Shown piece after piece: positions 1 to 42,365 of a stretch of DNA of 42,365 nucleotides (position 1 is its first letter; every line of letters begins with the position of its first letter). Below the pieces are notes generated by a model, which saw nothing but the letters and a program-made list of their open reading frames with translations, searched no databases and was not told the origin of the DNA. Source of the stretch: Gemmatimonadales bacterium. GTDB lineage: Bacteria; Gemmatimonadota; Gemmatimonadetes; Gemmatimonadales; Gemmatimonadaceae. Where the stretch lies: NCBI GenBank assembly GCA_038249795.1, contig JBBSCZ010000001.1, positions 1 through 42,365 on the forward strand. The letters run 5' to 3'. The translations under genes and the position numbers were made by a program.

Positions 1-23
1 GGCCATCGGGATCGTAAATCAGC

Positions 24-410
24 TTGCGCGCGACGTCGAAGAACGTGCGCCGGGGATCGGGAAACTCGACCATCGTGAAACGTGAGGCTGTGTTCGAGAG
101 GGACGAGTGGCGGTGCGTGTACTGCGGTGAGCAGTTCGCGGCCGCGCTGCTGACGATCGATCACGTGCAGCCGCAGGTGCGTGGCGGCGATGGCTCCGGC
201 GGCAACGTAGTGACCGCCTGTGCCGCCTGCAATTTACGGAAGGGACACCGCCGCCTGGCAGAGTTCCTGCTCGACGAGCCCGCCGCGCTGGTAAATTTCC
301 GGCAGTTCGCCCGACATGTCTGGCCTCGCCACCTCCGCACGCTCGACGAGGCGATCACCGCACTGCACCGCCGCCGCGACACGGGTCACGGCGCGCCACC
401 GAGCCGGTGA
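24..410 (+). CDS. small stand-alone HNH endonuclease
   Basis: 128-aa ORF with CVYCG ... DHVQP ... ACAACNLRKGH, i.e. two CxxC pairs plus His/Asn of a His-Me finger. The frame opens after TAA at 15-17. The TTG start at 24 is uncertain (GTG at 75 is possible). Confidence 0.7.
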   Translation: MRATSKNVRRGSGNSTIVKREAVFERDEWRCVYCGEQFAAALLTIDHVQPQVRGGDGSGGNVVTACAACNLRKGHRRLAEFLLDEPAALVNFRQFARHVWPRHLRTLDEAITALHRRRDTGHGAPPSR

Positions 411-715
411 AACACATGCTCCTCGACGACCTGCCCGTGTTTCAGATGCTCGACGACGATCCGCTCCAGCACGGCGCGGTCGACGTTCGCGTACCAGATC
501 CCATCGGGATACACCACTACGATCGGGCCGGCCGCGCACACGCCGAGGCACGGTGTTTCGCCTCGCTTCACGCGGTCAGGGCCGAACAGCAGGTTCTCGC
601 GCTGCAACAGACGCGCCAGCTCGGAGTAGATCGCGCGACCACGACGATCGGTGGTGCAATACGACCCCGTGCAGACGAGCACGTGTCGGGCGTACGGGTC
701 CATCTGCGGAAGCAT
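386..715 (-). CDS. thioredoxin-like [2Fe-2S] ferredoxin
   Basis: 109 aa. HVLVCTGSYC (C-x4-C) and CLGVCAAGP (C-x3-C) match the four-Cys pattern of the Fd4/NuoE-like ferredoxin fold. It lies 3 nt downstream of the DUF155 gene. Confidence 0.7.
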   Translation of the reverse strand: MLPQMDPYARHVLVCTGSYCTTDRRGRAIYSELARLLQRENLLFGPDRVKRGETPCLGVCAAGPIVVVYPDGIWYANVDRAVLERIVVEHLKHGQVVEEHVFHRLGGAP

Positions 716-718
716 GCG

Positions 719-1891
719 TCAGTGGCGGAAGATGGCGATCAGAATCTCGAGCACGATCAACAGCACGATGGCCAGTTCGAGGGCCTCGCTGCGCGCTGAC
801 TGCTGCTCGTCGTTCAACATGGAATACGTCTCACGAATGATCGTGAGCTTTCGATCGATCCCGGCGCGCCACGTCCGACCGCGGAACAGCTCCAGCGCGG
901 CGGCGTAGATGCGCGCCAGATAGACGTCGTCGGTGACCTTGAGCGCATTCTCCACGCGCTCCACCAGCTCGGTGCTGTCGGCCACGGTGCGTTGCAGTTC
1001 GGCGAGCACCGGCGCATAGCGACGATTGAACAGCGACAGCGCCTTGCCACCGGGACGCGCCGCCTCGATCCGGTCGTACATCCGCGGCAGCTCGGCATCG
1101 AGCGTGGCATCGTAGAGCCGCAGCTCGAGCAGTTGCGCGTTCGCGAACTCGAGGATGAACTGCACGTCGGTGTCCGCCGGCGACGGATCGACGATGAGCG
1201 CGTTGTCCCACGTCAGGATGGCGAGATCCTCGGACGTGTAGCTGAAGCGATGCGGCAACAGTTCGCGCATCGCCTCGGCGCTGAGCGTGCGACGATCGTT
1301 CAGCAGCAGCGGCGACAGCAGTCGCTCATGCAGAACCGAGGGCAGCGCCTGCACGCCCTGCACATCCGTCAGCCGAGCCACGCGATAGACGATGTAGTCT
1401 TCCGTCTGCGCCGCAATCTCCGGGCGCTCGATGCAGACCGTGAATCGCGCCACCAGAGCGCGCAGGTTGGCGTCGAGGACTGCGGGGATCGTCTCGGCGG
1501 CGTCCAGCATCTCGCCGAAATCGAGGAAGCCGGCCCAGGTGATCCCCTTTGGCGCCGGCACCTGCGCCCGCATGCTCACGACGCCGAAGTCGAAGATCCG
1601 CGCGCTCAGGACCAGTGTGAGACGTTCGCCACCGACCATCACGCTTTCGTTGCCAAGACTGACAGTGACGGGTGGATTCGGAATCTGCAGCGCCTGCGCT
1701 TCGCCGCGGACTGGACGGACGCGTTCTGCCGTCTGCGTCGCGAGGAAGTCGAGCACGGCATCCAGGTCGATCCCGTATCCCACGTCGTACAGCCGATAGA
1801 CCACCGCATCGCCATCGACGTGCAGCGCATCGGCGGAGACGACCGGCAGCAGCGAGCTGGAGAGAGGTGTCATCGGATCACGGGTCATCAT
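719..1891 (-). CDS. RMD1/DUF155 family protein with C-terminal membrane anchor
   Basis: 390-aa ORF. The C-terminus ...ALELAIVLLIVLEILIAIFRH resembles the conserved DUF155 terminal helix. The family call comes from pattern memory only. Confidence 0.5.
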   Translation of the reverse strand: MMTRDPMTPLSSSLLPVVSADALHVDGDAVVYRLYDVGYGIDLDAVLDFLATQTAERVRPVRGEAQALQIPNPPVTVSLGNESVMVGGERLTLVLSARIFDFGVVSMRAQVPAPKGITWAGFLDFGEMLDAAETIPAVLDANLRALVARFTVCIERPEIAAQTEDYIVYRVARLTDVQGVQALPSVLHERLLSPLLLNDRRTLSAEAMRELLPHRFSYTSEDLAILTWDNALIVDPSPADTDVQFILEFANAQLLELRLYDATLDAELPRMYDRIEAARPGGKALSLFNRRYAPVLAELQRTVADSTELVERVENALKVTDDVYLARIYAAALELFRGRTWRAGIDRKLTIIRETYSMLNDEQQSARSEALELAIVLLIVLEILIAIFRH

Positions 1892-2031
1892 GCAAAGCTA
1901 CGCGCATTCGGTGTCCGGACTGGCGCGGGACGACGATCGGCGCGACGATAGGGTGTGGCCCGCATCGCTGGCCCGTACTAGCGGCTCGAAGTAAAGCCGA
2001 CTGATCCGTTCCCGTATCTCAGCACACCGTC

Positions 2032-2946
2032 ATGACGTCTCCTGTCCACGCCCCCGATTCGGCCATCGCCGGTCGCGGTTACAGCAACCCCGAAGTTCTG
2101 GTGAGCACCAGCTGGCTCGCCAACCACATCGGGGACGCATCGCTGCGCCTGCTGGAGTGCGACGAGGATGTACTCCTGTTCGACTTCGGCCACATCCCCG
2201 GCGCCCAGAAGATCGACTGGCACACCGACCTGAATGATCCGGTGATGCGCGACTACGTGTCGCGCGAGCAGTTTCAGGTCCTGCTTCGCCGTCTGGGCAT
2301 CGACGACGACACCCTGGTCGTCTTCTATGGCGATAAGAACAACTGGTGGGCGGCCTATGCGTTCTGGGTGTTCCATCTCTTCGGTTTCCGCAATGCGCGT
2401 CTGCTCGATGGCGGTCGCATGAAGTGGGAGATGGAGGGGCGCGCACTGGTGACCGATCGCAGCACCCATGACGCATCGAGCTACGAGGCTCGTGATCGCG
2501 ACGATGCGCCGATCCGGGCTTTCCTGCCCGATGTGCTGGCGCAGGTGAAAGCCGTTGGCCAACTCGTCGACGTGCGCTCGTCGCCCGAGTACACCGGCGA
2601 GAAGCTGCACATGCCGGAATATCCTCAGGAAGGTGCGATGCGCGGCGGTCACGTACCGGGTGCGCGCAGCGTACCATGGGCCAAGGCCGCCAATCCCGAT
2701 GGGACATTCAAGTCGGCAGCCGAACTGCGCGCCATTTACGAAGGCGAGCAGCAGCTGAGCGCAGATGTGCCGACGATCACCTACTGCCGCATCGGTGAAC
2801 GCTCGTCGCACACCTGGTTTGCGCTGACGTACCTGCTCGGCTACCGTGACGTGAAGAACTATGACGGCAGCTGGACCGAGTACGGCAACGCGGTCCGTAC
2901 GCCGATCGTGACTGGTCTTGCGCCTTTCGCCCTGCCTACGACATGA
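2032..2946 (+). CDS. thiosulfate sulfurtransferase (two-domain rhodanese)
   Basis: 304 aa. The active-site loop [14 protein letters not shown] matches the CRxGERS type of CysA-like rhodaneses. An N-terminal inactive rhodanese domain is present. Confidence 0.85.
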
Positions 2947-3416
2947 CCACGCCAACTTCTCCCGCCAGGCTGCTGTCCACCATCCAGCTCACCTGGGACG
3001 GCGATCACCGGTTCGACAGTGGTCGCCCGGGTGGGCCGACGCTTCGCCTCGATGGCAGTGGCGAGACGGGGCAGAGCCCGGTCGACGCGGTGATGAGCGC
3101 GCTGGCCGCGTGCACTGCGGTGGACGTGGTGGATATCCTGGCCAAGCGCCGCACGCCGTTGTCGGCGCTGTCGATCGACGGCGTCGGAACACGCGCGGAC
3201 ACCATGCCGAAGCGGATCGTGTCGGCCGAGCTGACGTACCATCTCACCGGTGATGGCGTCGATCGAACGCACGCGGAGCGCGCCATCGAGCTCGCGATCA
3301 CGAAGTACTGCAGTGTACGTGACACGCTCGACCCTGACTTGCCGATTCACTACCGCGCCGTGCTCAATGGGGAGGCGGGAGAGCTCCGTGTGGCCGGGGC
3401 GTCGGGCGAGGGGTGA
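2943..3416 (+). CDS. OsmC/Ohr family protein
   Basis: 157 aa with [22 protein letters not shown] and ...[11 protein letters not shown], the two conserved Cys contexts of OsmC. ATGA overlap with the rhodanese gene. Confidence 0.8.
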
Positions 3417-3425
3417 TGGCGGGCG

Positions 3426-3842
3426 TCAGGGGGTAAGCGAATCGCTGGCGTGTCGGCACGAGCGCAGCTCGCGCTGGTTGTGCCAGTGTGCGGTGATCAG
3501 GGCCGAAGCGGCGACCAGCACGAGGCTCAGTTCGAGCATCGAGGGCGGCACGTGCAGCAGGCGCGTGATCAGCAGGATGGCGATGCCACCGGTGAAGAGC
3601 GCCAGCGGCAGCGGACGGCGATGCTGCCGATAGCCCGGCACGAGTGCCAGCAGCCCGACCAGCATCGACGCGCTCAGAAAGAGCCAGTCCAGCCAGGGCT
3701 GCGCGACGATCTCGAGCGCCGGCGCAACGCCCAGCAGCAGTGTGACGCCCGCACAATGCACGGCACAGACGAACGATGCTGTCGCACCGACGATGTCGAG
3801 CGAGCGGTGCTGTGCATCTGAGCTGTGGGCGGGGACGGTCAT
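3426..3842 (-). CDS. MerC-domain membrane protein
   Basis: Internal ATG at 3842 gives MTVPAHSS... The protein has 4 hydrophobic helices and a VCAVHCAG motif in helix 1. The upstream part of the 188-aa ORF looks non-coding. Confidence 0.5.
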   Translation of the reverse strand: MTVPAHSSDAQHRSLDIVGATASFVCAVHCAGVTLLLGVAPALEIVAQPWLDWLFLSASMLVGLLALVPGYRQHRRPLPLALFTGGIAILLITRLLHVPPSMLELSLVLVAASALITAHWHNQRELRSCRHASDSLTP

Positions 3843-3927
3843 CAGACGCGGAGGAATGAGCTGGGCGATGCGGGCAACTCGCCAAGGAGGCCTGCGTGCC
3901 TTCTGACCACGGAATGATACTGAGATC

Positions 3928-3952
3928 GATAAGTGATACGCAAATATCAATC
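3928..3952. promoter_or_regulatory. candidate Fur-family (Zur-like) operator in the merC-like/rpmE2 divergent region
   Basis: An AT-rich island in GC-rich DNA reads GATAAGTGATACGCAAATATCAATC. It has the inverted pair TGATA-N6-TATCA and GATAAT-like hexamers. TGATAC also occurs at 3915-3920. Confidence 0.25.
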
Positions 3953-4151
3953 GTTCACGTCGTCTGCAGTCTGTCAGGTCGCTGGTATCCAACTGATGAG
4001 TCGCAGCTAATGGTGCGGCGCACGAGTAATGAGCCGGCGGGGGAGCAGGTCCCGAGCCCCCCTGCCATGTCAGACCGGGCGTCGTTAGGTTTCGTGGCTA
4101 GCCGGGAAACTGTGTACCCCGGCGCGTGACCCTCAAGACGAGTTAGCTGCC

Positions 4152-4394
4152 ATGAAGGACGGCATTCATCCCGCGTATCACCCGGTGATCTTCAAGGACG
4201 CATCGTCGGGTTTCGCGTTCGTGACCCGCTCGACGCAGTCCAGTGCTCAGATGATGGAATGGACCGACGGCAAGTCGTATCCCGTCATCACGATGGAAAT
4301 CACCAGCCATTCGCACCCGTTCTACACGGGCCAGCAGCGCATGATCGACACGCAGGGTCGTGTGGACCGCTTCAAGAAGCGTTACGCTCGCTGA
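4152..4394 (+). CDS. rpmE2: 50S ribosomal protein L31 type B (Cys-less paralogue)
   Basis: 80 aa: MKDGIHPAYHPVIF...SHSHPFYTGQQR...RFKKRY. The CxxC zinc ribbon of type A L31 is absent. Confidence 0.9.
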   Translation: MKDGIHPAYHPVIFKDASSGFAFVTRSTQSSAQMMEWTDGKSYPVITMEITSHSHPFYTGQQRMIDTQGRVDRFKKRYAR

Positions 4395-4419
4395 GTGTCT
4401 GGTTGCAGGACAATCGAGA

Positions 4420-4455
4420 GGGCGGACGGTGCTTCGATGCGCCGTCCGCCCTTTC
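4420..4455 (+). terminator. intrinsic-terminator-like hairpin after rpmE2
   Basis: GGGCGGACGG (4420-4429), a 12-nt loop and CCGTCCGCCC (4442-4451), followed by TTTCG. The U-tract is short. Confidence 0.45.
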
Positions 4456-4467
4456 GCATCGCGGCAT

Positions 4468-4523
4468 GCAAATCGGTGACAGTGCACTCAATCTTGCGAT
4501 TGAGTGCACTGTCACCGATTTGC
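4468..4523. repeat. 56-bp perfect palindrome, copy 1
   Basis: GCAAATCGGTGACAGTGCACTCAAT cttgcg ATTGAGTGCACTGTCACCGATTTGC. It has 25-bp perfect arms and a 6-nt loop, and is identical to 4691-4746. Confidence 0.9.
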
Positions 4524-4538
4524 TCGGCGGGCAAATGC

Positions 4539-4690
4539 TTAGAAGCGGATTTCGAAGTCGAAGGAAAGCCATTCGGCCTGGTCGACGAAGTGCAGACGCG
4601 TCTCGACGAACGGCTTGTAGCTCGATGCCTTCATGTTGTAGTAACCACCAAGATTGAAGCCCAGGTCGGTGGAGGTGAATCCATTGGACC
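4539..4690 (-). pseudogene. orphan C-terminal fragment of an outer-membrane beta-barrel gene
   Basis: The minus frame reads ...NGFTSTDLGFNLGGYYNMKASSYKPFVETRLHFVDQAEWLSFDFEIRF*. It shows an alternating beta-strand pattern and a terminal Phe beta-signal. There is no N-terminus, and upstream the frame runs into palindrome copy 2. Confidence 0.4.
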
Positions 4691-4762
4691 GCAAATCGGT
4701 GACAGTGCACTCAATCTTGCGATTGAGTGCACTGTCACCGATTTGCACTGTCACCGATTTGC
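4691..4762. repeat. 56-bp perfect palindrome, copy 2, plus a 16-bp tandem duplication of its 3' arm end
   Basis: 4691-4746 is identical to 4468-4523. TGCACTGTCACCGATT occurs at 4728-4743 and again at 4744-4759. Confidence 0.9.
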
Positions 4763-4776
4763 TCCTGCTCTGCAGA

Positions 4777-5313
4777 TCACTGCAGTTTGAATGTCAGACC
4801 AAGATTGAGCGTCGACGCACCGGGGCCCAGATCGCCGTACAGCGCCAGGTTCGGCTTCAGGAAATATCGCCCGCCGGCGCGGCCTATCACGTACAGCCCG
4901 CTGCTGGCACCACAGTCATCAATGCCGAAGTTGTTGCAGCTGACCGAACGAAAACCAAGGCCCGCCCCCAGGAAGAGATCGAGCTTGTACGACGGGTCGA
5001 GGCGGAAATGGTAGTTCATCGTGGCACCCACGGGGATGTAGCGGACGTTGCCACGGGCGTTGCGGCGGGAGCGCGAGACGGTATAGACATCGGCGCTGAC
5101 TCCGAAGCCGAGCAGCCCGTTACCGAGATCCGGCAGGCTCTTGAACACATTCTCATATCGTCCGCCGAATGCGATGCTGGCATTCCCGACGTCGCCGATG
5201 CCGAGTACGATACCGACGTCGGAATATCCGCGCCGGACCTGTCCGCTGACGGGTAGCGCGCTGCCTGCGAGAAGAACGGCTGCCAGTGCGAGGTTGCGAT
5301 AGCTGGTGCGCAT
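4777..5313 (-). CDS. small outer-membrane beta-barrel protein
   Basis: ATG at 5313 gives the signal peptide MRTSYRNLALAAVLLAGSALPVSGQ. Gly/aromatic-rich amphipathic strands follow. It ends ...LNLGLTFKLQ. Confidence 0.65.
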   Translation of the reverse strand: MRTSYRNLALAAVLLAGSALPVSGQVRRGYSDVGIVLGIGDVGNASIAFGGRYENVFKSLPDLGNGLLGFGVSADVYTVSRSRRNARGNVRYIPVGATMNYHFRLDPSYKLDLFLGAGLGFRSVSCNNFGIDDCGASSGLYVIGRAGGRYFLKPNLALYGDLGPGASTLNLGLTFKLQ

Positions 5314-5410
5314 GAAATGAGCTGAATGTGAAATGAGCGAGAGCAACCAGATTCGGCCGCGACGTACTCATCTGCACATTCGGTGCCCGTGATGCACGAG
5401 CCCGAACCAG

Positions 5411-5785
5411 TCAGGCCACGCCGCAGACGTCGCAGCGCCCAAACAGCATGACTTCATGCCCATCTGTCACGAATCCGGGCGGCGCCAGCTTGAGAATGTC
5501 GGCCGGGCACCCATCCACTTCGAAAACCTTGTCGCAGGTGCGGCAATGGAAGTGATGGTGGTGGCCGAGATGCGCGATCTCGTACCGGGGGGCCTCACCG
5601 GGAATGTCGATGCTGGTGATCTCCCCCTCGTCCATCAGCGTCTTGATCGTGCGGTAGACGGTGGCGATGCCCATCGTCGGCACCTCTGTCTTGGCGGCCG
5701 AGAGCACCTCGGCAGGCGACAGCGGGCGGTGCAGCGCCGTAAAGACGCGCCGGATCGCCCCGCGCTGCCTGGTATTGCGTTCCAT
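5411..5785 (-). CDS. Fur family transcriptional regulator
   Basis: Internal ATG at 5785 gives MERNTRQRGAIRRVF...ATVYRTIKTL...HHHHFHCRTCDKVFEV...FGRCDVCG. This shows a winged helix, a His cluster and two CxxC pairs. Confidence 0.85.
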   Translation of the reverse strand: MERNTRQRGAIRRVFTALHRPLSPAEVLSAAKTEVPTMGIATVYRTIKTLMDEGEITSIDIPGEAPRYEIAHLGHHHHFHCRTCDKVFEVDGCPADILKLAPPGFVTDGHEVMLFGRCDVCGVA

Positions 5786-5851
5786 CGACTCCTCCAACGG
5801 GTGACCCGCGACAGTTTCGACCGCACAGCCTTTCGACTGTGGCGTTACTAT

Positions 5852-5870
5852 TGATAACCATATGATAACC
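5852..5870. promoter_or_regulatory. AT-rich direct repeat TGATAACC-N3-TGATAACC between the fur-family gene and SCO1
   Basis: TGATAACCATATGATAACC lies in the 152-bp divergent intergenic region. It shares the TGATA core with the site at 3928-3952. Confidence 0.25.
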
Positions 5871-5937
5871 GAGTGGCTGCAGAAATGTAGAAATGCAGCA
5901 GTGGCGAGAAGCCGTGGTCGTTCCGAGGTAGTTTTGG

Positions 5938-6510
5938 GTGATGCGTTTTCTTCCTGTTGCGGCGCTGCTGCTCTCGTTCGCCGCCTGTTCTCCGCCGGCA
6001 TTCAACGGCGTGACCTTCGACCCTCCCGAGGCGGCACCACCGCTGCGGCTGGCCGACAGCACCGGCACCCCCTTTTCGCTCGAGGCGCAGAAGGGGAAGG
6101 TCGTCCTGGTCTTCTTCGGCTATACGCATTGCCCCGACATCTGCCCGACGACCCTGCTCGACTGGAAGAAGGCCGCAGCTGCGCTCGGGGATCGAGCGCG
6201 CGATGTCCGGTTCGTCTTCGTGAGCGTGGATCCGGAGCGCGATTCCCCCGCCGTGTCGCAGCGCTATGCCGCACGGTTCGACCCGTCCTTCACCGGGCTC
6301 AGCGGAACAGAGGATGAGATCGAGGCGCTTCTCAAAGGCTGGAAGCTGGCCGCGTTCCGCGATGGCATACCCGGAGACACTGCCATGGTGTATACGATGA
6401 GCCATCCTTCGCAGGTGTTCGTCGTCGACCCCGACGGACGCTTGCGCCTCATTCACCGCGCCGGCTTGACGCCGGCTCAGATCGCCGCCGACATCCGCGC
6501 CCTGCTGTGA
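5938..6510 (+). CDS. SCO1/SenC family copper chaperone lipoprotein
   Basis: 190 aa. It has the lipobox LLSFAAC, FGYTHCPDICP (CxxxC) and a downstream conserved His (MSHPSQVFVVD). Confidence 0.85.
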   Translation: MMRFLPVAALLLSFAACSPPAFNGVTFDPPEAAPPLRLADSTGTPFSLEAQKGKVVLVFFGYTHCPDICPTTLLDWKKAAAALGDRARDVRFVFVSVDPERDSPAVSQRYAARFDPSFTGLSGTEDEIEALLKGWKLAAFRDGIPGDTAMVYTMSHPSQVFVVDPDGRLRLIHRAGLTPAQIAADIRALL

Positions 6511-6935
6511 CACGCCCTGCCATCCTGCTGCCGAGCCTCGCGCTCACCCTGCTGACCGCCTGCTCGTCCAGCCAGGCCCCCGTCGCAGATCCCGACGCTC
6601 CACACATGCGGCCGGCCGAGCTCGGTGCCTCGTCGGCGCTGTACTTCACGCTGCGAAACCCCGGTGTGGACACACTGGTTCTGCTCGCCGCAGAGATCGA
6701 CGTTGCGGAATCGGCCAATATTCATCAGTCCATGGATCACGACGGCATGGCGAGCATGCATTCGATTGATTCCGTGCTCGTGCTGCCGCAGGACTCCGTC
6801 CGGTTCAGCGAGCGGGGGCTGCATGTGATGGCGAATGGCCTGCGCGCTCCGCTGCTGGTTGGCGACACGGTGGCGGTGCGCCTGCGCTTCCGTGGCACAC
6901 GGGTGGACACCGTCCGCGTGCTCGTGCGTGAGTGA
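6507..6935 (+). CDS. PCu(A)C-type periplasmic copper chaperone (DUF461)
   Basis: 142 aa. It has the lipobox LLTAC and a His/Met-rich segment HQSMDHDGMASMH. GTGA overlap with SCO1. Confidence 0.75.
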   Translation: MTRPAILLPSLALTLLTACSSSQAPVADPDAPHMRPAELGASSALYFTLRNPGVDTLVLLAAEIDVAESANIHQSMDHDGMASMHSIDSVLVLPQDSVRFSERGLHVMANGLRAPLLVGDTVAVRLRFRGTRVDTVRVLVRE

Positions 6936-6957
6936 GCCGTGGCGTCGGTACACGAAG

Positions 6958-7287
6958 ATGGCAACCGTGATTCTGGTGACGGCCAGCGCGACCTGGTGGG
7001 CCTGGCCACGCCCGGCCGTCGAGCTGCGGGTGGAACTCGGCGGACGCGGGATGATCGTCGACCGCTGGGGCAGGACGTCACCGCTACCCGATACCGTCTT
7101 CATCGAGGCGCAGGGCCGAAGCACCAAGGTGCGCGTGGTGAATCAGGACACCACCTACCAGACGCTTGGCATTTTCGGCGCGGCGGCGAACACCTCGCGT
7201 ACGTTCAGCGTACCGCTGCCGGGCAGCTACGGCGGCTTCTGCTCGGCGCACGCATCGGGCGGCTCGATCACGTACGTGGTCCAGTGA
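6958..7287 (+). CDS. hypothetical exported protein with cupredoxin-like C-terminus
   Basis: 109 aa from the ATG at 6958 (GTG at 6928 is also possible). It has a hydrophobic N-terminus. ...VVNQDTTYQTL...LPGSYGGFCSAHASGGSITYVV resembles a cupredoxin last strand, but the Met ligand is missing. Confidence 0.4.
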   Translation: MATVILVTASATWWAWPRPAVELRVELGGRGMIVDRWGRTSPLPDTVFIEAQGRSTKVRVVNQDTTYQTLGIFGAAANTSRTFSVPLPGSYGGFCSAHASGGSITYVVQ

Positions 7288-7382
7288 ACAGCGTGCCAGT
7301 GCGCAACTGGGTCGGAACTTCGCTTTCACCCGGCTAGTTTTTTCTTCGTGCAGCACTCCAGACTCCCGGAACGGACGGCACC

Positions 7383-8027
7383 GTGGCAGTGACACCCGAA
7401 GCGGTACATCGTGAAGAGATCGCGAACGCGGTGACGCATGGCATCGGTGCGCTGGCGAGTGCCGCCGCTGGAGCGGTACTGGTCACGCTGGCGACACTGA
7501 ACGGGACGCGGATGCAGCAGGTGAGCGCGATCATCTTCTGCAGTTCACTGTTGCTGCTGTACACGTCGTCGACGCTGTATCACGCGATACCGTCGGCCGT
7601 GGCCAAGCGCTGGTTCAAGATCTGCGACCACTGCGCGATCTATCTGCTCATTGCCGGCACCTACACACCCTTCGCGCTCATCGGGCTGCGCGGAACGGTG
7701 GGGTGGTGGCTGTTCGGTGTGGCGTGGGGGCTGGCGGCGGTCGGCGTGATGTTCAAGCTGTTCTTCACCGGGCGTTTCAAGCTGTTCTCGACGCTGGTGT
7801 ACATCGGCATGGGCTGGATGGCGGTGTTCGCGATCCGGCCCATGATGGTCAACATTCCGCTTGCCTCGCTGGTCTGGCTGGTGGTGGGCGGCGTTGCATA
7901 TACGGCGGGCACGATCTTCTACCACAACGAGAAGCTGCGCTACTCGCATGCGGTCTGGCATCTGTTCGTGCTGGCCGGCAGCGCCTGCCACTTCGTCGCC
8001 GTGATCAGCCAGGTCATTCCGGCCTGA
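7383..8027 (+). CDS. hemolysin III / PAQR family membrane protein
   Basis: 214 aa and 7 TM helices. Motifs: EEIANAVTHGIG, LYHA, HCAIYLLIAGTYTPF, HAVWHLFVLAGSACHF. Confidence 0.85.
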   Translation: MAVTPEAVHREEIANAVTHGIGALASAAAGAVLVTLATLNGTRMQQVSAIIFCSSLLLLYTSSTLYHAIPSAVAKRWFKICDHCAIYLLIAGTYTPFALIGLRGTVGWWLFGVAWGLAAVGVMFKLFFTGRFKLFSTLVYIGMGWMAVFAIRPMMVNIPLASLVWLVVGGVAYTAGTIFYHNEKLRYSHAVWHLFVLAGSACHFVAVISQVIPA

Positions 8028-8146
8028 GCGTTTCCGCCGCCAATATCGCCGGCGGACTGAGGGCGGGGGCCGGATCGGCTATCTTCCATGCTTCCTCAGC
8101 TTTCATCGAATTTCAGGCGCCGGTTCAGGCGCCGACGACCACCGAC

Positions 8147-9133
8147 ATGACCACACCAGCTGCTGCACCGGTTTCGGCCTTTCTCCGCCACAATTTCCGA
8201 CACTTCAACGCAGCGGCCCTGGTCGAGGCGGCGGACGGCTACACGGCGCACCTCGACGCCGGCGGGAAGATGTTCGTGACGATCGCCGGCGCCATGAGCA
8301 CGGCCGAATTGGGCGTGTCGCTGGCCGAGATGATCCGGCAGGGCAAGATCCACGGGATCAGCTGCACCGGTGCCAACCTCGAGGAGGATGTGTTCAACCT
8401 CGTGGCGCACGATTTCTACGAGCGGATACCGAACTGGCGCGATCTGACGCCGGCGCAGGAGCAGGATCTGCTGGACCGTCACATGAACCGCGTCACCGAC
8501 ACCTGCATCCCCGAGATGGAGGCGATGCGCCGGATCGAGAGTGTGGTGCTGGAAGAATGGGTCGCGGCCGACAAGGCGGGCGAGCGCTACTTCCCGCACG
8601 AGTTCATGTACAAGATCCTGTTGTCGGGCAAGCTGAAGGACAGCTATCAGATCGATCCGAAGAATTCGTGGCTGTTGGCTGCGGCCGAGGCGAACCTGCC
8701 GATCATCGTGCCAGGGTGGGAGGATGCGACGCTGGCCAACATGTTCGCGGGCCACGTGATCAGCGGTGACGTGAAGAACGTGCACACGGTGAAGACGGGC
8801 ATCGAGTACATGATGTATCTCGCCGAGTGGTACACGGAGCTCACGAAGACGTCGTCGTTGGGATTTTTCCAGATCGGCGGTGGCATTGCGGGCGACTTCC
8901 CGATCTGCGTGGTACCGATGCTGCACCAGGATCTGCAGCGCAACGACGTGCCGCTGTGGGGCTACTTCTGCCAGATCAGCGACAGCACCACCAGCTACGG
9001 CTCATACTCCGGCGCCGTGCCGAACGAAAAGATCACGTGGGGCAAGCTGGGCGTGGAGACGCCGAAGTTCATGATCGAGAGCGATGCGTCGATCGTCGCA
9101 CCGCTGGTGTTCGCGCTGGTATTGGGACAGTGA
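8147..9133 (+). CDS. deoxyhypusine synthase family protein (bacterial DHS-like)
   Basis: ATG at 8147 gives 328 aa: ...FVTIAGAMSTAELG...GISCTGANLEED...FFQIGGGIAGDF...PNEKITWGKLG. The WGK catalytic-Lys context is retained. The upstream part of the 476-aa ORF overlaps hlyIII and is discarded. Confidence 0.85.
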   Translation: MTTPAAAPVSAFLRHNFRHFNAAALVEAADGYTAHLDAGGKMFVTIAGAMSTAELGVSLAEMIRQGKIHGISCTGANLEEDVFNLVAHDFYERIPNWRDLTPAQEQDLLDRHMNRVTDTCIPEMEAMRRIESVVLEEWVAADKAGERYFPHEFMYKILLSGKLKDSYQIDPKNSWLLAAAEANLPIIVPGWEDATLANMFAGHVISGDVKNVHTVKTGIEYMMYLAEWYTELTKTSSLGFFQIGGGIAGDFPICVVPMLHQDLQRNDVPLWGYFCQISDSTTSYGSYSGAVPNEKITWGKLGVETPKFMIESDASIVAPLVFALVLGQ

Positions 9134-9144
9134 CCGGTCGCAGC

Positions 9145-9528
9145 ATGACGCGCCGGTCGATACTGGCACTGCTGTTCGTGGGCGTGCCGGCAGCGGTCAG
9201 CGCGTCGCTGCTGCATCTGAAGCTGTCGCGCAGCATTCCAGCTGCGAATGCCGTGCTGACGTCATCGCCGACGCAGGTGCAGCTCTGGTTCACGCAGAAG
9301 CCCGAGCTGACGGTGACGTCGATCAAGGTGAAGACGGGCACCGGTGCAACGGCGATCGAACGGACACTGGCACCACTGGCACGCGCCGATGGCGCTGACA
9401 CGCCGATCACGGCGCCGATGGGCGCTGTACTCGCGGCGGGCCGCCACGAGATCGTCTGGCGCACGATGGCGCGAGACGGTCATGTGCTGAGCGGCGTGAT
9501 CCCCTTCGACGTGCGCGCCGCGCGCTGA
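9145..9528 (+). CDS. CopC-domain periplasmic copper-binding protein
   Basis: 127 aa. After the signal peptide comes HLKLSRSIPAANAVL (mature N-terminal His, S-x-P). It ends ...HEIVWRTMARDGHVLSGVIPFDV. It starts 12 nt after the DHS-like gene. Confidence 0.8.
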   Translation: MTRRSILALLFVGVPAAVSASLLHLKLSRSIPAANAVLTSSPTQVQLWFTQKPELTVTSIKVKTGTGATAIERTLAPLARADGADTPITAPMGAVLAAGRHEIVWRTMARDGHVLSGVIPFDVRAAR

Positions 9529-9541
9529 GCCACGCGCACAC

Positions 9542-10471
9542 GTGGAATGGATCGTTGCGCGGTGGATCACGTTCGTGGCCACCGTGCTGGCCACCGGGAC
9601 GTGTGCCGTGGCGCTCGCACTGCTGCCGCGTGCGACCGATGCCGACGGTGACGCACGTCGACTGATTGCGCGTGACAGCGCGCGGATCGGCATCGCAGCC
9701 GCGTTGGCGCTGATCCCAGCGGCATTCATGCGCCTCTCTGACCAACTGTTCGCGCTGCGCTCCCCTGGTGATGCGATGTTTGCCGGCGCTGTGCCGCTGT
9801 TGACGTCCACCATGTGGGGCAACGGCTTTCTCTGGCAGTCGGCAGCGACGCTGCTCGCACTCGCCGGCTTCGCGCACGCGCATGGCGCACCCGCGGTACG
9901 CAGTCGCTGGATCGTTCCGGCACTCGGCTGCCTCGCCCTCTGCGCCACGCCATCGCTGCAGGGCCATGCGATCGGCAGCGAGACGTACACATCGCTCGCC
10001 GTCGCGGTTGACATCGCACACGTCACCGGTGCCGGCTTGTGGCTCGGCGCCATCGGCGTGATCGGCCTGCTGGGCGTGGCCATCCCGAACGGCGATGGCA
10101 TCGTGAGCCCCGCGCACGCCTCGCGCGCCGACGCCCGACTGCGTCTGCTGGTGCCGCTGGTGCCACCCGTCGCACTGCCCGGGGCGGCACTGCTGCTGCT
10201 GAGCGGCATGACCGCGACGATCCTGAAGCTGACCGACGTGCGAGACCTGTGGGTGGAAACATGGGGTCGCTACGTGCTGGTGAAGATGCTCCTGGTGACC
10301 ATCATCGTCGCACTCGGCGCGCGCAACTGGCGTCACCTTGGCCCACGCATGGCGCGCGCGGACGGCGTGCCCGCGCTGCGCCGGTCACTGATCATCGAGC
10401 TGCTGATCGCGCTGCTGGTGCTGCTGATCACGGCGGTGCTGATCGTGACACCGCTTCCGGGTGAAGCGTGA
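9542..10471 (+). CDS. CopD family integral membrane protein
   Basis: 309 aa with about 8 hydrophobic helices, immediately after copC. GTG start. Confidence 0.75.
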   Translation: MEWIVARWITFVATVLATGTCAVALALLPRATDADGDARRLIARDSARIGIAAALALIPAAFMRLSDQLFALRSPGDAMFAGAVPLLTSTMWGNGFLWQSAATLLALAGFAHAHGAPAVRSRWIVPALGCLALCATPSLQGHAIGSETYTSLAVAVDIAHVTGAGLWLGAIGVIGLLGVAIPNGDGIVSPAHASRADARLRLLVPLVPPVALPGAALLLLSGMTATILKLTDVRDLWVETWGRYVLVKMLLVTIIVALGARNWRHLGPRMARADGVPALRRSLIIELLIALLVLLITAVLIVTPLPGEA

Positions 10472-10472
10472 G

Positions 10473-10854
10473 TTCTGTTTGCGTGCGTGGAGTTCGGGAA
10501 CAGCAAATCGCAGAACGGCACTGCCGCAGAACAGCAGACAGGCTGAACTGCGCGTGAGCGGAGGCCGTACCGAATGGCGCACGCCGAATCAGGGCGTGAA
10601 TGAAGTTTTTTGGGGGAACTGCGCACGTCGATTGCTCTCCGCTCGACATGTCAGCTGACCGCGCACCACCAGCAGATGCCGAGCACTGGCAGTCGCCGTT
10701 GCAGTTCCCCCCAAGTCCTTTCCAGTGTGCCGAGTGCCTTCGACGGACGCCCGGCGCTACCGGCGTTTGGCTGTTCGTGGTTCAGTCGGTCTGCTGTTCT
10801 GCGGCAGTGCCGTTCTGCGATTTGCTGTTCTCGAACCCCGGGCACGCAAACGAA
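10473..10854. repeat. long inverted-repeat element (42-bp perfect arms, 249-bp spacer)
   Basis: 10498-10539 (GAACAGCAAATCGCAGAACGGCACTGCCGCAGAACAGCAGAC) is the exact reverse complement of 10789-10830. Imperfect pairing extends to about 10473 and 10854. Confidence 0.85.
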
Positions 10855-10953
10855 CGCGCCTGCCTGACTCGATGTGTATCTTGAGAGAGTGCAGCCCGCG
10901 CGGCGCGCTGTCTGCGGAGCCATCCGGGTGACGCTCGGGCTTGACGGAGATCG

Positions 10954-11490
10954 GTGATGCGTACTGTGATCGGAGTATCGCTGGCACTGGCGCTGGCGGC
11001 GTGCCGGGGCGAGCAGTCTGGTGCCGCTCCGGCGAGCGCGACGACTTTCGGGCCAGCGGCGGTGGGTGCACCGGCACCGGCGTTCGCCGTGGCGACGCTC
11101 GGCGGTGACTCGCTGCGTGTGGGGGGAAGCGCACGCCAACCCGTCACGCTGGTGAATGTGTGGGCGACGTGGTGCGGGCCGTGCAAGGCCGAGTTTCCCG
11201 AACTGCAGGCGCTGCACACGACGTACGCCCCGCGCGGGTTGCGCGTGGTCGCGATCTCGATCGACACCGATGGCGACGCCGAGGTGGCCGAGAGTGCGAA
11301 GTCGATGGGCGCGACATTTCTGATCGGGCGTGATCCAGCCGATCTGGTGCGCGGTCAGTTTGCGGCGGTGGGCATTCCCGAAAGCTGGCTGATTTCCGCC
11401 GACGGCCGCCTGCTCTGGCGCCACTCCGGCGCGATTCCGTTCGGCGACCGTGCGGTGCGCGCGGCGATCGACAGCGCGCTCGCCGACTGA
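10954..11490 (+). CDS. TlpA family thiol:disulfide oxidoreductase lipoprotein
   Basis: 178 aa with the lipobox LALAAC and the thioredoxin motif VNVWATWCGPCKAEFP. Confidence 0.85.
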   Translation: MMRTVIGVSLALALAACRGEQSGAAPASATTFGPAAVGAPAPAFAVATLGGDSLRVGGSARQPVTLVNVWATWCGPCKAEFPELQALHTTYAPRGLRVVAISIDTDGDAEVAESAKSMGATFLIGRDPADLVRGQFAAVGIPESWLISADGRLLWRHSGAIPFGDRAVRAAIDSALAD

Positions 11491-13454
11491 TGGACGCCCG
11501 GCCCCCGCGCATCACCCCGATGGTATTCGACTCCATTGGCGTCCATGGTCGCGATCTGTCACGGCTGCTCGCGGAAACGATCGAAGCGGCCGTGGTGGCG
11601 ATCGCTCCGGATGGTATCGTCACGTATGCGTCGAGCTTCTTCGAGGAGCTGTTCGGGGCGCCGGTGGCGCACTTCGTCGGCGGGCATTTCACGGCGCTGC
11701 TCTCCGAGAAGGAACGCGCCATCGCCATGTTGCTGCTGGGCGGCATGACGACGGGTGGGCGGTTTCCGATCGCCACCTGGCTGCTCCGGCGCGCCGACCG
11801 TACCGAACTCTGGGTCGAATCACGCGTGACGATCATCCGCGATGGCGATGGCACCGTGACGGGTTACATCACCGTGACGCGCGACATGAGTGAGCGTCGG
11901 CTCGCACAGCAGATGCTCGCCCGCACGCGAGCGAACTATGACGCGCTGGTGCGTCGTGCGGTGTACGGTGTGTATCGTGCCGAGCGCAATCATCGTGTGC
12001 TGGATGCAAATCCTGCGATGATCGAGTTGCTGGGCTACGACACACGCGAGGAGCTCATGGCGCTGGATCTCGCGACCGATGTGTATGCCGACATCGCTGA
12101 TCACGAGTGGATGGTGCGCACGGCGCAGCATGGCGAGCTGGATGACTGGGTGGAAGTCACCTGGCGTCGACGCGATGGGGAGCTGATCGACGTGCGACTG
12201 TCGCTGCGCATGGTGGAGGACGAGGACGGCGGGCCGCCGGTGTTCGAGGGGATCGCCGAGGATGTGACCGAGCGGCATCGCCGCGACGAGCGTCTTCGGC
12301 GCAGTGAGCGCATGGCGTCGCTGGGCCATATGCTGGCCGGCGTGGCGCATGAACTGAACAACCCGCTGGCGGCGATCAGCGGATTTTCACAATTGTTGCT
12401 GCGTGGTTCCTGGTCCGACGACGATCGCAAGGCGCTGGAGACGATCGGCCGCGAGGCGCGACGTGCCGAGCGTGTGGTGGGCGACCTGCTCACGTTCGCA
12501 CGGCAGGGCAACGCGACGCGCAGTGAACTGGTGGATCTGCACGGCGTGATCCGGCACATCGTGGACACGCAGCACTATGCCCTCGACACTCGCGGCGTGC
12601 GTGTGCACCTCGCGCTGACGGCACTGCCGGTGTACGTGCAGGGCGATACGGCGCGCATCGAGCAGGTGATGCTCAACCTCGTCGTGAACGCGCGGCAGGC
12701 GCTCGAGGCGGTGCGCGGAACGCGGGCCCTGGGCCAGCTCCCGCTCGAGTTGCGCATCGTGACCGAAGTGGAGAGTGACGCGTATGTCGTGGTGAAGGTC
12801 GCCGACAATGGCGCCGGCATCTCCCCCGCACTGATCGGACGCATCTGGGACCCGTTCTTCACGACCAAGGAGGAAGGGGTCGGCACGGGACTCGGGCTGA
12901 GCGTGGTACACAGCATCGTCACGGAGCATGGCGGCATGGTGGATGTGCACAGCGAGATGGGACGTGGCACCGAGTTCATGATCCGACTGCCGATGGCGAG
13001 CCTGCCGGGCGAACCGCAAGCGCCCGCAGACATTGGCGACATGCGGCTCCCGGCGGCCCGTGGTGACGCGCCGCCGTCGGGACGCGCGCTGGATATTCTG
13101 GTGGTGGACGACGAGGCCTCGATCATCAGTTTTCTGACCCGCTTCCTCACCTCGCGCGGCCACGCCGTGGTGGCGGCCAGTGACGGGCTGCATGCGCTGC
13201 GGATCGCGGAGCAGTTCACCTTCGACGTGGTGGTGTGCGACCTGCACATGCCGGAGATGGATGGGGTGGAGCTGATCCGGCGGATGCGGATGCTCCCGAG
13301 CTGCGCGCGAACACGCTACGTGCTGAGCTCAGGGGACGGACCCGAGTCGCCCATGATGGCCCGGGCGCAGGCGCTGGGAGTGGACGGGTTGCTGGCCAAG
13401 CCGTACACGATCGACCAGCTGGTGGCAGTGGTGGATGGCAGCCCGTCGCCCTGA
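11490..13454 (+). CDS. cytoplasmic PAS-PAS hybrid sensor histidine kinase / response regulator
   Basis: 654 aa with no TM segment. It has the H-box AGVAHELNNPL, N/G boxes DNGAGI...GTGLGLS, and the receiver ILVVDDEASI...VVCDLHMPEMDG...KP. A TGATG junction links it to tlpA. Confidence 0.85.
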   Translation: MDARPPRITPMVFDSIGVHGRDLSRLLAETIEAAVVAIAPDGIVTYASSFFEELFGAPVAHFVGGHFTALLSEKERAIAMLLLGGMTTGGRFPIATWLLRRADRTELWVESRVTIIRDGDGTVTGYITVTRDMSERRLAQQMLARTRANYDALVRRAVYGVYRAERNHRVLDANPAMIELLGYDTREELMALDLATDVYADIADHEWMVRTAQHGELDDWVEVTWRRRDGELIDVRLSLRMVEDEDGGPPVFEGIAEDVTERHRRDERLRRSERMASLGHMLAGVAHELNNPLAAISGFSQLLLRGSWSDDDRKALETIGREARRAERVVGDLLTFARQGNATRSELVDLHGVIRHIVDTQHYALDTRGVRVHLALTALPVYVQGDTARIEQVMLNLVVNARQALEAVRGTRALGQLPLELRIVTEVESDAYVVVKVADNGAGISPALIGRIWDPFFTTKEEGVGTGLGLSVVHSIVTEHGGMVDVHSEMGRGTEFMIRLPMASLPGEPQAPADIGDMRLPAARGDAPPSGRALDILVVDDEASIISFLTRFLTSRGHAVVAASDGLHALRIAEQFTFDVVVCDLHMPEMDGVELIRRMRMLPSCARTRYVLSSGDGPESPMMARAQALGVDGLLAKPYTIDQLVAVVDGSPSP

Positions 13455-13560
13455 CCCTGCCCGCTGGCGCGGTGGGCACACGGCGCTTCCACAGGGTGTT
13501 ATTGTATTCCTTGCCGGTGGATAGGCCCCGGTATCCCGTCGCACGAGGAGCTTTCGCCCG

Positions 13561-13791
13561 ATGGCCAGCCCCACCGAAGGACGTCACGTCCCGATCACTC
13601 CGACCAAGGAAGGGTGGCCGTATGCCATCCTCACGACGCTGGTTGCCGTCGCACTCTGGTTCGGCGCATGGAGCATTCACAAGGCGACATATCGCGATCC
13701 CACGGATCCGATGTTCCGCGCGAAGGGTGCGGTGCCACACACCTCCACGGTGAAGCCAGCGCCTTCGGCTCCGGCAGCGGCCGAGCACTGA
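13561..13791 (+). CDS. small single-pass membrane protein (hypothetical)
   Basis: 76 aa with an AGGAG Shine-Dalgarno 8-13 nt upstream and one clear TM helix (WPYAILTTLVAVALWFGAW). Confidence 0.4.
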   Translation: MASPTEGRHVPITPTKEGWPYAILTTLVAVALWFGAWSIHKATYRDPTDPMFRAKGAVPHTSTVKPAPSAPAAAEH

Positions 13792-13885
13792 GCGCGTTCG
13801 CTGTTGCAGGATCGGCGGGGCACACCATCACGGTGCGTCCCGCTTTCTTGTTGCTGCGCCCGCAAAGGTTGGCGTCGCGACATTC

Positions 13886-14692
13886 ATGCATGATTTTGCA
13901 ATCATGACGACGACCGGGAATTCCGCTCCATCGGACGAGACACCCGTCAGCCTGCCGGGCTTCGCAATCACCGGACTGACTCCCGATGATGCCACGGTGC
14001 AGGCGGCCACGATGCTGATCGTGCTGCTGGCCGCCGAGGGGGCGAACGTGGCCGCGATGGTCCCGGTGGAGACGGGGCTCGACGACCCTTGCGAGGCGGG
14101 GAGCCGCGGCTCGCTGATCCGCTGGGCCGCGGGTCATCTGGACGATCCGCGTCAGGTGACGCCTTTCGCCCTCGAAGCCGACCGCTCGGCGATGCATGCC
14201 GCCGACGCCTCCGGCACGCTGCTGCACGGCGCAGCTTTCGACCGTGCCCGCGAGCAACTGAGCGCAGGGCGCTCGGTGCTGGTGGTGAGCGATGCCGTCG
14301 GCATGCTGGATCCGATCACGCCGTCGCTCACCATGCTCGACCTCATTGCGCGGTGGGAGCTCGGCCTGCTGCTGGTGGAACCGGTGAGCCGTTGGGCCGT
14401 TGGACACGTACGATTGCTCGCCGCAGTCCTGATGGCGCGTGGCCTCACCATTGCTGGCGTGGTGCTGTCAGACGCTGGCAGTGGCGCTGCTGCGGATCCG
14501 GAGGGCGTCACCGCCATTCAGGAGACGCTCGCCGCCCTGCTCGACTGCCCCGTGCTGCTGCTGCCGCGGGTGCTGTCGCTGCACGATCGCGGCGAACTCC
14601 TGACGGCGGCGCGCGACTGCGGGATGCATCGTTTCGTGACGCGGATCGTGCCGCGTAACGAACCCACGCCTGAGCGAATCCAGCCCCAATGA
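13886..14692 (+). CDS. dethiobiotin synthase (BioD)-fold protein with degenerate P-loop
   Basis: It is colinear with Bio[15 protein letters not shown] aligns with [25 protein letters not shown] with VLVEGAGGWFTP, and [10 protein letters not shown] with GLTLAGWVAN. The GK[TS] and the KPV Lys are lost. Confidence 0.55.
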
Positions 14693-15330
14693 GCTCCATC
14701 GCCGACCTGCGGCGCGACTACGCGCTCGCCTCACTCGACGTCACCGATGTCGTCGCCGACCCGATCGCGCAATTCAGCCGCTGGTTCGCCGACGCCACCG
14801 AGGCGCAGATCACCGAGCCGAATGCGATGACGCTCGCGACGATCGGCGACGCCGGTTTTCCCGATGCGCGCATCGTGCTGTTGAAGGGTGTGGACGCGCG
14901 CGGCTTCACCTTCTTCACCGACTATCGGAGCCGGAAGGGGCGCGACATCGAAACGCATCCCCAGGCGGCGCTGGTGTTCTTCTGGCAGGAGCTGGAACGG
15001 CAGGTGCGCATCCGGGGCCACGTCGTGCAGCTCCCCACCGCGGAGTCGGCGACGTATTACGACTCGCGGCCGCGCGGCAGCCGGATCGGAGCGTGGGCGA
15101 GTGTGCAGAGCAGTGTGATCGCCGAGCGCTCGGTGCTCGAGGCACGGGTGCGCGAGGTGGAGTCGCGCTTTCCCGGCGACGCCGCGCCGCCGCTGCCGCC
15201 GCACTGGGGTGGGTTCGTGGTGCAGCCGGTGCAGATCGAATTCTGGCAGGGACGACAGAGCCGCCTGCACGACCGGTTGCGCTATCGGCTCGAGGATGGC
15301 GCGTGGACGCTCGAGCGGCTCTCGCCCTGA
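14689..15330 (+). CDS. pdxH: pyridoxamine 5'-phosphate oxidase
   Basis: 213 aa: ...[17 protein letters not shown]...[10 protein letters not shown]...[21 protein letters not shown] overlap with the upstream gene. Confidence 0.9.
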
Positions 15331-15381
15331 GTTGATGTTCCGGTGTGGAAACCGGAGCGGCACCGACGCCATTCGCACGGC

Positions 15382-16128
15382 ATGACTCCTCCCGTCCATC
15401 TCATTCTCGGTGCCACCGGCGGCATCGGATCGGCTCTCGCCCGTCAGCTCGCCTCCGAAGGCGCGCGTCTCGTACTGGCGGCACGCAATGAGGCCGCGCT
15501 GTCGGCCCTTGGCAGCGAACTTGGCGCGAACACGTTGGTAGTGGATGCGACCGTGGCTGCCGACATCGATCGCGCGGTGGAGACGGCGGTGCAGACGTAC
15601 GGTCGGATCGATGGCGCCGCGAATTGCGTGGGCTCGATACTGCTCAAGCCGGCACACCTCACGCGCCCTGAGGAGTTCGATGACGTGATCGCCGTGAACC
15701 TGCGCTCGGCGTTCTCGCTGGTGCGCGCGGCGACGCGGCCGATGATGAACAACACCGAACCGGCGGGTGGCAGCATCGTGCTGGTCGCATCGGCCGCGGC
15801 GCGGATCGGGCTGGCGAACCACGAGGCGATCGCAGCGGCCAAGGGCGGCATCATGTCGCTCACACTGTCGGCGGCGGCGAGCTATGCGGCGAAGCAGGTA
15901 CGAGTGAACTGCGTCGCGCCCGGCCTGGTACGCACGCCGCTCACGGCGCGCATCACCGGTAATGCTGCGGCGGAGCAGTCGTCACTGGCGATGCATGCCA
16001 TCGGCCGGCTGGGCGAGCCCGGTGACGTGGCACGTGCGATTGCGTTCCTGCTCGATCCGCAGAACAGCTGGATCACTGGGCAGACGCTGGGCGTGGACGG
16101 CGGGCTGGGAACGCTGCGGAGCCGGTGA
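15382..16128 (+). CDS. SDR family oxidoreductase
   Basis: ATG at 15382 gives ...LILGATGGIGSALARQL (TGxxxGxG). It also has IVLVASAAA and YAAAKGG (YxxxK). Confidence 0.85.
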   Translation: MTPPVHLILGATGGIGSALARQLASEGARLVLAARNEAALSALGSELGANTLVVDATVAADIDRAVETAVQTYGRIDGAANCVGSILLKPAHLTRPEEFDDVIAVNLRSAFSLVRAATRPMMNNTEPAGGSIVLVASAAARIGLANHEAIAAAKGGIMSLTLSAAASYAAKQVRVNCVAPGLVRTPLTARITGNAAAEQSSLAMHAIGRLGEPGDVARAIAFLLDPQNSWITGQTLGVDGGLGTLRSR

Positions 16129-16208
16129 CGTTCCGTTGCAGCCGCACATAGGTCGCGCGCCGTCGGATCGAGTGCACTGCGTCTCGTGATGCCGCGCTTG
16201 CGACTCGC

Positions 16209-16772
16209 CTACTGCCCGCGCATCACCGGCATCCAGCGCGCGATCATCTCCGGCCCCGGATATCCGGGCACCGTCTCCACGATGCGACCGCTGCTGTCGG
16301 TGCGCGCGAACACCGGCGTGCCGGGAATGCGGAAGGTGAGCAGCACCTGATCGCTCTCGCCGTCGGGACCGGCGCTGAACGCGCCGCGCACACCGAGTGA
16401 CGTGAGCATCGAGCGGCCGATCGCCTCGCCCTCCAGCGTCACGACGCGAAGCATCGGCACGCCGCCACTGCCCTGCATCGCCGCGATGTCCTTCATCGCC
16501 GTGCGGCAGAAGGAGCAGCTCTTCGAGTTCACCATCAGGATTGCCGGTTGTCCGCGTGGCGTGAGGGCCACGCGCGCATCGGACGAATCGCGCACCATCA
16601 GGTTGGTCACGGCGGAACGCGCCTGCCCCACGGCGGGATCGTCAGTGGCCATCGGAACGGGGGTGCGATCAAAGGCGAAGCGCCCGATCAGCGCGAGTCC
16701 CAGTGCACCGGCCAGCACCCATGCCAGCATCTCGCGACTGCCGACCTTCTTGTCTGACGTCTCGGTGCTCAT
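16209..16772 (-). CDS. membrane-anchored thioredoxin-fold protein (CSFC)
   Basis: ATG at 16772 gives MSTETSDKK.... It has one TM helix followed by ILMVNSKSCSFCRTAMKD (CxxC). ATGA overlap with the rsgA stop. Confidence 0.55.
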   Translation of the reverse strand: MSTETSDKKVGSREMLAWVLAGALGLALIGRFAFDRTPVPMATDDPAVGQARSAVTNLMVRDSSDARVALTPRGQPAILMVNSKSCSFCRTAMKDIAAMQGSGGVPMLRVVTLEGEAIGRSMLTSLGVRGAFSAGPDGESDQVLLTFRIPGTPVFARTDSSGRIVETVPGYPGPEMIARWMPVMRGQ

Positions 16773-17824
16773 GCCCAGCTCTCGGCTTCGTTCGCCAGCT
16801 CGTCGAGCAGCTTGACGTACGTGTCGTATCGGACCGACGAGATGTCGTCGCGTGCGAGCGCCTCGCGCACCGCGCAGCCCGGCTCCACCACATGCACACA
16901 ATCAGCAAAGCGACACTCGCCGAGGTACGGCCGGAACTCGGGGAAGTAGCCGTCGAGATGTTCGGCGGTGAGTCCCCACATGCCGATCTCACGGAGTCCG
17001 GGCGTGTCCACCACGAAGCCGCCGTTCGGCAGCGGATGCAGCAGCGCGCCGACGGTGGTGTGCCGTCCCTTGTTGACGCTCTGACTGATTTCTGCCACGC
17101 GCAGATCGAGGCCGTGGAACATGGCGTTCATCAGGCTGCTCTTGCCCACGCCACTGGGTCCGCTGAGCGCGGTGGTACGCCCTTCGAGCACGGCGCGGAG
17201 TGTCTCGAGGCCGCGACCTGTTTCGGTGCTGGTGACATGCACCGGATACCCCGCCCGCTCATAATCGGCGAAGCGGAGACGGATGCTTTCGGGCGGCACC
17301 AGATCGGACTTGTTGATGACGATCCGGGCGGCGATGTCATTCGCCTCGGCGATGATCAGGAAGCGGTCGATCATGCGTGGATGCGGCTCGGGGTTGGCGG
17401 CCGCGAACACCAGCAGCACCTGATCCACATTGGCGGCGACGATGCGTTGCCCATGTCCACCACCCGGTGCGCGGCGCGCGAGCTGCGACCGGCGCGGCAT
17501 GATCTCGGCTATCGCCCAGCTGGCCCCCTCCTCGTCCTGCTCGATGCGCACCTCGTCGCCCACCGCCAGCTTGAGCGACGGCGCTTCCTGCTCGTCGTTG
17601 CGCTCATCACGCTTCTCAGCGCGCGATTTCACACTGGCGCGTGCCCGGCCGCCATCCTTCTCGGCACGGGCATGCTTGCCCTTCGCGTCGTCATGACGCT
17701 TGAGCCGACCGCGGAGTGCGGCTTCGATCACGTCGCCATTTGCGCGGCGCACGCGCCAGATACCGCCGGTTCCACCCAGGATGGTGCCCGCATTGCCGGT
17801 GTCGATTACGCCCGGCTCAGTCAT
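16769..17824 (-). CDS. rsgA: ribosome small-subunit-dependent GTPase A
   Basis: It shows the circularly permuted GTPase order NKSDL ... SGPSGVGKSSLMN ... DTPG. The C-terminal zinc knuckle is CRFADCVHVVEPGC. Start taken at ATG 17824. Confidence 0.85.
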   Translation of the reverse strand: MTEPGVIDTGNAGTILGGTGGIWRVRRANGDVIEAALRGRLKRHDDAKGKHARAEKDGGRARASVKSRAEKRDERNDEQEAPSLKLAVGDEVRIEQDEEGASWAIAEIMPRRSQLARRAPGGGHGQRIVAANVDQVLLVFAAANPEPHPRMIDRFLIIAEANDIAARIVINKSDLVPPESIRLRFADYERAGYPVHVTSTETGRGLETLRAVLEGRTTALSGPSGVGKSSLMNAMFHGLDLRVAEISQSVNKGRHTTVGALLHPLPNGGFVVDTPGLREIGMWGLTAEHLDGYFPEFRPYLGECRFADCVHVVEPGCAVREALARDDISSVRYDTYVKLLDELANEAESWA

Positions 17825-18242
17825 GCGAGGGCTTCGGCTGCGGCGCGTCGCCGTCCGTCTCATCGCGCATCACGTCGAACCACCGGCGCGACGGCTTCGG
17901 TGCCGTCTCGACGATGCGCGCCTCGAGCAGATCGCGCACCTGCAGCAGCGTGAAGGCACCGAGTGCGGCCCGCGCTCCGTCCGGCGTCGTGGCGCGGGTG
18001 AGATAGTCGGTCTCGAGATGGCCTTCGACACCCGATTCACCGAGCCGACGCCAGCGCAGAAACAGCAGGTAGGCAGCCCACAGCGTGCCGGCCTCGTTCA
18101 CCTGATCAACGGCCAATTCCACGGAATACGAGAAACTGTCGCTGCCCTCGAAGGCTGCCGGCCGACCATGCACCAGCGCATACCCACCGATGGTGTTTTC
18201 ATCGCCCAGGCTGTAGTCCGCCGGCAGGTGCTGCCCGCTCAC
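17817..18242 (-). CDS. hypothetical protein
   Basis: 141-aa ORF with a GTG start and an 8-nt overlap with rsgA. Composition looks coding, but I recognise no motif. Confidence 0.4.
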   Translation of the reverse strand: MSGQHLPADYSLGDENTIGGYALVHGRPAAFEGSDSFSYSVELAVDQVNEAGTLWAAYLLFLRWRRLGESGVEGHLETDYLTRATTPDGARAALGAFTLLQVRDLLEARIVETAPKPSRRWFDVMRDETDGDAPQPKPSHD

Positions 18243-18277
18243 CGGTTCACCATGCGCCGGCGCGGCTCACGACGGCA

Positions 18278-19219
18278 TCATGCAGAACGCCGCCCGCCGA
18301 TCATTTCCTTCATCACGTTGCCGGCCATGAACGCCATGTTGGCAGGGCGCTCGGCGAGACGGCGCATCAGGTACGGGTACCATTGCGTTCCGAATGGCAC
18401 GTAGCAGCGGATGCGGTAGCCGTCGCGCACCAGCCCTTCCTGCAGATCGCGGCGCACGCCGAACAACATCTGAAATTCGAAGCGATCGCTGGCGATGCCC
18501 TTCTCCTTCGCAAAGCGCTTGGCCTCGGCAATGATCACTTCGTCGTGCGTGGCAATGCCGGGATAGTTGCCGTGCTCCATCAGGTGATGCATGGCGCGTA
18601 CATAGCACTTGTCGACGTCTTCCTTCTCGGGATACGCCACCTCGGCCGGCTCCTTGTAGGCGCCTTTGCAGATGCGGACGCGGGCGCCGAGTTCGCTGGC
18701 ACGCCTGGCATCCGCCTCGGTGCGGTACAGATAGCTCTGGAGCACGATGCCGACGTTGGCGCGATAATCGGGATAGAAATGCTGCTCGAACAGGTCGAGC
18801 GTCTTCTGTGTGTAGGCGCTCGACTCCATGTCGAGACGGACGAAGCTGCCGTACTGCTTCGCGCGTTCGAGAATTTCGCGCGTGACCTTCACGCAGAGCT
18901 CGTCCGAGATGTCCATGCCCATGGCCGTGAGCTTGAGCGAGACGTTCGCATCGAGCTTCTCGCGGGCGATGAGATCGAGCAGCTGGAGATACTCACGTTG
19001 CGACGTGTAGGCCTCCTTCTCGTTCGTGGTGCTCTCTCCCAGCAGATCGAGCGACGCCGTGATGCCCTTGGCGTTGAGACTCCGCACCGCCTCGATCGCG
19101 CTGGTCACCGATTCGCCGGCCACGAAACGGGAGGCAAAAGACTTCGCAATGCCGTTATGACGAACGAAGTCGAAAATGCCCTGCTGATTGGACAGGTACA
19201 GGAGCGCGTTGCGCAGCAT
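18278..19219 (-). CDS. proline dehydrogenase
   Basis: ATG at 19219 gives MLRNALLYLS...FVAGE...ASLDLLGE...LKLTAMG...ICKGAY.E, typical of monofunctional PRODH. Confidence 0.85.
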   Translation of the reverse strand: MLRNALLYLSNQQGIFDFVRHNGIAKSFASRFVAGESVTSAIEAVRSLNAKGITASLDLLGESTTNEKEAYTSQREYLQLLDLIAREKLDANVSLKLTAMGMDISDELCVKVTREILERAKQYGSFVRLDMESSAYTQKTLDLFEQHFYPDYRANVGIVLQSYLYRTEADARRASELGARVRICKGAYKEPAEVAYPEKEDVDKCYVRAMHHLMEHGNYPGIATHDEVIIAEAKRFAKEKGIASDRFEFQMLFGVRRDLQEGLVRDGYRIRCYVPFGTQWYPYLMRRLAERPANMAFMAGNVMKEMIGGRRSA

Positions 19220-19309
19220 CAGAACGCTTGGAGACGAGTGACCGCGCCACCGCAGCCCGCGGGACGCCAAGCTGTAAATATAGCGTCAGACGCGTGAAAA
19301 TCCGGCGAT

Positions 19310-21067
19310 CTAGCGCGTCGCCGTACGCGTGAGCAGGCGGAGTACGGGATGGTATTTCCCCATCCGAAGGCGCTCGTCGAAGAGGTTCCAGGTGGTGGCG
19401 CCATCGTTGGACTGCGGTTCCAACAACTGCGCTGCCACCAGCAGCTGGCGCTGCGCGGCAGGGACCCATCGCCAGTCGGGTGAGGGCTTCATGCGCAGGG
19501 CCACCCAGTGTCCGAACAGGCGCACCTCGCGATGGCCCTGGAAGGCGCGCGGCGACCGCTGCACGGAGTCGAGGTAGAACCGTTCCACGCTGAGCGCGGC
19601 GGAGCCGGGCACGCGCGCGCGCACTTCGACACCATGACGGGCGAGGAGCGTGAGCAGGGCGGTGTCGGCGGCTTCGACCAGCCAGCCACCCGGCGGCACG
19701 GTCGTGACGCGGGTGGGATCGAACCGGTCGCGAACCGCCAGGCGCTGCGGCGCGATGCGCCCGGTGCGCCGGAGGCCGGGTGGCACACCGGGCTCCGCCA
19801 ACAGACTGTCGGGATCGGCCTCGAGCGCCTCGACCAGCACGTCATCCTGGCGCGGCGAGGTGGTGAGCTGCGTTTCCAGCACCAGGCCGCGTGCGGCGAT
19901 GCCGGAGGCCAGAGCACGGCGGGTGGCGGTGACGCGGGCGAGGATCGTCGGATCGGCACCAATGGTGCCGAGCAGCTCGCGAATGAAGGCGTCGGTACTG
20001 CGCACGCGCACGCCGAATGGATCGTGCGAGTAGGCCTCGCTGAGCACCGAGACGCCACCGGTGAGTCCGAAGTAGTTGGAGCCGAACCGCGGGCGCGAAT
20101 CGTAGGTGAACCAGCCCTCCTTCTTCGCGTCGAGTGTCACTTCGCGCGCATAGCTGTCGCTGAAGTTGCCGTACGCATACGTCTTCACCCCGCGTTGTTC
20201 GAGCCGGCGCCGGATGCCCGTGAGCAGCGTGTCGCCGGTGAAGGCGGCGAGCGGTGCACCGGGATGCAGCGACGGCGACCAGGTAAGGGAGTAGCCGTGG
20301 TAGCTGCCGTTGGTGGTGTGCAGGTCCACGAACACATCGACGCTGCCATTGGTGAGCATCGGCAGCATGGCGCGCGTTTCAGGCGCTTCGGCCTTGATAT
20401 AGTCGCGATTCAGGTCGAGACCAGCGCCGTTGGCACGCTCACCGATCACGGCCGGGCCAAGTTGCGCCGTGCGATTGCGGGACTGCGGACCGAGCGCCTC
20501 GTTACCATCGGCGTTGTACATCGGGATCACGATCAGCGTGAGGCTGTCGAGCAGATTCGGCTTCGCATCGGTGACGACGGTGCGCAGCAGCGCAAGCACC
20601 GCCTCTTTCCCTTCCACTTCGCCGGCGTGGATGTTGGCTTGCAGCAGCACCACAGGGCGGCGGCGTGGTGCGGCCATCAGCTGGTCGCAGTCGGCGGCGG
20701 TGCGGCTGCTGCGCGCGCAGACCGTCACGGCGATGAGCGGTCGTCCACGCGATGACACACCGAGGCGTGTGAGGCGCATGATCCGGTTCGGTGCGGCCTT
20801 GAGACGCACCGTGTCCAGAAAGGCCATCGCCTCCTCGTACGACGTGGTCTCGCAGAATCCGGTGCGTTCGGCGCGCGTCGCCGGTGACGGCATCGGTGAC
20901 GGCAGGTCGGGTGCGCAGCGCCAGGCCGGTGCGCGACGTGGCGCCGTGCGCACGGCCTCGCCTGCGATACGCTGTCGCTCGGACGCGTCATTGGAAACAG
21001 GCTGACGCGCGGTGGAGCACGCGGCAAGGGTCACGACCGCACTGAGCACCACACCGACAGTCTTCAC
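19310..21067 (-). CDS. M14 family zinc carboxypeptidase (lipoprotein)
   Basis: Motifs: NIHAGEVEGKEA (HxxE), NADGNE, GLDLNRDY, VDLHTTNG. A GTG at 21067 gives VKTVGVVLSAVVTLAAC, a lipobox. The start is uncertain. Confidence 0.75.
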   Translation of the reverse strand: MKTVGVVLSAVVTLAACSTARQPVSNDASERQRIAGEAVRTAPRRAPAWRCAPDLPSPMPSPATRAERTGFCETTSYEEAMAFLDTVRLKAAPNRIMRLTRLGVSSRGRPLIAVTVCARSSRTAADCDQLMAAPRRRPVVLLQANIHAGEVEGKEAVLALLRTVVTDAKPNLLDSLTLIVIPMYNADGNEALGPQSRNRTAQLGPAVIGERANGAGLDLNRDYIKAEAPETRAMLPMLTNGSVDVFVDLHTTNGSYHGYSLTWSPSLHPGAPLAAFTGDTLLTGIRRRLEQRGVKTYAYGNFSDSYAREVTLDAKKEGWFTYDSRPRFGSNYFGLTGGVSVLSEAYSHDPFGVRVRSTDAFIRELLGTIGADPTILARVTATRRALASGIAARGLVLETQLTTSPRQDDVLVEALEADPDSLLAEPGVPPGLRRTGRIAPQRLAVRDRFDPTRVTTVPPGGWLVEAADTALLTLLARHGVEVRARVPGSAALSVERFYLDSVQRSPRAFQGHREVRLFGHWVALRMKPSPDWRWVPAAQRQLLVAAQLLEPQSNDGATTWNLFDERLRMGKYHPVLRLLTRTATR

Positions 21068-21167
21068 AGGTTCTCGCGGAGGAAGCAGATAAGTGACTCG
21101 TACAGTTGCGGCTCGGTTTTTCCGCCGCCGCCCTCGCAGCTGCGATACATGACCGGCGAGCCTGCCG

Positions 21168-21578
21168 TCAGGGAGCGGGCCGCGCCGGCATGCGGCGGCC
21201 TTCACCTTCGAGACGGAAGACCGCGATCGGTGAGCGCCACGCCGTGGAATCACGGTCGCGGTACGCGGTGACGAACCATCGATAATTCTGCGACAGCGAG
21301 TATTCGAAGTTCGCCGGGATCACCACCTGGGTGTCGGTCGTGACCGCAGTGAAGATCGGGACTTCGATGGAGTCGGAGAGAACCACCTCGTACCGGGACG
21401 CTCCGGCGGCCGGGTGCCAGCTGATCAGGCGGTCACCTACCTTGACGTATCCCACGGGCGACGCGAGGGCGACGGTGAGTCCCTCCCTGCCGCGCACCAG
21501 GGTCGCAGCGGCATCGCTCGCCGGCTTGCAGGCGGCGAGCAGCGTGAGGAGCACGATCGTGAGCGGCAGACGGGGCAT
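21168..21578 (-). CDS. lipoprotein with a beta-rich 'ASRY' domain, paralogous to the anti-sigma ectodomain
   Basis: 136 aa with the lipobox LLTLLAAC. ISWHPAAGASRYEVVLSD...PIFTAVTTDT...YRWFVTAY aligns with residues of the 24874-25602 product. Confidence 0.55.
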   Translation of the reverse strand: MPRLPLTIVLLTLLAACKPASDAAATLVRGREGLTVALASPVGYVKVGDRLISWHPAAGASRYEVVLSDSIEVPIFTAVTTDTQVVIPANFEYSLSQNYRWFVTAYRDRDSTAWRSPIAVFRLEGEGRRMPARPAP

Positions 21579-21759
21579 CAGCGGCGACCAGGTTCTTGAA
21601 ACGTGAGCGTGGAGAATGAGCCAGTCCGACGACCGGACGCAGCATCATGATGGCAATCTGCAAGATACCGAATCGCGGCTGGTATCCGATGCCCGGCCCG
21701 GAGTCGCGCGCCTGCTCGGGAGGGGTGCCCGCCTGAACGCTCCATACATTATCAGGATC

Positions 21760-24570
21760 ATGCGATCCCTCCCCGGCATCCTGGCTGCGATGGTACTTCC
21801 CGTGACGATCGGTGCCCAGTCGGCGGCCGATGTGCGGGCACTCGACACGCTGCCGCCGCGCGCATTGCCGGTGCTGGCGCAGCGGGCCAACGCCACGAAT
21901 CGCGTGCCGATGCAGGAAGCGGCCTGGCGTCGCTGGGCGGTTGCGGCGCCGCAATCTCCGGCGCCGCGGCTCGCACTGGCAGCGTTGACCCGCACCGACC
22001 TCCGGTACGACGAGGGGCAGGCGTGGGTCGACAGCGCCGCGCGACTGGTCACCACGCCGCTGTGGCGTGCGGCCGTGGCGCGCGAGCGGATCGCAATGCG
22101 GATGGTGCGCGGCGAGTACACGGGAGTGGACTCGATGGTGCGCGCTCTCTCCTCCGACACTGCCGGCCTGCCGGCCAGCGAGCAGGCCGAGATGCTGTAT
22201 CTGCGCATGGCTCAGGCGCGACGCACGGCGCGGCCGGTGACGATGGCGACCATCGACACGATCGCCACGTTCACCGCGCCGGGTGATTCCGCGATGCGCG
22301 CGCGACTGCATTGTTTCCGCGCGATGACCGATCCACAGCGCGCCGAGATGCATGCTGATTCGTCCGTCGCCATCGCAATGGCCACCGGCATACCCATGAT
22401 TGCTGCCAGCTGCCAGTTGATGCTCGGTAGGATATTTATCGGCATCGGTGACATGCAGCGGGCAGCGCGCTGGCTGCAGCGCGCCGAGACGACCAGCCGC
22501 GCGGCGCACGACGACCCGACGCTCGCCCTCACGTTGCAGTGGCGCGGGAGTCTGGAACGGACGCTGGGCGATGTGCCGGACGCGCGGCGCTGGTACACCG
22601 AGTCGATCCGCGTGGCGCAGCGCAGCAACAACCGCAACGTCGAGGCGTGGTCGCTGCTGGGGCTGGCCACGACGGCTCGCGCGGTCGGCGACGCGAGCTC
22701 CGCCACCAGTGCCTTGAACCGGGCGGTGATGCTCTTCGAGGCGACCGGCGATGTCATCGGCGTGATGAATGCCCGACTCGAGCAGGCGCAGGCACAGATC
22801 CTGGTGCGTGATCTGGATGGAGCGGAGCAGCTGGCGCGAGCGCTGCGCACGCAGGCACAGGCGCGCGCGGACGACAGCGCCACGCTGCGCGCGATCTACC
22901 TGCTGGCCGACATCGCGATGCGACGCGGCCGGCTCGAGGAGTGCGCGACGCTGCTCGACGCGGCCGAGCCGCACATCGAGACGCTGGGTGCGGCGTGGCG
23001 TACACAGCTCATCGAGTATCGCGGCATGCTGGCGCAGCGGAATGGCGAGAGCGCCCGCGCCATCGCAACGCTCACCGATGTGCGGAAATTGTATTCGAGC
23101 AAGCAGGATCTGTATCTGCACAACATCGACGGTGCACTGGCGCTGGCATGGCTCGACGCGGGGGACACGGCGCGCTCCGCGACACTGCTGGATGAATCGA
23201 GTCGCCATCTGGACGCCGTGCGTGATACACTCGCCGTGGCAGGACTCCGAAAGGTGGTGGGTGCGCTCGACAACTGGGGTGGAACGAGCGGCAACATCGA
23301 TGAGGCGATGGCGGCATTCGTGACATCGCCGCGCTGGCTGCCGACGGTCTTCATGGTGACCGAGCGTTCCCGGGCCCGCGCACTGCTCTCCGGCGCGGTG
23401 GCGAACGAGGCCGACACGAGCTCGGTGGAAATCGGGGCGGCACGCCGGCGGGTGCGGGCGAGTTCGACGGTGCTGGCCGAGGTGCAGCGTGCCATGAAGC
23501 CGAATACGGCGATGCTGATCTACGCGGGCGGCCATGCGCGTGCGCGCACGTCGATGATGCTCGTGACGCGCACCACGGCGCGCGGCTTCACCCTCGCGCC
23601 GCTCGATTCACTGGACAGCGACATCGTGCGTTGGCTGGCATTGCTGGAGAGTGGTGAGTCTGGTGCCGGAGCCGGCCGTCGCGTGGCCAAGTCCGTACTC
23701 GGCAACGCGCTGCGCTCACTGCCGTCGAGCATACGCCGTCTCGTCATCGTACCACATGGCCCGCTGTACCGGGTGCCGTTTCAGGCATTGCCCATTGGCG
23801 CGGGGGTGCTCGGCGATCGCGTAGTGGTCACGATTTCGCCGTCGGTGTCGCTGGCGATGGCATATGCGGCCGATCCGCGCACCGCGCCAGCGCGGGTGCT
23901 GGCCTTGGGAGCCGGCGACACGCAGGTGCAGAGCGGCACGCCGCAATCGCTGGAACTGCTGGTGGAGCGCACGTCGCGCAGTGATCCACTGGCGCCGCTG
24001 CTGGCGGCCGGCGACGAGGCGCGTGCCGCAGCACGCTGGGCAGCCGGTTCGCTGGCACTGACGGGCGAACTCGCCTCCGAGTCTGCGCTGAAGCGCGAGG
24101 CGCGCAGCGCGTACACGGTACTGCATGCCGCAGCGCATGCCCTGACGAGCGATCAGGCGCTGGGCGCCAACTACCTCATCCTGCGGGCCGACGGGGTGGA
24201 CGACGGCTACGTCTCGGGTGGTGAACTGGCCACGCTCAGTCAGGGGATGTCGATGGTGGTGCTGTCGGGGTGCCGCACCACGGGCGACTTCGGCTCGCGC
24301 GGCGACGCCGTGGACGGCCTCGTGGCGCCGCTGCTCGCGCGCGGCGTGCGCACGGTCATCGCCAGCCACTGGGCGGTGAGCGATCGGTGGACGAGCGTGC
24401 TGATGGAACGCTTCTATCAGCGCCTCGCCGCCGGCGCCAGCACGGCCGACGCGATGAACGACGCACAGGCATCCTTGCGTCGTGCCGGTGTGCCGGCGCG
24501 CTTCTGGGCCGCGTTCAGCGTGATCGGCGACGGCTCCCTGTCGTTCACGCCGGCCGCTGTGCCCAGATAG
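21760..24570 (+). CDS. secreted TPR-repeat CHAT-domain (caspase-like) protease
   Basis: ATG at 21760 gives the signal peptide MRSLPGILAAMVLPVTIGAQS. About 600 aa of TPR-like helical repeats follow. The C-terminal CHAT domain has IVPHGPLYRVPFQAL, LHAAAHA (His) and VVLSGCRTTG (Cys). Confidence 0.85.
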   Translation: MRSLPGILAAMVLPVTIGAQSAADVRALDTLPPRALPVLAQRANATNRVPMQEAAWRRWAVAAPQSPAPRLALAALTRTDLRYDEGQAWVDSAARLVTTPLWRAAVARERIAMRMVRGEYTGVDSMVRALSSDTAGLPASEQAEMLYLRMAQARRTARPVTMATIDTIATFTAPGDSAMRARLHCFRAMTDPQRAEMHADSSVAIAMATGIPMIAASCQLMLGRIFIGIGDMQRAARWLQRAETTSRAAHDDPTLALTLQWRGSLERTLGDVPDARRWYTESIRVAQRSNNRNVEAWSLLGLATTARAVGDASSATSALNRAVMLFEATGDVIGVMNARLEQAQAQILVRDLDGAEQLARALRTQAQARADDSATLRAIYLLADIAMRRGRLEECATLLDAAEPHIETLGAAWRTQLIEYRGMLAQRNGESARAIATLTDVRKLYSSKQDLYLHNIDGALALAWLDAGDTARSATLLDESSRHLDAVRDTLAVAGLRKVVGALDNWGGTSGNIDEAMAAFVTSPRWLPTVFMVTERSRARALLSGAVANEADTSSVEIGAARRRVRASSTVLAEVQRAMKPNTAMLIYAGGHARARTSMMLVTRTTARGFTLAPLDSLDSDIVRWLALLESGESGAGAGRRVAKSVLGNALRSLPSSIRRLVIVPHGPLYRVPFQALPIGAGVLGDRVVVTISPSVSLAMAYAADPRTAPARVLALGAGDTQVQSGTPQSLELLVERTSRSDPLAPLLAAGDEARAAARWAAGSLALTGELASESALKREARSAYTVLHAAAHALTSDQALGANYLILRADGVDDGYVSGGELATLSQGMSMVVLSGCRTTGDFGSRGDAVDGLVAPLLARGVRTVIASHWAVSDRWTSVLMERFYQRLAAGASTADAMNDAQASLRRAGVPARFWAAFSVIGDGSLSFTPAAVPR

Positions 24571-24590
24571 CTGGACCGGGACTCCGGCGT

Positions 24591-24862
24591 GCTGCGAACT
24601 GCCACGGCGAACTGCAACTGCAACTGAAAAACTGCAACTGCAACACCCCTCACACGGAGCCGCGGATACACGGAGGGTTCTTGCATCAGGCAACCGTCGG
24701 TGCAAGGCAGAAGTCGAGAACGGCTTTGGGAACTGCGCTCGTGAAACGCTGTTCCCAAAGCATTTTGCAGTTTCTCCGTGCTTCCGCGGCTCCGTGTGAG
24801 GGGTGTTGCAGTTGCAGTTGCTGTTCGCAGTTGAGCAGTTGAGCAGTTGCAGTTGCTGTTCA
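24591..24862. repeat. long inverted-repeat element (37-bp perfect arms, 116-bp spacer, nested 11-bp hairpin)
   Basis: 24630-24666 is the exact reverse complement of 24783-24819. The outer flanks are imperfect (C/G)AACTG hexamer runs. The inner hairpin pairs 24723-24733 with 24751-24761. Confidence 0.85.
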
Positions 24863-24873
24863 CCGCCTGAGAG

Positions 24874-25602
24874 CTATCGGACGATGAGCTTCTCGACGCG
24901 GGAGCGGATCTCGGAGCCGTCGGGGGCGCGGGAGCGGACCCACCAGCGATAGACGCCGGAGCGGAGGGTGCCACGCGGGACGAGGGCAGAGGTGGCGTTG
25001 GTCTCGGTCGCAAAGACCGGATCGTCATTGGCGTCGAGGATCTCGACGCGATAGCGCGACGCCGTCTGGATCCCCTTCCAGGCCAGCGTGATCGGCGCGA
25101 CCGCGGAGGCCGGCGGCACGCTCAGCAGCTCGACGGCTGATCCCGCAGCGCGCACCTGGTCAGCAGCGGGGGGCAGCGTGAACACGTACCAGCTCGTACC
25201 CGCGACGAGAGTCAGCGAGGCGGCGAGCAGGACCGGCTTCAATATCGACTTGAGCCGTCGACGCCGGTCGGCGGTGGGGGTGGGCGCGAAGGCGAGTGAG
25301 ACCGCGCGCGGCAGCGGCGCGCCAGAGACATTCGAGGCAGCATCGGGGCTCGACGATCGGGCCGCGACGAGATGAGCGAGTGTGACGATGCCGTCCTGGC
25401 TGCCAAGCAGCTGCTCGATGACGGTGAGCTGGGCCTCATCGGCAGCCAGGTCCTCGATCAGCAGGTCGGTCGCCTCATCGCCGGGGAGCGGCTCGGGTGA
25501 CGACACACGACGCAATTCCTCGGCATGCGTGAACGCATCGCGGAGCGACGCGGGCACGGACCCGGGATCAAGCGGCAGCGGCTCATGTTCCGGACTGATC
25601 AT
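24874..25602 (-). CDS. putative anti-sigma factor (single-pass, periplasmic beta-rich domain)
   Basis: 242 aa with a 4-nt overlap with the ECF sigma gene. It has one TM helix (ILKPVLLAASLTLVAGTSWYVF) and no HxxxCxxC. The call rests on position and topology only. Confidence 0.5.
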   Translation of the reverse strand: MISPEHEPLPLDPGSVPASLRDAFTHAEELRRVSSPEPLPGDEATDLLIEDLAADEAQLTVIEQLLGSQDGIVTLAHLVAARSSSPDAASNVSGAPLPRAVSLAFAPTPTADRRRRLKSILKPVLLAASLTLVAGTSWYVFTLPPAADQVRAAGSAVELLSVPPASAVAPITLAWKGIQTASRYRVEILDANDDPVFATETNATSALVPRGTLRSGVYRWWVRSRAPDGSEIRSRVEKLIVR

Positions 25603-26186
25603 TTCTCACTCCCCCATTCAATCCCGCGCGCAACCAGATAGCCACGGAGATCAGACAAACCACGGTACAGCAGATTCCGGGTCTTGGCCTCACTCCAACC
25701 GAGGAGCGCCTCGATCTCATCGCGGCGAAATCCCTCGAGGTGCAGTTTGACCACAGTCCGGCGAGACAGCCCCAACGATTTCACGCCGGCCTGAACGACG
25801 ATGCCAAGCGATGCCGCCTCTGCGTCGGCGTCGGGTCCCGGCCCTGGAGCGGGTAACGGGAGATCCTCGACCGGGTCGTGCATTGCAGCGCGGCGGCGAC
25901 GGCGCAGCAGATCCAGAATCGCAGTCGTGACCACGCGTTGCAGATAAGACGCAGAAAGCTTCGTGATGTTCTCAGGGTTTCCGCACACCCGCCACAAACG
26001 GATGCGGACTTCCTGCTCAGCCTCCCCGATGTCACTGGGTGGAAGCCGGTAGCGGGCCCCAGTGGCGCGAATTGAGCCCGAAAAGCGCCGAACGATTTCA
26101 TCCAGCAACAGGGAGAGCTGCCGGTCGTCTGGTGGCGCATCGTCGCCGGACTCGTCCTGTGCCCCCCCGCCCGGTCTGCGGATCAC
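25599..26186 (-). CDS. ECF-type RNA polymerase sigma factor
   Basis: 195 aa. It has a region 2-like segment (EQEVRIRLWRV...YLQRVVTTAILDLLRRRRR) and a region 4 HTH (RRDEIEALLGWSEAKTRNLLYRGLSDLR). The GTG start overlaps the fadJ stop. Confidence 0.8.
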   Translation of the reverse strand: MIRRPGGGAQDESGDDAPPDDRQLSLLLDEIVRRFSGSIRATGARYRLPPSDIGEAEQEVRIRLWRVCGNPENITKLSASYLQRVVTTAILDLLRRRRRAAMHDPVEDLPLPAPGPGPDADAEAASLGIVVQAGVKSLGLSRRTVVKLHLEGFRRDEIEALLGWSEAKTRNLLYRGLSDLRGYLVARGIEWGSEK

Positions 26187-28351
26187 ACCGGCTTCCCCGT
26201 GGCTGGATGAAACCGCTCACCATTCGCAGCCATGTCACGCAGGCTCCCGGCAGCCTGATAGCGCCCCGGGAACTCGCGCTCCAGCGTATCCAGCGTCGCC
26301 ACCACAGCGGCGGCACCGGTGCGGTCGATGAAGCGGAACGGCCCGCCACGGAATGGCGGAAATCCGATGCCGAAGACCGCGCCGATGTCGCCGTCACGCG
26401 CTGAGCGGAGAATTCCATCCTCGAGACAGAGCACCGCCTCGTTGAGCATGGCATACACGCAACGCTGCACGATTCGCGCCGCACTTTCGGTGCTGCGCTT
26501 CTGGCCGGTGGGCAGCAGATCGTACACGCTGCTGTCGACGCCGCCCTTCTTGCCGGCATCGTCGTATTGGTAGAAGCCGCGCTTGCCCTTCCGTCCCAGA
26601 CGACCGGCGCGGATCACACGCGGTATCGACTCATTCGGCGCCATTCGTGCGCCGAAGGCTTCCGCGACGATCACACCGGCCTTCGAGGCGACGTCGAGCC
26701 CGACCTCGTCCACCAGCGTGATCGGCCCCACGGGGAAGCCGAACTTCACCAGCGCCTCATCGATCGCCTCGATGCTCACCCCTTCGTCGAGCAGCAGACC
26801 GGCCGCGTTCACGTAGGGCGCCAGCATCCGGTTGGCGTAGAAGCCCGGCCCGTCCCGCACCACGATCACCGTCTTGCCGAGCTTCCGTCCATAGGCCACC
26901 GCGCTCACCACCACCTCGGGATCGTTGCCCGGGTGCGTGATGATCTCGAGCAGCGGCATCTTGTGCACCGGCGAGAAGAAATGCATGCCGAGCACCCGCT
27001 CGGGACGCGCACTGACACTGGCGATGCGGCTGATCGGGATGGTACTGGTGTTGCTGGCGACGATCGCGCGCGGCGGCACCACTGCCTCGATCTCACGCAG
27101 CACCTGATGCTTCACCTGCAGGTCCTCGAACACGGCCTCGATGACCATGTCGACGCTGCCGAAGCCGGAGTAGTCGGTGGTGCCGCTGACGTTGAGCAGC
27201 AGGTCGTCGAACTGCGGGCGCGTGACCTGCTTCTTCACCAGCTTCTCGCGCATCACCTCACGCACGGCGGCCAGTCCCTTCGCCACGCGCGAGACGTCGG
27301 CGTCCTTCAGGCGCACGATGGTCCCGGCCGCACTGGCCACACTGGCGATGCCGGCGCCCATGAACCCCGCGCCGAGAATGCCAAGCCGCGACACCGGCAG
27401 CTGTTTTGGTAGATTTTCGATACCATCTACACCCTGGTCGCGCTTGAGCGCCGTGGTGGCGAAGAACAGGAACACCAGCTCCTGCGATTCGGGCGTCATG
27501 GCGAGCTCGCCGAAGAGGCGCGCCTCGGTCTGGTAGCCGTCGCCATCGCTGCCGTAGCCGGCGGCCACGGCGTCGAGCGCGGCGAGGGGCGCGGGATAGA
27601 GCCCCTTCGTCTTGGCCAGCACCCCTTCCTTCGCCTTCCGGAACACGATCGCGCGCCCGATCGGATTCTCGTCGAGCAGCATCTCGCTGGCCCCCTTCTG
27701 CTTCGCCTCTCGGCGACGGGTACCGGCGGCCAGTTCCTGCGCACGCTGCATTGCGACGCGGCGCAGGATGCTCGGATGCACCATCTCATCGACGAGGCCA
27801 AGCTGCAGCGCCTTCTTCGCCCGGACGGTCTTGCCGGTGAGAATCATGTCGAGCGCCGCCTGCAGGCCGATCAGCGCCGGGAGCCGCTGCGTGCCGCCGG
27901 CACCGGGAATGAGGCCGAGCTGCACCTCCGGAAGCGAGATGGCAGTCTTCGGACTGTCGGTGGCAATCCGCCAGTGCGTCGCCAGCGCCAGCTCGGTACC
28001 TCCGCCCAGGCAGCCGCCATGAATGGCACAGACCACCGGCTTGCCATCAGCCATGGCCTGAAATGCGGCGTGTCCGGAGCGCGAGGCCTGTTCGGCATCA
28101 GCGGCGGTCCGGAACGAGAGAAAGGCCTCGATGTCGGCGCCGGCGATGAAGTTGTCACGCTTGCCGCTGATCATGACCACGGCCTTGATGGCGGGATCAC
28201 GCTGAATGCTCGCGAACGCGTCGCGCAGCTCGTCCTGTGCCGAAGCGGTGAGCACGTTCACCGGCGAGCCCGGCAGGTCGATGGTGAGCACGGCAATGCC
28301 GTTCTCGACCTGCATGGTGATCGCGCGCTGGGAAGTTTCGGGTGCGGTCAT
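26183..28351 (-). CDS. fadJ: fatty-acid oxidation complex alpha subunit (enoyl-CoA hydratase / 3-hydroxyacyl-CoA dehydrogenase)
   Basis: 722 aa. The N-terminal crotonase has FIAGADI and GGCLGGGTELALA. The central domain has the NAD motif LGILGAGFMGAGIA. The thiolase-first gene order matches fadI-fadJ. Confidence 0.9.
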   Translation of the reverse strand: MTAPETSQRAITMQVENGIAVLTIDLPGSPVNVLTASAQDELRDAFASIQRDPAIKAVVMISGKRDNFIAGADIEAFLSFRTAADAEQASRSGHAAFQAMADGKPVVCAIHGGCLGGGTELALATHWRIATDSPKTAISLPEVQLGLIPGAGGTQRLPALIGLQAALDMILTGKTVRAKKALQLGLVDEMVHPSILRRVAMQRAQELAAGTRRREAKQKGASEMLLDENPIGRAIVFRKAKEGVLAKTKGLYPAPLAALDAVAAGYGSDGDGYQTEARLFGELAMTPESQELVFLFFATTALKRDQGVDGIENLPKQLPVSRLGILGAGFMGAGIASVASAAGTIVRLKDADVSRVAKGLAAVREVMREKLVKKQVTRPQFDDLLLNVSGTTDYSGFGSVDMVIEAVFEDLQVKHQVLREIEAVVPPRAIVASNTSTIPISRIASVSARPERVLGMHFFSPVHKMPLLEIITHPGNDPEVVVSAVAYGRKLGKTVIVVRDGPGFYANRMLAPYVNAAGLLLDEGVSIEAIDEALVKFGFPVGPITLVDEVGLDVASKAGVIVAEAFGARMAPNESIPRVIRAGRLGRKGKRGFYQYDDAGKKGGVDSSVYDLLPTGQKRSTESAARIVQRCVYAMLNEAVLCLEDGILRSARDGDIGAVFGIGFPPFRGGPFRFIDRTGAAAVVATLDTLEREFPGRYQAAGSLRDMAANGERFHPATGKPV

Positions 28352-28368
28352 GGCGGAGTGTGAAGGCG

Positions 28369-29670
28369 TCAGGCGCGTTCGATGACCATCGCAAAGCCGA
28401 GCCCGCCTGCGGCGCAGACCGTCAGCAGGCCGAACTGGCCACCGCGCCGGGTCAGTTCGTTGCAGAGCGTGGTCGTGATGCGTGCCCCGGTGGCACCGAA
28501 CGGGTGGCCGATCGCGAGCGAGCCGCCCATCACGTTCAACCTGGCGCGGTCGACTTCACCAACCGGCTTCGACAACCCGGCGCGCTCCGCCCACATCTGA
28601 CTCTCGAAGCCGCGCAGGTTGCTGAGCACCTGCGCGGCGAACGCCTCGTGCATCTCGATCAGGTCGATGTCGCCCAGCGTCAGTCCGGCGCGTGCCAGTG
28701 CCCTGGGCGCCGCGATGACGGGTGCCTGCAGCAACTGTTCCCCCGGATCCACCGCTGCGGTGGCGTAGCTGCGGATGAAGCCGATCGGCTGATATCCAAG
28801 CGCCGCCGCCTTTTCCTCGCTCATCAGGAGCAGGGCGCCGGCGCCATCGGTCAGCGGTGAAGCGTTACCGGCGGTGACGGTGCCGTAGCGCTTGTCGAAG
28901 ACCGGCTTCAGCGCGGCAAGCGCCTCGAGTGAGCTGTCCTCGCGCACACCGTTGTCGGTCGTGGCGATCTTGTCGTACTTCGGCGGCACGTAGACCGGAA
29001 ACATCTCGGCCGACAGACGCCCGTCGCGCAGTCCGGCGGCAGCGAGACGATGCGAACGAAGCGCAAAATCATCCTGCTCCTCCCGGGTGATGCCATTGAG
29101 CTTCGCCATCTTCTCGGCGCTCTGCCCCATGCTCTCGCCGGTGGTCGGTTCGGCGATCGCCGGAGCCACCGGCACCAGATCCTTCGGGCGCACCTTGGAG
29201 AAGGCGCTGAACTTCTGGGTGATGCTGCGGGCCTTGTTGGCAGCCATCAGCACATCCGTGAAGCCGGGCGAATGCAGGATCGGCACGTTGGACAGCGACT
29301 CCGCACCGCCGGCAATCACGCAATCCATCTGGCCCAGCGCGATCTGGTCGGCCGCATCGGCAATGGCCTGGTTGGCACTGGCACAGGCGCGACTCACGCT
29401 CCAGGCATCGACCGTCTTGCCGAGCAGTGGCATCAGCGAGACCTCGCGGGCGATGTTCGGCGCCTGCACGCTTTGCACGACGGTACCGAAGACGACCGCG
29501 TCGACGTCGGATCCGTTGAGATTCGTGCGCTGTATCAGCTCGGCGACGCAGAGTCGGCCCAGCTCGATGGCGGAGAGCGACTTGAAAAGCGTGCCGGCCT
29601 TGCTGAACGGGGTTCGAACTCCCGTAACGATGGCCACGCGACGCAGCAATGCATGCGATGTCATCATCAT
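28369..29670 (-). CDS. fadI: acetyl-CoA C-acyltransferase (thiolase)
   Basis: 433 aa. It has VSRACASANQA (active-site Cys), NGGSLAIGHPFGATG-like MGGSLAIGHPFGATGAR, and CAAGGLG. Confidence 0.9.
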   Translation of the reverse strand: MMMTSHALLRRVAIVTGVRTPFSKAGTLFKSLSAIELGRLCVAELIQRTNLNGSDVDAVVFGTVVQSVQAPNIAREVSLMPLLGKTVDAWSVSRACASANQAIADAADQIALGQMDCVIAGGAESLSNVPILHSPGFTDVLMAANKARSITQKFSAFSKVRPKDLVPVAPAIAEPTTGESMGQSAEKMAKLNGITREEQDDFALRSHRLAAAGLRDGRLSAEMFPVYVPPKYDKIATTDNGVREDSSLEALAALKPVFDKRYGTVTAGNASPLTDGAGALLLMSEEKAAALGYQPIGFIRSYATAAVDPGEQLLQAPVIAAPRALARAGLTLGDIDLIEMHEAFAAQVLSNLRGFESQMWAERAGLSKPVGEVDRARLNVMGGSLAIGHPFGATGARITTTLCNELTRRGGQFGLLTVCAAGGLGFAMVIERA

Positions 29671-29694
29671 AAGTTAGCCGTCGGAAACGGACGT

Positions 29695-31416
29695 GTGCCA
29701 TGTACGTTCACCGAGAGCGACCCACCGAACCCGCACGTCCTCACTGTGCCCCTGCCCTTCCAGCACGATCCGCTTCGCACACCGGCTCTGGGCCTCGCAT
29801 CCCGAGGGCTGACCTGGACGGCGCTCCAGGGCGCGCCGTTCGACCTGCTGGTGGTGGGGGGCGGCATCACCGGTGCGGGCGTGGCGCGCGATGCGGCGCT
29901 GCGCGGGCTGCGCGTGGCACTGGTGGAAGCCGACGACTGGGCCAGCGGTACGTCGTCGCGGTCATCGCGTCTGGTGCATGGCGGGGTGCGCTATCTGGAG
30001 CATGGGCACCTGCACCTGGTGTTCGAGGCGAGTCGGGAGCGTCGCACGCTGCTGAAGATCGCGCCTCACCTGGTGCGCCCGCTGCGCTTCACCTGGCCGG
30101 TGTATGCCGGCGCGCGCATCGCCCGCTGGAAGCTGCGCGCCGGGCTGCTGGCGTACGACGTGTTGTCGCTGTTCCGCAACGTCGGCACGCACCACGGTGC
30201 CTCGCGGCAGACCATTCTGCAGCGCGAGCCGGCGATGCGCAGCGACGGGCTGCTTGGCGGCGCGCGCTACTGGGACGCCAGCACCGACGACGTGCGGCTG
30301 ACGCTCGCGAACGTGCTGTCAGCCGCCGAGGCGGGAGCGGTGGTCATGAATCACGTGGCGGTGAGTGCGTTCGCGCACGACGCGGGTGCGCGGGTGTGCG
30401 GCGCTCAGGTGATCGACCGCACCACGGGCTTGCAGGCGATGGTGGCGGCGCGGGTGGTGGTCAATGCCACGGGTCCGTGGAGCGATGTGACACGGCGCAT
30501 GGATGACGGCGCGGACCATGCCGCGGTTCTCGGCAGCAAGGGGGTGCACATCGCCGTGCCGCGTGCGCGCGTGCCCTGCCAGGATGCACTCACGCTCCTC
30601 CATCCCGACGACGGACGGGTGTTCTTCATTCTGCCGTCGCCGGTGCACACGATCATCGGCACCACCGAGACACCGGCCGCCACCGGTCCGCAGAGCGTGC
30701 GCGCGAATCGCAGTGACGTGACGTACCTGTTGCGGGCCGCGAATCACTTCTTTCCGGCGGCCCATCTCGAGGCGTCGGAGGTGATCAGCGCGTGGGCCGG
30801 CATCCGGCCGCTGGTGGCGCACGCCGGCGAGTCGGCCAACGATGCGTCGCGCGAGCATCACATCGGTGTGTCGGCGAGCGGCCTCCTGTCCGTGACCGGC
30901 GGCAAGCTCACGACGTATCGCGCGATGGCGGCGGAGATCGTGGATCAGGTGGAACGCGCCGCCGGTCGCGCCACGCTCACCGCGTCGGTGACGGGCGATG
31001 CACTGCTGCCCGGTGCCGGCGACATCTCGCATGAGCGTGAGCTGCACCAGGCGTTGGACGCGATCCGCGATACCGCACTGGCCACGCAGCTGGTGCGTGC
31101 GTACGGCGACCGATGGCGCATGGTCTGGGGTCTGGTGGAACGCGAGCCGCTGCTGGGCGAGCGCCTCGATCCCGACCTGCCCTACATCGCCGCCGAAGTC
31201 GTGTGGGCCGCCGTCGCCGAAGGAGCGTGTACCGTGGCCGACGTGCTGGTGCGGCGTATGCCGGTTGCGTACGAGCGCCAGGATGCGGGGCGCGCACTGG
31301 CGCCGCAGGTGGCAGCGCTGCTGGGTCGTGTGCATGGATGGGACGATGCCATGATGCTCACGGCAGTCGCGGCATTCGATGCAGATGCGGGGCGATTGTT
31401 CGGCATCGACGATTGA
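29695..31416 (+). CDS. glpD: FAD-dependent glycerol-3-phosphate dehydrogenase
   Basis: Motifs: FDLLVVGGGITGAGVARDAALRG, SGTSSRSSRLVHGGVRYLE, GGKLTTYR. No ATG lies downstream of the thiolase gene. GTG at 29695 or 29746 is possible, and upstream ORF sequence is discarded. Confidence 0.85.
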   Translation: MPCTFTESDPPNPHVLTVPLPFQHDPLRTPALGLASRGLTWTALQGAPFDLLVVGGGITGAGVARDAALRGLRVALVEADDWASGTSSRSSRLVHGGVRYLEHGHLHLVFEASRERRTLLKIAPHLVRPLRFTWPVYAGARIARWKLRAGLLAYDVLSLFRNVGTHHGASRQTILQREPAMRSDGLLGGARYWDASTDDVRLTLANVLSAAEAGAVVMNHVAVSAFAHDAGARVCGAQVIDRTTGLQAMVAARVVVNATGPWSDVTRRMDDGADHAAVLGSKGVHIAVPRARVPCQDALTLLHPDDGRVFFILPSPVHTIIGTTETPAATGPQSVRANRSDVTYLLRAANHFFPAAHLEASEVISAWAGIRPLVAHAGESANDASREHHIGVSASGLLSVTGGKLTTYRAMAAEIVDQVERAAGRATLTASVTGDALLPGAGDISHERELHQALDAIRDTALATQLVRAYGDRWRMVWGLVEREPLLGERLDPDLPYIAAEVVWAAVAEGACTVADVLVRRMPVAYERQDAGRALAPQVAALLGRVHGWDDAMMLTAVAAFDADAGRLFGIDD

Positions 31417-31423
31417 CGGACGG

Positions 31424-33511
31424 TCAGCGCCTTTCGTCGCCGAGTCGCGGAGCGTCGGTCAGCTCTCGATTCAAAAGCGTCACATGGCGCCGAGCCGTCG
31501 CGACCAGCTCCGCGATTTCAAAAGGCTTCTCGAGCATTTCGTTGGACACTCCCGCGAGAAAATCACGCACCGCGTCACGCGTCGCGCCCGCCGTCACGAA
31601 GACGAAGCGATCGGCGAGTACCGGATACCGTTCCTTCACGCGCTGATACAGCTCGGCGCCGGTGATGTGCGGCATCATGATGTCGCTGAACACCACGTCG
31701 AACGTCTGATCACTGAAGAGGATGCGTTCCGCCTCTCTCGAGTCACTGACCGCCGTCACGTCGTGCTCGCGCGACAGTGCGCGTCGCATGATCGAGCGCA
31801 CGGCGGCATCGTCATCGACGATCAGGATTCGTCCACGCCGCCCACCGACCGGGATGGTGACCGCTGGCCACTGCTCGTCCAGATCCCGTGCCACCTGCAA
31901 CGTGACGTGGAAGGTTGCGCCGGCGCCGGGCGTCGACGCGACGGTCAGCTCACCACCAAGTGCCACGACGATCCCGCGTGACACCGCCAATCCAAGGCCG
32001 GTGCCTTCGCCGACGGGTTTGGTGGTGAAGAATGGATCGAAGATACGTGCGAGCAGGTCCGCAGGAATTCCGGGGCCGTTGTCGACCACGGAGAGCTGCA
32101 CACGATCGCCAGCGAGGCAGCGCCCTTCGATGGTGACACGATTGGCGTCCGGGTCAGCGCGCTCGAAGGCCTGCGCTGCGTTGACGAGCAGGTTCACCAG
32201 CACCTGCGTCAGTCGCGATTCGTCACCAAGTACCGGCGGCAACCCGCCGAGATCGACACGCACCGTGGCCTTCTGCCGCAGCTCGTGGATCGCCATGCTG
32301 ATCGAGGTATCGGCAACGGCTTCGAGATCGATGGCGTGCAGCGCGAAGTCCTCGCGCGCGAGTGAGCGAAGCGCACGCACGATCCGACGAATGCGCTCGG
32401 TGCCGACCTTGGCCTCGCCGAGCATCTCGAGCAGGTCGCGCATCCGCGCGGAGGGGGACGGCCCGGCAAGCGTGCGCAGCTCCTCGAGCGCCAAATCGAT
32501 GTTGCCCATCACGAACGCCAGCGGGTTGTTGATCTCATGACCCACACCGGCAACCAGCGTACCGGTCATCACCAGGCGGTCCTGCTGTGCCAGTCGCTCA
32601 CCGGCCCGCCGGATCTCCGACACGTCGCGAAAGGTCGTCACCACCTCGAGTGCGCCGCCATCAACGGTGCGCATCGGGATCGAGTTGATCCGGAGCCAGG
32701 TGAGCTCGCCGGATGGCTTGTACAAACCCATGAGCACGTTCTGTTGGTCTACACCTGTGTGCAGCGCACGCATCACCGGATGCTCGTCAGTCGGAAACGG
32801 TGTGCCATCCTCACGAACCGTCCGCCATGACGGCGCCAGCGAGGACCGGCCGCGGAGATGTTCATCGGTCAGCCCGAGGATCGCGGATGCGGCACGGTTG
32901 TTCGTGACGATGTGGCCCGATGCATTCTGGACGACCACGCCTTCGGCCATGGCGTCGAACAGGACACTGAGCTGTGCGACTGCCGCGCGTGCTGCCGCTT
33001 CGTCGGCGAGCGCGCGCATGCGCATCCGTCGCTTCTCGAGCAGATACACGACCTGCTTCCCGAGGCGTTCGAGTGCATCGAGCTGGCCTGGTGTCGCGTT
33101 TCGCGGCACGACATCGATCGCGCACAGGGTTCCGATGCTGAAGCCCTCAGGTGTCCGCAACGGCGTACCCGCATAGAAGCGAACGCCCGGCTCGCCAATG
33201 ACGAGCGGATCGTCGGCAAACCGGCTGTCCGCCAGCGCGTCGGGGATGACGAGCGCCTGATCGTCCCTCATGGCGTGATCGCAGAACGACACGCTTCGCG
33301 GCAGCTCGGACATTTCGATCCCGACGCGCGCCTTGAACCACTGACGATCCACGTCGACGAGCGAAATCAGCGCGATCGGTGCCTGAAAGATGTGGGCCGC
33401 GATCTGCGCCAGATCATCGAACGCCTCCTCCATGGGAGTGTCGAGCACCGCGAACGAGTAAAGCGATGCGAGCCGCTCGACTTCGTTGGCAGGAATGTCA
33501 GGGATCTTCAT
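31424..33511 (-). CDS. cytoplasmic GAF-PAS hybrid sensor histidine kinase / response regulator
   Basis: 695 aa with an N-terminal GAF. It has the H-box GVGHEINNPLAF, DNGPGIP...GTGLGLAVS, and the receiver ILIVDDDAAV...FSDIMMPHITG...KP. Confidence 0.85.
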   Translation of the reverse strand: MKIPDIPANEVERLASLYSFAVLDTPMEEAFDDLAQIAAHIFQAPIALISLVDVDRQWFKARVGIEMSELPRSVSFCDHAMRDDQALVIPDALADSRFADDPLVIGEPGVRFYAGTPLRTPEGFSIGTLCAIDVVPRNATPGQLDALERLGKQVVYLLEKRRMRMRALADEAAARAAVAQLSVLFDAMAEGVVVQNASGHIVTNNRAASAILGLTDEHLRGRSSLAPSWRTVREDGTPFPTDEHPVMRALHTGVDQQNVLMGLYKPSGELTWLRINSIPMRTVDGGALEVVTTFRDVSEIRRAGERLAQQDRLVMTGTLVAGVGHEINNPLAFVMGNIDLALEELRTLAGPSPSARMRDLLEMLGEAKVGTERIRRIVRALRSLAREDFALHAIDLEAVADTSISMAIHELRQKATVRVDLGGLPPVLGDESRLTQVLVNLLVNAAQAFERADPDANRVTIEGRCLAGDRVQLSVVDNGPGIPADLLARIFDPFFTTKPVGEGTGLGLAVSRGIVVALGGELTVASTPGAGATFHVTLQVARDLDEQWPAVTIPVGGRRGRILIVDDDAAVRSIMRRALSREHDVTAVSDSREAERILFSDQTFDVVFSDIMMPHITGAELYQRVKERYPVLADRFVFVTAGATRDAVRDFLAGVSNEMLEKPFEIAELVATARRHVTLLNRELTDAPRLGDERR

Positions 33512-33577
33512 CGAGGCACCGGAAGTGCTGAGGCGTGCTGGTGAACGCTCGCTGTTCGGCCGAACGGCACGCCGGAG

Positions 33578-34054
33578 TCAGGCGTCGGCAATCTCGTGAA
33601 AGGTCACGAGGCCGACGATCTTGAGCCGGCGGGTGCGCGTCGGCAGCTTGAGGAGTGCCAGTTCGCCGACCGTCTTGTTCTGCAGCGCCAGACCGATCGG
33701 CGACGACATGCTGACCTGCCCCTCGATGAGCTCACCGCCGTCGCCGAAGACGAGCTCATATACTTCACGCTCCTCGGTGACCTGATCCTCGACCGTGACG
33801 CGGCTACCCAGGCCGACGCGATCGGTGGGGATCTGCGAGACGTCGATGTCGGAAAGCTTGCTGAGGCGCTGGACCAGCTGGCCCAGGCGTGCCTGTACGA
33901 AGCGCTGACGCTCGAGGGCCGCCTTGTACTCGCTGTTCTCGCGCAGGTCACCATGGTCGACGGCCTTCTTGATCTCCTGCGGCAGCGTCACGGCCAACTC
34001 GTGCCGGAGCTTGGCGACTTCACTCCCGAGTTTTTCCTTGAGGGCTTCGATCAT
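33578..34054 (-). CDS. greA: transcription elongation factor GreA
   Basis: ATG at 34054 gives 158 aa. It has the coiled-coil GDLRENSEYKAALERQ and the C-terminal domain ISMSSPIGLALQNKTVGE. Confidence 0.85.
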   Translation of the reverse strand: MIEALKEKLGSEVAKLRHELAVTLPQEIKKAVDHGDLRENSEYKAALERQRFVQARLGQLVQRLSKLSDIDVSQIPTDRVGLGSRVTVEDQVTEEREVYELVFGDGGELIEGQVSMSSPIGLALQNKTVGELALLKLPTRTRRLKIVGLVTFHEIADA

Positions 34055-34209
34055 GGAACCAACCGTTGCTGCAGGGGGGAAACGACTGCGCCCAGCCATC
34101 GAGGGCCGGGCGGGTCAGTGGAAGCTACCCGGCGCGTATTCGGGGCACAACACGACGCTCCGCCCGCAGAGCACGGGGTGCGGATCCGCCGGGAATTGCG
34201 CGTCAAAGG

Positions 34210-35019
34210 ATGTTTGATACCCGTCGGCACGACGGGGTCACCGAATGGCGATTCAGCTCACTCGGCAGCCGGCTGGCAGGCTACGCGGCCAGCACGTTCC
34301 TGACCGCCGATGATATTCTGATCGACACCGGCATTCCGGCAGCGCGACGCGAATTCGCCCGCCTGCTGCGAGGAAGCCGCGTGCGTGGCGTGATCGTCAC
34401 GCACCATCACGAGGACCACGCCGGCAATGTCGAACTCGTGGCGGCGCGCGGCCTGCCGCTCTGGATTGCCCCAGCGACCCAACCGCTGCTGCAGGACGTG
34501 GCACCGATCGGTGCGTACCGGCGCGTCACCTGGACCGCGATGACTCCGCTCACCTCACTCGTGAGGCCCTTCGATCCCGGTTCGCTCGAGGTGCTGCCGG
34601 CGCCCGGCCATTGCGCCGATCACCACGTCGTGTGGGATGCCGCGAGTCGCACACTCTTCGCCGGCGACCTGTTTCTCGGCGTCGCCGTCCGCGTCGCGCA
34701 TCACGACGAGGACCTGTGGGACTCGATCGAGTCGCTCGAGCGCATTGCGGCGCTGGAGCCTGAACGGATGTTCTGCGCGCACCGCGGTCTGGTGCCCGAC
34801 GCTGCCGCCGCACTGCGCGCCAAAGCCGAGTGGACGCGACGGATGATCGACACGGTGCAGACCGAAATCGCCCACGGACGATCGGACGATGCAATTCTAC
34901 GCACCGTGCTCGGCGGCGAGTCGGTCACCGGCTGGGCGAGCGCCGGCGAATACTCACGGCGCAACTTCATCGATCTCGTACGCAGACATCTCACGAAGCC
35001 AGCACCGACGCAGCCCTGA
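34210..35019 (+). CDS. MBL-fold metallo-hydrolase
   Basis: ATG at 34210. It has VIVTHHHEDHAGN (HxHxDH) and a later PAPGHCADH. Confidence 0.75.
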   Translation: MFDTRRHDGVTEWRFSSLGSRLAGYAASTFLTADDILIDTGIPAARREFARLLRGSRVRGVIVTHHHEDHAGNVELVAARGLPLWIAPATQPLLQDVAPIGAYRRVTWTAMTPLTSLVRPFDPGSLEVLPAPGHCADHHVVWDAASRTLFAGDLFLGVAVRVAHHDEDLWDSIESLERIAALEPERMFCAHRGLVPDAAAALRAKAEWTRRMIDTVQTEIAHGRSDDAILRTVLGGESVTGWASAGEYSRRNFIDLVRRHLTKPAPTQP

Positions 35020-35020
35020 C

Positions 35021-35223
35021 GCAACGGCAACGGCAACAGCGAACTGCGTAACGCAAAGGGTACAGAAGGACGCAAAGGCGCAGAGAACGACAAAAACTGC
35101 AGTGGGTGGGATCGCTGCATATTTGCGCGGCGGCTCGTCTGGCGAGCCCACCAAAAATCCTTTGCGCCTTTGCGTCCTTCTGTACCCTTTGCGTTACGCC
35201 GTTCAGCTGTTCGCTGTTCGCTG
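35021..35223. repeat. long inverted-repeat element (37-bp perfect arms, 80-bp spacer)
   Basis: 35046-35082 (GCGTAACGCAAAGGGTACAGAAGGACGCAAAGGCGCA) is the exact reverse complement of 35163-35199. The flanks CAGCGAAC / GTTCGCTG extend the pairing imperfectly. Confidence 0.85.
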
Positions 35224-35235
35224 TCGATTCGCAGG

Positions 35236-35733
35236 CTACTTGAGCGTGCGGAGTTCGGCGGCGGTGAACGGCGTGGTGCGGGAGGCGAGCCTGGCGCGGA
35301 CGGCGCGCACCTGGGCTGCCGTCACGGGGGCGGCGCGGTTGCCCCACTGGCTGCGGACGTAAGTAAGGGTGGCGGCGAGATCGTCGTCGTTCAGGACACT
35401 GCCCCAGGCCATCATTGCGCCGTTGTACTGCTTGCCTTTCACGGTGATTTCACCCTGCAGCCCATGCAGCACGATCGCGATGGGCACGATGGCCGGGGCA
35501 TTCACGTACTCCGCACCGGCCAGCGGCGGAAAGACGCCTTCCAGACCCGTTCCATCGAGCTGATGACAGGCGGCGCAGACTTCGCCGTACTTGTTGACCG
35601 GCGGGGCCGGAGCCACGGCGTGCGTTTCCCGACGCTCAGCGGCCGACGCGGAGCTGGGCGAGCCAGCGGCAACGGCCGCCCCGGCAATGACGACCGTGGC
35701 GACGACGATGAGCGCGCGTGAGGCGTGCAGCAT
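35236..35733 (-). CDS. monohaem c-type cytochrome
   Basis: 165 aa with a signal peptide, CAACHQ haem motif, and LHGLQGEITVKGKQYNGAMMAWG carrying a distal Met. Confidence 0.8.
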   Translation of the reverse strand: MLHASRALIVVATVVIAGAAVAAGSPSSASAAERRETHAVAPAPPVNKYGEVCAACHQLDGTGLEGVFPPLAGAEYVNAPAIVPIAIVLHGLQGEITVKGKQYNGAMMAWGSVLNDDDLAATLTYVRSQWGNRAAPVTAAQVRAVRARLASRTTPFTAAELRTLK

Positions 35734-35793
35734 GCTTCAGGACCGGAGTATGAGATGGGCGTGACGCAGATCGACGTGAACAATATGCAGACC

Positions 35794-35826
35794 GGGCGCG
35801 GCAGGCCACGTTGGCCCACCGCGCCC
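35794..35826 (-). other. GC-rich compound stem-loop between the two cytochrome c genes
   Basis: GGGCGCGG (35794-35801) pairs with CCGCGCCC (35819-35826). An inner GGCCA/TGGCC stem is nested inside. No clear U-tract follows on the minus strand. Confidence 0.3.
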
Positions 35827-35853
35827 GAGGCGCCAGAAAGAAACCACAACGCG

Positions 35854-36345
35854 TCACCGCAGCGGCTGCAGGTCTGCCGCCGTCCAGGGCGTGGTACGCG
35901 ATGCGTACTTGTCGCGAACGACCTTCACTTCGGCCGCGCTCACCGCCGACGCACTGTTGCCCCACGACGTGCGCTCATGCGTGATCACGGCGGCGATCTC
36001 CTCGTCAGTCATCTGATCGCCCCAGGCCGCCATCACGCCATTGTACTTCACGCCCTTCACCTCGATCTCGCCCTGCATGCCATGCAGCACGATCGCAACC
36101 GGTACCTCGGCGTTCCCGGTCATCCATTCGGAACCGGCGAGCGGGGGGAAGTTGCCTTCGATGCCCGCACCATTGGCCTGATGGCAGGCGCCACACACCT
36201 GTCCGTACTTCTCGGCACCGGCGTCGACCGGCACCGCGGCCACTTCGCCGGCGGACAGCGCCGCCGAATCAGTCGCGGCACCCTTGTCGCCGCCGCAGGC
36301 TGTGAGCAGAAATGCTGCAACTCCAATACGCAGAGCAGTGTGCAT
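35854..36345 (-). CDS. monohaem c-type cytochrome lipoprotein (paralogue of 35236-35733)
   Basis: 163 aa with the lipobox FLLTAC, CGACHQ, and LHGMQGEIEVKGVKYNGVMAAWG. A GGAG Shine-Dalgarno lies upstream. Confidence 0.8.
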   Translation of the reverse strand: MHTALRIGVAAFLLTACGGDKGAATDSAALSAGEVAAVPVDAGAEKYGQVCGACHQANGAGIEGNFPPLAGSEWMTGNAEVPVAIVLHGMQGEIEVKGVKYNGVMAAWGDQMTDEEIAAVITHERTSWGNSASAVSAAEVKVVRDKYASRTTPWTAADLQPLR

Positions 36346-36461
36346 CGATCAGTCTCCAGATGGCGCCGGTCGACTCTGGCAGCGGCGCGTAAGGCACGCA
36401 GTGAACTCCTCAGTGATGGTGCAGGTGCACGAACCGTGCAAGTCGGGCAAATCCCCCTGTG

Positions 36462-37664
36462 TCACACACTCCGGTCGAGCGCCTGCGCGATGTCGGCAGT
36501 GATGTCGTCGCGATGTTCGAGTCCGACAGAAATGCGGATGAGTCCGGGCACGATGCCAACCTGCACACGCTCGGCCTCGCTCAGCTTGGAGTGTGTGGTC
36601 GAGGTCGGGTGCGTGACGATGCTGCGCACGTCGCCGAGGTTCGGTGTGTGCGAGAGCAGCTCGAGCGCATCGAGGAAACGCCGCGCGCGCTCCAGCCCGC
36701 CCTGCAACTCGAGCACCACGATGCCTCCGCCCGCCGACATCTGCCGCCGGGCGAGCGCGTGGTCGGGGTGACTGGCGAGCCAGGGATACCGCACGAATTC
36801 GAGCGACGGATGCTGCTCGAAATGCGTGGCGACGGCGAGCGCATTGGCGCAGTGGCGATCCATGCGGACGGAGAGCGTCTCCAGGCTCTTGGACAGTATC
36901 CACGCGTTGAACGGCGACATTGCCGGCCCGGTATGCCGGATGAAGAAGCGCAGCTCGCGAATCAGCTCCACACTGCCCACCACCACTCCGCCAAGCACAC
37001 GTCCTTGCCCGTCGATGTACTTGGTAGCAGAATGCACCACCAGGTCCGCTCCCCAACGAACCGGCTGCTGCAGCATCGGTGTCGTGAAGCAGTTGTCCAC
37101 CACGAACAGCAGACCGCGCTCACGACAGAGCGCACCGAGCATGGCAAGATCGATCAGTGCGAGGCCCGGATTGGAGGGTGTCTCGACGAAGATCATCCGC
37201 GTGGACGGCTGCACTGCGGCGGCCCACGTTTCGGAGGCTGCGTCGGCATCGACGTAGCTGGCGGTGATCCCCCAGCGTGGGAAGAGCTTGGTGAAGAGCT
37301 GATGTGTGGAGCCGAACAGCGCCCGCGAGGCGACGACGTGATCGCCACTCTTCAGATACGCCGCCATGCTGCCGAACACTGCCGCCATGCCACTCGCGAA
37401 TGCGATGCCATCCTCGGCGCCTTCGAGCAGCGCCATCTTGCGAATGAATTCGTCGGTGTTCGGGTTGGCGTACCGACTGTAGATGTTGCCCTGCTCTTCC
37501 TCGGCAAAGAGGGCGCGGGCCTGCTCGGCGTCGTCGAACACGAAGCTCGACGTCAGATAGAGCGGCGTGGAATGTTCACGCTCGGCGCCGCGCGCCGTCT
37601 GCGTGCGAATGGCGAGCGTCTCGGGATGCAGTGCACGCGCGGGATCGAGGGGCTGGTCAGCCAC
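36462..37664 (-). CDS. metZ: O-succinylhomoserine sulfhydrylase (Cys/Met-metabolism PLP enzyme)
   Basis: It is colinear with MetZ: ...GNIYSRYANPNT...ASGMAAV...VHSATKYIDGQGRVLGG (PLP Lys)...LGDVRSIVTHPTSTTH. I prefer the GTG start at 37664. The track start at 37781 would make the leader coding. Confidence 0.8.
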   Translation of the reverse strand: MADQPLDPARALHPETLAIRTQTARGAEREHSTPLYLTSSFVFDDAEQARALFAEEEQGNIYSRYANPNTDEFIRKMALLEGAEDGIAFASGMAAVFGSMAAYLKSGDHVVASRALFGSTHQLFTKLFPRWGITASYVDADAASETWAAAVQPSTRMIFVETPSNPGLALIDLAMLGALCRERGLLFVVDNCFTTPMLQQPVRWGADLVVHSATKYIDGQGRVLGGVVVGSVELIRELRFFIRHTGPAMSPFNAWILSKSLETLSVRMDRHCANALAVATHFEQHPSLEFVRYPWLASHPDHALARRQMSAGGGIVVLELQGGLERARRFLDALELLSHTPNLGDVRSIVTHPTSTTHSKLSEAERVQVGIVPGLIRISVGLEHRDDITADIAQALDRSV

Positions 37665-37728
37665 GGGACATCGGACCAAGGCAGATGCTCCGCCTGGCGA
37701 GCGTGCCGAGACACCCTGGCGGGTGTCG

Positions 37729-37765
37729 CACAACACAAAGCCCGGCAGACTGGAGGCCGCCGGGC
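37729..37765 (-). promoter_or_regulatory. terminator-like hairpin inside the metZ leader
   Basis: The minus strand reads GCCCGGC-ggcctccagtct-GCCGGGC followed by TTTGTGTTGTG, about 65 nt upstream of the preferred metZ start. Confidence 0.3.
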
Positions 37766-38012
37766 ACTCGCGGTTTAGCACCTTCTTTTACGTGGCGGCA
37801 ATCAGCGGCAAATGACCACGGGCGTACGGTTGTGACAGGGAGGGATAGGCCAGCCGACCGGACCTGTCAAGTTGCCGCGGACGATGCGCTTCCATTGGCG
37901 CCAACGCTTTCACCCTCTGCGGGGTACGGAATGCTGTGGCGATCGGCACCAATCCGACCACACCATCCCTGTGCGGTCCGCGACGGGGCCTCAATTCCTT
38001 GGAGAGAACCAG

Positions 38013-38471
38013 ATGACGCATTTCATGCGCGCGATTGCCCTGACGGCAGCGCTTCTGATCGGTACCGCAGTGACGGCAGGGGCACAGGGCGGTGGTATGC
38101 GCCAGGCTCCCGACGCGATGGCCCTGCTGGAGCGACCGTTGGCGGGGATCGACGGTCTGACGGATGCGCAGAAGGACACCCTGAACAAGCTCGAGGCGGC
38201 GTACAAGGTGAAGTTCACCGCTGCCACCACGGCACAGCGTGAGGCGATGATGGCGGCGCGTCAGAGCGGCGGTATGCCGGACATGGCTGCCATGACGAAG
38301 ATGCGCGACGGGATGGCGGCGATGCAGCAGGAGGAATTCGCTGCGGCGCGCGTGCTTCTCACGCCGGCACAGCACCCGAAGTTCGACGAGAACGTGAAGA
38401 CGCTGATGGCCGAGGAAGCGGCGCGTCAGGCGCAGATGCGTCAGCGCATGGGCGGGAACCCGCCGGAGTAG
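38013..38471 (+). CDS. Spy/CpxP-like periplasmic protein (LTxxQ motifs)
   Basis: ATG at 38013 with a GGAGAG Shine-Dalgarno. It has the signal peptide ...TAVTAGAQ, two LTxxQ motifs (LTDAQKDTL, LTPAQHPKF), and is Met/Ala/Gln-rich and helical. Confidence 0.6.
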   Translation: MTHFMRAIALTAALLIGTAVTAGAQGGGMRQAPDAMALLERPLAGIDGLTDAQKDTLNKLEAAYKVKFTAATTAQREAMMAARQSGGMPDMAAMTKMRDGMAAMQQEEFAAARVLLTPAQHPKFDENVKTLMAEEAARQAQMRQRMGGNPPE

Positions 38472-38502
38472 GTAGCGGCCTGGTCTTGCAAGTTCGGTGC
38501 GT

Positions 38503-39597
38503 TCAGCCGTGCTGTGCCCACGTCACCGCGTCGTGGGCACAGAGCGCGCCGACGACATTGCCGGTGCCACTGTAGGCGCCGATGGCGAACACACCATCGC
38601 GCACCTGCTCCGAGATTGGCGCACCGGTCAGCGTGTAGGCGACGCTCGCGGCCCAGCGATGGGTGATCGCCGACCGCGCGCCGACCTTTTCGCGAAGAAA
38701 TGTTTCGAGCCGCTGCTGGATCGACACCGATGGCGTATCGTCGTGCGTCCATTCGTGCTCCATCCCGGAGTCGCGAAATCCGCCGAGTGCGATCGAGCCG
38801 TCGGGGAGTTGCTGCCAGTACTCGAAGCCGTCGCGCCAGTAGACCGGCCGCGGGATCCGACACTCGGGTGATGGTGCGGTGGCGAGCATCTGCAGGCGCG
38901 CGGTGCGCACGCGTGGTGCGAGTTCCGGCAGCAGCGCCTCGAGGCGACCATCAACGGCGACGATCACGCGCCGGCACCGGATGGTGCCGTGCGCCGTGAC
39001 GACCGACGTGCCGTGCACCTCGCGCACGGGCGTGCTGCCATGCAGGCGTGCGCCCTCAGCCAGCGCGGCTCGGGCCAGCGCACGCACACGACGCAGCGGC
39101 TGCGTCACACCATCGCTCGGAATCAGCAGACCCTCCCCTTCTGCGCCACGATACCACTCGGCCGGAAATCCATCGGCTTGCAACTGTGCAAGTTGCGCGC
39201 GGCAGTCCGCACGCTCGGCATCGCTGGCGGCGATACGCAGTGAACCGGTGCGACGTGTGCAATCGGGAAATTCGGCGAAGATCGCATCGAGTTCGGCGAG
39301 TGTCCGGCGATACGACGACACTGCCGCGTCATGCCCCAGTGCGCGCACTGCGTCGTGATGGAAGTCGGCGAGACCGGCGAGCAGCAGGCCACCGTTGCGG
39401 CCAGCCGCGCCGGCACCGACATCCACGGCGTCGACACCGATCACATCGACCGAGTGTGCGCGCAGATCACGCACGGCGACCAGCCCACTGCCACCAAGGC
39501 CGATCACGCAGATGTCACAGTGAGCATCGCCGTCGAGCGGCGCGAGCGGCACCCACGCCGGGTCGTCATCCCAGACCGGCGTGTTGTGTGCGATCAC
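38503..39597 (-). CDS. FAD-dependent oxidoreductase (DAO family)
   Basis: GTG at 39597 forms a GTGA overlap with the upstream small ORF. It has CDICVIGLGGSGLVAV (GxGxxG) and AGRNGGLL. The upstream part of the 450-aa ORF is discarded. Confidence 0.75.
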   Translation of the reverse strand: MIAHNTPVWDDDPAWVPLAPLDGDAHCDICVIGLGGSGLVAVRDLRAHSVDVIGVDAVDVGAGAAGRNGGLLLAGLADFHHDAVRALGHDAAVSSYRRTLAELDAIFAEFPDCTRRTGSLRIAASDAERADCRAQLAQLQADGFPAEWYRGAEGEGLLIPSDGVTQPLRRVRALARAALAEGARLHGSTPVREVHGTSVVTAHGTIRCRRVIVAVDGRLEALLPELAPRVRTARLQMLATAPSPECRIPRPVYWRDGFEYWQQLPDGSIALGGFRDSGMEHEWTHDDTPSVSIQQRLETFLREKVGARSAITHRWAASVAYTLTGAPISEQVRDGVFAIGAYSGTGNVVGALCAHDAVTWAQHG

Positions 39598-39812
39598 GGC
39601 ACCGTGACCGGCACTCGCACGCCCGGTGGCAGGCACTTGCCACTCGACGGATCGTAGCCGCGGCCCACCGCCTTGCAATCCTTCTTCGGATCCGGGAGTC
39701 CGATGCGGGACCGGCTGGCATTGATGCGCAACCCGATGAACGTCAGTCCCACGATCGAGATCACGGCCACGATCAGCTTGATGACGCGCTCGAGCTTCTG
39801 CATCGGTTCCAT
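39594..39812 (-). CDS. small membrane protein (hypothetical)
   Basis: 72 aa with a TM helix VIKLIVAVISIVGLTFIGL followed by a two-Cys tail (CKAVGRGYDPSSGKC). It is wedged by 1-nt and 4-nt overlaps between the LOG and FAD-oxidoreductase genes. Confidence 0.4.
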   Translation of the reverse strand: MEPMQKLERVIKLIVAVISIVGLTFIGLRINASRSRIGLPDPKKDCKAVGRGYDPSSGKCLPPGVRVPVTVP

Positions 39813-40849
39813 CAGCGTCTCGTGCCGCGCGCGTCAGACTTCTGCTGCGCTGCATGCGCCTCGATCACCGCGCGCGCCGCCTCGACGGGATCGTCGGTGA
39901 GGAGCATCAGATCGAGATCACCAGGACTGATCTTCCGTTCGCCAAGCACTCGTGACTGCAGCCAGCGCACGAGGCCGGCCCAGTAGTGCGTACCGAAGAG
40001 CACCACCGGAAACTGAAAGATCTTGCCCGTCTGGATCAGCGTCACCGCCTCGAACAGCTCATCGAGCGTGCCGAAACCTCCGGGGAAACAGATGAAGGCG
40101 TTGCTGTACTTGATGAACATGGTCTTGCGGACCATGAAGTAGCGGAAGCTCACGAGGGTGTCGACATACGGATTGGCACCCTGCTCGAACGGCAGCTCGA
40201 TGTTGCAGCCGATGCTCGGTGCACCGGCAATGCGTGCGCCCTTGTTGGCGGCTTCCATGATGCCCGGGCCGGCGCCCGTGATGATCGAGAAGCCGGCCTC
40301 GCCGAGCAGTCGCGCGACCTCGGTGGCGGCCAGGTATTGCGGGTCATCAGGGGCGGTGCGGGCGGAACCGAAGATCGAGACGCCCTTTTCCACGTTGGCG
40401 AGCGCGTCGAACCCTTCGATGATCTCACCCGTCATGCGCAACACGCGCCACGGATCGGTGCGGGTGAAGTCGTCGCGCGGGCCGGGCGACTGCAACAACT
40501 TGGAGTCTTCGGTGAGGGCGACGACATCGCGAATGTCACTGTCCGCGACCGGCCTGATGAGCGGCGCTGGCTTGCGCGGCACAGCCGGCGGCTGGACGGT
40601 CTGCTTCATCGGAGTCTTGCCGGGCGCGATGACGCGATTGCCGAGGGGCGTGTCGCGGCCGGCACTGCGGTGGCCATCCACGACGCGATCCATGGTGCCC
40701 TGCAGCGCTTCGGCCTCGGCACGTTCCATGGTGGCCACGTTGGCCTTCTTGCCACCAGCGGTCTTGGCACGGGCGGGCTTGCCGTTGCCGGTGGTCGTGG
40801 TGGTGGTCCGGCCGGACGTGGCAGACGACTTCGCGCGTTTTGCGGGCAT
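39812..40849 (-). CDS. LOG family (TIGR00730-type) protein with basic N-terminal extension
   Basis: ATG at 40849. The core has VSIFGSAR, IITGAGPGIMEAANKGA and FPGGFGTLDELFE (PGGxGTxxE). About 110 aa of K/T/A/P-rich sequence precedes it. Confidence 0.85.
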   Translation of the reverse strand: MPAKRAKSSATSGRTTTTTTGNGKPARAKTAGGKKANVATMERAEAEALQGTMDRVVDGHRSAGRDTPLGNRVIAPGKTPMKQTVQPPAVPRKPAPLIRPVADSDIRDVVALTEDSKLLQSPGPRDDFTRTDPWRVLRMTGEIIEGFDALANVEKGVSIFGSARTAPDDPQYLAATEVARLLGEAGFSIITGAGPGIMEAANKGARIAGAPSIGCNIELPFEQGANPYVDTLVSFRYFMVRKTMFIKYSNAFICFPGGFGTLDELFEAVTLIQTGKIFQFPVVLFGTHYWAGLVRWLQSRVLGERKISPGDLDLMLLTDDPVEAARAVIEAHAAQQKSDARGTRR

Positions 40850-40991
40850 GCTGACAGGGGATGGGGTGACGCGTGGCGTCGGCTGCGTCTCCGCGCGGGC
40901 GCCGGGTCGGATAGAATTGTAGCGCGGTGTTGGTCCCCACCTGCCACGTCGGTCGCGCGGCAGCGTCTTCTTTCGCGTTTTCCCGTCGCAC

Positions 40992-42365
40992 TTGCCCCAC
41001 GTCATCATCGTCGTCGCCGACGGCGTCCGACCCGACACCCTGTCAGCCGCCATCGATGCCGGTGAGGTGCCCGCGCTTCGAGCGCTGCGCGAAGCGCAGG
41101 GCAGCCATACGCTGACGACCGTCTTCCCGTCGGTCACGGGACCGGCTTACGTGCCCTTTCTGATGGGCGAGCATCCGGGACATGTGGGGCTGCCCGGGCT
41201 GCGCTGGTTCGATCGCAGTCGTGCCGACACCGCCTGGCCGCACCACACACGCAGCTACATTGGCAGCGAGATGCGGAAGGTGGACCGCGACCTGACGCTC
41301 GATCGACCCACGGCGTTCGAGCGCTCGGGAGGTGGGCTGGCGATGATGAACATGATCGGCCGCGGACTGCCGCGCCGGAGCAAGCTGACCAACACGGTGC
41401 GCTTTGCACTGCGCGCCGGCTACACGCACTTCCGCGGTGACGTGGCGGGGTGGCTGGACGTGGATCGCGCGCTGTCGACGGAGATGCTGGGTCGAGTGCT
41501 GCAGGAGCGGCCGCCGTTCACCTTCGCCAGTTTCTGCGGTGTCGACAAGACGAGTCACAGCGTCGGCTATCGTGATCCGATCGTTCGCCAGGCGTTGACG
41601 ATCGTCGATGGATTCGTGCGAGATGTCACTACCGCGGCAACGGCCGAGGGGTGGATGCACGAGCTGGCGCTGTTCGTGGTGAGCGACCATGGCCATGTGG
41701 ACGTACATGGACACGACGATCTCGCCGACCTGTTTCGCGACGAGATGCAGTTGCGGGTGCTGGCGCATCCAAAGGTGTACGGCGTGCGCGATCCGGAGAT
41801 GGCGGTGATGGTGAGCGGCAACGCGATGGCGCATCTGTTCGTGAATCTCGCCTCACGCACCCGCCCTTTCTGGCCGGCGCTCACGGCGCGGTGGAACGAG
41901 ACGGCGGAGATGTTGCTGCAACGTCCTTCGGTGGACCTGCTGCTGCTACCGCACGACGCGCAGACGGTGGAGGTGCGCGGTGGCGGCAATCGTGGCTCGG
42001 CGATGCTGCGCCAAAGCGGTGATCGATATCACTACTACTGCGGCACCGGCGATCCGCTGGGGCTGGGCGACGTGCACGGCGTGCTGGAAACCGAGGCGTG
42101 GGAGCGGACGCAGGAGACCGACTATCCCGACTCGATGGTGCAGATCCTGGCGCTGAACGACTGCCGCCGCACTGGCGACATGATTCTCAGTGCGACGCGG
42201 GACTGGGATTTTCGCGGGAAGTACGAGCCGATTCCGCATCGCTCGTCGCATGGGGCGTTGCACCGGGAGCACATGCTGGTGCCGATGCTGACGAACATCC
42301 CGTCGGATATGCCGTATCGGCGGACGCAGGATGTCTTCCATCGGGCGATGGAATTCCTGGGCGTA
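40992..42365 (+). CDS. alkaline-phosphatase-superfamily protein (nucleotide pyrophosphatase/phosphodiesterase-like), 3' end beyond window
   Basis: This ORF is not in the track because it has no stop before the window end. The frame opens after TAG at 40920-40922. A TTG at 40992 gives LPHVIIVVADGVRPD...TVFPSVTGPAYVPFLMG...SDHG...HRSSHGAL. Confidence 0.7.
   Translation, partial: MPHVIIVVADGVRPDTLSAAIDAGEVPALRALREAQGSHTLTTVFPSVTGPAYVPFLMGEHPGHVGLPGLRWFDRSRADTAWPHHTRSYIGSEMRKVDRDLTLDRPTAFERSGGGLAMMNMIGRGLPRRSKLTNTVRFALRAGYTHFRGDVAGWLDVDRALSTEMLGRVLQERPPFTFASFCGVDKTSHSVGYRDPIVRQALTIVDGFVRDVTTAATAEGWMHELALFVVSDHGHVDVHGHDDLADLFRDEMQLRVLAHPKVYGVRDPEMAVMVSGNAMAHLFVNLASRTRPFWPALTARWNETAEMLLQRPSVDLLLLPHDAQTVEVRGGGNRGSAMLRQSGDRYHYYCGTGDPLGLGDVHGVLETEAWERTQETDYPDSMVQILALNDCRRTGDMILSATRDWDFRGKYEPIPHRSSHGALHREHMLVPMLTNIPSDMPYRRTQDVFHRAMEFLGV

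Follow-up and report, generated by a model that had tools for sequence, protein, structure and literature searches.

Site-1 cleavage of membrane-bound anti-sigma factors is known from the DegS/RseA/RseP/sigmaE pathway and, in Prc- or CtpA-dependent form, from FecR-type anti-sigmas; in the case of RseA, the protein RseB shields the anti-sigma from the site-1 protease. Separase is a eukaryotic TPR-like/CHAT protease that cuts after the Arg of ExxR, and a three-helix motif completing the active site is found in separase and craspase and not in DdvA.

Two described systems pair a TPR-CHAT protein with a sigma factor. In the DdvA-DdvS system of Myxococcus xanthus, described in 2024, a transmembrane anti-sigma carries a fused periplasmic TPR-CHAT (PMC11506125, PMC6061681; PDB 8rot/8rw5). 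Self-cleavage by CHAT as the site-1 step of DdvA was proposed, not demonstrated, mutants of the dyad being equal to wild type in the resting state, and the fused type was found by its authors only in Myxococcota and one Comamonas (PMC11506125). On the other hand, in the Craspase of type III-E CRISPR the TPR-CHAT protein Csx29 cleaves Csx30 and so lifts the inhibition of CASP-sigma (PMC10028731). A self-cleaving anti-sigma is also known in RsgI of Firmicutes, where cleavage is non-enzymatic (PMC10328401). Our literature search returned nothing relevant on a split CHAT/anti-sigma module or on Gemmatimonadota, and neither CHAT nor Gemmatimonadetes comes up in the main text of Casas-Pastor et al. 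2021.

Here we analyzed a 42,365-nucleotide stretch of DNA (the window), in which a TPR-CHAT gene on the plus strand converges on an anti-sigma/sigma gene pair on the minus strand and forms a separate transcription unit. The source is a soil-dwelling member of the Gemmatimonadota phylum. The features of the locus are as follows (window coordinates, strand, description and basis):

19310-21067, minus: M14 zinc carboxypeptidase lipoprotein, lipobox TLAAC, a neighbour only (Pfam PF00246, E=3.7e-18)
21168-21578, minus: lipoprotein of 136 aa with lipobox LLAAC and Fn3 domain (BLASTP, homologues, HMM comparison)
21745-21750, plus: TACATT, a -10-like hexamer 9 nt ahead of the CHAT ATG (sequence reading, close relatives)
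21760-24570, plus: TPR-CHAT protein of 936 aa (Pfam, AlphaFold, Foldseek)
21760-21822, plus: signal-peptide-like N-terminus MRSLPGILAAMVLPVTIGAQS, residues 1-21 (read from sequence, homologues, pLDDT <50)
24124-24138, plus: predicted catalytic His region, H789 and H793 in LHAAAHA (alignment of 57 sequences)
24271-24273, plus: predicted catalytic Cys codon, C838 in VVLSGCRT (alignment of 57 sequences)
24571-24873, no strand: palindromic spacer of 303 nt between the convergent CHAT and anti-sigma genes
24874-25602, minus: anti-sigma factor of 242 aa (ATGA overlap, distant-clade homologues, AlphaFold topology)
24877-25140, minus: divergent fibronectin type III (Fn3) domain, periplasmic, residues 155-242, called "ASRY" in the sequence-only reading (AlphaFold, Foldseek, profile)
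25150-25161, minus: juxtamembrane motif D-Q-V-R, residues 148-151 (63-sequence anti-sigma alignment)
25198-25272, minus: anti-sigma TM helix, residues 111-135 (AlphaFold helix; R113, A127 and A128 conserved)
25599-26186, minus: ECF-type sigma factor of 195 aa (profile scores, SigE alignment, family motifs)

The 936-aa protein consists of a TPR superhelix (~residues 22-580) and a caspase-like CHAT domain (~580-936). Pfam places CHAT (PF12770) at residues 646-924 with E=9.2e-46 and 157 bits against a cut-off of 24, the match spanning profile positions 11-289 of 289, and TPR_MalT and TPR_12 at residues 258-479. The AlphaFold model (pLDDT 85.7, pTM 0.79) shows ~28 helices across residues 22-578 and then an alpha/beta domain, in which the catalytic His and Cys come after strands E787-791 and E832-836. 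H789, H793 and C838 are unchanged in 57/57 aligned CHAT family members, and from this invariant dyad the domain is predicted to be catalytically competent. At the fold level, the best Foldseek matches were separase (9hn0, E=1.8e-12), DdvA (8rw5/8rot, E 2.9e-12, TM 0.43-0.45) and Csx29 (8eey, E=5.2e-12); with an N-terminal TPR superhelix, a CHAT domain after it and these fold matches, the protein has the TPR-CHAT architecture of the separase, Csx29 and DdvA type. At the sequence level, the relation to separase is confined to the CHAT domain and similarity to DdvA is undetectable, their relation being visible in the fold only, while a PDB sequence search with the CHAT protein returned generic TPR matches only.

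Several features point to export of this protein: i) its first 21 residues contain a basic residue, a ~16-residue hydrophobic core and an A-x-A-like end (signal-peptide and TM calls were made by simple hydrophobicity), a pattern repeated in homologues; ii) the AlphaFold model has its only long N-terminal stretch of low confidence at these residues (pLDDT <50); iii) 42/59 distant CHAT relatives have a TM helix at the C-terminal end with an Arg-rich tail behind it, a topology that supports placing the protease body of most distant CHATs in the periplasm. The TPR-CHAT protein is thus predicted to be a soluble protein in the window's clade and, in most relatives, to be fixed in the membrane by a C-terminal anchor. 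An alternative start at ATG 21616, as far as which the reading frame is open, was rejected because the N-termini of homologues align with 21760. The sequence-only reading had described a secreted TPR-CHAT protease with this start and an intact caspase-type His/Cys dyad; the domains, the start and the dyad all hold, and the extracytoplasmic location gains support from the N-termini and the C-terminal anchors across the family.

The sigma gene starts at a GTG that overlaps the stop codon of the upstream fadB-like gene. Its product scored just under the Pfam cut-offs for Sigma70_r2 (21.0 bits; cut-off 24) and r4_2 (21.8 bits; 25.7) and reached 40.8 bits for TIGR02937 (cut-off 42.9); among the domains that had been named beforehand, CHAT therefore matched above cut-off, TPR families were matched as well, and the two sigma regions fell just short. 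The protein aligned to M. tuberculosis SigE structures over residues 24-187 (phmmer, E=1.3e-13) and keeps the family motifs QEVRIRLWR and GWSEAKTRNLLYRGL, and its orthologue at a distant locus (L003) has precomputed r2 and r4_2 matches. We accept it as an ECF sigma.

Directly downstream, in an order that is the same in related loci, the ATG of the anti-sigma gene overlaps the sigma stop codon by 4 nt (as ATGA), as befits a co-transcribed pair. The AlphaFold model of the anti-sigma begins with four helices (18-33, 42-49, 55-66 and 69-84, at a pLDDT of only 60-78), and a basic stretch, RRRR, precedes the single TM helix on the cytoplasmic side. The anti-sigma domain was without a Pfam match, and the anti-sigma profile was likewise without a match among PDB sequences. 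HxxxCxxC was not found in the window's anti-sigma or in any of 19 clade relatives and is present at the aligned position in 42/44 distant-clade anti-sigmas. Loss of the zinc motif is therefore confined to the window's clade, and the window's protein is a ZAS-family descendant which would not bind zinc by this motif. Thus the convergent pair of a sigma gene and an overlapping single-pass membrane protein lacking the zinc motif is as first described, the lack itself being a trait of the window's clade and not of the family.

On the periplasmic side, the anti-sigma ends in a small domain of seven strands over residues 171-241 (pLDDT ~90), which Foldseek matches to Fn3/Ig folds (Fn3 TM 0.6 on target). 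The domain in the window had no direct Pfam match; the anti-sigma profile also matched tandem PF00041 fn3 repeats in giant proteins. At E<=1e-10 this profile collected 334 representatives at 50% clustering, including Fn3-repeat proteins matched via the ectodomain, and these appear to define an uncharacterised anti-sigma family. In the linker between the TM helix and the Fn3 domain, which is otherwise variable, R151 is kept in 62/63 anti-sigmas at 13-16 residues past the TM helix; 3-4 positions N-terminal to this Arg there is usually an acidic residue ([D/E]xxR). The D-Q-V-R motif of the window is therefore a candidate cleavage site. Since R151 sits at the Fn3 domain's edge, and since the same xVRG occurs in the 136-aa lipoprotein, the conservation of this Arg could also be structural; furthermore, the motif is retained in sigma/anti-sigma pairs that have no adjoining CHAT gene.

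Linkage of the three genes was assessed around CHAT relatives. The same sigma/anti-sigma family was found within 7 kb of CHAT at 17/18 close loci and at 44/62 distant loci, the latter having ~30% CHAT identity, unrelated flanks and three gene arrangements (36 convergent, 5 upstream-divergent and 3 tandem among the 44 linked loci); 4/18 of the distant negatives end at contig edges, and CHAT paralogues without an adjoining sigma account for ~14/58 informative loci. The sigma factors next to distant CHATs scored E 1e-43 to 1e-67 with an HMM built here, their partner anti-sigmas had the same ectodomain, and at L003 the module is flanked by heme-biosynthesis genes, not by the window's neighbours. 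In the reverse search, starting from sigma, CHAT was recovered at ~40/80 metagenome loci, most negatives being too short to judge. Sigma/anti-sigma pairs without an adjoining CHAT were also found (the L089 group and L161), and at L161 a subtilase occupies the CHAT-equivalent position. Altogether the trio recurs in >100 related, independent loci; the arrangement is therefore far beyond chance, and CHAT, anti-sigma and sigma probably form one signalling switch. Judged by gene neighbourhood, the three constitute a conserved module in Gemmatimonadota.

When CHAT and sigma distances were compared by a Mantel test, the correlation was r=0.91 (p=0.001), with a nearest-neighbour agreement of only 7/23; given this agreement, and since the species phylogeny alone would yield r=0.91, it was set aside as independent evidence. 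That the genes are neighbours through inherited synteny alone and functionally unrelated is hardly tenable: within the window's clade the whole region, housekeeping genes included, is indeed syntenic, and that clade alone would prove nothing, but linkage at ~30% CHAT identity, among unrelated flanks and in three arrangements, contradicts such a history, and the linkage is reciprocal from the sigma side. The functional tie between CHAT and the sigma pair, which had been proposed from the window's own gene order, is thereby strengthened.

The 303-nt spacer is a window-specific insertion outside the conserved module. Among the upstream regions of 44 non-redundant sigma genes, TAnnnT occurred 5-10 nt before an in-frame start in 31/44 (control 1.4%), with TTGnnn at 16-18 nt in addition in 13/44 (control 0.1%). 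Upstream of CHAT genes, inspection by eye found TTGnnn-N17-TAnnnT or TACATT near the start codon; (C)ATACATT-N8-10-ATG is kept in close CHAT relatives, and the position of TACATT suggests a leaderless or very short-leader CHAT transcript. Searches of the 44 sigma upstream regions for an ECF-type autoregulatory promoter by exact dyad and k-mer enrichment gave nothing above shuffles; a consensus promoter/terminator scan of 21000-26500 gave no match, and Rfam no RNA family match. Constitutive, housekeeping-type, leaderless promoters thus appear to drive the CHAT gene as well as the sigma operon, in which case control would be post-translational. ECF sigma genes frequently adjoin their targets and CHAT is a convergent transcription unit of its own, so that CHAT might instead be an output of the sigma regulon (e.g., a periplasmic stress protease) whose adjacency reflects shared function. 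This is distinctly improbable in view of the housekeeping-type TTGnnn-N17-TAnnnT or TACATT near CHAT start codons and of the lack of an ECF-type motif common to the sigma upstream regions, those of CHAT having been inspected by eye only.

The gene context bears on a further possibility, that of an antiviral-defence regulator which, like DdvS/DdvA, turns on a defence island upon phage. PADLOC returned no defence model for any of the four proteins (TPR-CHAT, anti-sigma, sigma and lipoprotein), no CRISPR or cas genes were seen among the neighbours, and the module is flanked by housekeeping metabolism in the window (fadB, thiolase, ProDH, RsgA and GlpD-like) and by variable metabolism at other loci. 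These observations make a role in defence highly improbable, even though the closest fused analogue, DdvA/DdvS, governs a CBASS/CRISPR island (PMC11506125) and other CHAT-sigma pairings are CRISPR-associated (PMC10028731; bioRxiv 10.1101/2023.06.23.546230). Craspase resembles the module in its TPR-CHAT fold and in having an inhibitor of an ECF-like sigma as partner, with cleavage shown for Csx29 and presumed for the CHAT described here; it differs in being cytoplasmic and RNA-guided via Cas7-11, Csx30 being soluble and unrelated to ZAS anti-sigmas, whereas the present locus has no CRISPR components.

Divergent from CHAT lies the 136-aa lipoprotein gene, followed by the M14 peptidase gene (probable GTG start at 21067), in the arrangement first described. 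Both lipoboxes agree with [LVI][ASTVI][GAS]C on reading the translations, and the lipobox Cys is conserved in homologues. The lipoprotein had been taken for a paralogue of the anti-sigma, and BLASTP agrees (E=4e-6, 31% identity over 98 residues). Moreover, an HMM of the lipoprotein family gave a median of 30 bits for anti-sigma-sized proteins against 12 for generic Fn3 repeat proteins, which rules out mere generic Fn3 similarity and argues that the lipoprotein is a true Fn3 paralogue of the anti-sigma ectodomain. In relatives, the gene order of the peptidase operon is a beta-lactamase-fold gene, the lipoprotein (4-nt overlap), S9, M14 and ProDH. The standalone lipoprotein and M14 accompany the module in the window's clade alone, a clade in which synteny also extends to the housekeeping flanks; thus neighbourhood conservation extends to the trio and not to the four-gene unit of the sequence-only reading. 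The lipoprotein belongs to a clade-specific peptidase operon whose tie to the CHAT/sigma module is unproven, and it is speculation that it serves this clade as second substrate, decoy or co-sensor.

The model we prefer, to which we give about an even chance, is a three-protein envelope signalling module in which CHAT cleaves the anti-sigma in trans; the genes present, the conservation of the trio, the signals of topology, the catalytic residues, the folds and the conserved motifs are observed, and the binding and cutting of the anti-sigma, the cut site, the signal and the regulon are those we infer. A class-I (ZAS-derived) anti-sigma with a single membrane pass would tether the ECF sigma to the inner membrane and present to the periplasm a short linker and one small Fn3 domain. 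The TPR-CHAT protein would be exported to the periplasm, where its TPR superhelix may detect a periplasmic cue and/or dock the Fn3 domain. Its His/Cys site would then cut the juxtamembrane linker, the likeliest point being C-terminal to the near-invariant Arg of [D/E]xxR, and leave a ~15-residue stub, and this site-1 cut would license RseP-type intramembrane and then cytoplasmic proteolysis, by which sigma would be freed. No RseP/S2P site-2 protease gene was found among the larger ORFs of the window.

Such logic would be that proposed for the fused DdvA, with the sensor-protease and the anti-sigma as separate polypeptides acting in trans. Like DdvA, the module comprises an ECF sigma, a putative ZAS-type N-terminal domain (its zinc motif lost by the window's clade), one TM helix and a predicted periplasmic TPR-CHAT with a His/Cys dyad, and the proposed juxtamembrane CHAT cut would likewise come ahead of RseP cleavage. 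It also differs from DdvA: i) the TPR-CHAT is separate, secreted or C-terminally anchored, and the anti-sigma has its own small Fn3 ectodomain; ii) the two are encoded by two genes on opposite strands in the window, and all 61 sigma-linked genome loci are split as well; iii) there is no defence island nearby by PADLOC, and the phylum is Gemmatimonadota. By analogy, the Gemmatimonadota module can be regarded as a split, two-protein version of the fused DdvA system.

As in the DegS/RseA and Prc/CtpA systems, a single-pass anti-sigma with a ~100-residue periplasmic domain would be trimmed before site-2 by a protease that senses an envelope cue; unlike in those systems, the candidate for the site-1 step belongs to the clan-CD cysteine proteases and has a TPR sensor, instead of being a PDZ serine protease, and its gene adjoins the pair. 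The likeness to separase lies in its being the best Foldseek match (9hn0) and in the anti-sigma linker [D/E]xxR, which resembles the separase site. With RsgI the module would share ectodomain proteolysis as the transmembrane signalling step, and unlike RsgI it has a dedicated protease gene as partner.

The same conserved linkage would be expected if TPR-CHAT were a non-cutting periplasmic partner of the Fn3 ectodomain, shielding the anti-sigma from another site-1 protease or acting as a ligand-sensing co-receptor, with its protease acting on itself or on other proteins of the envelope. A long TPR superhelix is a protein-binding scaffold, the bulky TPR-CHAT of DdvA blocks RseP access with no CHAT-dependent cleavage seen (PMC11506125), and the subtilase at L161 shows that other proteases can occupy the CHAT-equivalent position. 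However, the family-wide invariant His/Cys dyad points to a catalytic role, and the near-invariant Arg in a variable linker also speaks against a partner that does not cut, which we consider unlikely on balance.

A fuller version of the trans-cleavage model is put forward tentatively, since we find it rather doubtful as a whole: a stand-alone periplasmic caspase/separase-like CHAT would be the dedicated trans site-1 protease of a ZAS-type anti-sigma, cutting after the [D/E]xxR Arg on an envelope cue, and in the window's clade the lipid-anchored Fn3 paralogue, as a decoy or as a second substrate, would link the turnover of lipoproteins or peptides to the release of sigma. If true, CHAT-driven regulated intramembrane proteolysis would here be demonstrable for the first time.

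The structure of DdvA, a dimer that unites protease and substrate in one protein, raised the question of whether a periplasmic CHAT can be the site-1 protease of an anti-sigma; the separate genes of Gemmatimonadota make cleavage testable in trans on purified proteins and their point mutants. Furthermore, the pairing of TPR-CHAT with an ECF sigma extends beyond the phage-defence islands of Myxococcota and beyond CRISPR loci. The module appears to be a chromosomal signalling device that is widespread across a major soil phylum which has received little study.

The region 19310-26186 of the window contains five genes:

19310 to a probable GTG start at 21067, minus strand: M14 zinc carboxypeptidase (PF00246, E=3.7e-18), lipobox TLAAC
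21168-21578, minus strand: 136-aa lipoprotein, lipobox LLAAC
21760-24570, plus strand: 936-aa TPR-CHAT protein (Pfam CHAT, E=9.2e-46; TPR_MalT; TPR_12)
24874-25602, minus strand, convergent on the CHAT gene: 242-aa protein without HxxxCxxC
25599-26186, minus strand, convergent on the CHAT gene: 195-aa sigma factor (SigE alignment; near-cut-off Pfam and TIGR02937 scores)

The sigma factor scored slightly below the curated cut-offs of Sigma70_r2, Sigma70_r4_2 and TIGR02937 and aligned with M. tuberculosis SigE structures (E=1.3e-13); its stop codon overlaps the ATG of the 242-aa gene (ATGA). The gene layout, the CHAT domain and its dyad, the signal-like N-terminus, the missing zinc motif and the two lipoproteins had all been described correctly in the earlier sequence-only reading. 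Two hybrid histidine kinases (PAS or GAF, HisKA, HATPase, receiver) at 11490-13454 and 31424-33511 are unrelated to the CHAT module.

That reading had also connected the CHAT gene with the sigma/anti-sigma pair. HMMs of the sigma factor, the 242-aa protein, the lipoprotein and the CHAT domain were run on six-frame ORFs of all loci. The pair was convergent directly downstream of CHAT in 17 of 18 close loci; since the entire region is syntenic throughout the window's clade, including housekeeping genes (RsgA, ProDH, fadB, thiolase and a GlpD-like gene), this clade alone is uninformative on functional linkage, while the distant clade (~30% CHAT identity) is informative. There, 44 of 62 loci encode a sigma factor of that family (E 1e-43 to 1e-67) along with the same partner (36 convergent downstream, five upstream divergent and three tandem downstream), four of the 18 loci scored negative for sigma being cut off by contig ends. 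At one related locus (L003) the module is flanked by heme-biosynthesis genes and an NAGPA gene, unlike in the window. Distant-clade CHAT and anti-sigma genes frequently run into each other at their 3' ends, sharing as much as 84 nt. A reverse search of the JGI metagenome collection, started from a sigma alignment whose lead sequence was a distant member, agreed: a CHAT gene adjoined the pair in about 40 of 80 loci, most of the remainder being 1-3 kb contigs that end before any neighbor is visible, with a near-identical group (L087-L091 and L099) and L161 as clear CHAT-less exceptions. Occurrence of one ECF sigma family less than 7 kb from CHAT at ~3/4 of loci and in three arrangements is not due to chance, and functional linkage of CHAT with the pair is supported.

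At L161 (9100-16023), the convergent genes downstream of the pair encode a subtilase (Peptidase_S8), a TonB-dependent receptor that includes an STN signalling domain, and two unknown proteins; this set may represent an alternative protease or sensor standing where CHAT would be. A CHAT alignment scanned against a single genome of each species yielded 432 confirmed relatives, the best 80 of which were nearly all from Gemmatimonadota, with 2-3 paralogues in several genomes (L008/L010, L044/L061/L086, L053/L066/L077, L047/L068 and L055/L067). Within one genome some paralogues adjoin a sigma/anti-sigma pair and others do not; together with orphan pairs (the L089 group), this leaves room for cross-talk or trans-encoded partners. 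The nearest homologues (56-90% identity) all came from Gemmatimonadota/Gemmatimonadaceae metagenome-assembled genomes and soil metagenomes, beyond which identity falls sharply to 30-38%.

The CHAT ORF is open from 21616, a start that was rejected because homologue N-termini coincide with 21760. The resulting N-terminus, MRSLPGILAAMVLPVTIGAQS, resembles a Sec signal peptide. By a Kyte-Doolittle criterion, 42 of 59 distant-clade CHATs have ~20 hydrophobic residues near the C-terminus with an Arg-rich tail behind them, an anchor absent from the window's clade; one distant subclade (among L025-L036 and L037-L086) ends instead in a short Trp-rich tail, RGLFGWTWWR. An N-terminal export signal combined with a C-terminal anchor and positive cytoplasmic tail places the TPR-CHAT body of the distant clade in the periplasm; the CHAT of the window's clade should be soluble there. 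The extracytoplasmic location proposed earlier thus gained support. H789, H793 and C838 were invariant in 57 family members. The AlphaFold model (pLDDT 85.7, pTM 0.79) has an extended TPR superhelix that leads into an alpha/beta CHAT domain, and its top structural matches were human separase (E=1.8e-12), DdvA (E about 3e-12) and Csx29 (E=5e-12); with the M. xanthus anti-sigma DdvA (8rw5/8rot) the TM score was 0.43-0.45 in both directions.

The 242-aa protein had zero matches in Pfam, NCBIfam and PDB sequence searches. HxxxCxxC (e.g., HVMSCADC) occupies the aligned position of the N-terminal domain in 42 of 44 distant-clade partners and is missing from 20 of 20 members of the window's clade; judged by this alignment, the family is a ZAS-derived class-I anti-sigma whose zinc ligands have been lost in the window's lineage. 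An AlphaFold model built from a 47-sequence alignment predicted four helices at the N-terminus, then a disordered region, a single long TM helix (111-135) after RRRR, a low-confidence linker and a seven-strand beta sandwich (171-241; pLDDT about 90), which Foldseek grouped with fibronectin type III and Ig-like domains. A family-profile HMMER search of 1.84 billion representatives returned 334 proteins at E<=1e-10, comprising ~200-250-aa proteins of the same layout and giants in which the C-terminal domain is repeated in tandem 5-19 times; Pfam labels these repeats fn3. Therefore the "ASRY domain" of the sequence-only reading is to be identified as a divergent Fn3 domain. The giants (P0268, P0273, P0348 and others) span 700-4356 aa, and some have Por_Secre_tail, a sorting domain for type IX secretion.

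The periplasmic linker is variable apart from one Arg, R151, kept in 62 of 63 aligned anti-sigmas, 13-16 residues past the TM helix and usually as [D/E]-x-[V/M/T]-R-[G/A]. This motif, a putative cleavage site, resembles the ExxR site at which separase cuts. If cut at R151, the anti-sigma would be trimmed to a stub that an RseP-type protease could accept, an argument drawn from the established RseA/DegS/RseP pathway. On the other hand, R151 borders the Fn3 domain and xVRG is also found in the lipoprotein, so its conservation may be structural. The motif is retained in pairs without an adjacent CHAT. The main rival, CHAT as a sensor or protector that does not cleave, appears rather improbable. 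We infer that CHAT cleaves the anti-sigma, and the best model, to which we give roughly an even chance, is that CHAT would act in trans as the periplasmic site-1 protease of a ZAS-derived anti-sigma.

Transcription signals bear on a further alternative, CHAT as an output of the sigma factor. A TAnnnT hexamer lies 5-10 nt before an in-frame start in 31 of 44 distant-clade sigma genes (1.4% of control windows), and in 13 of those 31 TTGnnn follows 16-18 nt further upstream (0.1% in controls). CHAT genes share the pattern: in the window TACATT (21745-21750) is 9 nt before the ATG and is kept in the clade. No ECF-like dyad was enriched upstream of the sigma genes. With housekeeping-type promoters, starts 5-10 nt past the -10 box and no such dyad, both units look constitutively transcribed into leaderless or near-leaderless mRNAs, which fits a post-translational switch better than CHAT as sigma output. 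In the window's clade, the GTG start of sigma overlaps the stop of an upstream fadB-like gene (GTGA, 26183-26186; gene at 26183-28351, preceded by a thiolase gene at 28369-29670), which suggests co-transcription of the pair with these beta-oxidation genes; in the distant clade the pair is instead served by a promoter of its own.

The lipoprotein family, some 90 clusters that are all unnamed and share identities of 47% or more, is restricted to the window's clade, where it is better conserved than the anti-sigma at the same loci (68-76% versus 49-63% identity). Its HMM scored a median of 30 bits on anti-sigma-sized proteins versus 12 on generic Fn3 repeat proteins, so the relationship between its Fn3 domain and the anti-sigma ectodomain is specific, and mere generic Fn3 similarity was rejected. 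The C-terminal tail (21168-21190), RLEGEGRRMPxxPxP, is near-invariant in the family and better conserved than the rest of the protein. In relatives, the lipoprotein gene overlaps the 3' end of a beta-lactamase-fold gene by 4 nt, and next come genes for S9 and M14 peptidases and for ProDH, making it a member of a peptidase operon divergent from CHAT; the window has lost the beta-lactamase-fold and S9 genes, and a 3' remnant of the former (CCTGGTCGCCGCTGATG; compared with L013, L019 and L169) precedes the lipoprotein gene at 21579-21700. Of the earlier interpretation, linkage and periplasmic location are supported, through distant-locus conservation and topology signals, while the extension to a four-gene unit with lipoprotein and M14 peptidase fails beyond one clade. 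Given the paralogous domain and the same pre-domain motif, the lipoprotein is possibly part of the signalling module.

Between the convergent CHAT and anti-sigma genes, the spacer (24571-24873) is a 303-nt imperfect palindrome with outer GCAACTGCAAC repeats, an inner hairpin and 46-nt arms that are 96% complementary; its RNA fold reaches -184.6 kcal/mol (z=-14). Present as a single copy in the window, it had no Rfam match, and none of the 170 related loci contains it; its features resemble those of a MITE/REP-like insertion specific to the lineage, or of a bidirectional terminator.

That a CHAT protease can gate an ECF sigma factor is a known concept. In DdvA/DdvS, an ECF sigma is paired with a transmembrane ZAS anti-sigma bearing a periplasmic TPR-CHAT, and a signal was proposed to trigger CHAT autoproteolysis, in trans between the dimer subunits, as the site-1 step before RseP, which could not be demonstrated (PMC6061681, PMC11506125). 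Csx29, a cytoplasmic TPR-CHAT, frees the ECF-like CASP-sigma from inhibition by cutting Csx30 (PMC10028731), and a type III-B cascade couples SAVED-CHAT, PCaspase and a sigma factor (bioRxiv 10.1101/2023.06.23.546230). While DdvA fuses TPR-CHAT to the anti-sigma, the window encodes a separate exported TPR-CHAT and an anti-sigma with an Fn3 ectodomain; no defence context was found around the module, and our literature search found no such split form (exported TPR-CHAT, Fn3 anti-sigma, housekeeping chromosomal context, Gemmatimonadota host). The split arrangement opens what was hypothesized, but left unproven, for DdvA to direct testing. It also carries CHAT-sigma coupling over into everyday envelope signalling of a large phylum of soil bacteria.
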